Positions 1-64,000 of a DNA stretch of 64,000 nucleotides are shown in pieces. The DNA is from Protoeuglena noctilucae (lineage: Eukaryota): positions 496,001 through 560,000 of the forward strand of contig OY253675.1 in assembly GCA_958009085.1 (NCBI GenBank). Direction: 5' to 3'. A program made the position numbers and the translations under genes. How positions within the stretch are numbered: the first letter of the stretch is position 1; each line of letters opens with the position of its first letter. The notes under the pieces were generated by a model. That model saw only the letters and a program-made list of their open reading frames with translations, was not told the DNA's origin and made no database searches.

Positions 1-833
1 CTATTTCTCCCTCTACCAGTGCCCCGGCGTCCGTAGCTTCGCTTCCAGCTACGACCGTCTCCCCGCGGATCCCTATCGCGCCAACCAGTACCGCCGCTTC
101 AACCGCCTGATATACCGTCCGGCGACGGGGGAGCTCCGAGCGGACCCTGACCCGCACTTCTACCAGAGCGCCGTGCTCAACGCGTACAACCGCGGCGACA
201 TCCGCAAGTACCCGCCCATCGAACGAGAGACCCTCGAGCACCCCGGCTTCCGTGCGGCCATCGGGGCCTTCGTGGACCAGGCGAGTGATGGTGGGGCAGG
301 GCGTGTGTAGTGCTAGTGGGGCTTGGTACGTGGAGTGCTGGTGGGTCCTGCCCTGCACCCCACGTGTGTGACGAAGCGTGCGCCGGCATTGCGACGGTGA
401 TCCCTGCGCCTGGTTGCAGGTCCTAAAGCACGACCCCCAGCGTCGCGAGGTGGCGGAGGCGGGAGAGGAGCTCGACCCCATCTACGCCTTCATGATCCGC
501 ACCGAGTGCGCCCCATCGGCGCCGGGGGTGTACCAGAAGGCCGTGGTGCCGACGCCCGAGGGAGTGCACCAAGACGGAATGGACTACGTCTCTATTACGT
601 GCGTGGCGAGGCGGGACGTGACGGGCGGGGTGTCGTCGCTCTACTACGCCCGGGACGACCCCGCGCCTTTCGTCCAAATGGAGCTGCCGCCCGGCTTCAC
701 CATGCTCCTGAACGACAGGATCATCTACCACCACGTCAGCAAGATCGAGGCGGTCGGGGGCGGCGAGGGCGGCTCGCGTGACGTCCTCGTGCTCACGCTC
801 AACCGCCTCGACGGAGAGCGGCACGTGTGGTGA
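1..833 (+). CDS. 2OG-Fe(II) dioxygenase (BsmA-like/2OG-Fe_Oxy_2 type), 5'-truncated by the window
   Basis: Exon 2-280 (YDRLPADPY..YRRF..FYQSAVLN) is joined via GC-AG intron 281-419 to exon 420-833, which has PTPEGVHQDG (HxD), YHHVS (distal His) and RDVL (2OG-binding Arg). Confidence 0.8.
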
Positions 834-1216
834 GCGCGGTGGGTCGGCCGAGAGGGGCCAGCATGCAGTTAGGGTAGCAGCAGCGTGAAAGCGAGGTCAG
901 CAGCAGTAGTCCTTTGGTACATAGCGGCGGTAGGATAGAACGGCGGGGCGGCATCGCACGCCCGCCCACCTATTTCCTCTTTCCGCAGGCAGTAACTCTC
1001 ACCCTCCCCTTGTTGTGTCATTCCCCTGGCCAGCCGACCATTGCCACGCTCGTTGTCGTTCGAATGCGTCATCACTTTTGAATGCTACTCTATGTACGCT
1101 AGGTCCGCTTGCTCGCTCTCAGATGGCGTCGTCGCGCCTCTGGCTGCCCCGTGCCGATCGGTCGGCCATAACAGCACCGACCGGCCCACGCATTCGCATC
1201 GGCCCCACAAGACCCG

Positions 1217-2382
1217 TCAGTCCTCGTGCGCATGCGCCTCGCTCGCGCGGACGATGAGGGCGCCCGGGACGACCCGGATGGGCGGCGGGGCCTGGAGACC
1301 GTTGGGTGGCTGACCGAAGAGCACCCGAAGCACGTTGGGAGTCCGCATGAGGCGCATGGCCCCCGGGAACATCAGCGGGACGACGTCCTCGAAGTACCAG
1401 TAAATGTGCCTGCGGGCAGATGGTCGATGTGGGGGAGTTAGGAGCCATCGCTCCCCCGTCCATTGTGCCGTGCAGGGCGCAGGCCATCGCAGCGCGCCCG
1501 CACCCCGCAGCGATGCCGAGGAGGTTGGTGTAGACCGACACTCCGAGGAGGTAGTGGAACCCAGTCATGACCCATGGGAGCCACGGCGCTTGGAAGCTGA
1601 GGAGCCCCATCGCGTTGATCATGACGTACTTGTTGCGACGCGCCCACACTGCGGAAGGAAGGCAATTGCATGTGTCGGTCATCCAAGCGATCCAGTGACG
1701 CATATACCACCTAATCAAGCAGCTGGCGCGGCGGGAGGCGGTCGCGCGGCGCCGTGCGAGGGCCCTCACCGTACATGACCATGTACGCCAGCGCGTTGGA
1801 GAGGAAGAGCATGGGCTCGGGCACCAGGTGCGCAGCCGGGAGCATCATGGCGGCACCGACGAGGAGCATCCACAGGAAATCGGCGGGGCGGTTGCGGAAA
1901 TGGGTCTCTTCAAGGGACTTGAAGTACTTGAGGTCGAAGAACACGCGGAGGCCGAGGTGAATCACGTCCTGAATCTGCCGAATGTGGCCAAAATACAGGA
2001 ACGTCGTGATCGCGCGCCACCACTCGCCCTTAAGCCACACGAACTTGAAGCTGTAGTACAGCTGCGGATGCGGATGCAGATGGGGCTCGCGGGGCGCCTC
2101 GGGCGCGGCATCGACCAGTGCGCGACGAAGTCGGTCGAACAATGAGCGCTGATGTGCGGTGGTGGGCACTGCAGTTCGGGCCTGCGGGCGTGACGGCCCT
2201 CTACCCAGCCGGGCACCACGGGTTGGGCCCTCACGCACCTTCAGGAAGCCGACGAGCTCCAGCGAGCACACCGCCGTCGTCGCACCGCATAGCAGAAGGA
2301 AAGTGCGCGTGATGGGCGGCATGTCGGCCCACCACTGGCCCAGCGACTGGTGGGGGGGGAAGAGAACACAGATTTCTGCCAC
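1217..2382 (-). CDS. Derlin (DER1 family ERAD membrane protein)
   Basis: Spliced exons give [49 protein letters not shown] and [12 protein letters not shown]. Stop at 1217; start codon not resolved. Confidence 0.9.
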
Positions 2383-3280
2383 ATGGAAGCCAGCGCCGGG
2401 TCACGCGAGACAGAATCATGGAGCATAGGATGTCACTAAACGCCGCACGCCCGTTCTCTGTCGCATCTAGCCCCGAGCAACCACGGAGCTAAAACTATCC
2501 CCCCCTGCCCTGCTCGCACGCGCTCCCGGCTCACCATGGTGTTGCTCGCACGTCCCTACGACCACGCAGTGGCGCCTCGTACCCACGACACGACCCTGGG
2601 ACGCCGACGGTTCCTGAACGTCCGCGGCAACGGGAATCCAGATCGGGGATGCGGATGTGGAGTGCAAGCGTATCAGGCCAGTCAGAGGCAGTCAGAGGGG
2701 ACAGGGCAGCAGTGCCTTGAGTGGTGCAGGAAGCAACGGCCGGGCCAAAGTAGGGCTTCAGCTTTGCCAGAGGCGCCAGTGGGGGTTGCCAGGGCACCGC
2801 CCGCACCCCGCCCCACGCCGATCCCAAGTCCGCCGCGTCGTCTTCGACCACTTGCACCAGTGCAGCCGCTGGAGATCGCTTGAAGCGCATTGAATTGCGC
2901 TGCACGCTTCTGCGGCTGGACACGGCATTGCGGGCGGAATTGGGAGGGCGATGTCCGCGGCGAGGCACGCGGATGACGCCGTCCGCATTATGCGGGGCTT
3001 GGCCATGGTCCTGCAACAGGCGGTGCAGTCCAGGTGCGCCTGTCGCTGGCATTGAGAAGTGGTGGCCCCGTTTCTCCCCGCGCCGCGCCGGCGGAGGGAA
3101 TACTCGCGGGGCATCGTGTCCCGTGCACGTGCACATTCAGCCTCACTGCATGCCGCACGCGACCTGGATGCCTATGCAGCGCATTGCGGGCGCGGGCCTC
3201 GCAGGCTGCCCGTGCGTGCAACCCGCGCACAGCGTCGCACCGAGGCCTATGGCGATCCCTCTCGCGTCGCTGGCAAGTTT

Positions 3281-5988
3281 ATGAGTCATGGTCGCGATCG
3301 AGACCCTCCGCCTGGCCAACGTCCTCTTCACGGTGCTTCCATTTGCAGCGGATTGTCGCGGACGCTTGCGCGAGCGGAGGCGGAGGCGTCGGCGACGCGC
3401 GCGGGACGGTTTGCACAGCACGTGATCATGGATGCTTTCGATGCTGCCTCCGCGCCGAACGCCGGCGCGCCCGTGCCACCCGGAGCGCAGGCCCACGCTG
3501 CTTCGACAGCAGCGACTGCCTCGGCCACCCCCGAAGCCGGGCCCCTGCGCCCAGCGCCCGCGATCGACCCGTCGCGTCTGGCAGCGGACGCCTCACCGCC
3601 CCGCGAGCCCACGAGCACGGCCGAGGCGGCGGAGGCGTGGGCGCGTGAAGCCGCACTGCCGGTGGACGAAGGCGTGGCGAGGGCGGGGGCCGCCAGGGTG
3701 GCTGGGGTGGCGCGGGAGGAGAAGCCGGAGACGGCGTTCCGCGCGGAAGCCGGGGGCGCGAGGGCGGAGCCGGGCGCTGGGTCGATGCCGGGGCCTGATG
3801 TGAGGCGTGGACCGGAGGACCCATCAGGAGCTGTGTCGGTGCGCGGTCGAGAGCACCAGCAGTCACCGGGAACGAAAGAGGGCATGCGCAGTGCTCGTGT
3901 CTTGCGTGAGGCTGCCGTGCCGTCCTCGTCTCTGGGGCGGGTGCTTGGGTTCGGGTCACTGGCGGCCAACTTGGCGTGGGGTGCGGTGGGGGACGTGGTG
4001 TCCCGGCCCTTCCGGAGACAGCAGGTGAGAAGATTAAGAGTTGGTTGTGTGCTGTAGCTGGCGCTGAAAAGGTCATCCACCCTTTGTTTGGGTGTGACCC
4101 AGCCGGGTGGTTAGCCCGGGGCGCCACGGGAGTCGCCTGGCCCAGCCGCATCCTCACATTTATTCCCAGCGCATTCGCAACGTTTCAGCACCGTGCTCAC
4201 CGGGATTTGACGGATCCCATCCCCTTGGGTGCTGCCCCGCAGGAGTCGGACCCAGGCCGTAGCGTGCTCTCGCCTCGCAACGCCGAGGTCCTCGCCGAGG
4301 GTCTTTGCCGCATGCGCGGCGCGGCGCTGAAGCTCGGGCAGATGCTGTCGATCCAGGACGAGGGAATGCTGCCACCGGCGGTGCAGGCGGCGCTGGAGCG
4401 CGTGCGGCAGGGTGCTGACGTGATGCCGCAGTGGCAGCTGGAGAAGGTGCTGGGGGAGGAGCTCGGGAATAAGTGGCGGGAGCGTTTCTCGGAATTCGAC
4501 ACGCGGCCGATGGCGGCCGCCTCGATCGGGCAGGTGCACCGCGCGGTCACGCGGGCGTGCGACGTGGTGGCAGTCAAGGTGCAGTACCCTGGCGTGGCCG
4601 AGTCCATCCACGCCGACATCGACAACCTCATGCGGATGCTCCGCGTCGCGAACGTCTTCCCGCGCGGGATGTACGTCGAGCAGGCCGTCGCCGTGGCTAA
4701 GGCGAGTGTCGCTGTTGCTGTTGCCGGTGGTGGGGCAGTGGGTGGGGCAGCAGGCGAGCGTTGCCGGTGTTCTCGGCGCTCGCAGAAGGAGCTCTCAATG
4801 GAATGCGACTACCACTACGAGGCACAGGCGCAGGCGCGATTCCGGGAGCTCATCCACACCGACGATTTCCTCCGGTGAGGCCAGCCGGCTGGGTTAGGTC
4901 TCGCTGCGGCTCCACAACTCGCGATTTGCAAAAGGAGGTCCTACTGCTAAACAATTATAAATCCTAACCAGCTTTTTATGCAACATGCTATCTCATACAA
5001 ATCGCAGGTCCCAGTTCAATGTGCCCGAGGTCTTCCCGGACCTGTGCTCTCGCCGTGTACTCTGCTCCCGGCTCGTGGCGGGCGTTCCGATCGACCAAGT
5101 GGCGCAGATGCCCAGCGCGGTGCGGGACGAAGTCGGGACGCGGCTGCTGAGGTGACTCGCCTGCTTCCCTTGGGTCCACACTCCCGGGTTACGAGCGCCT
5201 CACTCCTGCGCCCGCTCCCAGCGGCACTCCGGCCGCAGCCACCTACCTGCACTCACAAGCACACCAACACCCGCCCCTGTCCTCCGACCGCAGGCTGACG
5301 CTGCAGGAGCTGTTCGGCTGGCGTTTCATGCAGACCGACCCCAACTGGGGCAACTTCCTCTACGACCCCGACGAGGACCTCGTTCATTTGATCGACTTCG
5401 GCGCCGCGCGCGAGTACCCGAGGGCCTTCGTGGACGACTACATGCGCATGGTGCGGGCGTGTGCCGAGAGGGACCGCGACCAAGTCATCGAGAGGTCCAC
5501 GCGACTGGGATTTCTGACAGGCGAGGTGCTACTGTGTCGCTTATATCCTGCAGCTGACTGGTAGGGTAAGTGGGCATCGCACCTGCTCTTACTCACACCT
5601 TACACGGTGGGGTCGCCCGTTGTTGGTTGCAGGGGACGAGTCGCGTGTGATGCTGGACGCGCACGTGGAGGCGGGCTTCGTGGTCGGAGAGCCCTTCGCG
5701 GCGCGTGGCGATTTCGATTTCGGCAGCCACAACGGCCTCACGGCGCGCGTGGGGCAGCTGGGGTCCGTGATGCTGAAGCACCGCCTCACACCGCCCCCAG
5801 AGGAGGCCTACTCTCTGCACCGCAAGCTGTCGGGGGCCTTCCTGGCTTGCATCAAGATTAAGGCCCGCGTGCCTTGCCGGCGACTGTTCTATGAGATGTT
5901 TGACCAGTATGAGTTTGGGGACGTGGGGAATGTGGGGGCGGGCGCGGGGATGGAGGGGCATAGGCTGGGGCGCGCCGTGGGTGGGTGA
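3281..5988 (+). CDS. COQ8: ABC1/COQ8-like atypical kinase, mitochondrial type
   Basis: Motifs [74 protein letters not shown] across GT-AG exons and one GC-AG intron (4702-4785). Start approximate. Confidence 0.92.
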
Positions 5989-6413
5989 ATGAACACGTAG
6001 GCGGTGGGGGACATGGTGCTATGAAGTGGGGCTTGTGCGTGAGGGGCTGGGTGGTGATGGCATGGCCAGTCGTGGTTAAGTGGGCATGGCCGGTGGGCGT
6101 GGTTGGTCGCTGAGGATGTCATCTCGAAGAATTGCTCTTGAAATTCCGCGTAAGGCGTGCTGGGCAGGCTTGCGTGCATAGGGCAGGCAGATGGCAGACG
6201 TGCTTGCTGGTCAGGGTCGGGACACAAGTGTGAAGAGGGTCCGTGAAGCAGGGTCCGTGTAATGGGCAAGACAACGCACACATGCTTGCGGGAAAGGCCA
6301 AAGGCACCCATTGCTCCATCCACCATGCCCTGTGAGAGCGTGAGGCTGGCCCAACATCGAACAACAGGGAGGGCGGCGATGACGACACCCTTCCAACCCT
6401 CGGCTGGCGGTCC

Positions 6414-9026
6414 TCAGAGCTCCCCCCCGGGCTTGCGGAAGGACAGGCACTTGGACGCGCTCCCGAGCATCTTCGTTTCTGGCGTGAGCCCCGCGTCCAG
6501 GCCCAGCTGCCCCAGGTCAGTGCGGACGTAGTCCCGGTACCAAGGCTCGTTGAAGTCTCCTGTGGATGACATTGGGGTTGACAAGATAACGGGTTGTAAG
6601 TGCAGTCTGCAGAGCATCGCCACCAAGCACATTGTACAGCGTCGCCCACACGTACATCCAGCATCACACCACATCACATCATGCCATGCACATGACTCAC
6701 CGAACCGACCGATGCGTGCGTCCCTGTCCGGGCGATCCCCGAGCTGAATCGAGTCGTTGACGATCAGGCGTCCATTGGGACGCAGCACGCGGCTGGCTTC
6801 CTTGAAGAAAGGGACTCGCGCATGCAGGGGAATCTCATGGAGCATGTACGTCGACGTGACGATGTCAAGAGATGCGTGTGGGAACGGCAGGCTCTCTGCT
6901 TTGCCCTGGACGAAGCGGGCGGTGCCCACGCGGGTCCCCTGGTTACGCTCCTCTGCACCGCGCGTGCGCTCCCTGCAGGGGCGATGATAGGGGGGGTATG
7001 AGTGGATGGATGGGTGACATGCATGGCGTGGGGTTGATGAGTGGATGGTGGATGGGTGTCGAGGGGTAGCCGGAGTACGATCCGTAGCACTACTAAGAGG
7101 GACAGGCGGAGAGCGTCCAGCAGTGGCTGTGCAGTCGCAGCAGTAACTGCCACACCAGTTCTCATGGTTCTTCCGCGCTTCTTCGAGGTAGAAGGGGCTC
7201 AGGTCGAGCATGGTGACGCAGGCGGTGGGGTGGTTGTCACGGACGAAAGTCGCGAAACGACCCGTGCCGCAGCCGACCTCCAGCACGTCCATCGCTGCGA
7301 GAGAAAGAGAGAGTTGCGCTGCTATCACGTTGCTTGGTTGTGAACGTCAGTGTATTGTAATTATGCATTTGTGGTCCCCATGGTGACATCGCTTGCAGTG
7401 TCAATATCGCCCTCACTATCCTTCCCTCACCTCGCCCCTCCCTCGCCACCTCCTCCGCCCCCGCCCGCATCGGCACCAGCGTCATCCGCTGCATCGCATC
7501 CTGCCTCCCCAGGAAGAGCGTCTCGGTGGACGTCTCGTACACTGACGCCGAACGCGAGCTCATCCAACCGTCCGTTTGGAAGTGGTAGGTCTGGCGGTAG
7601 TAGTCGGGGTACTGAGGGAACGAGGGGATGATAGGGTTGTGCTGGTAGAAAGTGGCGCGTCTGGCAATAGTAGTCAGGGTACCAAGGACTGGAAGTTAGT
7701 GAGCCAAAGCTGTGTTGCACTCGTGGCACCACCCAGCACTTACCATGTCCTAGTCCAGCCACACACCTCCATCTCAAGCAAGCTCCCATCAGTCACCGCT
7801 GACCATGTCCGCCACATGTAGTCAGCCACATGTCACAACCAGTCTCGCATCCATCGGTCACCCTCACCATGTCCGAGTCGAGCCACACGTCCTCCGGCTT
7901 GCCCCTCTCCCTGCGCCCCAGCACCCCCGTGGCTTCCTGGAAATATTCGACTGCCTTCCTGGCCATATACACCGGGTTACGCTGCCGGTGGCCTGGCGTG
8001 CTCATGTCCCAAGGAAGCCGGTACTCCCCCGCACGCACACACTCCAGGTCCTGCGCAGACACGCGGTCGAGTGCCAGAGTCGCACCGTCTGACTGGCATG
8101 GTGGAGCAAGATGACAGCAGCAGAGGGTAGGGTTGCAATGCTCTATCGGCCCGACATATGTGGCAGCTTGACCGTCACCCCATCAGCACCCCTGCTCCCT
8201 CGCCTGCTTGAACATGGATGCCGCCTCGCTCACAAGCGTCGTGAGCGGCACGCCGGCCTTGCGGGGCGTGGTCAGGCTGAACCCCACCACGCGCTCGGTG
8301 TCCACTCCGGCGAGCGAAGAGAGGGCGACCGATGCCACGCCCTGGGTCGCGAAGAAACCCATGCGGGCCAGGTGGTATGCCCAGTACTGCATGCCGATGG
8401 CATCCGAAAAGGCCCCTGCCTCCCGGAGGCGGTCCAGGGACGCTCGTAAGGCCTGGGAGGGAGACGGCGAGATTTGTGACACGGTAGGCGGACATGATGG
8501 GAGGGATGCGATGAAATTTGATAACACGGTTGGCGGACGCTAGCAAAGAAAGACCACAGTGGAATACCGCACAAAGCGCAAGGAAAGAGGCTATGATGGC
8601 CGTGTGAGAGGGCACGCACCTCGAGCGGGGAGACGTCCAGCGATTCCTTCAAAAACGGGCGCCAGGACTCCCATCGCGCCACGCTGCTGTGTAGCTGGAA
8701 GCGCTGGTTGTCCAGCTGGCCCGGCCGCTGCTCGAGCGGAGGGATGTCCTCGCCCGCATCTGCCGCGGGAGTGGCGTTGAGCAAGGGTGTTGCCCGGGCC
8801 GGCACAGCGGTGGAAAAGGTCTGCGGACAGCACGGTACTAATACATGTAAGCGAAATGAGAGAATGGGTGTGTCGAGGGGGCAAAAGTACGCACGGGTGC
8901 GTTGCGCGGGGACTCGCAGGCGCTGCGCCAACAGACCTGGGAGGCTCGTGCCCGGATGGCCCAGGAGGTGGCGCGTCCGGACGAGAGCAACCCTTCCCTC
9001 ACCACAAGTCTAACGGCGGAGCGCAT
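6414..9026 (-). CDS. Class I SAM-dependent methyltransferase (type 11), probably plastid-targeted
   Basis: Motifs VLEVGCGTGRFATF, LDLSPFYLEEAR, YPDYY..FHYQTDGW, LHEIP, RVLRPNG, FNEPWY. R/S/A-rich N-terminus from ATG 9026. Confidence 0.85.
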
Positions 9027-9620
9027 AGGGACGCCACCCACGAATCGCCGCGCGCGGGCGGAGTGGCCACGTGTGGCCGGGAACTGGTGGGGCCGGGAGT
9101 GCGTGTGGAGTCCCACGACCATGGCCAGGCCCGCGTACGCGCTCCCCGCTTTCGATAAGCGTTTGCAGTGGTCGCCGGTGCCCGAGCGTGCGCGACTTCT
9201 CGGTGTTTGCCAGAGGGACCCTCTCACTCCTGCTTCGTGCCCGCAAATGGATCTCGCAGTGCCCTTGTATGCCATGTATTGCCGCGGTAGAGGAATGAGA
9301 GGTACAAACCGCAGATGCGTGTCTCTGGCACCGCATCACGTCTGCGCCTGACCGGGTCGAGTCAGCCACACAAACCCAGCCCTGCTTAACCACGGTCTCT
9401 CAACATTCAACGGCGGCATTGGCCACCTACCCTACCACGGCTGCCCTGGCACCCACCGCCCCCCTTGCCGCCACCGCCACACCCCCCAAACCATCAAGGC
9501 TGGCTCATGGGTCGGAGCGTCGCACACCCTTTAAGCCAGGGGTGTCGACCACGCTTCAGACCCGCCTGTATCTAATAACCATGACCGTCAGGTCAGCCCG
9601 TGTCCCCACCAACGCCCTGC

Positions 9621-10633
9621 TCACGCCTCGAGCTTGATCATCCCCGTCTTGCGCGCGTATGCAAAGATACCCCCGGCGTCCACCACGGGCGCCGCGTCCC
9701 CCAGATCGTTGATGTTGTACGTCTTACCCGTCTCCTTCACCGTCAGCACGTTCTTCTCCATGTCCACCTCCACCCACATGCCTGCGAGCGTGTGCCAGCC
9801 AAAGACGCCATATCAGTCACATGCGCACTGCATGCGTGCGTGACACGCCCCGCAGCCACGGTCCCAACACCCCACATGACGTTCAGCGTATGCCCCTCAC
9901 CCGTCTCGATCTCTTCGCAGATACGCTTGGGCGTCTCGACAGGGTAGAGTTCCCCCGTGGACACGCAGTTGCGGAAGAAGATGCGGGCGTAGGACTCAGC
10001 CACCACGCACTGCGTCCCCGAGGCCCCGAGGGAGATGGGGGCGTGCTCGCGAGACGACCCACACCCGAAGTTGTCGCCGGCGATGATGACGGGATACTCC
10101 GTCTTCATCTCCCCCTCCTTGACGTACCCTGAGGGCATCAGGGAACCTCCGGTGGGTCAGTAATGCGACCTGTTCGTGGAAATATGGCACGCAACCCTCG
10201 CTATGGCAGGCACTCACGCGTCGGGTACTGGTCGTCTGGGAGGCCGATGAGGGCGTACGAACCGAGCTTCTCGTACTCATCGGGCTTCGAGGGGACCAGC
10301 GTCAGGTACTGCGGGGAGGTGTTTGCAGAGAGGCGTGTGCATCGCAAGGCGCTGCAGGCCCCTTCCCCGCGTCCCCAGCGCAGCAGCCGCCCGGCAGGTC
10401 GCAGCCGCGGTCGCACCTCAGCGGGGATGATCTGGTCCGTGTCGATGTTGTCCTTCACCACAAAGCACTTGCCCGACACCACACGCCGGCCATCCTCCCG
10501 CTGTGCGACCTTGGCCTGCGGTGCGTGGGCACGGGGGACCACGTCAAGCCATCCCAGCGCTTCTTAGGTGATCAAAGAGTCATGCCGCACGGGCAGAACC
10601 GCTGAGGTTTGCGCTGGACGGGCGAGCACCCAT
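9621..10633 (-). CDS. leuD: 3-isopropylmalate dehydratase small subunit
   Basis: Motifs [55 protein letters not shown]. Start approximate. Confidence 0.93.
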
Positions 10634-11067
10634 GGATCGACAGGGCGTGAGGCGTGGGGAGCTGCCGCGGGTCGCAGAGGGAAATCCAAGGAGTGAGGCT
10701 TTGTCGCAATACAGAAGACACTACAAACGTTCCATATGGCATGCATTGGACCCCGCAGACGCGCGCAGCGCCTCGCTCCCCCGCCCTCAGCAGTGCAGCA
10801 CGGCCTCCGCGTGCACGGATGCCATCGGAGCGCCAGGTCGAAGGCACAACTGAGTATCAATAACCGCTGCGTTGCCCACCTGGACCGCGACGGATCCCCG
10901 CGCGGCCCGACGGGCCGCCGCTGCCCTTGGCCGAAGGCCGCTGAGCCTCGACGTCCTCAGCGTCACGGTCATGATGACAGCGTTTCGTGTCGCGATCTCG
11001 GTCGGCAAGCGCGGCGCTCGGAGGTGAATTTCGTCTCACCATCGGGAAAACCGCGAGTCTGGCGTCA

Positions 11068-11200
11068 GTAGGATCATCCCCGTGATACCCAGGAATCGTG
11101 GGGATCATCCCGCTGATCCCGGGGTATCAGAGGGATCATCCCAGTGATCCCACTGACGACACAGACTGTAATGTAAACCCTCATTGAGCCCAGTGATTCC
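11068..11200. repeat. Left subterminal repeat array of the transposon
   Basis: Recurrent GGGATCATCCCNGTGATCCC-like units, i.e. direct and inverted GGGATC motifs. Confidence 0.85.
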
Positions 11201-12416
11201 AGCCGCGCGCCCGATCTCCCTGGGGAGGCCGTTTTACGCGGCGCGGTTACGGCCACGGCGCACCCGGGATGCGAGAGGCCGCTGGGAGCAGTTTCGCGGC
11301 ATTTCGTCGTGGTCGGGGATCGCGGGGAGCGGGGCCCACTCGGGAGCGCAGCGGCGCCGGAAGCGTTAGCCGAGGCTATCCCGCCGCCTATCTTCCTTCT
11401 CGGCCGCGATCAGACCTATCTTGATCGCGATCGGACGCATCTTTTGGGCACGCGCGCTCCGGGGCCCGCGCGGCCCGGGGGGCTCCGTTCGGCCCGTAAT
11501 CGCTCCCTAGCGTAGCTATTGGTATTTCAATCCCTACGCCGAGGTTACATGACCATCCGTGACGCTCTAGGCAACGCACTCATGCACGCACATGCAGCCG
11601 GACTCGGGCGGCCGCAGGCGCGACGGGAGCGCGCAGCGACCACCGCCAGAGGCACCGACCGCTTGTTCCGGACGCTGCCGCTCCATCGGGGAGCGGCGCT
11701 CCGGCACTCGGGCCAGGCACTCGGGAGATGGTGGCGTGCGCGACTCCGCCGTGCCGACGGCCGCCCCAGGAGTCGATGACCACCGCTGCGGGGCGCCGCG
11801 GACGCCAGACGACAGACAAGGGGCATGGGTCGGCGGACGAGCCATGGCGGGCCCGGCCAGCACCCGACCAGCGCCGGAACTTGGGACGAGGTGGCACGTG
11901 CGCCTGCGTGCTTGTTAGGCGAAGTTAGAGTCAGTCTCGGGGTGAGAGAGTGCAGGCACGGTGCCAGGTACAGTAAGCAAGTACAGAGATACCACGCTGG
12001 CGGACCAGCCCTTCGTCCCTCCCAGCCAACCAACCCCCCCTTGCACACCTGACCGTGTCGCAGACCCCACCGGTAGCGCAGCAGACCAACCGCGCACCTC
12101 GGGGACAGCGACAATGTCCGACCTGATCAGGTCATGCGTATGCTGCATCTCACCTCACGGGAGCTGGCCCCTCCCCTCCCCAGCCACGTCAGCACACCTC
12201 GCAGATGGCTCAGCAGCAGGCTGCACTCTCACCCTAGAGAGGGACGATGATCCAGCGCTGTTCGCACCAGCAGCGCCGAGCCTCGCCTGTGCGCGGTGCT
12301 GTCGCTGCAGCCCTGCAATCCACCCCCGCTTGCCTGGAGGACTGACGACCCCTGAGCCTGCCTGACCCACAGAGCGCGCGCTGGACTTTCCTCACCTCCG
12401 CTTCCACGCCCTCACC

Positions 12417-15400
12417 ATGCCCGCCTTGAACCCTGCATCGCAACCTGCGCTGCAGCTCACCATGCTCGAATGCGACGCGTGTGGAACGCAATTCGATACC
12501 CCGGCCAAGCTCGCCCGGCATCAGCAAAGATGCCCTGCGCTGTGGGGCTGGAGATATGGCGAGGAGAGCCGCCAGGAAGCACCCCGCCCCGCCGCCCCAC
12601 ACGAACACTATGTCTCTCCGTCTCTGCGAGGCTCGGACGGGCTGGCACGCGACAGCGCCAGCGCGGGACCAGACCAAGAACTGCGGGAGGAAGACGGGAC
12701 GGCGGACGTTGCTGCGGGCAGTGATGGCGAGAGCGAAGATGTAGGACTCGCGTGGCTCCACTACGCCGACACGGACGTGGACATGGACGTGGACATTGAC
12801 TCGGAGAGGGGTGAACCGCCCGAGAGCGCCGGAGCGCATGATGCGCCCCAAGAGGACGCTCCTGGAGTCTCCTACCTTCCTGCGCCCGGGGAGTACGAAC
12901 CGCTGAAGCTGCCGGAGGACCTGGAGGCATGGCGGGCCAGGAGCAGGGACAGTGACGATGAGTACCTGAGCCAACTTGAAGCAGGGGCGCAGTTCATGGC
13001 ATCGCTGACGGCAGCGCATTTCGATTGCTTCGTGAAGCTGCGCCCCGACATCCGCGACGACCTTCTCGACCTCGGGCGCTCCCACCGCACGTTCCACACC
13101 TCACTCAACAGCATCCATGGCCAGTACGAGGTGCGTCACGCCGCGGTGCCGCTTGTGTCGAGGGCCTCGGACGCGGCCGAGGGGGCTGACGCCAACCAGT
13201 GCACGCACGGCCTGCAGGTTTTGCAAGAGGAGGGCAGCACAACCATCATCTACCAAACGATAACGGTGCTGAGGGACATGCTGGTGCACGCGGAGCAGAT
13301 CAAGCCCAAGACGCTCGTTAAGTTGATGCGAGACTTCAGCGAGGCACGGGAACGGTCACGCCAGGCGCGGGCGAGACCACATGAGACGCATCCCAGCATC
13401 CACGAGAAGCTCACCTTCTCCCGGGCGAAGGGGTATAGCGACATAGCCGAGGCTGTCGCTGGCAAAGTCCGCCCCGAGCTGCACGCCCGGCTGCTCCTCG
13501 TGCCCGTCGCGTACAGCATCGACGGGGTGGAGATGACCAAGGGCGCATCGACGACGCCCATCCACATGCACCTCCTGTCGCCTTGCAAGGCCGTGAGGAC
13601 AGGGACGCCGCGAACCGTGGCCACCGTCGAGTCCATGAAGGCGAGAGGAGGATTGCCGGCGTTGCAGCCCACACGTCCACCACCACGCCGCGTGTATGAG
13701 TTGTCGCTCGAGGCCCCCGCAGGTGTCCGGGATCACTCCGGGGTCACAGGCAGACCTGAACAACAGAGAGGCCATCCAGCGGCGGCTGGCTGCCGTGGAC
13801 CGGCAGCTGATTGGCGTGGCGAGGTCCGGTGGGGTGTGGATGACCCTCCCCGACGTCGGGAGAGTCATCGTCTTTCCCGTCTTGGCGGCGCAGCTGAACG
13901 ACATGATGGCCAACTCGTCCACGCTGGCCGTCAGGTCGTGCCCGCTGTGCCTCCAGGATGACTGCCGCACGCCTCGCACCGTCGCGCTGCATCGCCTCCA
14001 GGTGCAGCACATCCTGCGCTTGAGGAGGGACGTGGGGACGGCCAGGGCCAACGAACAAGCCAGGGAGAGCAAAATTCATCCTGTGGTTCCTGCCCTGTCG
14101 TACTGGGACGAGTTCGGGTCGGACTTGTATCAGGGCCAAGCACCTGACCCCATGCACACCGTGGAACTGGGAATGTTGGGCAAGACTGTTCCCTTCTGCA
14201 TACTGACCGTCCTCTACAACAACGCGGCAGCGGGAGAGTCTGCGACAAAGGCAAACGCCCTCTTGGCTGCGTTCGCATCGATCATTGCGGATGCCAAGGT
14301 GAGCTGCAGGTCAGGCAATGGCGTGCGTTGCCTGCAGTGGCGCCGCAGCTGCTCGGTATTCACCTGGCATGTCCATCGTCGTGTGGGTGGAGCGCAGGCC
14401 CCGGCATGGATCCACGCCCGTCCGTGGGGCGAGACCTTCCAGATCGTGCTGAGCCTCGTGGACCCGTTTGGGAAGATAAAGGCGTACGAGGCGAGGTTCT
14501 TGATCCAAGCTCTGCCTTTCGCCCTCGTCGAGCTCTTCTCTCGAGGCGAGGCCGACAGTCAGCGCTGCGAGGGCATCGGGAGGAGCTGCGGGTATCGCGA
14601 TGCGGGCCGGGGAACCCCGGGAGTGTTTCCCCACCACCACATCCCTTGCAGAGCCTACGGGCAGCAAAGACGTGCACGACGAGAGGGTTGGGCTCGTGGC
14701 CGTAGCCCTGGCATGCCTTCAGCTCTATGCCGAATGGTCCCTGGAGAGCGCCACCATCGCAGGGGCGCAGGCGGCGGACGCGCAGCTGAATAAGGTCCTC
14801 CACGTGAGGCCTTCTCCAACACCAGCCCCATCGTTCGCTGCCCCTTACTCACTCTGGAAGCCTTGTCGCTGCCGTGTCGCCGCAGGTCGTGCTCAAGACG
14901 CTGCTGCGTGGCCACGAAATCGTCCGCACGGAGAAGCCCCTCTTCAGCAAGATCGAGAACAGCCAGAAGTGCCACGCGCTTTCGCATTTCCCTGCAGTGG
15001 TGGCGAGGAACGGCTCCATCATGTTGGGCAGCATGAACGACGCCGAGCGCATGCACAAGCCCATTGCCAACGCGCGCACGAACGGCAAGGGCGACGTGCA
15101 GGTACAGGCAAGAAGCGCCGCCCAGCGTAGGCGACGCGGGGAAGCCCACGCAGGACGCGTTTCTTGCGACTCACACGTCTCGATGCGGTCGCACGGCGCT
15201 CGACCCGCGTGCCATGCTGAGCCGCGCTGGACTGACCCCCGAGCCCTGTCGCAGGCGAGCACCAGCGTCATCTCTCAGAGGGCGGCCTCCGTCATCAAGA
15301 GCCGGGCGAGGGCGGAGCAGCCGGTCCCGTCCCAGCCCGAGGACCAAGTGAAGGGCGTGAAGACCGTCCTGAAGAAGAACGACCTGTGCAGCGAGGGACG

Positions 15401-15920
15401 CGCGGAAGACTTCGTTTCTAAGGCGGACCTCCTGAACGCCCTCAAGGGCGCGGGGCTTCCCTGCCACGTCTTGGGCGAGGTCGCGCTGACCTCCACGGTC
15501 GAGATCGGGACGGCCAGCGGGGACCGGGCCAGGATCGTCGCCACCGACGAGACCCTGTCCTTCGTCGAGTACCTCCCGGACAGGGGCACGCTGCAGACGG
15601 GCAGGGTCGTGTGCGGGGTTGAGGCGAAGACCAGCTCCGGTGCCGGGACCTTCCTCTGCGCCCTGGTGGCCCCGGTGCACAGGGCCCCATGCGACCTGAG
15701 GTACCTGTCCAACCAGTGCTTGTCGTTCTACACCAACCTGGGAGCGCTGCAGCCTCCCCAGCTGTCGCTCCTGGAGCCTGCGGAGGGCGAGGCTCTGAAG
15801 TGCGTGCCCCTCCGCAACCTTCGGCGGCAGCTTCACGCCGTGAAAGTTGCTGGGAAGCTTCTTCACTGCGGCCACGTGCAGCAGGTCTGGGAGCACCACG
15901 CCAGCGGCGGCGAGGAGTAG
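12417..15920 (+). CDS. Plavaka-type DDE transposase with N-terminal C2HC zinc finger (~964 aa, 7 exons)
   Basis: Proposed introns 13131-13217, 13641-13722 (GC), 14299-14397, 14546-14651 (GC), 14804-14885 and 15102-15254 give a stop-free 2895-nt frame. Motifs: CDAC..LARHQQRC, YSIDG..TPIHMHLLSPCKAVR, LPDVGRVIVFPVLAAQLND..CPLC, PDPMHTVELG, KCHALSHF..RNG..AERMHK. Confidence 0.8.
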
Positions 15921-16463
15921 GTGACCCCAGGAGCTCCCCGATGCTCGCGGTGCCAGGTCCCCGACGCCGGCGATGTCATCTGTATCGAGATAATTCTCCG
16001 AAGCCAGCCCCGCGCCCCCATCCGCAGCGCCATGACGGCGGGGACGGCTCACCTCCCATGCAGCAGCCACCTCCGTGCGGCGTAGCCGGCAAAGGCGCCG
16101 CAGCTAGCGAGATTTAGGTCACCTCAATCCATAGGCCAAGCGCTGCGTGCCCGATCGCGGCCGCGGCGGCGGTAGGCCTGGTCGAGCACGGGGACCTCCC
16201 CGGCGCCCCCGGGGGCCCGGCGAGCCCGCGAGCTCCCGCTCATCGCATAGATATGGACATCTCACGTTGAACAGCGGCGGCGCAGGGGAAGCGGACCCCG
16301 GATGCGTCGACGGCCCCCGTCTGCATGCTGGAGCAAGCTTTAGGACGCGAGAGGGGCCTCCGAGGCAGTCATTAGCACCAACTAGCAAATGTGCGGTCTC
16401 TCCGCCTCCTCTCGAGCCCCCTGAGCAAACGCGGGGGCGCGCACGCGCGTCAGGGCCGCGGCC

Positions 16464-16581
16464 CGGGATCGCTGGGATCACTGCGGCAGTGGCGGGGATC
16501 GCCGGGATCACGGGGATGATCCCGGCGATTCCCGGGGATCACTGGGATAAATCCAGTGATTCCCGCGATCCTTCTGATCCG
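16464..16581. repeat. Right subterminal repeat array (9-bp unit GGGATCRCN, direct then inverted)
   Basis: gggatcgct gggatcact ... gggatcgcc gggatcacg gggatgatc ... agtgattccc. Confidence 0.85.
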
Positions 16582-16809
16582 AGTGACGTCAAATCGCCGG
16601 GTTTTCCCGATGACCCTTTGCTTTCAGGTATGCCCTCGTCACTGGCGTGATGGAAATATGCCGGCAAACCGTCTTCAGCCCATGCCGCTGCGTTGCTCGC
16701 TCACTGTTCCGGGGGTGCAGCTGGTGAGCGCGACGTAGCATCCCTCTGAGGGCTTAATCGGGGCAGGGATGCCGTCCCTGCCCGCGAGGGTGCTCGGGGA
16801 GCCGGCACA

Positions 16810-17902
16810 ATGAAGGGGGACGGAGGGAAGGGCGGCCCGAGCGATGCGGGGGTGAAGGACCTCCTCGCCCTGCGCAGCTACGTGCTGAGCGTCACTTCGC
16901 TCGGTGGGTTCGCTTGTTGAAGCGCCCTTCGTCTTTTCCCCGCTCCTCCTGTGCCTCCCATGCAGCCAATCGTCATCTCTGCCTCGCAGGGGACCGCGTC
17001 GATGCGCTGCGTGGCTTGCTGCTGACCCTCTGCGAGCGCATGAGCAGCCAAGTTGACGCGCAGGACGGACGCCGTCGTGTGAGGCTCCCGAGAGCCATGG
17101 CCGTCGCCGTGTGCTGTGCATCCCGAGACACTCTGGACCAAGGTACGCACGCGCACGTCGAGTCGCCGTGACTGCGCATCGAAGCTCGGCTGCAGCGATG
17201 TTTGCAACCGTCACACCCGGCGCAGTAGCGGAGGCGCTCGCCGGCCTGCCGCGCACCGCGCTGTGCGTGCTCCACGGCGACTTGGGCGTCGAGCGCGTCC
17301 GTGGTGCCGCCGAGGAGTTCCGGGAGTGGGAGACGACCTCAGCGCGGGTCACGGCGGAGGCGGCCGGGGACATCGATGTGCATGTCATGACTCGCGAGGA
17401 CATCCGGGAGCACAACGAACGGTTGCGACAGGCCTGGCTGTCCCGGCCCTTACTGCACGCGGTCGCGGCATCGGATGTGTGCCTGTCCGCTTGGCCCGGG
17501 TCCCTTGGCGTGAACCTCTTGCTCCACTTCGACCTCCCTGCCAAGCGGGACGTCCTGCGGAAGCGAGAGGCGGCCATGCTGTCTGTGGACCCCGCTGCCG
17601 TGGAGGTGAGGCGGCAGCCCGAGGACTATGCGAAGTGCCAGGGCACATGTAGGCACTTCACTTGGTGATATGCGTGGGCTCGTACTACTGTGAATGGTCC
17701 AACCTCGTGCATCCGGCGCTACTTACCGCGCCGAAACGCGGCGTGGACGCAGGTGCGCGCCATGCTGGAGGACGAGGGTGAGCGTGCGGCACGTGTCGAG
17801 GTGCTGATGGCGACTCCGGAGGAAGAGGGGCTCGTGGGGCAAGTCACGCGCGGGAAGATCGTGGAGCCGCTGCCCATCGACGTGCAGGAAATGTTCTCTT
17901 GA
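16810..17902 (+). CDS. Degenerate DEAD-box/eIF4A-like protein consisting of the helicase C-terminal domain only
   Basis: RHLCLAGDR, VAVCCASRDTLDQ, LCVLHGDL, LLLHFDLPAKRDVLRKR and C-terminal IVEPLPIDVQEMF resemble RecA domain 2 of eIF4A-like helicases. No Walker A or DEAD motif. Confidence 0.65.
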
Positions 17903-18063
17903 ACGGGTCTTCAGTCTTGCAAAGCCTCGGCGAGCCACATGCAGCGCGTGGCACATGCAACCAAGGCTGACGAGGGCTGGAGAGGGGGCCCGTGCATCGA
18001 CAGCCATGCAACTCGTCCTCTTCATAAACCCAACTGCCTTCTAAGCATCCCTTTTGCGCCGCC

Positions 18064-19237
18064 TCACACCCTCAACGGCGCACCCTCCTCAATGGGCCCC
18101 ACCAGATCGTACTTCTCCGCGAACCTGGCCTCCCAATCCGCCAGTCCGTCCAGCTGAATGCGACTGAGCCCGTCCAAGTCGTCTGTGCAATCGTCCATCT
18201 CCTCGCTGAACTTAGCCAAGGCCCTCCCCACACGGCGCCCGGCAAACCGCGCGTACGGACCCCCTGGGCCGTAGAACCGCCTGCCCGCGCTCGCGTCGAA
18301 CACTGCGGGGCACGCATGTGTGACAGGCGGAGTGTCAGCTGGGACGCATCTCCCCACGCTGCTCCATGGCTTGTAAGAAAGCGGCGGGTTGGCAGGCGGC
18401 ACGCACCCCGTCCCCTGATGCACACCCAGACGGGGCGGTCGTCCTCGCCGTTCATCTCCCGCAGCTGCTGCACCGTCACGGTACGCGGCTCCACCACCGC
18501 GCCCACCACCTCGAAACCCGACTCGACCAGAGCGGTCCGCCACGCCTCGAGGCGAGCGCGGGCCTCCTCGCCCAGTCCCTCGCCCGCCTCCCGGTCGATG
18601 TCCTCCGCGCGCACAGCCGTCGCGTCGACGCCGTCGGCGTTGGACGGGTCTCCTCTCCGGCGCAGGACGTCGGGAAGCGCCGCCTTGACGGAGCAAAGGG
18701 CGAGCGAGCACTCATGTCCGGCGAGGTTGGACAGCGGGCCGAGCGGGGAGAAGAGCGCGCACTCGGTGACGTCGTACACCACTTTCTGCGCGAGCATCAG
18801 GAGGATCGAGCGCGGTTGCGGTGCGTGATCGGGCCGCACTGTGTTATGAGCACCGCTTGGCTCATGGATGCCGCTCTGACCTTGATGGCGATAAGCGTGG
18901 ACCAGGAAGGATCCAGACCGTTGTGTTTGGCCAGGCGGTGGGCGGTGATGTCGCCGAGGACCTGCAGAATCGAGCATCCGTAAGCGCGCAATGCGTCGAC
19001 GAGGATTGGGCGTAGAGGGCGGGTCAGGCACAGACAGGGTCGAGCCAGCACTGCAATCAACACGATGAAACACTTGGAACGCACCTTGGGCTTGTATCGG
19101 GTGGGCGCGGGTGGCACGAGCAGGAGGACCAGAAGCCGGAGTGCCGCCCACCCGAGCAAGGCAATGGCCGCCCCAGACAATGCCCTGCGTCCAATGAAGC
19201 GTCCCGATGCTCGGCGATAGCACACAGCGGGAATCAT
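18064..19237 (-). CDS. Membrane-anchored cytochrome b5-like heme/steroid-binding protein (MAPR type) with two b5-like domains
   Basis: N-terminal TM (AIALLGWAALRLLVLLLV). Domain 1: LAKHNGLD..KVVYDVT..LAGHECSLAL. Domain 2: LREMNGEDDRPVWVCIRG..VFDASAGRRFYGPGGPYARFAGR..DWEARFAEKYDLVG. Confidence 0.85.
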
Positions 19238-19823
19238 CAAGCAAGAGCCCGCGATCTCCAAAGATGAGCGGCTCGCGCGCGCGCTGTTCCTGGGGAGATC
19301 GCGAGCTGCGCGCGACTTCCAGCCCTATCTCACCACAGGAGAATCGACTGCATCATGATGAGACCATCCAGATGCAGACCAGCCCCGCGGGAGCGTTTGT
19401 TATTTCCACGCGAACCCAGCGCGAGTCGTGGCCCCACAACAGCGAGGCGGGTCGACTGAAAGCCTTATCCCGTCAAGCACGTGCACACGTCGATGGCAGC
19501 AAGATGAGAACCCCGGGCCGTGATTGTCCTTCCGCTCTGCGCCAGTGTGCTCTGACGGCGTTTCCTGGTTCTGACGAAAAGAGCGGCGGCTCCATTTGGC
19601 CTTACGGGCATCGCTGCGACACCGCATTGCACGATAGAACCAGTTGCCGCATTGAGGCTGGTGGCCGTGCATCGCTGCTTGCGGGGCTTGCTGCCGACCC
19701 ATTGTCATGCCCACGTTCGCGACGCGTGGGTTCTCGGTCCACCGCTTGCATCCCAAGTTGCAAGGACTGCCGACAAGGCATCGGAGGCCGCCCGTCGTGT
19801 TGCCCAGAGGCGCGTCCAGGTCC

Positions 19824-21603
19824 ATGGACCCTGCAGGCGCTCTTCCGCCGGATGCCGCAGCGCCGGACGCCGAGGCGGGGACGGGATCGCCATCGCGACG
19901 GCCTGAGAGACACACAGCGGTCGTGATGGTGAATTCGGATCACCATTCCGTGAACCAGGTCTCGGACGCGCTGGCCCACGAACTGGCCGCCCAAGAACTT
20001 GGTGAGCCGCGCACGGAACGGGCGCCGGCGTCACGTGTGCTCCGCAATGTCGCACGATGCGTTCGCTGCGATATCAAACCGCCCCCTTGGCCCTTCACCT
20101 GCCGCAGCCCAGTGGCCCGAACCAGCTGCGCTGCGGCGTCCAGGTGTGCCCATGTCCCACAAGGCCTATACCCTCCCCACGTTCGTCGCGGAGAAGTACT
20201 TCAGTCATTTGCGGTGAGCAGCACGAGCTACAGTGCTTTGCAGATTAGATGGCACTCAAGCTTTGCTAGGGGTTCAGGGGCAGCTATTTAAAGAGCCTTT
20301 CAAGCACTTTCTTCCCGCTTGCAGGACGCACGACGTGGGCCGTGTCCTGGTCTGCGTGTCGCGGTGCGCGTCCACGCAGACGCTCGTCTCCCGGTCCCAG
20401 AGGGGTCTGCCCCACGGGACGGTGTGCGTGGCGGACGCACAGTTTGGTGGTAGGGGTCGCGGCAGCAACACATGGGTCAGCCCGGACGGCTGCCTCGCAT
20501 TCTCTGGGTTCCTCCGGTAAGCGGTGACCTCTCAGGGTGGGAGGGGGACGAGTTGGTAGCAGCTCGCACTTCTGGCATAACATGGGCAGTTCGTACTCGT
20601 GACTCCCACCCCCACCTCCTCCTCCACCCCGCTTGCAGCCTCGAGACCGACGGCATCTCTGTCTCCCTCATCCAGCACCTCGCATGCCTGGCTGTGGTCG
20701 AGGCTGTCGACGCCCTGGCATCCACGCGCCTCGGCACCCCCACCGACTCCGGCCTCCGCATCAAATGGCCCAACGACGTGTACCACGGGGCGCAGAAGCT
20801 GGGCGGCGTCCTCTGCGAGTCGTCGCTGAGGGCCACGGGGGAGTTCACGCTCGTTTTCGGGGTCGGCCTCAACGTGACAAACGCCCAGCCCTCCACCTGC
20901 GTGAGGGACGTCATCCGCGGCTTGCCCGGCGCCCCGGCCGACGCTTCGGGTGACTGCTGGCGCGCAACGCCGCAGCTGGGGACTGCTACCACATCAATGC
21001 GACCACAGCACTGCTACCATAGCACATGGCGAGACCGCAACCAAGGGCTCAACGATCGCCACCCCGTTTGCTCACCGTCTGTGACCCCGTCGAACTCACC
21101 TCGCAGTCACTGCCTCAGCACACGCAATGCCCACATGCCGCTCTGAGCCTTACCGTTCCCTCGCAGTGACTCGGGAGGAGGTGTTGGCTGAGGTGTTGAG
21201 CCGAATGGAGGACATGGTGGACGAGCTGCTGACGGCGGGGTTTGGGGGACTGCGAGAGCGGTATCTGGCCAAGTGGCGCCACTCCGGGGAGCGTGTGCAG
21301 ATCGAGCGGGGGGAGGGAGGGGCGCGGGAGGCGGCGACAGTCACGGAGATCAACGAGCAGGGGTACATGGTGAGAGGCTGAGACAGGGGAGTGTCATTAG
21401 ATGCAATGCATAGTTGCTAGGTGCTGGGTTGCATGATGATGGCTGTCCTGTCCTGATACTGCTCTGCATCTCCATAAGTAACCACTTCTGCCTTGTGTCG
21501 CAGATGGCCGTGACGGAGGGGGGCGAGACGGTGGTGTTGAGCCCCGACATGACGAGGATGGACCCGCTGCAGGGCGTCATTCGGGTTATGCCCCACTCCC
21601 TGA
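19824..21603 (+). CDS. Biotin--protein ligase (holocarboxylase synthetase)
   Basis: Motifs STQ, GTVCVADAQFGGRGRGSNTWVSPDGCLAFS, IKWPNDVY, KLGGVLCE, GVGLNV, YLAKWRHSGERV. Confidence 0.93.
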
Positions 21604-21756
21604 CATGACCCGGTGTTGTTGTTATCTCTCCACCTCGCGGCGCTCCTTTCCCAGAGTCGTGTAGCTCGTGCAATCCGCACCGACGCACTCAGATCCAGCG
21701 CCACCCTGCAGTGGCTGCCATTTGGCGCAACGTGATTGCAATGGCACGACGGTGAT

Positions 21757-24321
21757 CATCGGGAAAACGACGGATTTGACGTCACTCGGATCAGAAGGAT
21801 CGCGGGAATCACTGGAGTCATCCCAGTGATCCCCGGGAATCGCCGGGATCATCCCCGTGATCCCACCGATCCCCGCCACTGCTCCAGTGATCCCAGCGAT
21901 CCCGGGCCGCGGCCCTGACGCGCGTGCGCGCCCCCGCGTTCGCTCAGGGGGCTCGAGAGGAGGCGGAGAGGCCGCACATTTGCTAGTTTATGGTAATGAC
22001 TGCCTCGGAGGCCCCTCTCGCGTCCTAAAGCTTGCTGCATCATGCAGCCGGGGGCCGTCGACGCGTCCGGGGTCCGCTTCCCCTGAGCCGCCGCTGTTCA
22101 ACGTGAGGTGTCCATATATATGCGATGAGCGGGAGCTCGCGGGCTCGCCGGGCCCCCGGGGGCGCCGGGGAGGTCCCCGTGCTCGACCAGGCCTACCGCC
22201 CCCGCGGCCGCGATCGGGCACGCAGCGCTTGGCCTATGGATTGAGGTGACCTAAATCTCGCTAGCTGCGGCGCCTTTGCCGGCTACGCCGCACGGAGGTG
22301 GCTGCTGCATGGGAGGTGAGCCGCCTCTGCCGTCATGGCGCTGCGGATGGGGGCGCGGGGCTGGCTCCGGACTGTTATGTTGCTATAGATGACATCGCTG
22401 GCGTCGGGGACCTGGCACCGCGAGCATCGGGGGGTTCCTTCCTGGGCTCACCTACTCCTCGCCGCGGCTGGCGTGGTGCTCCCAGACCTGCTGCACGTGG
22501 CCGCAGTGAAGAAGCTTCCCAGCAATTTTCACGGCGTGAAGCTGCCGCCGAAGGTTGCGGAGGGGCACGCACTTCAGAGCCTCGCCCTCCGCAGGCTCCA
22601 GGAGCGACAGCTGGGGAGGCTGCAGCGCTCCCAGGTTGGTGTAGAACGACAGGCACTGGTTGGACAGGTACCTCAAGTCGCATGGGGCCCTGTGCACCGG
22701 GGCCACCAGGGCGCAGAGAAAGGTCCTGGCACCGGAGCTGGTCTTCGCCTCAACCCCGCACACGACCCTGCCCGTTTGCAGCGTGCCCCTGTCCGGGAGG
22801 TACTCGACGAAGGACAGGGTCTCGTCGGTGGCGACGATCCTGGCCCGGTCCCCGATGGCCGTCCCGATCTCGACCGTGGCGTCGTAGAGCTGAGATTGTG
22901 CAGCCCCCCCTCCCTTGCCAGTCAAATACGCGACTTCGAGTCGTCCCGAAAAACGCCCACGCTTTTTTTCACGAAAACCCGATTCTGACAGGGGTTTTAC
23001 AACACCCGCCTTCGAGTCCCGCCACCACCGCCGGCGCACCGAAACCGCTGGAAAAGGCGTGAGTCCTGCCACCCGGGTTCGAGTCCTGCCGAAAAGCACA
23101 TACTTTTACGCGCGCCAGGAATTGAACCTGCCACCTTCAGACTTCGGGCGGATGGTGAGAGTGTAGCCTGCTGCCGAGCCATCTGCGAGGTGCGCTGACG
23201 TGGCTGGGGAGGGGAGGAGCTGGCTCCCGTGAGGTGAGACGCAGCATACGCATGACTAGATCAGGTCGGACAGTGTCGCTGTCCCCGAGGTGCGCGGTTG
23301 GTCTGCTGCGCTACTGGTGGGGTCTGCGACACGGTCAGGTGTGCAAGGGGGGGTTGGTTGGCTGGGAGGGACAAAGGGCTGGTCCGCCAGCGTGGTATCT
23401 CTGTACTTGCTAACTGTACCTGGCACCGTGCCTGCACTCTCTCACCCCGAGACTGACTCTGACTACGCCTAACAAGCACGCAGGCGCACGTGCCACCTCG
23501 TCCCAAGTTCCGGCGCTGGTCGGGTGCTGGCCGGGCCCGCCATGGCTCGTCCGCCGACCCATGCCCCTTGTCTGTCGTCTGGCGTCCGCGGCGCCCCGCA
23601 GCGGTGGTCATCGACTCCTGGGGCGGCCGTCGGCACGGCGGAGTCGCGCACGCCACCATCTCCCGAGTGCCTGGCCCGAGTGCCGGAGCGCCGCTCCCCG
23701 ATGGAGCGGCAGCGTCCGGAACAAGCGGCCGGTGCCTCTGGCGGTGGTCGCTGCGCGCTCCCGTCGCGCCTGCGGCCGCCCGAGTCCGGCTGCATGTGCG
23801 TGCATGAGTGCGTTGCCTAGAGCGTCACGGATGGTCATGTAACCTCGGCGTAGGGATTGAATTACCAATAGCTACGCTAGGGAGCGGTTACGGGCCGAAC
23901 GGAGCCCCCCGGGCCGCGCGGGCCCCGGAGCGCGCGTGCCCAAAAGGTGCGTCCGATCGCGGTCAAGATAGGTCTGATCGCGTCCGAGAAGGAAGATAGG
24001 CGGCGGGATGGCCTCGGCGAACGCTTCCGGCGCCGCTGCGCTCCCGAACGGGCCCCGCTCCCCGCGATCCCCGACCACGACGAAATGCCGCAAAACTGCT
24101 CCCAGCGGCCTGGTGCATCGCGGGTGCGCCGTGGCCGTAACCGCGCCGCGTAAAACGGCCTCCCCAGGGAGATCGGGCGCGCGGCTGGAATCACTGGGCT
24201 CAATGAGGGTATACATTACCTTTTGCGTCGTCTGATACCCCGGGATCAGCGGAATGATTCCAGTGATCCGGAGGATCACGGGGATGATCCCACTGACGCC
24301 AGACTGGCGGTTTTCCCGATG
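21757..24321 (-). mobile_element. Non-autonomous, internally deleted copy of the 11040-16612 transposon in inverted orientation
   Basis: TIRs CATCGGGAAAAC...GTTTTCCCGATG; 2-bp TSD AT (21755-56 and 24322-23). 21757-22879 is the reverse complement of ~15493-16612 and 23154-24321 of ~11040-12233, with scattered substitutions and indels. Confidence 0.95.
22442..22879 (-). pseudogene. 3' remnant of the transposase gene
   Basis: Translates to TVEIGTAIGDRARIVATDETLSFVEY...WEHHASRGEE, nearly identical to the C-terminus of the 12417-15920 product. Confidence 0.9.
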
Positions 24322-24761
24322 ATTGAATCAGCCAAGACCTGCAGCGTCCCTGTTAGTGGGCGATACACGACATCGCGAGCGCAAAGGTTCATCCTCTCCC
24401 TCAAATCTCCTGTGCAACCCATCACGGCCAGCAATCTCTCGTCCCGTCGCTGAGTGTGCAACCAAGTGGTGAGCTGCGGAGGATGATTGTGAAGATTAGT
24501 TCGTCGTACTGTGTTGCATGTGGCGGCAAATGCGGCAGAAGTGAACGAGCCGACCCCGGAAGGGGTGACAATCTAAACACATTCGACGCGCGCCCGGTCT
24601 TGGGAGACGCTGTTTGCGCCTTAAGACATGTAATTGTGGTCGATCTCTGTCGGCTCGCTTGCAATCCACTGTGCCACGCCCCCGCAGCGCGACGCAGGCG
24701 TCCGCAAAGTGTGCCCCGCCATCGACCGGCATCCTGGACGCGCCCGGCGCGAGGCGCTGCA

Positions 24762-26888
24762 ATGCAGCTCGGGGCATTGAGGATTTCTGACATTCCTGCG
24801 AGCGAGATAGTGCTGGGGCAGGTGCCGGGGGCTGGAGAGGGTAACCAGGGAGAGGTGCGGCGCGGGACCTGGCGGGGACAGGACGTTGCAGTCAAGCGGC
24901 TGACGGAAGGGCCGGATGCGGCGGGGGCGAACGAGCGGGCGGCGAAGGAGGTGCAGCGGCTCGCCCTGGCGACGGTGAACAACGCCCACGTGTGCCGGTG
25001 CGTTGCGGGATGGCAGTGGTTGCTGCCTGCAGAGGAGGGCGCATCGAAGTCGCGGGCTTGTTGCTAGGATGTGAGCGTTTCTTGGCGTCCGCAGGGTGCG
25101 GGGGACGTCGACCATCGACGGCGCGCTGCACCTGGTGATGCCCTTGGCAGAGCGCGGGTCGCTGGCGCGGCGGCTACGGGAGCTTGGGACGGGGCTGCCA
25201 GTGGGGGAGCTGGTGGACGTGGCGGAGCAGATGCTGGAGGGGCTGGCGAGCCTGCACGGCGCGGGGCTGGTGCACTGCGACGTGAAGCCGCACAACCTGC
25301 TGCTGGACCGGCGCGGCACGGTGCTGCTGGGGGACTTCGGCATGGCCAAGATATCGCAGGAGCGCGCATCCATGGCGGTAAGGGCGTGAGTTGGTGGCGG
25401 AAGGGCGCAGTGCATGGGTTTATGGCGTGGCGGCAAAGCAATTGTGACCCTGTGCATGCAGCGCCACACCAAGCGACATGATGGGTGGGGCACGTTCGGG
25501 TACATGAGTCCCGAGCAGTACGACCCGAGTAAAGAGATCACGCATCTGTCGGACGCGTACTCGGCAGCGGCAACACTGTCGCACCTCGCGACAGGGCAGG
25601 AGCCGTTCACAGGGCTGAGCATGGCGCAGGTCATGTTCGCGGTGTGCATGCATGGGACCAAGCCGCAGATGCCCGAGTCGGTGCCGGAGCCGCTGCGGTC
25701 GGCGGCGTTGCGGGCGCTGGAAAAGGACCCAGCGCATCGCGCGACCGTGGTGGAGATGCTGGCGGCGGCCAAGGAGTGCAGGCGAGGGGGTGGGCTGCGG
25801 GGACGGCTGAGGGAGATGGTAGCTGGGATGAAAGAGCATTATGCTAACGTGACTAGCTTCCCGCATGCTGCAGGCGTGCGCTGGAGGGGGAGCGGCGGGC
25901 GGTGTTGGAGACGCTGATGGCGGACCCAGTGCTAAGGGAGTGGGTGGGGGACGCGCCCGGTGGGGTGGGGTTGGGCGAGGAGGAGAGGGGCGGGGCGGGG
26001 GGGGAGAAGCGGGCGTTGGAGGAGAAGGGAAGAGTGGCTGAGGAGAGGTGGTTGGCTGAAGAGAGGAGACGAGTGGCAGAGGAGAGGCGGGCGGCAGAGG
26101 AGAGGCGTGCGGCGGAGGAGCAAGGGGCGGCGGAGGAAAGGCGGGATTGGGAAGACTTCTTGCAGTGGGGTCTGTTTCCTGATGGGAGCATCATCGACCT
26201 GAGCGGAAGGGAGTGGACGCTGTCATCACCGGTGACAGTGCCGGGGGAGCAGTCGTTGACGGTGCGGAACGGGGCGCTGGTGGTGACGGACGCATTGACG
26301 GGGGATGGGTACGCCCTGAAGGCGACTGGGGGCGAGTTGCGGTTGGAAAGTGTGCGGGTGGTGGGGACGGGGGTGCAGTGCGAGGGGGGCGGGCGCGTGG
26401 TGCTGACGGACGTGCAAGTGTCGAGGGCACCAAAGTCGGGCGTGCGGTCGGCGGGGAGGTGGAGTCATGCGACGATCGTTGGGGGCCGCATAGCACACGC
26501 GGGCATGAGCAGCGGGGTGACGTGTGTCCTGGGCGGGCAGGCGGAGGTGCGGGACGTGCAGATCGCCGACTGCAAGCTGAATGGCGTGGTCAGCCACGGC
26601 CAGGGGGCCAAGGTTGTGGTGCAGGGGGGACGCATCACGGGGTCCAAGGAACATCACGGGGTGGCGTGCCAACAGGGCGGGCAGGCGGAGGTGCGGGATG
26701 TGGTTATCAATTGCTGTGGCAAGTATGGCTTGTATTGCGATATCAAGTCCTGCCTGCAGCACAGCGGCTGCCAGGTGTCAGGGTGCGGAGAAGGAGACAT
26801 ATTGGTGCAGAGCTGGGTTAACGTCAGCAAAATTAGAATAGGCATCGGCCTCTTGGCCTTTGCCCTGTTATTGTGGTTGAGCACGTAG
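24762..26888 (+). CDS. Ser/Thr (TKL-like) protein kinase fused to a coiled coil, right-handed beta-helix repeats and a C-terminal hydrophobic anchor
   Basis: Kinase motifs GEGNQGEV, VAVK, VHCDVKPHN, DFG, GTFGYMSPE. Introns 24998-25094, 25378-25461 and 25782-25873 (GC) join in frame to AEERRR repeats, GVxxxxGGQAEVRDV repeats and a terminal IGIGLLAFALLLWL. Confidence 0.8.
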
Positions 26889-27137
26889 TTGCCTGATTAG
26901 ATGCAAGCATGGAGGCGACCTAGGCAGCGTCACTGAACCTGTGAGCAACCTCCCGCAGTGGCTATCATTATGTGATTTTCGACTGCAGTTTGCATGGCAT
27001 GACGTCAGTGCCCCTGCTTTGGGGCCGTAGACATGATTGCAAACACTACGAAAGGTCCTGCATTGCCACACCTCTCAGCAAAACGTGACGTCCAGTCAAT
27101 CAACCCTTCTCGTGTCCCTGCCTCGCCACGCGCCCCT

Positions 27138-28833
27138 CTACCCCTCGTCCCCACTCTCCCCGCCCTCTTGCCCCTCGAACTCCTCTTCACCCACACCCAA
27201 AAACGCCTGCGCCACATCGAACGCCGTCGCCCGCCTGGTCCCCACCTCCACACCCTCCTCCTCTCCCCCCATGCCAGCACCTGCCCCCGCCACCGGCCCC
27301 TCATCCACCACCCTCAGCGGAGCAACCCCACCGTCCTCCCCGTCCTCCCCACCCACATTCCCCTCCGCAGCTGCGGGGACCCCAGCCGCTGCCCCTGCTC
27401 CGCGGTTGAAGTCGACATACTCCGGAGCACGTTTCTCCGGCAACGTCTCGTCCGCCGTGCCCCGCGCGCGCTTCCGGAATGGCTCGTGAAACGCGGCGAA
27501 CAGGCGGCGGGCTTTGGTGGGCCCGATGCCCGGGCAGCCCTCCAGCTGCTCCCTCGACGCCCGCATCACGTTGCGCAACGTGCCGAGCGTGGTGCCGAGG
27601 CTCAGCACGTCCGAGCGGTTCACCCCCCGCACCGACGTGAGGGCCGTGTGGAGGCGGCTGAGATAGTCCCGGTCCACCTTGCCTGCGACAGAGCAGTGGT
27701 CACGATGGGTGGCGGTGAGGCGTCAACGAGGGTCCTCTTTGATCACCGAAGAACATGTAAGTGAGCACACACACTCCGTCATGACATCCCCACATGCACT
27801 CACCCAGGATGAGGTCGGCTGGCTTGAATTCGAATGCCTTGAGTGTCTCGAGGTACCGTGCGCACTCGGCGGGCGACCACGCGCATATCAGCGCGCATCG
27901 GGACAGGGTGCACGTCTTGGAGATCGCGCCCAAGGGCCGCGCGGTGTCCTCGATGTCCAAATGGCAAAGCACGACGCGGAGACGGAAGGACGTCTGGAGC
28001 TCCCGGATGCGGATGTGCAAGTAGTCGGGGTGGAGGTTGTGGAAGCGTAGGGAGAGGAAGAGAGCACAGGCAGATGCACCAAGCAAGAAATCCGGCGTCA
28101 CGTCGCCGAACTGCCAGCGGATGTTGTGGAGGTGCTTGAGCACGGGGTTGCCCTGCTGACGCCGGGAGACGACCATGGTCGTTGCGAGGTACTGGCCGGG
28201 CACCACCGGCTGGGTGTTGTTGGCGTGGCCGGGAGGTATGACGCCGTGCATGGTGCCTGCGGTTGCTGAGGGGCAGGGGTTGTGCGGGATGGGACGGGGT
28301 GGGTGCAGTCGCACGGTGTCGAGACAGTCACAGGCACAACGCTGGTGCGCATACGTGTCAACACATGTGAAAGATGACTAGAAAGCGTTTCATGCATCCT
28401 CGCCTGTCAGTGTGACGTACGCTGCTGGCCCCGGCTGGCCCGAGGGTCCCGCCTGGGCCTGCTGGCCCTGTGGGCGGGACGTGTCCGCTGGCGCTGCGTC
28501 GGTCGGGGCTGGCAGCACGTCGCGAAACCGTTCGGCGAACCCCATGGGCCGGTGGGCGGGCCCCGCAAGCCCTGCGACAGCAACATGAGGGGTGAGGTCA
28601 GGCTGTCGTCGGTGCAGGGTGTGGGCATCGCTGGAGAGGAGACGGGAATGGAATATGTGCTGTAACTAGCAGCCGCCGGTGCATGTAGCGCGCACATCCA
28701 AGTAAAGCTGAGCTCCTTTGATCGAAATCGTGGGAATGCGCGTCCCTCGCACCTGTCCCCGCGCTCGTCGACGGTCCCTCCGCCACGCTGGCTCCCGAAC
28801 CGGTAGGAGGTGGCTCACGCGACACTCTGCCAT
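27138..28833 (-). CDS. ERCC1: DNA excision repair protein ERCC1
   Basis: Motifs VVSRRQQGNPVLKHL, ALFLSLRFHNLHPDY, AWSPAECARYLETLK, LTSVRGVNRSD, CPGIGPTKARRL..FHEPF. Start approximate. Confidence 0.93.
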
Positions 28834-29394
28834 CGTCTGCGCCGCCGCTGCTTGGCCCCGCGCTGCCGGCGCCCCCGCTGCACGAAGCGCGGACTGGTTC
28901 GCGACGTCGCCGCCCGGTAACGACCGAATGACAATCTCCAGCGCTGCATCGTATTCGAAGCTACCGCCCGTTACCTCGCTCCGGCTTGGGGAGCCGCAGG
29001 ATTCGCCAGCGCCGGCTTCCGCCTCAGTCCGGCATTCAGCTCCGGCAGCTCCATGATGGAGGGGTCCCAGCGACCTAGGTCCCGATGCAATCAAAGCCAC
29101 AGTATGACGACGAAGACATGCCGGCAGCGTGTGCCTCTTCCCTGGCCGCGGTGAGCAAAGGCGCAAGGGCCGTGGCACGTATCTCGTACCCAGACCAGAG
29201 CCTCAGCCTGGCGAGGAATCGCGACGGTGAATGGGGTCACAGCGGCGGCACTCACCCCGCATGACGGCCCCGCAGTCGCTAGAGCCTTCGTCTTTCGTCG
29301 GACCCGGGTTACCCTGAATGTCTTGGCGCGATACGTGCGCCGCGTCCGTCCGCCGCCCCATGTCCGCGAGTGGACGTGAGCTCCGGGTGCGAAA

Positions 29395-32316
29395 ATGTTC
29401 GGCGGCATCCCGTTCGGCGATGCCTTTTTCGGGGGGATGGGGGGGATGGGGGGCGGGGGTCCCAGCGGTCCCCGGAAGCCCGTAGACAACAAACGGTGCG
29501 TTCAGCGCGGGCAAACGCTCATCGGGTCTCGCATGCGCCGCTCAGTCCCCGCCGGGAGCGGCCCTCGACGCGGCCCCCGTGCCCGTTCTGGAACTTTTCT
29601 GGGGACGACAGGGCCTCACCCGCGGCTGCCCGCTGCGCGTATGGGGCCCGAGAGCGGGGATATCCAGAGCATTTCCGAAGCCCACGACTGACATCGGGGA
29701 TGCGGGAGTGGCGCCCCGTCGCGAGCCCGACCCCTTCAGCCCCGCCCGCAGGTTCTACGAGCTGCTGGGGGTCCCTCAGGACGCGGACGATAAGACTATC
29801 ACGAAGGCATATCGCAAGCTGGCGATTAAGGAGCACCCCGACAAGGCGAGCGCGCTCTCCATTTCTGGGGGCCCGTTCGCGCCACCCGGGGCGCCTCCGC
29901 CGCCCCTGCGCTTTGCCGCGGCGTAATGAGCTCGAGTTGACGCGGGCGGCTCGTCGGCGCGCGCGGGGGCGGCCGCCCGGCACGCCTCGGCGGCTGAGTT
30001 CGAGAGGACGCCCGCCTCGAGCCGCCGGGCGGCGCGGCGCGGCCTCCGATGCCTGTCCTGTTGTGTCGTGCTTTCGCGAATGCGGTGGCGCCCCTCGGTG
30101 TGCCCGCCCGCCCCCCGCCTCGGCGGACTGCCAGCGGCAGCCGCGGCGCCCGAGGGGCGCGCCGCCTCCGTTTCCCGCCGGCCCCGGGGAGTGAAGATCA
30201 TATTCTTTCCCCAGATGATCGGAGCTGATTCTAATGTGCTGTCGTTTGGTCCTTCGGGACGTCAAGCCAGTCGAATCTGACCCCGGTGCCGGCCGGCCTT
30301 CCCCCGCCCCCCCGCGTTACGCCGCTGCTCTGTCCTGTCATCTGACCTGTAACCTGCACTCACGTGTGGCCACGACCTCTGCTCGCAGGGTGGTGACCCC
30401 GAGAAGTTCAAGGAGATCAGCCAGGCGTACGATGTGCTCAAGGACCCCAAGAAGCGCGAGATTTACGACAAGTATGGCGAGGAGGCGATCAAGGAGGGCA
30501 TGGGGAACGGGCCGCAGCGGTCCGCCATGGACATCTTTTCAGGTGATGCGGCGCAGCTGGCCGGCCACGTGCTTGTGCATGCCTTGGGGATCGAGTCCGG
30601 CTTTGTTGCAGTCGCGATTGTCGCCCGCGGGGCAGCCGTGCGCGAGGCACAGTACTTCCACCCCCACGGCCAAGCATGCGCTGACCACCTGACGGCTGCC
30701 CTTGGCCTGCCCTCGCAGATCTCTTTGGTGGGGGCCGCGGGCGCGACCAGGAGTCGCGGGGCGAGGACGTGAAGCACGTTCTCAAGTGCACGCTGGAGGA
30801 GTTCTACACGGGGGCCACGCGGCGCCTGGCCATGACGCGCGAGGTGGCGTGCAGCACGTGCCGGGGGACGGGCACCAAGAGCGGGCGGGAGGCGGTGTGC
30901 CAGGGTTGCCGGGGCCGGGGTGTGGAGGTGGTGGTGCAGCGCATGGGGCCGATGATCACGCAGATGCAGCGGCCGTGCGGGGCGTGCGGGGGCACGGGCA
31001 AGGGGGTGGACCCGAGCGACCGTTGCGACGGGTGCCGGGGTGCGCGGACGGTTCCGGAGAAGAAGATCATGGAGGTGGTGATCGAGAAGGGCATGAAGCA
31101 CGGCGACCGGGTGGTGCTCAAGGGGGAGGCGGGGTTCAGCGGGGACTCCTCGGTACCCCCCGGGGACCTCATTTTTGTGCTGGACCAGAAGGAGCACGAG
31201 ACGTTCAAGCGCGCCCGCTCGGACCTCATCATGGAGAAGCGCATCTCGCTCGTCGAGGCCCTGTGCGGCACGCGCGTCCCGGTCAAGACGCTCGACGGCC
31301 GCACCATCGTCCTCACGGTCCCCCCGGGGGCCACCGTGTCACCCGACGGCTTCCAGAGGGTCACGGGGGAGGGCATGCCCACGCGCGGCAACCCCTTCCT
31401 CAAGGGCAACCTCTACGTGCGATTCGAGGTCGACTTCCCCAACCGCATCGACCAGGCCACCGCGGAGGCGCTCCGGGCCGCCCTTTCGCAGATCCCGGGG
31501 CAGGCGCCCGCGCCAGGTGAGCGAGCTTTTGCTTGTCGCGAGCCGCTTGCGAGGTCCCGCCCGCGGGGCAATTTCGAGGTGGTTTGGCTGACACCGGCTT
31601 TGCTGGGAGGTGGTGTGGGTGCCGGTGACGACGCTACGCCACAAAGCTCAAGGCGCCGGGCGACGTCGGGAGCCGGCTACGCCGGAACGAACCCTCCCGG
31701 CACGCACGGCACGTCCCCTGCGACGCCTTGGGTGCTCTGCACCCCTGCGCGCCCCGGGGGGCCCTGCCGCTGTGGATACGGCGCAGGCCTCGCCTGCAGT
31801 CCGAGGCACGCACCGCCTTGTCATTTCGTTTCCTTTGCGCTCTTGCGTTTCGTTCGGGGCGCGGGCGTGGCCGATGATCGAAGAGATCCAAAATGGGCTT
31901 CCGTCCTCAAAGACATTCGCAGGGCCCGCTCTAGAGCTTTCCCCTCGCGCAGGGTCGAGAGCTGATGCGGCTCAACCTTCCTTGGATGTCTGATGGCCAC
32001 GCCCCGCCCCCTTGCGTTCCTTTCTCCCGCCCCTTTCCTCCCTGCCCCCTCACGCCGATTCTGCCTGCGACATAGCCCCGCGCCCGCCATACCCCGCCAT
32101 CCTGTTTCTGCTTGCTGGTGCTCAGCCTGGCTGCCGCCGTCCCCCTTCGCAGCCATGGACTCGGACGACGCGGAGGAGCACGTCATGCGGCCCGTGGCCG
32201 ACATCAAGTCCGAGCTGCAGGACCGGGCCCGCGACCAGCAGGGTGGCGGCGCGTCGTACGAGAGCAGCGATGACGAGGGGGCCGGGCCGCAGCGCGTGCA
32301 GTGCCACCAGCAATAG
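29395..32316 (+). CDS. Type I DnaJ/Hsp40 co-chaperone (DNAJA), farnesylated
   Basis: J domain with HPDK|GGDPEKF, four CxxCxGxG repeats, GEGMP..KGNLY, and C-terminal CaaX-type VQCHQQ*. Confidence 0.95.
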
Positions 32317-32800
32317 GCGGCGGTCCATTGATATCTAGGTTCACCTGCTGCATCTCTGCGCAGAATTTTCGTCGACCCTTTCCTGTTGCGACCAGCACTT
32401 GGCCTCTCCGGCTGTGAATTGCACTGACACGACGGCACTAAGTTCGGCGACGTCCACTGCAAGCTGTGTGCGGAAGGGGCGTCTGACAGGGGCAGTCGGG
32501 GCGGCGAACGTCAGTTCTGGCAGATGGCGTCACCGCTGGACGTCGCTGGACGTCGCGCGCGTCGCTCTTCGGCGGCAGAACCGGCTTCGTGAGGTCACGT
32601 TTGTCGCCCTGCAACCGCTCGCAACGTCGTCCGAGGAGTGCCAGGTGGCAGGTCATTGTTCGTTCGTCTCCGTCCGCAGCAGCGCCCTACCGCCCTTGTT
32701 CAGCTCAATATATTCGGGCTGCGCCCTCGTCGACTTGCGCGCCCCCCTCGCCGCCCGCGCGTCGAACGGTCCAGGACGCGGGCGCCAGCTTTCGCCCAGG

Positions 32801-34951
32801 ATGGAGCGGTTGGCCTCCATCGCCAGTAGCTCGGCACATTGTCGTGCTGTGATTCGTCCGGCGCGTGGGTGGCGGGCATGGGGCCGGCCTGGCCTCGCGC
32901 CGGGGAGCCAGGGCGGCAGGCGCGCTCCCCGCCTCCGCGCATCGGCCGCCCGAGGCGCGCGGGGCCGGCAGGCCGCGGCCCCGACCAAGAGTGACGCTGC
33001 CGTGGAGGGCAAGGGCCTCGGCGGCCGGCTAGCGCAGCTGTTCGGCGAGCTGGAGCGGGGCGACCCTCGAGTACGGCAAAAGGCGAGGCCCCCGCACGAC
33101 GCCGCAGCGGCGCGGGCGGCCGCTGCGCTGACCTGGAAGCGAGTAATTTTTTGATGCTTGCTGATGCACCGCGGCGCGCCGTGCCCCTGCAGCTGGCCAC
33201 GGAGGTGTCTCTCAACGGCATGTGCTCACTTGCCACCGAGGCCTGGGTGCGTGGCGAGAACTTCATGCAGGAGCTTCCCATCGTGGCGAGGTGAGCTTGG
33301 ATTTCGAGCCGGAAGCCCCGGGCCGAGGATCGTCGCCCCCTGCGGTCACGCAACAACGTCTCGCCCCTCCTGTTGTGCAGCGACCTGGTCATCGGCACGT
33401 GCGTCTGCGTCACGCTGTTCGTCTTACTCGCCCCGAAGACCTCCGACCGTCCGGTGGCCCAGGGCCGCAGGCAAGTCCGGCCGAGATCATGCGGGGGCCT
33501 GCGGGGCCGCACACGGCCCCCGATCTTCGCCGACGCCGGGCCTCGTCGTGATCCGCAGGCGGACGATATCGCAGCGCATCCGCCACCTGCGCCGCACCAC
33601 CAGCCGGGGCGTCAAGACGTTCGTGGAGCGTGTGTCGGCCGAGGTGGACAGCCTTCCGGCCTTTGCCGCGGACCGCGGGCAGAGTTACACTCCCCTGCAG
33701 CGCGCCGCTGCGGTGGCGTACACGGGCGTGCGCTTCGCCTGCGTCGGGATCGTGGGCGGCGGCCTTGGGCAGGCAGCTACGGACGCGCTCCTGGCGACAA
33801 CGGCGGCGAACCGTGCCACGGCCGTGGCGACGGCAACCGCGACGGCCGGGTCCGCCGCCGCCGGTGCCCTTGCCACTGCGGGTGCCGGCTCCGGCGCCGG
33901 CGCCACCGCCGCGGCCGCCACCGCCGCCACCGCCACCGCTGCTACGGCCACCACCACCGCCGCCACCGCCACTGCCGCGGCGACCACGGCGGCCTTCTCC
34001 CTCGAGGCCTCCGCGGCCCTCTCGGCCGCCACCGTCGCCGCGTCCGCCACAGCCGCGTCCCCCGCCGCGCTCTCCGCCGCCAACGTCTTGTCGGTGGCTC
34101 CCGAGGCTCTGGCCCCCGTCGTCGGCGTCGGCCTCTGGGACGTCGCCATCTCCACCGCCGCCGCCGCCGGGCCCGCTTTGTCCCTGGCGGCTGCCACCCT
34201 CCCGCTCCTCGACTTTGCCTTCGAGGGCCTCACCCCGGAGGTGGAGGCCGACGCCCTCGCCCTCGGCGCCACGCTGCCGTCCCGCGCGCTGGCCTTCCCG
34301 AGCGGCGGGGTCCACGCGCCCCGCCACGGAATGGACGTCATGGACGGCGCCCTCGCGGAGCTGCTCGCCCCGACCGCCTCCCCTATGGGCCCCTGGCCGG
34401 CCGCCGTGCGCGTCCACGGGTGCGCGGGGCCGGAGTTGGTCCCTGGCGAGGCCGCTGCAGAGACCCTGGCCCAGGCGCTGGCCGCGCTGCCCCCTGGCGT
34501 GGTCGACGCGCTGCCCGATGCGACGGAGGGCGCCGACGAGGCTGCCGCGCTGCTCGAGTCCTTCAGCGCCGTAATCGATGCTACCGACGCCCCCGAGGCC
34601 ACGTTTGGGGTTTTGGAAGAGGCCGTCGCTTTGCTGGAGTCCCTGGCGGGCTCACCGGAGGCGGGCCCCGCGTCGGCAGCGGAGGCGATCCAGCGCGCCG
34701 TCTCCTCGGGCCCCACGGGGTCCTCTCTTGATGGCGTCCTGGCCGCCGCGTGCGTGTGGGCCGTGTTCCTCGCCGTCTCGGCCAATGTCCGCTACCAGCT
34801 TCTCTGCGGGGTGGAGCAGTGGCTCGAGGGCACGCCTTTGGCCAAGCGCCCCGCTGTCATGGCCCTCGCCACCGGCGCCCTCCGCCTGGCAAACAACCTC
34901 CTCGGCTGCGTCCAGTTTTTCCAGATTGCCGCCCTCATTCGCCACCGGTGA
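32801..34951 (+). CDS. RETICULATA-related (DUF3411) plastid envelope protein with a long Ala/Thr-rich insertion
   Basis: DPRVRQK|LATE..RGENFMQEL..SDL..LLAP, YTPLQR, FLAVSANVRYQLLCGVE, LRLANNLLG, preceded by a transit-peptide-like N-terminus. Confidence 0.85.
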
Positions 34952-35199
34952 AGCACCCCTTTCCCCAATCCTTTTCTAGGTTCGGCCTTGGGACTCAGAC
35001 TCCTCTTCCGGATCGCGCGGACCTACCCATTTTTCCCGGGCGCCGGTTTTCCCGCCAGCGCCCCCGCCTAGGGCGTCGCCGCCCGCCGATGCGTGCCTCG
35101 CGGCCAGACTTTGAAATGCATCGCTCCCAGCCATGGGTTCCATATTTAACCGCCTTGCTCAAGCAGCAGCGGCAGGATCCGGAGAGCGGCTGGTAGTCC

Positions 35200-36783
35200 T
35201 CAGTCCCTCCCGGGGTTGAGCCCGATGAGCGTCTGCTGGTTGCCCGGCAGGTACACCACCCCGCGCGACCGCGACAGCACCCCCGCAATCTCCTTGGCCG
35301 CCTCGATGCGGCGGAGGTCGATCAGAGCCGCGCCGACCTGCTTGGTGGCCTCCGAGATAAGCTTGGCTGCCTCCGCCTCGCCCTCGGCCCGGATGACGGC
35401 CGCCAGCCGCTCCTGGTCGGCCTTAGCAACGAGGTACTGCGGAGTCACGGACGAGAGTGGTGTGATCGCACATGGTATAGCAAGAACATCCACCCTCTGT
35501 GGTCTTGCGGCCCATCTGTGACGGATGAAGGGGTAGGCAGTGTCTGTTGCACGCCCGCAGCTCTATGGAGGCGCCCAGGTGCGCGTCATCGACCCAGGGC
35601 AAAGTGCACGCACATCACAACTGTGACGCGCCGTGTGACTGCACGCGCAGGCGACTGACCGCAGCACGAGAGCGCAACGCACCTTGGCACGCTCCGCCTC
35701 TTGCTCCGCGACCTGCTTGGCCTCAATGGCCTTGGAGAAGTCGAAACCGTACGTGAGGTGCGTGATCGCCACGTCCTCCAAAATGATGTTGAAGTCCTCT
35801 GCAGGCGCAGAGCAGAAGACACGGAGTGATCACGAGGGTCCCTCACGCACACCACAGCTCAGCGTCCCGGCCTGGCACCTGCGCTGCGTCGCGCTGCTTC
35901 CTAAGACACGCTGCGAATGCATTTGCAATCGCAGGCGAAATTGAGATTGCGCTGGCGCCTCACCCGCGCGCTGGCGGAGCGTTTCGCGGACCTGGCGCGA
36001 GACCATCTCTCGCTTGGTCAGGAGGCTCTCCGCGTTGTACTGCGCCACGGTGGCTTTGAGGACCTCGTTCGCGATCGAGGGCAGCACCCGCTCGTCCCAG
36101 TCCTCCCCGAGGTTGCTGCGTGGCAAGGGGACATCATAGCTCAGAGTCGCACCACGCAAACGGGCCCCTGGGGCTGGTTGGCACGCTCCCGATCGCCCGG
36201 CACCTGAAGATGTACGGCAGCGCCTCGACCTTTGGCCTCGAGAGCACCCGCACGGTGATGTTGACCATCTGCAGGTCCTTGGTCCCCGTGACGGAGCTGT
36301 ACGACCGCGGGCGGATGCGGATGCTCATCACGTACGGCTTCTGGATCCAGGGGAGAAGCACGTGCGTGCCCTCCCCCGTAGTCTCCTTCTTCACGCCCTG
36401 GAAACGGTCGAAGATGACCGCGCGCTGGCCCCCGTCCACTGCGCGCGGGACGGGAGGGGTGCCCGTGAGATCCCGCCCCGCCCGCGCCACTTCCCGGGGG
36501 CGGGGTCACGCGCGTCGTCAGACTCGCAACGACAGATCCCCGCGAGCAATGCGGGCCGCCCTGAGGTCGCCGCGGGGGGGCGCACGAGCCCACCGATGCC
36601 GCGCGCCGCGAGGGGGCCATTACTGACTTCGGGGAAGGCGCAGCCGACCCGCGACGACGTCCCCGCTACTCCTCATTCACCTGTGTACAAGCACGCGTCA
36701 ATCATGGACGCCGTCACCCCCAGCCCCACCGCCCACACCGCCCCCCTCCCCAGCCGGTTTGCCAAGGCCCCCAGGTTGGCCAT
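35200..36783 (-). CDS. Prohibitin (PHB1/PHB3 type)
   Basis: Motifs [67 protein letters not shown]. Confidence 0.95.
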
Positions 36784-37488
36784 GCTTTCCCGGCTCCCAC
36801 TCGATCAGCAAGGAATGACGATGCTTCGCCCAGCGACGCTGGCCCTGTCGCGACGCTCGCCGGACGGGCCGTGGAAGCCTTGCGATCGGCGATGGGAGGT
36901 GGAGCGCAGTGGGAGCGATGCACGTCTTCGGCGAGAACACCCGGGGAAGTGCGCTGCGCTGGAGATCGACGCCGCCGGGCTCCGGGTTGACCCTAGCTAG
37001 GTCCCTCCCCACCCCATGGCAAACTTCGCCTCCATGGCACCAGGTCTGCGTTTCTGGACCCGTGGCACGTCTCCGATAGGCTGCAAAGCTCTCCTTTACA
37101 GCTGTTATAAACAGCCTAGTTGTCTACATCGCTTTCTACCGCCCTCGACGCCCAACTGGGACACTCGAACCAAGCTCTGATGGGGCCTCGCGGCCCTGAA
37201 ACGATCACCCGCCCACCACCACCCCCTGCGGCATACCGCAACGCGCTCGTCTCCTTCCCCTCCCTTCGTGCAGCTCACTTCTAAATCCGCAGCCATGCCC
37301 CTGGGTAGTCATCGCTGCTACAGGAGTGGCTCCAGCACATCCTGCCCCTCTCTGTCGGTCTGAAGCCCCGCGACGGCGTCAGACTGCGGGGAAGGCGCGG
37401 GACCGGCGTTGCACAAGCCCGTCGCTGCGCATGGGCAGGGCAACTGTCGATGCGTTGTCCGGGTGTGCCCGTGTGCCGCTAAGCCCTC

Positions 37489-39519
37489 CTAAACCAGCCC
37501 TCCCCGCGTATCTCGCACCAGACGGGCCAGGTTGCCGGCCTCCCAAAGCCGCATGCGCACGAGCTGCATCTGCTCTTGCAGCGTCATGCCGCGCCAGAAC
37601 TCAGACGTCAGGCCGAGGGCCCTCTTGGTCAGCCAAGCTTCGTCTTGAAAGTCGTAAGGCCGGTTGAGCACGCAGTACTTCCACACGAACTTAAATGCCT
37701 GCGGGTGACGGCACATATCTCCCATCGTCGTCACGCCAGGTGCCCTCCCACACACCCCGCCGCCCGTCCAGGCGCCTGGCCGCCACCCCTCACCCACAGC
37801 ACGGAGAAGATCAGGCGCAGCGGCAACACCACGAGCGTCACGGCGATCGTCCGCGACCACGACGGCCTCTTGGCGTTGTGAAGGATCGTGATCATACGCT
37901 GGTCCCCGGGCAGCGGAAGGAGGAGCGTCTGCTCGTCCCCTTCCTGCGGACGTGAGTCAACCGACAAAGATGCATACAGATGTACCAAAGAACCGTGCAG
38001 GCAGCCTCGCCTCGGCGGCCCAAGCACACCGGCATGTGCCACGCACACAGCAGGACCCGCCGCAGTGCCCCAGCACCCCCAAACCCCTCACCAGTCCAGC
38101 GCCCGTCCGCGGCGTCCCCCGTCCCCCTCGCGCGTGCTTCTTGGCATCCTTCATCTCCCTGCGCCGCAGTTGCCGAGGCACGGGGGGCGTCCCCGTCGCG
38201 CGCCCACCCGCGCTGCCAGGCGTCCCCGTGCCCATCGGCGTCAGGCGCGGGGACGGCCCGCACGGCGCCGCGAACCGCGGCGAGGGCCCGCTGAGGGGAC
38301 GGACCCCTGTAAGCTGGCCCTGGGAGGCGGACCTCCCGGGGGTCATCATGCGGGGAGACAGCTGCGTGCTGCACTGGCCGCTGACGCGATGGCCGTTGGC
38401 ACGCACCGCCAGAGACGCGACGGAACGAGGCGTTTCGTTGGCGCTCTGGGCCACGGCACTGTCACGCGGAGGGTCGTCCTCCGCACGGCTCTGCAGCATC
38501 GCCCGGGTGAGGACTTCCTGCCAGTCGATGCCCGTCGGGACCCACGGCGTGTAGAACTTGGCGGGGCCCGACTCGCCCATCAGGTCTCTGCGGGACGGGG
38601 TCTCAGCATGCGACCGTCGCCTGGCAGGGTGGCCGGCCACCCAACTACCCCCGCCGCGGCGAGATTGGGCGCGCACCTCAGGACGGCCGCATACTGCGGG
38701 TTTTGCATCATCCGTTCGCACCACGTGCGGTACTCGGCGGCGCTTAAGAGGTACTGCGCGAGGGACACGCTCAGCAAGACGACCACGACGAGCCAGGCCA
38801 CCCACGAGCGCCACTGCGAGGATCCGGAGCCGGGCAAATGTCGGTCGAGTGAAAGACTGAGTGGGGAGCGAGGAAGGGTGGCCAGCGAAGGCGCACGGGG
38901 CGCGGGACTGGAGCGCAAACACGGACATGGCCGGCCACGGGGCGCGGGAGGCGCTGCGAGGGAGCGAACATGGGAAGAAGGGCGGCCAGGACGCCAATGA
39001 ATCGAGAGCAGCGACGCGGTGGGTTCCGAAGGTGCATGAATGGCTCGTTTTTGCGCAATGAGGCCCCGGCTGCACCCCTCCCTCGCACCTGGAGCGCGAC
39101 AGAGTCGAGGGCGGAGCATAGGTCGGACGAGGACCGACTACTGACGCCGGTGAGGATCCAGCACAAATCCCAGCGGCCAAGGATTCCCTGCGGAGCGGTG
39201 GTGGCATGGGCGGGGGCGTCGGCCGCCGGGGGCGACCGGCCAGCCGCGTCCACCCGCTCGGCGACATGTCCCTGAGAGCAAGAGTACGGGAAGCGACGTT
39301 GGCGCTTGTCTACGGCGCGGGCGACTGCCCGGGGTCCACAGCCACCCAGCCCGGCGTAACCCCTCGCGCTGCGAGTCGCCGTGGGGTGCGCGAGCGGCAA
39401 GGAGAGCTCGTCACCTCGCCACCGGGGCCGTGAGGGCCGCTCACGGCGCAGCAAGTGCTCCCAACCAGGAGCAGGCAGATGCACGCGGCTGCCAGCCAAG
39501 CGCGCGCCCGCCGTCCCAT
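37489..39519 (-). CDS. Secretory-pathway membrane protein resembling the DNAJC25 C-terminal region; no J domain seen
   Basis: Signal peptide MGRRARAWLAAACICLLLV; TM VAWLVVVVLLSVSLAQY..NPQY; KRPSW..VLPLRL..W..FVWKYCVLNRPY..WLTKRALG..LWEAGNL pattern. Confidence 0.55.
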
Positions 39520-40180
39520 CGCGATGCCTCTTCAGGAAGCGTGCATGAATGGCAAGCACATGAGCCGCGCTGGGAACCCTTATCTAAATCGACAAGGGGG
39601 CCAGCGGCAGGGCACAGCACGTGGACACGGCCAGGTTTTTTTCCAGCAATGGGCCCGGGACGCCAGGGGCGGATGACAAGGACTGCGACCAGAGCCCTGG
39701 TACTGACCGCTGATCGGCAGACCGCCGTTTCTGAAAGTTTCGGCCACAGCGTCAGGCGCGGTCAGACGTGTGTACCGGAGGGGGCCCATCAAAGCAGCGC
39801 GGTCGCTGCCTGCCCCAGCAGCGGAATCTCTGTTGCTGTTGTCAAGCGACGGCCAGCGCGCGCGAGAATGCACGGTCAGTCTGCCGTCCTGGGGGGCCAG
39901 CAGCTGCGCGCCCCGACCTCGCGCCATGCCCGGGCCTGTCGCAGGTAATCCTGCGCTGGGAATATTGCGCTGCTCGGCCAGGCACGGCGCGAAGTGTTGA
40001 CCAGCGGCCCCCCTTGCGGCTGGGGCACGCCGAGCGGGCCGCGAGCCGGACAGCATTGCATTGCGGTAGCCCCATCTCCGAGTGCTCGCAACGAGGTCGC
40101 GAGTTTCGCCCGCACCCGCCGGGGCTGCAGCGATCGGGTCCCGTCGGAATGCCACGGCCGGCGGGACCTGCTTTTTCACA

Positions 40181-42282
40181 ATGCGTCGCGCGAGCACGGC
40201 CTTGCCGCCGTGTGATGCTCTCAATGCACCCGTTGGACCTCCCATCGCCGGGGACGCGCGCGTTTGCGTGTCCTGCTGGGCCAGGGCGAGATCCGGGCCC
40301 TCCGGGGCTGCGCGCGTCGCGCTCTGCGCGGTCCCCGGGACTCCTTTGGTTTCGATTTGGCCAGCTGGCGCCGCCGCCCTCCGCAGGGACCTGTCCTGCG
40401 GACGGGAGCCGGGGCTGCTGGCGGGCACGTGCAGCTGGCCGTCCCGGGGCCCAGATTTGATTCATATCCTCGCCGCGGCCATCACACGCCCTCCTGACAC
40501 TATCGTGCTCGCATCGCGCGCCCGTGCCCCGCGCCCGGCGCCCCGCGTCGCCCGGCTCGCCCACGTCCAGCACCCGTCCCCGCGCAGTGCCTCCCTCGTG
40601 GTCCGCGCGGCCAAAACCGCCGATGGCCCCCGCGTCGCCGTGGTCGGTGTGACCGGTGCCGTCGGTCAGGAGTTCCTCCGTGTGCTCCAGCAGCGCAACT
40701 TCCCCTACTCCAACCTCAAGCTCCTCGCCTCGTCCCGGTCGGCTGGCAAGACGTACGAGTTCGAGGGGGCGACCTACAAGGGTGCGCTGCGCTACCTGCA
40801 TTCGTGCCTGCGCAACGCCGCGCGGCCGGGATCCCGAGCGCTCGCGCGGGGTGTGCCGACACATGTGGGCGAGTGCCACCCCTCGCTACGGCTGGTTTGA
40901 CGCTCCTCCCGCGCCCCACTCGCAGTGGAGGAGCTGACGGAGAAGTCCTTTGGTGACGTGGACATCGCGCTCTTCTCGGCTGGCGGGTCCATCTCGAAGA
41001 AGTTCGCGCCCATCGCCGCGGACAAGGGCGTTTACGTGGTCGACAACTCGTCCGCCTTCCGTATGACGGACGGGGTGCCCCTGGTGAGTGGTAGTGGAGG
41101 AATGCAGGGCGATGAAGTGGGAATCGGATTGCGGGGCGCCACCGAGCCACCGAGGCAGCAAGAGGCAAAGGCGCCGCACCCGCCCGCGGCCAGCAGCACG
41201 CCGCGCGAGTGTGCTGTGTGTGTGCCCCGCTCTCAGGTCATCCCCGAGGTGAACCCGGAGGCGCTCAAGGGGATGAAGTGGCGCGACCGGAAGGGTGCCC
41301 TCATCGCCAACCCCAACTGCTCCACCATCATCGCCCTCATGGCCGTCACGCCCCTCCACAGGTCCGCGCCGGCTGTGTTAAGGGTTGTTGGGCCAGCAGC
41401 GCAGCCATTAAGGTGCACACGTGGATATGTCCCGTGCACAACTCGCTCGCCCCCGCCGCCCCGCAGGGTGCGCCCCGTCAAGCGCATGGTGGTGTCGACG
41501 TACCAGGCGGCATCGGGGGCTGGGCAGGCGGCCATGGATGAGCTCGAGCAGCAGACGCGGGACGTGCTGGAGGGCAAGCCTCCCACGCAGAAGATCTTCC
41601 CCTTCCAGTACGCCTTCAACCTCTTCAGCCACAACTCGGCCATGGGCCCCAACGGTGAGCGATGTCGGGGCGGGGCGGCACGCGTCATAAGTTGCAAATA
41701 GGGGTGGCGGGCCGGACGAGGCGTGCGGTGGACGATCGATTGATGAGTAGCTGTGGTAATACAGGGGTGGTGGGCACCCTGTAGGGTCACAGAGGCCGGC
41801 CCGGCGGGCGTGCATGCTTGCCTGTGTCGAGAGCGGCAGCTCACAGCTCATATCTCCTGCCTCGAGCACCGCTGCCTTCTCCGCGCCGCGCAGGGTACAA
41901 CGAGGAGGAGATGAAGATGGTGAAGGAGACGCACAAGATCTGGAGCTACAAGGACGTGCGCATCACGGCGACGTGCATCCGCGTGCCCGTCATGCGTGCC
42001 CACGCCGAGTCAATCAACCTCGAGTTCAGCGAGGACTTCGACGAGGCGGAGGCCAAGAAGGTCCTCTCCTCGGCCAAGGGCGTCTCGATCATCGACGACC
42101 GCGGCAGCAACCGCTTCCCCATGCCCCTCGACGCGACCAACAAGGATGACGTCTATGTGGGGCGCATCCGCCAGGACCAGTCGCAGCCCGGCAAGCGCGG
42201 CATCGAGCTCTTCGTCTGCGGCGACCAGATCCGCAAGGGCGCGGCGCTCAACGCCGTCCAGCTCGCCGAGATGCTGCTGTGA
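40181..42282 (+). CDS. asd: Aspartate-semialdehyde dehydrogenase, plastid
   Basis: Motifs [68 protein letters not shown]. Start uncertain (see findings). Confidence 0.95.
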
Positions 42283-42669
42283 GGGCCGGACTACGTGGGC
42301 CCACTTGCCAAGTTGGGCGTCTTGGGGTGGTGTTGGGGTGATTTCGGGGTCAAGAAGGAGCGCCACTCGTGGGTAGTTGAGGTAACTAGAGTGGGCATGG
42401 GGTGCGGGGGTGCGCGGGTCACCAGGGACCTGGCTTGAGGCCAGGGTGGTGTTAGGGGGTGCTGGTAGCGCGGTCTAGGGGCGTGCTGTGCGGGCATGGG
42501 AGGGCGTCTGGGGAACGGGGCCTTGACGTGACTCGGGGGAGGGGCGGTCAGCCTTACATGCGCGACGTGAACTGGGGCGCGAAGGTTGTCAGGCTTTCAT
42601 GTGCTTGAAACGAATTGGGGACGTGCGAGCCCAAGGCCTAGCTAGCTCGAGGAGACGAGTGAAAACTGC

Positions 42670-43774
42670 TCACAGCAGGTTGCCCATTCGCAGCAGGTGC
42701 ATGTACATTTGCACAAGCACGGAGCTCATCCACACCAGCACCGCGCACGACCCCCACATCCACGCCCAGTCCCGCCAGTCCCCCGTCTCTCTGGGGTATA
42801 GCTGGTCCACCAGCCAGTCCAGCGCCCCCGAAGCGCTTACCCGCTTGCTCTGCGGCTCCTCGCGCCCGCTCTGCCGCTCCGCCACGCGCCCCGCAACGCT
42901 CGGCTGGGACGCGGCAGAGGGCGCAGCTGCCGCAGCCGCCCTGCAAAGGAGCATGCAAGGCATAAGGTGGCGGGACCGGGGCGAGGCTAGCGGCGGCGTA
43001 AAGGGGAGCAGGCAAGGGGCAAGGTCGCAGGACTGAGGGGCCATGCGGGCACCTGGGAGGGCTGGACGGGCTCGTCGGGGATGGCTTGGAGGCAGACGGT
43101 AGCAAGTCTGGATCAATCATGGCCTCAAGGTCGCCGATGCACCGGCGGAGGGCGCTGGGGGAGGGCGACGCGTCATCGCAGGAACGGGCCATCGCCGCGA
43201 CAGTCCCGCGGGGCCTTTCCAAGCGCCTTGCGGCACCGAGGACGTGCCTGTGGGAAAGAAGGTCATATCGCGGTCGACGTCGACTGCTGGGGAGCGCTAT
43301 GTCGCGAGAGAGGACTCAGCGTTTGGGATCCCCAGTACGAGACGCTTACCTGGCACCATGAGCCGCAGAGGAGCTCGCATGGACGACATCGTTGACCAAG
43401 TGACCGCGTTGTGCCCTTGGGCAAGCCAAGCGGGCGCTGTAGGCAACGGTCAGGGGAGCCATGATGAAGAGCTGCGACAGGAGAGTGCCCAGGACGTCGA
43501 ACGATAGCTCAGAGAGCGAAGGTATTGAACAAGATCCCGACAAGGCCGCAGTGGGAGCGAGCGACTCGCGGGGAGGCTGGTTGCGACCCGAGATTCGGAA
43601 ATCTCGAGCGACCGGGGCGACCAAGTCGGAAATCCGCACAAGACTCGATGGGGGGATTGTGCGCTCCATGGCCGGCACTTGCGTTGCTTCGGCTGGGGAG
43701 CTCCCAGCTGGGCTTGACCCTGCCAGTTGTGTCTGGGCTCGCTGTGAGTCAGCACGCTGCCCGTCGCGCTGCAT
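42670..43774 (-). CDS. Hypothetical protein with C-terminal TM helix
   Basis: Three open segments joinable by GT-AG introns, ending DWRDWAWMWGSCAVLVWMSSVLVQMYMHLL. No family recognised. Confidence 0.4.
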
Positions 43775-44283
43775 TGCTACTGTGCTTGACAGCTCCCTAG
43801 CGCCGCGACCCCAGCGTCGCCCTCCCAGCGGCGTTCCCCGTCGTCGCTGGCCCACGACGCTGCGCGTTCCGACCGTGCACGCGCTTGGGGAGGTCGCGCA
43901 ACAAAGGCGGCCGCGCGCCACGGTGTCCTTGCCATCGAATCTCGCTCGGGGTGAGACGAGCGTACGCTCTCCGGCCCTCGTTTTTGAAGTGGGGCCGACA
44001 GCTGCTCGAACGCTTGCGGGCGCGTCTTTCGCGCTTCGAGGAGGTCTTTGGCCTCGCATCGCGAGTCCGCCTCATCTTCTGGTCAAGCTCATTGCTCTGC
44101 TACTCGCAATCCTCTCCCCAAGCACCGCTGCGAGGCGCGGGAGCCCGTTTTACAACAGCTCCCCATGAGTGGCCGCGCGAGCTTCCAGGACGCACGGAGG
44201 CGCATCCTGGTCCCCTGTTCCTGCAGGACTCGTCTGTCGTCGCTTGTTGTCCGTCCCGCGGGCCCTGAGAGCGCCCGCACGCA

Positions 44284-46533
44284 ATGGTCGCGGCCCACGA
44301 GGTCAACATTGTGGGCACGTTCGGGCAGATATGGAGCGCCCGGCCCGACGTCGGCCCCGACGGCCACATATCGACGCTTCATAACCGGTGCTGGCCGAGG
44401 GCGAACAACGGCGGCCCCGACGCCTCCACGCTCACCATCGGTAAGGCCAGGTTTTGCATTCATCTCCTCTGTCCCAAGACAGGGTTGTCATGCAGTCCCA
44501 CGGCCCTCGCCCGTCCACCCGCTTCAGACAAAGCCAATTTTCGTAATCTTAGACCTTATAGTGGTCTCCAGCACCTGAAAATCCCTACAAACACCCGTGA
44601 CCCCGCAGCTGCCATGAGCCCCACGGCGGACGTGATTGCCACGGCAGACACCAGGGGCAACATCTACGTGCTCCGGGTGGCCAAGAACCGGTACCGACTC
44701 CTCGTCCGATCGGGCAAGCCAGTCGTGGCCATGGAGGTGCGATGCGACGGGCTGGTGGCTTCCCACAATACCTTTGGTCGTGTCACGGCCTAGCCGGAAC
44801 GACTCTGTCACCCGTTGTGTCTGCGTTGATAAACCACAACCATCTCTACACCGCCCGTCGCTGCTGCCCCCACTCACGCTGCCCCATGTATCTCAGTCGC
44901 CCCTCCGCCCTCCCCCAACACTCCCCCCCGCCTCCCCTTCGCCCCCCCAGTTTTCCAGCCGCAACCGCCGCGAGCTCCTGGCTTCCTTCGGCGACTCCTG
45001 CGTCCGCATCTACGACGTCGACCACGGCCAGCTGCTGGGCACCCTGTCGGGCCACCGCACGCCCCCACGCCACGTGTCGGTCCGCGCCACGGCCGACGAG
45101 CTCATCAGCTGCTCGGGCGACGGCGTCGTGCTGTGGGACCTGCGCAACATGGTGCGGAGGAAGACGCTGAACGCGGCGGGGCTGGGTGCCGTGCAGGCGG
45201 CCTTCTCAGACGATGGCGCGTTGATCGTGGCCGCCTTCCGAGACGACTCGGTGTGGGTGTGGGACGCCGACTCCCTGCGACTCCTGCACCGCCTCTCCGT
45301 CCGCGCGCCCACCGCCGCGGCGCCGGGCGGGGCACTCACGGGGTTTGCGCTCAGGTGAGGGGGCCATGGGTCGTGAAGGGATGGGTGACAAATGTGAGAT
45401 CTGTGAAGCAAGCGACCCTGCCACATTCCCAGAGCCGACTTCAAAGTTATTTTTAGCAGCCTGGCCCTTGCGACACACCCCATCCCCACCGCCCCCATTG
45501 CCCCCACCGCCCCCACATGCCCGCAGCCAGAACTCGGAGCTCGTCGCCCTGGGCACCGTGGGTACTGCTGTCCACGTCTACGACCTCTTCACGGGCCACC
45601 ACGCCTCGAGTTTCGTGCTGCCGGCGCGCCACGCGTCCAAGGGCACGAAGCAGCTGCAGTTCCTTCCGGACAACGACACGCTCGCTTGCCTCACGTGAGT
45701 CATGGGTGTGCATGGGGTGTGCATGGGTGTGAAGGGACCAGATGGGTTGTGAATGGGGTGTGAATGGGACTGGATTTCGAAGGGTGGGATGGGATATGAG
45801 TGGAATGGTAATGGGATGGAAGCTTGGTGGCCCATGCTGCCACCGCTGCTATGTACATCCCAAGGGTTAATACCTGACCAGTAGCTAGCTAGCGACGCAA
45901 GTTCTGTTCTATTATCTCCCCACCATGTTACTATCCCCCACCCCCTCTCCCCTTTCCCCAGGGAGGACGGCTCCCTGCTCTTCGCGAGCGTGCGCACCTG
46001 CCGCCTCACCGCCACGCTACGCAGCCCCGCCGCCCTGCGCCTTTGCGACCGCTTCTGCATGGACGCACGCAGCAACTACCTCGGTCTCGTATCCGAGGAC
46101 AGTCTACTGCATTTATATGACCTGGCGGCGGTCAGGAAGGCGCAGGCGGGGGCGGGGGAGGCGTTGGCTCACGCCGAGGCGGTGGTGGCGGAGGTGGGGG
46201 CAGGCGGGAAGGGTGGCGAGGGTGGTGAGGGTGGCGGGAAGGGGTTTGGAGGGAAGGAGACCGGGGTGGAGGGTGGTGGCGGGGACGGGGAGGGGGGTGC
46301 GAGGGTGGTTGGGCAGGGCGGTGGCGCGGGTGGTGGCGTGGGTGGCGTGTGGGCAGCGACGGAGGCGGCGGGAGTGCGGCAGGGTGCGTTGCTGCATCGC
46401 GCTTGTTTGCATGCCCGGCACACGCATGTCATGCTAGCTCTGCGCATGCGACAAGCTTAGAGCGCCTAGCTTGCTGTGTTGCGATCATGCACCCTCCCCG
46501 CACACCCCCCGCACCTGCTTACCCACGCACCTG

Positions 46534-46568
<35 letters not shown>

Positions 46569-49500
46569 CCTCGCTCCCCGCGCAGCCCGCACGCTCCCGA
46601 CCGCCCCCCACCCCGCCAGCCCCACGCTCCCCGCCGTCACGCCCGCCACCGTCGTCGATCGCGACGTCGACGTCCGGCGAGAGGCCACAGAGGACGCAGC
46701 ACCGCCCACGGGCGCCGCACAGCTCTTGGACAAAGCCTTCCGCTTCCACCCCCCGGGCCGGCAGTGGGCCCCGAACAAGCCGTTGGGCAGGGCGGTGGCG
46801 GGGGAGCCGAAAGCAACGCGGCCGCTGCCCGCGACAGCGGCAGAGGCTCAACTGTCCCGGGCCAAGCTGAGGGAGCTGTTGGACTCGTTTGGAGAGTACC
46901 CCGAGCGGTACAGGTGATAGAGGACAAGGGATGGGGTGTGTTGTGATCGTGACGGTGGGTAGGGGCGGGGGTTGGGGGCGGTGCCGGTGAGGGTAACGGC
47001 TGGGCTGGGCTGTGTTGTTCTTAATGCGATCGTGTGTATCTATTGTTACACAGTGAAGGACCTCACCTGGCGCCAGCTCATACGCTTTCGAACCCCACCC
47101 CCCACGCACCACCGCTCAACCCTCACCACCACCCTCCCCCCCAGAACCCTCATCTGGCGCCAGCTCCTTCGCCTCCCCACCAACCGCGCCGCCTTCTCCT
47201 CCCTCCTGGCNNNNNNNNNNNNNNNNNNNNNNNNNNNNNNNNNNNNNNNNNNNNNNNNNNNNNNNNNNNNNNNNNNNNNNNNNNNNNNNNNNNNNNNNNN
47301 NNNNNNNNNNNNNNNNNNNNNNNNNNNNNNNNNNNNNNNNNNNNNNNNNNNNNNNNNNNNNNNNNNNNNNNNNNNNNNNNNNNNNNNNNNNNNNNNNNNN
47401 NNNNNNNNNNACCACCCACCCCCCACCCCCCAAACCCCAGGGCCCGCCTGGCCGACCTGGAGTTGCGTCAGAAGGCGGAGGAGGAGCAGATGCGCGCGGT
47501 GGAGTTCGCGGCCCACCAGCGCATGTGGCAGGCGGACGAGGAGGCGGCGAGGGAGGCGGCGGCCAGGAGGGTGCGGACGGCGGCGGCGGCCAGGAGGGCG
47601 CAGGTGAGGGTGGGGGGGGGGGAGGGTGGTGTGTGGTGGAGGGGGGTGGGGGTGGTCAGGAGGGCGCAGGTGAGGGGGTTGGGGTGGGTAAGGGTGGGGG
47701 TGGGGGTGGTGAGATGAGGTGGGTGTGTCTGAGGGTGCGGACAACGGCGGCGGCACGGAGGGCGCAGGTGAGGGATGAAGGGAGGGTGGTTTGGAGGGCG
47801 CAAACAATGTGGGACCCTCGTCACCTGTGCACCGACATCGCATGCCCTTTTGTAACCCCCCTCGTCATCCAATCACCCCCCACGCCCCACCCACCCACCG
47901 CAGGCGGACGTGCAGCTCCGCGAGCGCGAGGTGGAGTTGGAAGATTTAGACCGCGCGGCGCAAGTGAGGGCAGAGGCGGAGTCGCGTCACCGTGCACGGA
48001 TGGCCGCGGTGGAGGCGGAGGCGGCGGCCAAGGAGCAGGCGGAAGCGGAGGTGCTGGCGGCGCAGCTGGAGGTGAGGGAGATGGAGATGACTGGGTTGAT
48101 ATATGTATTATAGATGGGTAAGAGATGTGGTGGGTGAGTTGGTGAGGGGGGTGAGTGGGGTGGTGAGGGAGCAGGCAGAGGCACTGCTTTCACGCCACGA
48201 TTTCAACCCCCGCATATCTCAACACCCCACATCACCCCTCCAACCCATCCCCCGTCACCCGCAGAGTCTGTCCCAGCAGCACGCGCTCCTCTCCGACCGT
48301 CGCGCCCGCATCGCCATGCAACTGGCCGAGACGGGCGCTGCCGAGGCGGAGAGCCGGGCGAGGGCCAGGGAGGAGGCGCTGCTGGCACAGGAGACGGAGG
48401 TGAGGGTGGGGGTGGTGATAGTTATTGATAACGAATAGGGGCATAGATGGTATGGTGGTGGTAGTGATGGTGATGGGGTGTGCTGCTGGCACAGGAGACG
48501 GAGGTGAGGGTGGTATCGGATGGTGGTACTAAATAACGAATGGGGCAGGTGGGTGGTTGTGGTATTGATTGTGGTAGTGGTGGTGATGAGACGCGCTGCT
48601 GGCACAGGATTCAAACCTGTGACAGCTCTTCTCTGTCCACTCACATAATTAGCACTGCAACTCTCTCATTCTATTCTCTCCCCATCTCAGATGCTCCGTT
48701 CGGAGATGGAAGCGTTGCGCGATCGCGTGGAACAGGCGGGTGCGGCGCGTGAGCGTGATTTGGAAATCGCCAAGAGGGAGCAGGCGGCGATGAGGGAGGC
48801 GGTGGAGGAGAGGGCGAGTAGGGCGGAGAGGGAGATGAGGGTCAGGTGAGGGGGTGTGGGGGGTGGGGGGGTGGTTGGAGGGGTTGGGGTTGTTGGTTGG
48901 TCAGGTGTGGGAGATGGGGGACGTGGAGACACATCGCTTAGTCACATCATGCACGCTGCAGCCTCTCTCACTGCCACCCTCACCCCCACTGCCACCCCCA
49001 CCGCCACCCATCTCACTACCACCCCCACCCCCATCCCCCACTCTCCGCAGGGAGCAGCGCGAGCAGCTGCGCGACCGCGCGCGCGTGATGGAGGCGCAGA
49101 GTGCCAAAGAGGAGCAGCTGGCGAGAGCAGTGCTGGCGGAGCTGGCCAAGGAGAGAGCCAGGGACGCAGAGGCGGGGAGGGTCATGGTGAGTGGGTGATG
49201 AGATGGTGTGGATGGGTAATGAGTGAGTATTGGAGAGAGGGCCAGGGATGCCGAGGCGGAGAGGGTCATGGGGAGTGGGTGATGAGAGTAGGTGTGGTCA
49301 GTGGGAGTGGGGGTGGGTGATAAGTGAGAGGGGGAGAGGGTCATGGTGAGTGGTGGTGGGGTGGTAGTGGTGAGGAAGAGATCTGCTCCCAACGCCTCCC
49401 CATCCCCACTCACACTTTGCCAATCATATTCCTTACACCATTACCCACCTCCTCAGGCTGACCGCGAGACCGAGTTCCAGCAGCGCCTGGCCCATGCGCG

Positions 49501-51963
49501 TGAGGCCGCGGAGAGGGAGGCGGCAGTCACGGCCGAGGAGAGGGCGAGGTTCAAACAACTGCAGGAGGAGATGGCGGACCAGGCGGCGCAGAGGTGAGGG
49601 GTAGTGGTGGGGGTGGTGGTAGTAGTGGTGGGTAGAGAGTTGTTGGGGTGGTAGGCGGGGTCAGTGGGCGCGGAGATAAGGGAAGCGTACATCCAGTCAC
49701 CCGTCACCACACACCCCACCCACACCCACACCCGCACCTACACCCACACACCCTCTTCCCCCCACCATCCCAGGGAGGGCGACCGCCGCCGTCGCCACGA
49801 GGAGGTCCTGGCTCAGCTGGCACTTGAGAGAGAGAAGCGGCTGCTGGAACTGGACACGGAATGGAGGAGGCGGGTGGCCCGGGAGGAGATGCTGTTGCTG
49901 GAGAAGCGGGCCAGGGAGGAGGCGGCGGCGGCGGGGGAGGCGGAGCAAAAGGTGAGGGGGGGGGTGGGGGGGGTGATAGATTTGAAAAATAGTGTCTGTT
50001 TTAAAAGGAGAGGGGTTGTTTTGTTGGGGCGAGCAGTATCGGCGATGGTCTACGCACACACGGCGCCTCCTCACTTCACGATGCATGAGTCCATGCTCTT
50101 CCTTACACCTATCCCAAACAACACACCTCTGTGATGTATTTCTGTGATGTATTATCTAATCCGATCGCAGGACGTGGACTCGGAGCGCCGTATGGCCCGT
50201 GAGATCGCGGAGATCGGCCGCCGGGTGCGCCGCATGTCCCAGGAAGCAATGCGGGCGTCGACGGACGTGGGGAGGGCGGTGCGGGGGAGGGGGTTCGGGG
50301 GCAGGCGGGACCTCAGCCGCAAGGGTGGCAGGGGCCAGGGGATGGGTGCTGGTGCTAAGAGGGGGAGGGGCGATGGTGACAGTGAGGGCGAGGATGCTTC
50401 GGAGGGGGCACTGTCTGGCACGCTCTCTGGCAGCGTGTCTGACTCTGACAATGGCGGTGGTGGCGGTGGGCGGAGGGGCGCGGGGTCGGAGGGGAGCGTG
50501 AGTGCATCTGAGTTAGGGAGTGGAATTGGGTCTGGGAATGGGAGTGGGAGTGGGTCTACGCCTTCCGGGGAGTCGATGCCCAGCCAGCGCACGCCGCCCA
50601 CCTCTGAGGTGAGGGGAGGAGGGGGGGTCTGTGATCGGCACTACGCGCTCACAGAGCGATGCACTCGCACCTCGTCAGTACAGCACAATGTCGCAGCACG
50701 AACGCCCTGGGACCCCCAGAACACAACCATAATCACCGCCCCGCACCCCTCACCCCTTCCCCTCTCTCACAGGACCAGCCCCCCATCACCATTGCCTACC
50801 CCGGCGGCGCCCGCGACACCCGCACGTCGACCCACACCTCCGGGGGTGCCTCCAGTACTCAAAACGTGCTCCGTGCTCCGCTCACCCCGATCTCCTCCTT
50901 CAACGTGCTCCACGCCCCGCTCACCCCGCACTCCTCGTCCACCACCACTGCTGCGTCCGACCGATCCGCCCCGCTGTCGGCCAGTGAGGGTCGCTCCATC
51001 GCCCGTGACGCCGCTGCCCTCGCGGCAGGGCTCACGAGTCGTGCTGCAGATGTGGATCAGTCACTTACTAATAGATCCGCGTACCCTGTTGCTGGAAACG
51101 TGACTGGGTCGGCTATGGGTGGGGCAGGGTACCCTATGGCTGCGTATGGGGGGTCGGTGGGTGGTGGTGGCTCCTCGGGGACGTCCAGCGATGAGGGGCG
51201 GTCGCGGTTTGAGGCTTTCTTCCCTGGGCCTGAGGTGAGGGTTGGGGTGGGGTGGGATGGGGTGAGGGTGGTGGTGGATGAGGGCGGGATTGGGGTGGGT
51301 GAGGGTGGTGGGGTGAGGTGTCGCCCACCTCACCGCGTTAAGGGGTGAGGGTCGTGCCAGGCGAGTGCGAAACTCTCATTTCCGAAACAGCAGTGACGTT
51401 CTCGTGCCCAGACACCTACGTGACTTAGAACTTGCCGCTCGTGGCTTACAGGCGGAGTTGGGAAGGCGCGGAGTGGGTATGAGGGCGGCGGGTGTGGACG
51501 GTGACGACCGCCTGAGCGACGATGGAGACGATGATAACGATATCGATAATGATGATAATGACGACGACTTGGACCCGATGTCGCTGGAGAGGGCGGCGGC
51601 GCTGGGGATGCAGGGGCGGGGGGCGGGGTCTCCGCTCGAGTCGGCACGGTCCGGGATGAGCTCGGGTGAGATTCGAAGATCAGAAACGGAGGCTTTGGGT
51701 GTATGTGTGCTAGAGTGCGCAGAGCTCGTGTTACGCAAGTCCAGTGGTACTTTGCTTTGGTCGTTACCGGTGCCTACCGTCTGTCACTGAGATCTGGCAC
51801 CAGTACTGAGATGCCCGCCTCTGTCCTTGCAGGGATGGATTGGACGCTGAGCCAGACGACGGGCGCGGTGAGGGGCATGGGTGGGGCAGGCGGGGCGCGG
51901 GGTGCAAGTGCGGCGGATGCGTTTGAGGAGGTGACGTCGGAAGAGACAACGTCCGGGGCGTGA
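44284..51963 (+). CDS. TBC1D31: TBC1D31/WDR67-like protein (WD40 repeats + TBC domain + long coiled coil), interrupted by an assembly gap
   Basis: GQIWSARP..DGHI, ADTRGNIYV..NRYRL, WD40 repeats, LRELLDSFGEYPERYR|TLIWRQLLRLPTNRAAFSSL, then E/R/A-rich coiled-coil exons. Confidence 0.82.
47211..47410. other. Assembly gap (200 N)
   Basis: Run of N. It falls where most of the TBC domain is expected, so the real gap is probably longer than 200 bp. Confidence 0.99.
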
Positions 51964-52340
51964 GGGGAGATGGGAAGTGGGGTGGGATGAAGGGGGTTGG
52001 GAGAGGGGGGAGATGAGAGATGGTGTGGGATGTGTGGGGTGGGAGAGGGGGGTGGGAAGCATGGGGTGGGATGGGGACGTGACGGGTTGAGGAGGAGGTG
52101 CGGGAGGCAAGGGGAAGCTAAGTTTGGAAGTGGAGTGGGCCATGGCTTGGTGGTTGTGAGGTGGTGGTCGTGAAGAGCAAGGCAGGGTCCGTTGCTCACC
52201 GGAGGTGGTGACCTGGCATAGCGCATAGACTTATCGCGTCGTTCAACGTAGCAAGGCCGCGGCTGTCGTTGTCAGTGCATTGAAAGGCACGCGACTGCTC
52301 CTGGTCTCTTTACTATGTCTTAATTGTAGTTGGCAAGTGC

Positions 52341-53954
52341 TCAGTCGTTACTCTTGGCGATGGGGCCCGTCCAGGGAGATAGCACGGCGCAGGCCGGCGA
52401 GCAATCCGCTGCAATGAACTGCAAGGGAGGCGAGGGACGGTGGGTGTGAGGCGTGTATGGTGTTGTGACTCTGTTGGGTGGCATGGGCGTGCAGACGCGT
52501 GCAGGGGATAAGGGCGAGCAAGCTGTGACGGTATCCCATTGTAATTGTACTGAGCTCAAGACAAGGTTGCGTTGCCGGGACTTGCTCACCAGCTCTTTGT
52601 CCAGGGTGCACTGTCCCATGTCCTGGTTGGGCACGTACCCACGAGAGTACTGCGAATGAGTAGACATGCTTTGCAAAAGTCAGCACATATGGCTGTGCGA
52701 GTGTGCATCGGGTCCACCCACCGTCTCCGTGTCATGTGCAATGCCTCATGCGTCACACCCTCGAGGCCTCCCTGCATTGCCACACAGTCACAATCATCCG
52801 CCACTGCATTCCACACAACGCCTCGCCTCAGACCCGTAGTGCACGAACAGCTCCTCCCCCGCACGCACGGGCCGGCAGGTGTAGAACTCGACCACCGCGC
52901 GCTTGTTGGGGTCGTGCGCCGAGGGGGTGCCGTGGAGGTCGTAGGCGAAGGACGACACTGGGGGTGCATGGGACGTGGGGCTGTGTGAGACATGAGAGTG
53001 GGGGTGCAGGAGATCTCAAGGGTTTAAGCTTGCTTGTGACTCCCGCCAGCAACACCACGCCAGCAACACCATGGCCATGGAGCAGCAACCAGCACGCACC
53101 TGACATGACGTTGTAGGGTCTCCCCGGGGGCGCCTCATTCACAAAAGGAGTGGCGTTGAGCATGTCCTCGGTGAAGTCGCCGGGAGAGACGTCTCGGTTC
53201 GTGGGCACGCGGGGGATGACCCGGACGTCGATCGTCTCCGCTATCTCGATCGACCCGTCGTCGCGCAGCCTGGGGAAGCTATTGGCGGCGCTGCGGGGGG
53301 CGGCGACTCACAGGGGCTCACGAATTGAATAAGAAGTGGGTGATGGTAGATCTGGTGGCCTGGCTGATGGCGGCAGATGCCACAGCACGTTTCGCGTGGG
53401 GCTGTTACGGCGCGAGGCAGGTGCGGGCGAGGGCATGTACCCAGGGTATGTATGTCATGCACCTCCAATGCATGCATGCTCTAAGCACGTTCTCGGTGTG
53501 TCACCGGTGCATGTAGAAGGAGTAGATGCGGAGGCTCGGGTCCACGTGGGCGTCCAGGTCTGACTTGTCGTACAAGTCGCCGATGTACGTGCCGATGAAC
53601 GTGAACGCGGGAAGGTCCACTGCAAGTGCGGAGAGGTTTCTAGTATTGAGTGTCGCAGCCTCAACATAAATCGTGAGGTCGATGCACAGGCGCACGCTTG
53701 CTCACCTTTTGCGAAGGCCCCGTGCATGTTCGGCGAGATGGTGGAGGGCTTGACCTCGACGGCGCTCGCGGTGTAACGCAGCTCCTGCGAATGTAAACAC
53801 AGCCTCACAACGACTCGCGATCGGCCAGCGCGCACACCACAACGTCAAGCAACCCGGTAGCCACCTGAGATGTAACACGGAGAGTAGCAAGGGCATGCGG
53901 GACCTCGGGGGAGGCGTAGACGGGGCTCCCGAGCGTGGTGCGGGCCGTTATCAT
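52341..53954 (-). CDS. Small SET-domain protein
   Basis: VEVKPSTI..HGAFAK|VDLPAFTFIGTYIGD, FVNEAPPG..N, EFYTCRPVRAGEELFVHYGSE|Y. Both ends approximate. Confidence 0.8.
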
Positions 53955-54722
53955 GCTGTCCAAAAGCTGCGAGCATATCTGATGGGGATCCGAGGGCGCG
54001 GGGCCCACGTGACGCTTGAGAGGAGGCTTCGGTCGATAACTTTAGTTGAAGCCGACGTACAGCAGCGCGGCAAACGCGAGGAGTGCCTGCACGGGCGAGG
54101 GGGTGGCGCATAGATGCAGGTGGCCCCGCGCAGCGGCAGGACGACAGCGATGGACGCGGAGATCAAGCGTTCCGTTTATTGATCATGTTCATTCCGCAAA
54201 CGCATCATCGGATGGTTTCGTTCGCACCGCTAGCCTCGGGACGCGTCTTTCTCGCGGCTTCCCCGACATGGGGCCCGTCCGGGTGACCATGGACGGCGAC
54301 GATATAATCGCGTTTAGGGAGCGCGTCTGCTGCCCAGTTGCGAGGACGCTCTCTGCAGGCTGGAGCCCAGGAACGTGCTGAAAGGCACTGCGCCTCGTTG
54401 CAGCTCCCAATCGCCAGTGCTGCTCGCAAGCCCCCCTGTTCGATCGCGTCAGCCTTAGCTGTGCCACAGCTTTACACAACTCTGATTTCGGTGGTTGGGG
54501 AGGGAGCTTGAGTTCCACTGGCACGAACTCGCGCTGCTGGCAACGACTGAGGAGTGCGCGCCATCAACTGCCGCGCTGTCTATCAATTGCTCGGCTGTTC
54601 CTCAAACACCCCGCATACTGCTCCGCAGCCTCGTCCATCCCATCGGGTGAAGGCTCGGTGCCCATCGTTGCTGGTCCCGCCACGTCCCGGCTCGCACTCG
54701 GCGCGCTCGCCGGATAGCGTCC

Positions 54723-56460
54723 ATGGAAGCGGCAGGGGCGTCCACGTCCCGGGCGCGGTGGGAGGTGGAGAACGAAGTGCAGGCGAGGAGCCGGGAGGCC
54801 CTGGGGGGGCTTGCTGCAAGTCGGCCTCCCCCGGGGCGATCCCCGTGCGACTGCCACATCTTCGCGCAGGAGGTGGAAGATGTGGACGAGCTTCTTCGAT
54901 GGAATCCGGCGGACGTCCAGACGCAGCTGCAGCGCAAGCCCTGGTCGCGCGACCCGCGCTACTTTCGCAAGGTCAAGATCTCGGCGCTCGCGCTGCTCAA
55001 GATGGCGATGCACGCGCGTTCAGGAGGCAATCTAGAAGTGATGGGGATGGTGCAGGTGTGCGCCGTGGCCGTGCTTGGGGCGATGCGCGCGTTGAAAGCC
55101 GTGCGTCCTGCTCCCTCTCGCGCGATGAAGCCCTGCCCTGCGCCCCCGCGATCTAGGCAGCGCGCAAGTCTTGATTGCTCCCTCCCTCTCTCGCATCTCA
55201 GGGCAAGGTGGCCGGGGACACGTTCGTGGTAGTGGACGCGTTTGCGCTCCCCGTGGAGGGCACGGAGACGCGCGTCAACGCCCACGACCAGGCGTACGAG
55301 TTCATGGTAAATTTCCAAAGCGCATCCCAAGCAGCGGGGCGCCCGGAGAACGTCTGCGGGTGGTACCACTCGCACCCGGGGTACGGGTGCTGGCTGTCGG
55401 GCATTGATGTGGGGACGCAGACGGAGCAGCAGCAGTTCCAGGACCCTTTCGTCGCCATCGTCATCGACCCGGTCAAGACGGCGGCTGCTGGGAAGGTCGA
55501 GGTCGGGGCTTTCCGCACCTACCCCAAGGTACGCAGGCCCGTCGTACCTCCCCAGCTACCCTAATTGGGCTCCTTGCATGCCCATGCGCCCAGGCAGCGC
55601 TGCGGGAGGCATGGGACACAAGACACCTGCATCTGTTGTGCCGGGCGAGGTGGCACTTTCGCCATCTTAGTCGTCGTGTTTTGTCGTGCGTTTGCAGGGG
55701 CACACTCCGGCAGACAGGGGTGCAGGCGAGCACCAGAGCATCCCCTTGGAGAAGATCGAGGAGTATGGCGTGCACGCCAAGCACTACTACGCCCTGGAGG
55801 TCTCCTTCTTCAAGAGCAAGGCGAGGGCAGTGCATGAGCAATTCATGTAGTATGCACACCCACGGCGCTTGCATGATGAGGTTACCTTGGCGTGAGAAGA
55901 CCAAAGGGGGTGCTCTTTATTCCCAGCAACAGCACTGCTGCGGCCCGGCCTCAGCCGATCACGTCCCGCCCTCACGCAGGTGGATGCCCAGTACTTTGAC
56001 CTGATGTGGAGCAAGTACTGGGCATCGACGCTCTCCTCGGACCCTCTCGTGGCCACCCGCCCCTTCGCGACGTCCCAGATGCTCGACGTGGCGCAGAAGC
56101 TCGAGAAAGAAGCGGCGCGCATCGCAGCATCGGGCGGGGCCATGCAAGCGGAGGTGAGGGGCGTGGAGAGGGGCAACGCGAGACACCTCCCCGGAGAGCG
56201 TCGTGGAGGAGAGAGGCGCGCGACTCCTGCCGGTTCGCCGTCCACCATGGCGTAGCCCAGCGGAGTGTAGTATTAGAGGCACTGCCACACTCACTCGGTT
56301 CCGTCACCCCAACTACCCCACCTCTCCCTCTGCCCAGGCTGCCACAAGGCGCGATGAGAAGCTGCAGGGCACGCGCCGGGACGCGGCGGCCGTGGCGGTG
56401 GAGACGCTGAAGGGCCTGGCCACGCACTCACTCAAGGGGGCGCTGTTCCGAACCAAATGA
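54723..56460 (+). CDS. CSN5: COP9 signalosome subunit 5 (JAMM deneddylase)
   Basis: Motifs [73 protein letters not shown]. Confidence 0.97.
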
Positions 56461-56745
56461 CTGCGCGCGCCTGATGGCGCCCGATGCAAGGCACTTGTGG
56501 GCTAGGCAGTCATGAGTCTATGCGCTGCCTGCGAGTTTGGCCTCAGCCAATTTGCGCGCCATTCCTTGCTCTTCCTTAGGGTTGCACCAAGCGTCCAACC
56601 TGGGATTGAAACCACGGCGTCTCACTTCAAAAAGCGTCGCGAAGCGCAGGCGCGTGGACTTTGGAACGCCGGCACGCGGTGTCTGGCCCCTCGCGCCTCA
56701 AAGGGGCACGGGCACTGGCGCGGCCGACTGCCAGTGGCTGGCGTT

Positions 56746-57985
56746 TCAGTGCTTGCCGAAGAGGTTGCTGCGGATGCCCGGGAGGTTCTGCTCGACGATG
56801 ATGCGCAGGCGATCGTCGAGGGTGTTGGAGGAGATGATGCGGCCGTCGGCGGAGGTGACCTGCACGCCGCCCATGCACGTGGCGACATCAGGGTCGTCGC
56901 GGGACCCGGGGGCGGGTGGCAAGAAGTGCGCCGTGTCAAGGGTGGCCGAGGGGGCGGGCCTCCCCACCACCTTCTCGTACAGGCTCCGCGCCGCCTCGAT
57001 GCAGCCCTGCACGATCTGCTGGTCGCTCTGCAAGCATGCAGGGAGAGGCGATGGTCAGAGCGCACGACTCAGGGAGCCACCGACGGCGCTGAGGGCCTCG
57101 CTGCGCCAGTGGCAAGCGCATAGCTGGTGCAGCTGAAAGAGTATGAATGAGAGCACGCCTCAACAGCAGCCCCGGGAGCCCACCTGACGAGCGCGGACCA
57201 GGACGCTTGCACCCCCAATGTGCTGCATCGACTGGCAGATGAGCTTGGTGAGGAGGTCCTTGTACCGCGTAGGGTTCGACGCCACCTTCATGACCTCGGC
57301 CCGGCAGTCCTCGACGACCCCACTGAGCAGCTCCTGCCGCGCTTGCAGCACCTGAAGCCGCACCATGTTGAGCTGCTTGGACCCCTCGATCTTCTTCTTG
57401 GCCTCCAGCTGGTGCGTCTTGCGCTCGAAGTCCTTCCTGCGCGCAAGCCGAGCCCACGCGCCGTCAGGAGAGGGCGCCCGTCAAACGCCCGCCCGGCGTG
57501 CAGCTCCTGGAAGCAAGCCCAGCAACGCACCGCAGCTTGGCCTTCTCGGCCTCCACCGTCTGGAGCTTGGCGATGTTGAACTCCTCCTCCGCCTCCACCA
57601 TCAGCTCCCGCGCCTTCTCATCCGCCTCCTGCTTGATGAAGGAAATCATCGCCTGCAGCTGGCGCATGGCCTGCGTGGAAAGAGGGGTCTCCCGGGTAGG
57701 CCTGCGATGTGTCATACCCAACCTCGCCACTCCAGCCTCTCCCTCGCGCGGGACGGGGCCAGGGTCGCGGGCTCGAGGGGCACGGGCGAAGTTCGCACGG
57801 CTCCGACGGGGCTTGGACATCGGGAGCGCCCCGCTGGCAGATATTGCGTTCATGAGCTTGTGCGGAGGTCCCGAACCGGCATCGGGTGCAAGCTCGGACG
57901 CGGGGGGGACCAGCCCGAGCTTGGGGCGGTTCGCGAGAGCTGGAGGCCGAACGCGGGGTGATGGACTCACCTCGGGGTCATTCAT
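56746..57985 (-). CDS. VHA-E: V-type H+-ATPase subunit E
   Basis: MNDPE|AMRQLQAMISFIKQEADEKARE..AEEEFNIAKLQ, RLQVLQARQE, CMGGV..DGRIISSNTLDDRL. Confidence 0.95.
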
Positions 57986-58407
57986 CGCGTCTCCCCCACT
58001 TCAGCGGTCCCCGGCAGAGGCTCAGGATCGTCCCACCGTTCGCCCGAACGCTCCGACGCAAGACGGCCCAAGGACCCTTCGGAGCAGTCGGTATTAGAGC
58101 GCAGTTACCGGAGTCACGTGGCACGGGGTCACGGAGAGGCCGAGGAGCGCGGGCGGAGGGGCGGACATGCTCGTTTCACTGGCACTGCCGGCCCCGTTGC
58201 GTTTTCTCCACCCGGGCGCCGAGACGGATCGCCAACGACGTGTGCTGACGATTCATGTTCCGATAGGTGTAGAAGCATTGCGTGGTTCAAAAGTTGTGCC
58301 TCGGAGCCGACGTTATCCCCCGTTGCACTATTTGGCGCCGATTTTGGGGCCCGATGGGGGCCCAGTCGTCCAAGGTCGAAGCAGAGAGCCGCGATGTGAT
58401 GCTAGGA

Positions 58408-61290
58408 ATGGCGCTCGTGCAGGGTGAGGAGTTCGGAGTGCCCAAAACGGGCGCTCCCCACCCAGCTGCGGCCGCACCTGCGCGCCAGTATGGCACAACG
58501 AATTTCTCTGTCCACGATGTGCGCGGCTGGTCACCGGCAGCGGGCGCGTCGCGGCAGACGGGGGTTTTCGGGGCCGCCCCAACTTCACCGCGCTCTGGGC
58601 GCGCATCCGCGGCGCCCCTGGCCCACCGACGCCGCGTGGCCCTGGCGTCCTTGCTTTCCGAGCCAGTGGAAGCGGCCTGGAACACGGCACAGCGCGCGGG
58701 CAGTCATGCGGGTACATTCGTGTTGGGCTGCCCTTAGAACCGCGTCGCATCTGCGCACCCGCTGGGTGTCCAATGATTGTGTATCACCCAAATAGCCAAG
58801 CGACGATTTCCTCCCCGCCCTGGACCGCAGCGGGCGGCAACGGGACGGTGCGGTGCACCACATCGACCCTTCTCGCCGCGACAGCCGCCGCTGCGTCTGC
58901 CGCGGAGTACCTCAGCGATGACTGCGACGCGTTCTTGGGATTTCTCACGTGAGGCCGCGCGGATCGCCCCGCACCCGGGCGCGCGGCGGGCTGGCGCGAC
59001 TGGCCACCGTGCACCGCGTCAGTTGCCCGCCCCTGGGTGTCCGCAGGGCGGCCGAGGGATCCATTAGCGTACCTGGCATCGCATGGAAGGACATGGCGGC
59101 GTCGGGGGACCTCCAGGACGCGCTCGAAGACGCGTTGACATTCGTGCTTTCCCTGGACGGGACGGTGCCCCGCGACTCGCTGGCGGAGCTGGCCGTGGGG
59201 CCCAAGGGCTTTCCTTCGGTCGAGAACCGGATCCGCGGGGCGCTGGGCCGGCTCGGCGCCGAGCGGCTGGCCCAGCGCCCGCCCACACGGTACGCCCAGA
59301 GCGAGCGGGTCGCGGCGGGGGGCTCCCTGAAGCGCGCGCGGCGCGGCAAGGCGATGGGCCGCGTGTCGGGGCGCAAGACGGCCTCGGAGCCGGCGATGGG
59401 GGCCCAGCCCGCCCGCGGGGTGGGCGAGTGGCTTCCGGAGGCCATCCTGGAGGAGCGTGCTGCGCTGGTGTGCGACGTGCTGCGCGCGGCACGCACCTTG
59501 GCTCAGGCGCCCGCCCGCTCCGAGACGCTCGCGCGATCTTCCACCCTCGTGCAAGCCAACGCTTCGCTGGAGGAGGTGCCGATGCCACCCACGTCGCCGT
59601 CTGCGGACCCCGAGATCGCCCCGCCCCCACCAGACGCCGCGTCGCCGGGGCCCGGCTCGAGGACCCTCACGCGGGTCCCTGCCACGGTCTCCCGCCGACC
59701 CGTGTCGCCGCCCCGCGAGCCGTCCCTGGCGCGTCAGCCGACGTCGCCCTCACGACCCCCCACGTCGCCGCCGCAAGACGCGTCCGCGGCGCCCGCCCCG
59801 ATGTCGCCCTCGCGACCGCCCATGTCGCCGGCGCGCAACCGGGGACCCCTGACGCGCACCTCCACCTCCGTGGCGCCGCCCATCGGCGGGACCCTGGCGC
59901 GCTCGTCGACGACGATGGGCCGCGCCGCCACACCGCTCGGGCGGTCCGCGACGACCCTGGGCCGCGCCGTCACCCCGATGGAGCGAGCGACGACGCCCTT
60001 CGCCCCCGCCCCTCCGGGCGTCGTCGCGCGCACGTCCACGACCCTCGGCCGGACCTCCACGACGCTGGCGCGTGCCACGACGTCCCAGCGGGCCGACGCG
60101 AGCCGGCCGGGCACGTCGGCGGGGCCGCCGGGCGATCGGCCAGGCACGTCCGCGCGGGCGAAGAGGATGGCGGATGGGGCCCGTGAGTTCCTTCGGCTCT
60201 TCCCCGAGCCGCCCGCCGAGATCGAAGCCAGGTGCGTGTTATGTGCGGCTGCGGGATTCCCATGGCGAGTGCTTGTCTTCCTTGACAAGGCCGTTGTTCC
60301 AGCACTCCTGTTCCGCCAAGCATCTCGTCGTCGGCAACTCAAACCCTGCAATCCTCTGCGCCACCTCCGCAGGCGTCTGACCGTGATCCACCGGCACGCG
60401 ATGCACGTCAGGAACCTCGCCACCCCGCGCGTCATCGACGCCATGCGGCGCGCAGCGGACGCTCTGAGCTGCGAGTGTTTCTGGGCGTCTGTCACGCTCC
60501 ACCGGATCGAGATGCTCGTCTTTTGCTCGTGAGTGCCGCCGCGCCATGGCAGGGGGCTGGGGCCATGGCTTGGTGGCGAATGCTAATCCTCGCAGGGTGT
60601 CCCACTCACTGTTTGTGACTCGTACCTGATGCCCTCGTTCCCAGGCTGGCCCCACCACGCAAGGTGGCGCGCGTGGGGGGGTGGCAGGAGGTCCTGGAGG
60701 TCACGATGATGGCCGTCCCGAGGACGCTCCTGGACAGCCCGGCCGCGGTGGCGTCGGGGGGCCGCGTGCTGCGCCGGGCGTTCGGGGAGGAGCCGCTCCA
60801 GGGCACCGGGCTGCTGCTGGGAGCGCCCAGCCCCCTCCTGGGCCGTGCCTTGGCCATGAACGACCTCCACCTGCAAGTCTTCGGGGCGCGCATCGGGTGG
60901 ATGGCCGACGCGTTTGCGCCCGACGCCGCATACCCGGACTACCCCCCGGCGGAGCAGTGGCCCGCGCACCACCTCCCGGCCGCCGACGTGGCCTTCGCGG
61001 CGTCGACGCCCTTCCTGGCAGTCAACGACGCCAGCGCCGTCAAGCGCATGCGGGACCTCACGAGCGCCCGGGTGTCGGTCAACGCGCGCCTTCAGGCCTC
61101 GGTCCCCGTAATCGTCGACGGTGCCCCCGTGGGCTCCTTCACGGTCCAGACCTTCCGCGACGACGTGGGTACCTGGGGCCAGGTGCAGTGGGCAGCCATG
61201 GAGACCGCCAGCGCCGCGCTGGCGCAGGAGTGGCGCAAGGGGGACGCCGTCGCGGCCGTCAACATGCCCCGGTCGTACGTGCTGGTGTGA
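58408..61290 (+). CDS. Hypothetical protein with a central Ser/Thr/Pro-rich repeat region
   Basis: Long open exons with host-like codon usage (about 59090-60231, 60373-60530, 60646-61290) bounded by GT-AG signals. No family recognised; start approximate. Confidence 0.55.
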
Positions 61291-61807
61291 CGGGGCGGCG
61301 GGGGAGGGAGGCATATACGATAGGGAGGGTGAGGGACTAACTGTGGCTGTCAGATGCCCGCACATTCGTCCGATCGAGGACGGGGGTGTGACGCCGAGGC
61401 GCGTGGCGCGTTTGCGACGCCTGCGCGCGTGGAGACTCTGTGCCGAACGTGTTTGAGGAGGGGCCGCGTTGTGGTAAGCTTCCCGGTTGATGATGTCAGG
61501 GCTGTGAGTTCGTGAGGAGGGGGTGCCCGCCTTGCCGTGGAGTTTCGGCGCGGGTGGCCTTAGGGACTGTGTCTAGGTTTGCTGCTGCGTTGCGGCCGAA
61601 CCGCTCATTGGTGTCTGTCTAGTTTTCATTGGTGCAGTTGCTGGCGCCGTCTGGCACGTCTTGACTCCTCCTGTTTGCTTAGTGTTCCGCCCTGCGATTT
61701 TCCCGTCAAGCGGGGCAGCGTAAGCGCTTGACTGCTTGCATGGATTGCCGTCTTGAATGAACCTCGACTGCTAGCTTCAGCTACAGCGCTGTGGGCCTAC
61801 ACGGCCC

Positions 61808-63042
61808 ATGGTAGCTGCTGCGACGCGTTGTTCGATTGCCTGTTATGGCTTGCGTGTAAGAAGGCCGCCCTTTCGGGGCGCTGGCCGCCCAGTGCTGCAT
61901 TGCTGCGCAACCAGTGAGACGCGGCCCGTTGCTGGGGATTTGGGACTCCCAGGGCCGCGGAATCCCTTACAGAGGATTCCTTATGAGGAAGATAGTGGCT
62001 CGGTCCCCGCATGCGGTGGATCGTGCGCGCTGTGCGCGCAGGCGTCGCACAGTTTACCGTGCACTCCAGCTGCTCTGTCTGCTGCCCAAGAGCTCGTCGG
62101 TGCGTCAATGCCATCTTAATGCGCTGAATTTTAACGGATGTGATTCGCGCACGGACAGGGGATCGTGGCTTTGGCCGAGCGCGACGAACAAGCGGATGTC
62201 CCACCGGCGGCGACCGCAGAGACGATGGAGCAGCACGGGAGGCTGGATTTCGAGGCTGAGATTCCCGACAAACGATTTGAGTTGGACGAAATGTGGACAC
62301 GAGGGCCAGGGCGCATGCTGGGCGTGCTAGTCTGCCGGTGACTGCTGCGTGCAGTGAAGGAGCCAGCACAGTTGCAGCAATGGTGTATGCGATGCCGTTT
62401 CTCCGCCGCTGCAGGGACGGCGGCGGGCAGGTGCAGGTGCTGCGGGCCTTTTCGGGGCAGATGGCCAACTCTTGGCACGTGCCCGGTTGGTGTGGCCCCG
62501 TCTGCACCGTCACGCACGAGCACCCGACGTACCGTGAGAGCCGGCGGCGCGTGGAGGTCCTCTCAGCGCGCATCGCGGATGCCAGGGCGGCAGGGGATGG
62601 GCCCTCGGTAACAACGCTACGCCAACAGAGGCGTGCCGAGTCCCACGCGCTGCTCGACACCATCCAAGCGAGCTACCTCACCCGTTCGGTGGCTGGCGAC
62701 CCCCTGTGCCTCGCGGACGTCTACGAGCGCATCACGGAGCGCAGCGGGGGGTCCTATCGAGGCCAAGGTAGGTTCCCTGCGGGCACAGGGGACTGTTGCG
62801 CCCCCAAGCTGCTCCACGCCGCAGCGGCACGCGGGTGGCGACCCGAGGCGCTTGTCGAGTTCTGGTACGGGTCGGCGCCCCGGGAGAACACCCCTGCCGC
62901 TGCGGGGAGGGCGGCGAGGGGCGGTGCGGCCGGTGGGGCTGGTGGGGCCGTCGCGCCCTCTCGCGTCCACGGCGTGGTGTATGGTCCCTGCGATCGGTGC
63001 CAGGCGATCTTGGGCACGATGCTACACGGGATGACGCCCTGA
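61808..63042 (+). CDS. Stand-alone N-terminal domain of long-form bacterial RluA pseudouridine synthases, with putative organelle transit peptide
   Basis: CALC..HSLPCTP, GPGRMLGVLVCR|DGGG..LRAFSGQ..VPGWCGP, FPAGTGDCCAPKLL..PEALVEFWYG, HGVVYGPCDRCQAILGTML, then stop. No HRLD catalytic motif. Confidence 0.75.
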
Positions 63043-63614
63043 GCGATCTCCTCGGATTGTAAGGATGGTTGCGGTGTGGGCATGGTGTGTTTGCCCAGGT
63101 GCATGGACTGCGTGTGCATGCGTGCATGTGTTGCTTGTGGTGTCCCTGTGTACTAGCCCGGCTTTGAAAGACAGCCGACGACTTCGTGCCAGGCCACACT
63201 GCCATCGGGGCAAGGCGTGTTGCACAGCTAGCGCAGAGAGCGTTTCAATCTCGTGCACATGCTCCGGCTTGCTGTGGAAAGTCTGCCAAGGGTGACGCTC
63301 ACACCCTACGCGGCTGGCACAGAGCCTCCTAGGAAGGGTGAGTGGGAACCAACTAGCATCAAACACCCGACCGAGACACTGGCCTGGCTCTGCTGGGATG
63401 CAGTGCAGCGCAGCGCTGTGGCTGTGGTGGCATGCGCCGTGACGGCGACGGCCTCGACAGAAGCAAGCAAACAAACAAGGGGCGGGCAGAGCAGCGAGGA
63501 GCGTGGCTGGCGCGGGAGGCAGCAGGCAGAGAAGCCGAGCGCTGCAAGCCGGACCACGCTGCGTGCGTGGCGCCCAGCGGCGCGTGCGGGTCCTCTCTGA
63601 GCTGATATCGTGCT

Positions 63615-64000
63615 CTAATCCGACTGGGCCTCCGGCGCTGGGCCGTGCCGCGCCCTGCGTGCGCGACTCCCCCTCTCCGCCCCGCCCGACTCCCTCCCCG
63701 CTCCCCGGGGACGCTTGGCGGCTCGCGACTCGGGTGCAGCGGCAGCCGCGCTCTTCTTGTTGTCCTTACTGGCGCCTCCCTTGCTCCCCGCTTCCTTGCT
63801 CGCCGCCTCCCTCTTCAACGCCTGCGCACGGAGGGCACGAGCGGGCACGTCGCTGCAGCCGCTCCGGCACATCCCAGCCCGCCCACGCTCCCTCGCTTCC
63901 CGGGCCTTACCCGCAACTTCTCCCTGAACTCCTGATGCTTCTTCAGCTTCTCCCCCTGCTCGTTGATCTTGTGCCGCTGCAGCGCTAACTGCTGCTCCAT
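63615..64000 (-). CDS. 3' part of a coiled-coil/basic protein continuing beyond the window
   Basis: Exon ..HKINEQGEKLKKHQEFREKLR|gtaagg followed by cag|ALKREAASKEAGSK.. to a stop at 63615. Confidence 0.5.
   Translation of the reverse strand, partial: GAAVSAAAAQDQRAGGEAEEASGVQGEVAGKAREARERGRAGMCRSGCSDVPARALRAQALKREAASKEAGSKGGASKDNKKSAAAAAPESRAAKRPRGAGRESGGAERGSRARRARHGPAPEAQSD

Follow-up and report, generated by a model that had tools for sequence, protein, structure and literature searches.

Structure of the element and its copies

The window, a 64-kb stretch of DNA analysed as a whole, carries at 11040-16612 a 5,573-bp element with inverted ends, a 2-bp target-site duplication (TSD), and subterminal repeats; its transposase gene is split by introns. 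A shortened second copy lies in inverted orientation in the same window. The features of both copies are as follows.

11038..11039, no strand: left TSD of copy 1 (AC), read directly; the same dinucleotide follows the right end
11040..11052, plus strand: left TIR CATCGGGAAAACC, 100% complementary to the right TIR (13 bp, perfect)
11071..11152, no strand: left subterminal array, period 31 nt, 2.7 copies, with GGGATCA/TGATCCC motifs
12417..13592, plus strand: exon 1 (392 aa); zinc-finger-like motif CxxC..H..C at residues 19-40, acidic linker, D367 in SIDG as first D of catalytic type; from ORF, GC3 profile and motif positions
13593..13722, plus strand: predicted intron 1 (130 nt, GTGAGG..GCAG); change from frame 0 to frame 1 with GT..AG
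13723..14298, plus strand: exon 2 (192 aa) with the second D in QLND (D449), CPLC (C465/C468) and DPMH; the part matching Pfam Plavaka, from the PF18759 match and ESM Atlas
14299..14442, plus strand: predicted intron 2 (144 nt, GTGAGC..CCAG), from GT..AG; in frame and stop-free, retention possible
14443..14557, plus strand: putative exon 3 (38 aa)
14558..14651, plus strand: predicted intron 3 (94 nt, GTCAGC..GCAG); the sole GT..AG pair joining frame 1 to frame 2 in phase
14652..14803, plus strand: putative exon 4 (about 51 aa)
14804..14885, plus strand: predicted intron 4 (82 nt, GTGAGG..GCAG), from GT..AG
14886..15101, plus strand: exon 5 (72 aa) with HALSH (H703/H707) and AERMH (E727); from ORF and motif positions
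15102..15221, plus strand: predicted intron 5 (120 nt, GTACAG..TGAG), from a GC3 dip and GT..AG; in frame and stop-free, the weakest call
15222..15920, plus strand: exon 6 (232 aa and stop), C-terminal domain; GC3 of 0.8-1.0 in frame 0
16463..16565, no strand: right subterminal arrays with 9-nt and 31-nt periods
16600..16612, minus strand: right TIR, perfect 13-bp partner of the left TIR
16613..16614, no strand: right TSD of copy 1 (AC), read directly
21757..24321, minus strand: copy 2, a 2,565-bp non-autonomous deletion derivative; similarity to copy 1 ending exactly at the TIR tips, AT/AT flanks

A sequence-only reading of this DNA had proposed TIRs, an AC duplication, subterminal repeat arrays and boundaries confirmed by a second copy. 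All four were recovered: the 13-bp TIR is perfect at both ends, AC stands directly outside each of them, 31-nt and 9-nt arrays lie nearby, and the similarity between copies 1 and 2 stops exactly at the TIR tips. Beyond the left TIR, imperfect inverted similarity extends to about 11151 (11040-11151 versus 16612-16504, 72.8% over 114 nt). On the right side the 31-nt period (2.0 copies) occupies 16504-16565 and the 9-nt array 16463-16517. GGGATCA heptamers cluster here: the window has 16, and 14 of them are no more than about 140 bp away from one of the four element ends. The 31-nt subterminal repeats are probable binding sites of the transposase.

Copy 2 consists of element positions 11040-12233 (94.1% identical) and 15493-16612 (95.6% identical) in inverted orientation, joined by a 274-bp filler at 22880-23153. 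For the filler no source within the window and no Rfam or tRNA match was found. The TSD of copy 2 is AT/AT (21755-21756 and 24322-24323), and both complete copies within the window (2/2) show a TSD of 2 bp, AC and AT. The two copies differ by 75 substitutions in 1,611 aligned columns (40 transitions, 35 transversions) with no RIP-like or deamination bias. In two other runs, contigs break off from the element precisely at positions 11040 and 16612 and continue into unrelated flanking sequence. Counting all contigs, the precise ends adjoin no fewer than three distinct flanks, which indicates that copies occupy different loci.

The transposase gene

From an ATG at 12417, the putative start codon of exon 1, a stop-free spliced frame of 977 aa runs through six exons and five predicted GT..AG introns, and not through the seven exons counted earlier. 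Frame-specific GC3 of 0.8-1.0 tracks the modelled exons exactly. Each of the three frame changes is spanned by a canonical GT..AG pair in the correct phase. The motifs SIDG, QLND, DPMH and AERMH, already noticed in the sequence-only reading, are all located in reading frames, likewise CPLC and HALSH. By motif inspection the catalytic-type set is intact in the spliced model (D367, D449, C465xxC468, H703xxxH707 and E727), and D367, D449 and E727 would be the catalytic residues. An H(3)H motif before the E, as in exon 5, is described for CMCT transposases in PMC12730594. The zinc finger proposed earlier holds as a CxxC..H..C motif, while its Pfam zf-C2H2 match stays below the cut-off (E 0.06). 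No family match in Pfam or NCBIfam was obtained for exon 6. The stretch from the stop codon to the right end lacks a TGTAA signal. ORFs on the minus strand of the element were considered as a second gene and, on inspection of the ORFs, judged to be GC-rich shadow frames.

In two RNA runs no splice joints were detected inside the element. The RNA contigs covering it are collinear with the DNA and support none of the predicted introns. One of the RNA runs also has an unspliced contig across a flanking host intron, and the RNA libraries therefore probably contain DNA.

Deletion variants and possible activity

Internal deletions are of at least three different types, one of them copy 2. Cut-and-paste elements that have recently been active typically leave deletion derivatives whose ends are intact. 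In one culture-like run the flank contigs have a depth of 123-157 versus 1,355-2,797 for the element contigs, a ratio of about 9-23x, which is taken from assembled contigs and is not a copy number. A 2,905-nt internal contig of the same run shows 0 differences from the window. Together, the raised contig depth, this exact 2.9-kb contig and the deletion variants suggest that the element was recently active, and it is plausibly still active at present. The sequence-only reading held that the element may still be mobile; depth and deletion variants make activity plausible, but neither empty sites nor spliced transcripts were found.

Alternatively, the locus may hold a dead Plavaka element, whose open frame would have been created artificially by the selection of GT..AG pairs from GC-rich sequence, whose gene would not be expressed or spliced as modelled, and whose deep identical copies would stem from segmental or tandem duplication. 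The four runs fit this explanation, as they yielded no RNA contig spliced inside the element and, in the covered parts, no empty site, i.e., no joint skipping the whole element. Moreover, two of the five introns (2 and 5) keep the reading frame and contain no stop codon, so that they need not exist, and GC-rich DNA yields long chance ORFs, as seen from many antisense ORFs of 200-300 aa. Against it stand a GC3 profile that follows the exons exactly, three frame changes bridged in phase and a complete set of catalytic-type motifs. Copies at different loci, with their different flanks at the exact termini, and deletion derivatives with intact ends likewise speak against a dead element. We regard this explanation as unlikely and favour an autonomous element.

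Family assignment

Exon 2 matches the Pfam family PF18759 (Plavaka) with an E-value of 0.0072 and 16.0 bits, below the gathering cut-off of 26.3 bits, over positions 198-317 of the 325 profile positions. The per-protein E-value was computed against 24,736 models, and the Plavaka family had been named in advance. The match spans the D2-CxxC-DxxH segment; in the profile it is limited to the last third. The Plavaka domain is interrupted by an intron and Pfam was run on separate exons; exon 1, which is expected to hold the first two thirds, gave no Plavaka match at E up to 10. The comparison with Plavaka and CMC profiles that the earlier reading had proposed gives a match below the cut-off for exon 2 and none for exon 1. 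PF18759 is the sole transposase family matched by the element exons in Pfam. Exon 1, its sub-pieces and exons 3-6 matched no transposase family, and neither did the NCBIfam search. Tnp2/Transposase_21 was found with no exon at E up to 10 and with no long ORF at E up to 1.

In the ESM Atlas, 24 of the 30 neighbours of exon 2 are Plavaka clusters (top score 0.96), and the other six have no Pfam family in common. For the C-terminal half of exon 1 the Atlas returned nothing usable. An exhaustive phmmer search with the ORF 13639-14793 (exons 2-3) against 1.84 billion representatives detected no fungal or algal Plavaka; it returned only the element's own cluster and one spurious repetitive protein, which was rejected as a relative (repeat artefact). 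A word-indexed search among longer proteins (E up to 10) yielded no Plavaka homologue, a viral contig scan with exon 2 no relative, and phmmer of PDB sequences nothing relevant. An AlphaFold2 model of exon 2, computed without alignment, was unusable (mean pLDDT 34.9). A single TIR-pattern locus in JGI metagenome contigs was dismissed as a chance match, having no similarity beyond the pattern and no subterminal repeats.

The ends of the element read CATCG..CGATG. In PMC12730594, PlavakaB is defined by 5'-CATCA..TGATG-3' termini and TSDs of 2 or 3 bp, and a CATC start is present in 29 of the 33 PlavakaB entries examined from its Data S1. Among these entries, PlavakaB-1_RuGr is identical to the element TIR at 13 of the first 14 bases and PlavakaB-1_PaIn at 13 of the first 15. 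Base 5 of the element is G and deviates from the PlavakaB consensus A, as do the listed AuCo and GyCo entries. The CATC termini had earlier been taken as the mark of a divergent new algal family. They are instead a hallmark of PlavakaB, and the element combines them with 2-bp TSDs and, by motif inspection, the catalytic-type motif set.

Three lines of evidence, the weak PF18759 match, the ESM Atlas neighbours and the PlavakaB-like ends, point to the Plavaka lineage. Its ends, the exon 2 match and the Atlas neighbours support the view that this is a complete TIR element of the Plavaka/CMC kind, bounded by defined ends and making 2-bp TSDs.

Subterminal repeats are a general CACTA trait, and the tips and the Pfam match could be features of the whole CMCT clade, which would place the element outside Plavaka (Mirage-like, EnSpm/CACTA proper or an unnamed algal lineage). 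Such a placement would fit the partial PF18759 score below the cut-off, the failure of sequence searches to find a Plavaka protein, and the 2-bp TSDs that Mirage also makes; CMCT lineages share CA..TG termini, 2-5-bp TSDs and C(2)C/H(3-4)H motifs (PMC12730594). We consider it improbable, since no exon matches EnSpm/Tnp2 or any transposase family besides Plavaka in Pfam at E up to 10, CACTA termini and a 3-bp TSD are both lacking, the tip agrees with PlavakaB over 13 of 14 bases, far more than the common CA, and four fifths of the Atlas neighbours are Plavaka clusters, the rest sharing no Pfam family.

Comparison with known elements

With the fungal PlavakaB elements (Agaricomycotina, CMCT clade) among the entries examined, the element shares CATC followed by an A-rich run at the termini. 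Their TSDs are 2 or 3 bp, that of the element is 2 bp. The best and only transposase match of the element in Pfam is PF18759, below the cut-off. In contrast, PlavakaB hosts are fungi and the present host is a marine alga. The element is shorter (5.6 kb) than the stored lengths of fungal PlavakaB, about 6-24 kb among the entries examined. Unlike PlavakaB it has no TET/JBP or other passenger gene, and its protein is too divergent from fungal Plavaka to reach the Pfam cut-off or to be detected by phmmer.

Plavaka had been described in the sequence-only reading as known mainly from fungi. This is outdated: reports from 2025-2026 describe autonomous Plavaka elements of green algae, and chlorophytes, streptophyte algae and red algae are among the reported hosts of Plavaka. 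Plavaka-1_UTEX250 is an autonomous Plavaka catalogued in the green alga Auxenochlorella (bioRxiv 10.1101/2025.02.07.637104 / PMC12633428, Dataset S3). Compared by description, it is likewise a complete, autonomous, potentially active EnSpm-Plavaka, also with possible deletion derivatives. Its TIR is 15 bp long versus 13 bp here; the present element, again compared by description, has 5,573 bp, 2-bp TSDs and no convincing second gene. En/Spm (CACTA) elements of plants differ by CACTA..TAGTG termini and 3-bp TSDs, and a counterpart of their TnpA-like second gene was not recognised. With Mirage (CMC) only the 2-bp TSD is in common. Such elements have been published before, as have their end sequences and their occurrence in green algae; the present one adds a member to a known lineage.

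Interpretation

We interpret window 11040-16612 as an autonomous cut-and-paste (class II) transposon belonging to the Plavaka lineage, with a probability of about 80%. Its single intron-split gene would encode a transposase of about 977 aa, which may bind the 31-nt subterminal repeats as well as the conserved CATCGGGAAAAC tips and pair both ends, leading to excision. Reinsertion would proceed via a 2-bp staggered cut of the target, repair of which would leave the 2-bp duplication. When gap repair is interrupted after excision, internally deleted non-autonomous copies like that at 21757-24321 may arise; since they retain the ends, they could be moved in trans.

The tip is nearly identical to that of fungal PlavakaB despite a highly diverged transposase. 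Tentatively, the element may still be moving today in wild marine populations of a small green alga, and the CATC(A/G)GGAAAAC tip may be a recognition and cleavage site fixed across Plavaka since before the split of fungi and green algae. If so, Plavaka biochemistry would gain a defined substrate, and a native transposon tool would be at hand for a marine picoalga. As a compact and apparently intact PlavakaB-type element with one gene, found in a marine alga, it joins a lineage documented mostly in fungi and red algae and also in green-lineage algae. Its conserved terminal sequence combined with a very diverged transposase gives a handle on the bases that the enzyme must recognise. If active, the element and its deletion derivatives could be used for insertional mutagenesis and to mark strain variation in metagenomes from the sea. 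The understanding of how such elements work is unchanged by it.

Host context

The window is eukaryotic, as spliced GT..AG host introns occur in an RNA contig. An introner origin was considered for two 86-nt host introns beside the element and rejected, because the introns are unrelated to each other. The GC content is about 65%, and a RETICULATA-like gene lies in the window. The window sequence is also present in marine metagenomes.

Ends of the element and comparison with a second copy

The Plavaka-type element at 11040-16612 (copy 1) carries TIRs, which were found by direct reading as well as by an inverted-repeat search, and short repeat arrays close to both ends.

Terminal and subterminal features of copy 1
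11040-11052, + strand: left TIR, CATCGGGAAAACC
11071-11152: left subterminal array, 31-nt period, 2.7 copies, within the imperfect inverted stretch
16463-16517: right 9-nt array
16504-16565: right subterminal array, 31-nt period, 2.0 copies
16600-16612, - strand: right TIR, exact reverse complement of the left TIR

Immediately outside both ends the dinucleotide AC is found. An imperfect inverted similarity extends past the TIRs, covering about 112 nt (72.8% over 114 nt). The heptamer GGGATCA occurs 16 times in the 64-kb window. 14 of these lie at most about 140 nt from the four element ends, and the remaining two are located within exon 2 of the transposase gene and elsewhere in the window. 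A pattern built from the tip and the conserved block behind it (CATCGGGAAAAC and TYTGRCGTCA with a spacing of 6-7) has exactly four sites in the window and none across 100 shuffles. One fit to the 28-nt terminal pattern in a GC-rich metagenome contig (L001, 7001-7028) was rejected as a chance match, as this contig shows no further similarity to the element.

The other two pattern sites bound copy 2 (21757-24321), which lies in opposite orientation to copy 1. It consists of the element parts 11040-12233 (94.1% identity) and 15493-16612 (95.6%) and therefore lacks almost the entire coding region. In both alignments the identity ends exactly at the tips. AT stands on either side of copy 2; since the duplicated dinucleotide differs between the copies (AC, AT), there is no fixed target such as TA. 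In addition, contigs of two other sequencing runs (X13 and X14) exit the element exactly at 11040, in X14 also at 16612, into flanks unlike those of the window. TIRs, copy 2 alignments and foreign-flank contigs all end at 11040/16612, which bears out the boundaries proposed in the sequence-only reading and its use of a second copy as confirmation. The subterminal arrays and the 2-bp TSD (2/2 complete copies) described there were likewise recovered. Divergence between the copies amounts to 4.7% (75/1,611 aligned columns) with no mutational bias. Copy 2 is a member of an older subfamily or of a different one.

Both halves of copy 2 are linked by 274 bp of unrelated filler (22880-23153), which probably represents DNA captured during gap repair. 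It gave no tRNA call and no Rfam match, and no source was found elsewhere in the window. Several TTCGAGTC(C/G) motifs in the filler resemble tRNA T-arms.

Probable assignment to the Plavaka lineage

In a paper on fungal PlavakaB elements (PMC12730594), Plavaka is divided into PlavakaA, with TGT..ACA termini and 2-bp TSDs, and PlavakaB, with 5'-CATCA..TGATG-3' termini and TSDs of 2 or 3 bp. Among 33 PlavakaB entries of its supplementary sequences, 29 start with CATC, mostly followed by AG(C/G)AAAA; the other four, all named "101", have different starts. The start of PlavakaB-1_RuGr (CATCAGGAAAACCG) is identical to that of our element (CATCGGGAAAACCG) at 13/14 positions and the start of PlavakaB-1_PaIn at 13/15, while the G at base 5 is shared with PlavakaB-1_AuCo. 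The CATC ends had been taken as a departure from CACTA and a sign of a divergent family. Given these termini and entry starts, however, CATC is the published PlavakaB signature, and the 2-bp TSD agrees with the PlavakaB range.

At the protein level, a phmmer search of the ORF 13639-14793 against 1.84 billion representatives matched only one repetitive artefact and P0001, a public gene call which is 99% identical and represents a fragment of this element from one of its deleted copies. Nothing was found when longer proteins were searched by word index, no relative of exon 2 was found in the viral contig collection, and a PDB sequence search returned nothing relevant. The sole transposase family reported by Pfam was PF18759 (Plavaka), the family predicted before this search was made. 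Exon 2 matched profile positions 198-317/325 with an E value of 0.0072 and 16.0 bits, below the curated 26.3 bits; this score is that of exon 2 alone and not of the joined protein, as intron 1 splits the domain. The aligned part is the D2-CxxC-DxxH segment. Exon 1 showed no PF18759 match in Pfam. In the ESM Atlas, 24/30 hits of exon 2 were Plavaka clusters (top score 0.96, 182/256 features shared); the corresponding search with the C-terminal half of exon 1 had no usable result. AlphaFold2 on exon 2 alone reached a pLDDT of 34.9, too low for a usable model of the putative RNase H fold.

Judging from termini, TSD, Pfam and ESM Atlas, the element probably belongs to the Plavaka lineage (probability about 0.8). 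Its membership of the wider CMCT clade, which includes Plavaka, EnSpm and Mirage, is more secure still. It is mildly surprising that the terminal 13-14 bases are nearly those of fungal PlavakaB while the transposase has diverged past ordinary sequence search.

Plavaka elements had been regarded as known mainly from fungi. According to recent papers this no longer holds: a Spirogyra paper reports them in chlorophytes, streptophyte algae and red algae, and red-algal Plavaka elements of giant size are the subject of a Bostrychia preprint. The Auxenochlorella genome paper lists Plavaka-1_UTEX250 as both complete and autonomous, with TIRs of 15 bp and TSDs of 3 bp, and terms its family potentially active (PMC12633428). 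The kind is already known, and our element adds one further member. No published naming of this particular family was found among the papers listed by a full-text search on Plavaka transposons.

Gene model of the putative transposase

Third-position GC marks frame 0 between about 12400 and 13600; beyond this, frame 1 is favoured as far as about 14560, frame 2 as far as about 14800 and then once more frame 0, up to 15920. At every change of frame, a GT..AG pair in correct phase makes the link.

Predicted introns, all GT..AG
13593-13722: intron 1, frame change
14299-14442: intron 2, in frame, stop-free
14558-14651: intron 3, frame change
14804-14885: intron 4, frame change
15102-15221: intron 5, in frame, stop-free

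Introns 2 and 5 are not forced by the reading frame, since both are in frame and stop-free. Donors and acceptors of the predicted introns are similar to those of four host introns that are spliced in an RNA contig. Joining the six exons by script from the ATG at 12417 gave a frame of 977 aa with no internal stops. The stop-free ORF of the sequence-only reading was thus retained, but with six exons instead of seven, and all motifs named there are present.

Motifs in the 977-aa protein
near N-terminus: CDAC..H..C
D367: SIDG
D449: QLND
465-468: CPLC
534: DPMH
703-707: HALSH
E727: AERMH

Splice joints of the element were found in neither of two metatranscriptome runs, where contigs covering it run collinear with the DNA. 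However, an unspliced contig of run X6 spans a host intron that X13 shows spliced, so the RNA libraries probably contain DNA. As contigs also drop rare forms, the missing joints are no argument against splicing.

Copy number and deletion derivatives

In run X7, with contigs up to 176 kb, both insertions are present at the same loci. Flank contigs have a depth of 123-157, element contigs of 1,355-2,797, and an internal contig of 2,905 nt (12643-15547) shows no differences from the window. This suggests some ten to twenty copies that are nearly identical, a figure to be read cautiously because the depth of contigs does not equal copy number. Besides copy 2, two more internal-deletion forms occur in public gene calls from other assemblies. 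In P0001 and P0003, about 14241 is joined to 14366 with a 3-nt CTG microhomology at the junction, and in P0004 about 14565 is joined to 14851. These junctions lack GT..AG ends, which marks them as deletions in the DNA rather than splice joints. Taken together, the intact master-like copy, the many identical ones and the several deletion derivatives look like a recently active cut-and-paste family of putative mobility. Empty sites or polymorphic insertions were not found in the four runs compared.

Host and genomic setting

The element was found in marine metagenomes, metatranscriptomes and organism sequencing runs. The window has a GC content of about 65%, spliced GT..AG host introns and several recognizable host genes.

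Host genes
3910-4878: ABC1 atypical kinase
6414-7346: class I methyltransferase
30685-31965: DnaJ (C-terminal and CXXCXGXG domains)
33155-34951: RETICULATA-like

GC content, introns, genes and marine occurrence would all fit a marine alga of the green lineage. About 160 bp downstream of copy 1 begins a host exon (from 16771) that is transcribed and spliced. Further on lie two host introns, each exactly 86 nt long (16904-16989 and 17143-17228, from a spliced RNA contig); they are unrelated in sequence and were rejected as introner copies. The region 47500-52100 is G-rich, with a GC skew of up to 0.27 and several imperfect G-rich tandem arrays with periods of 21-84 nt.
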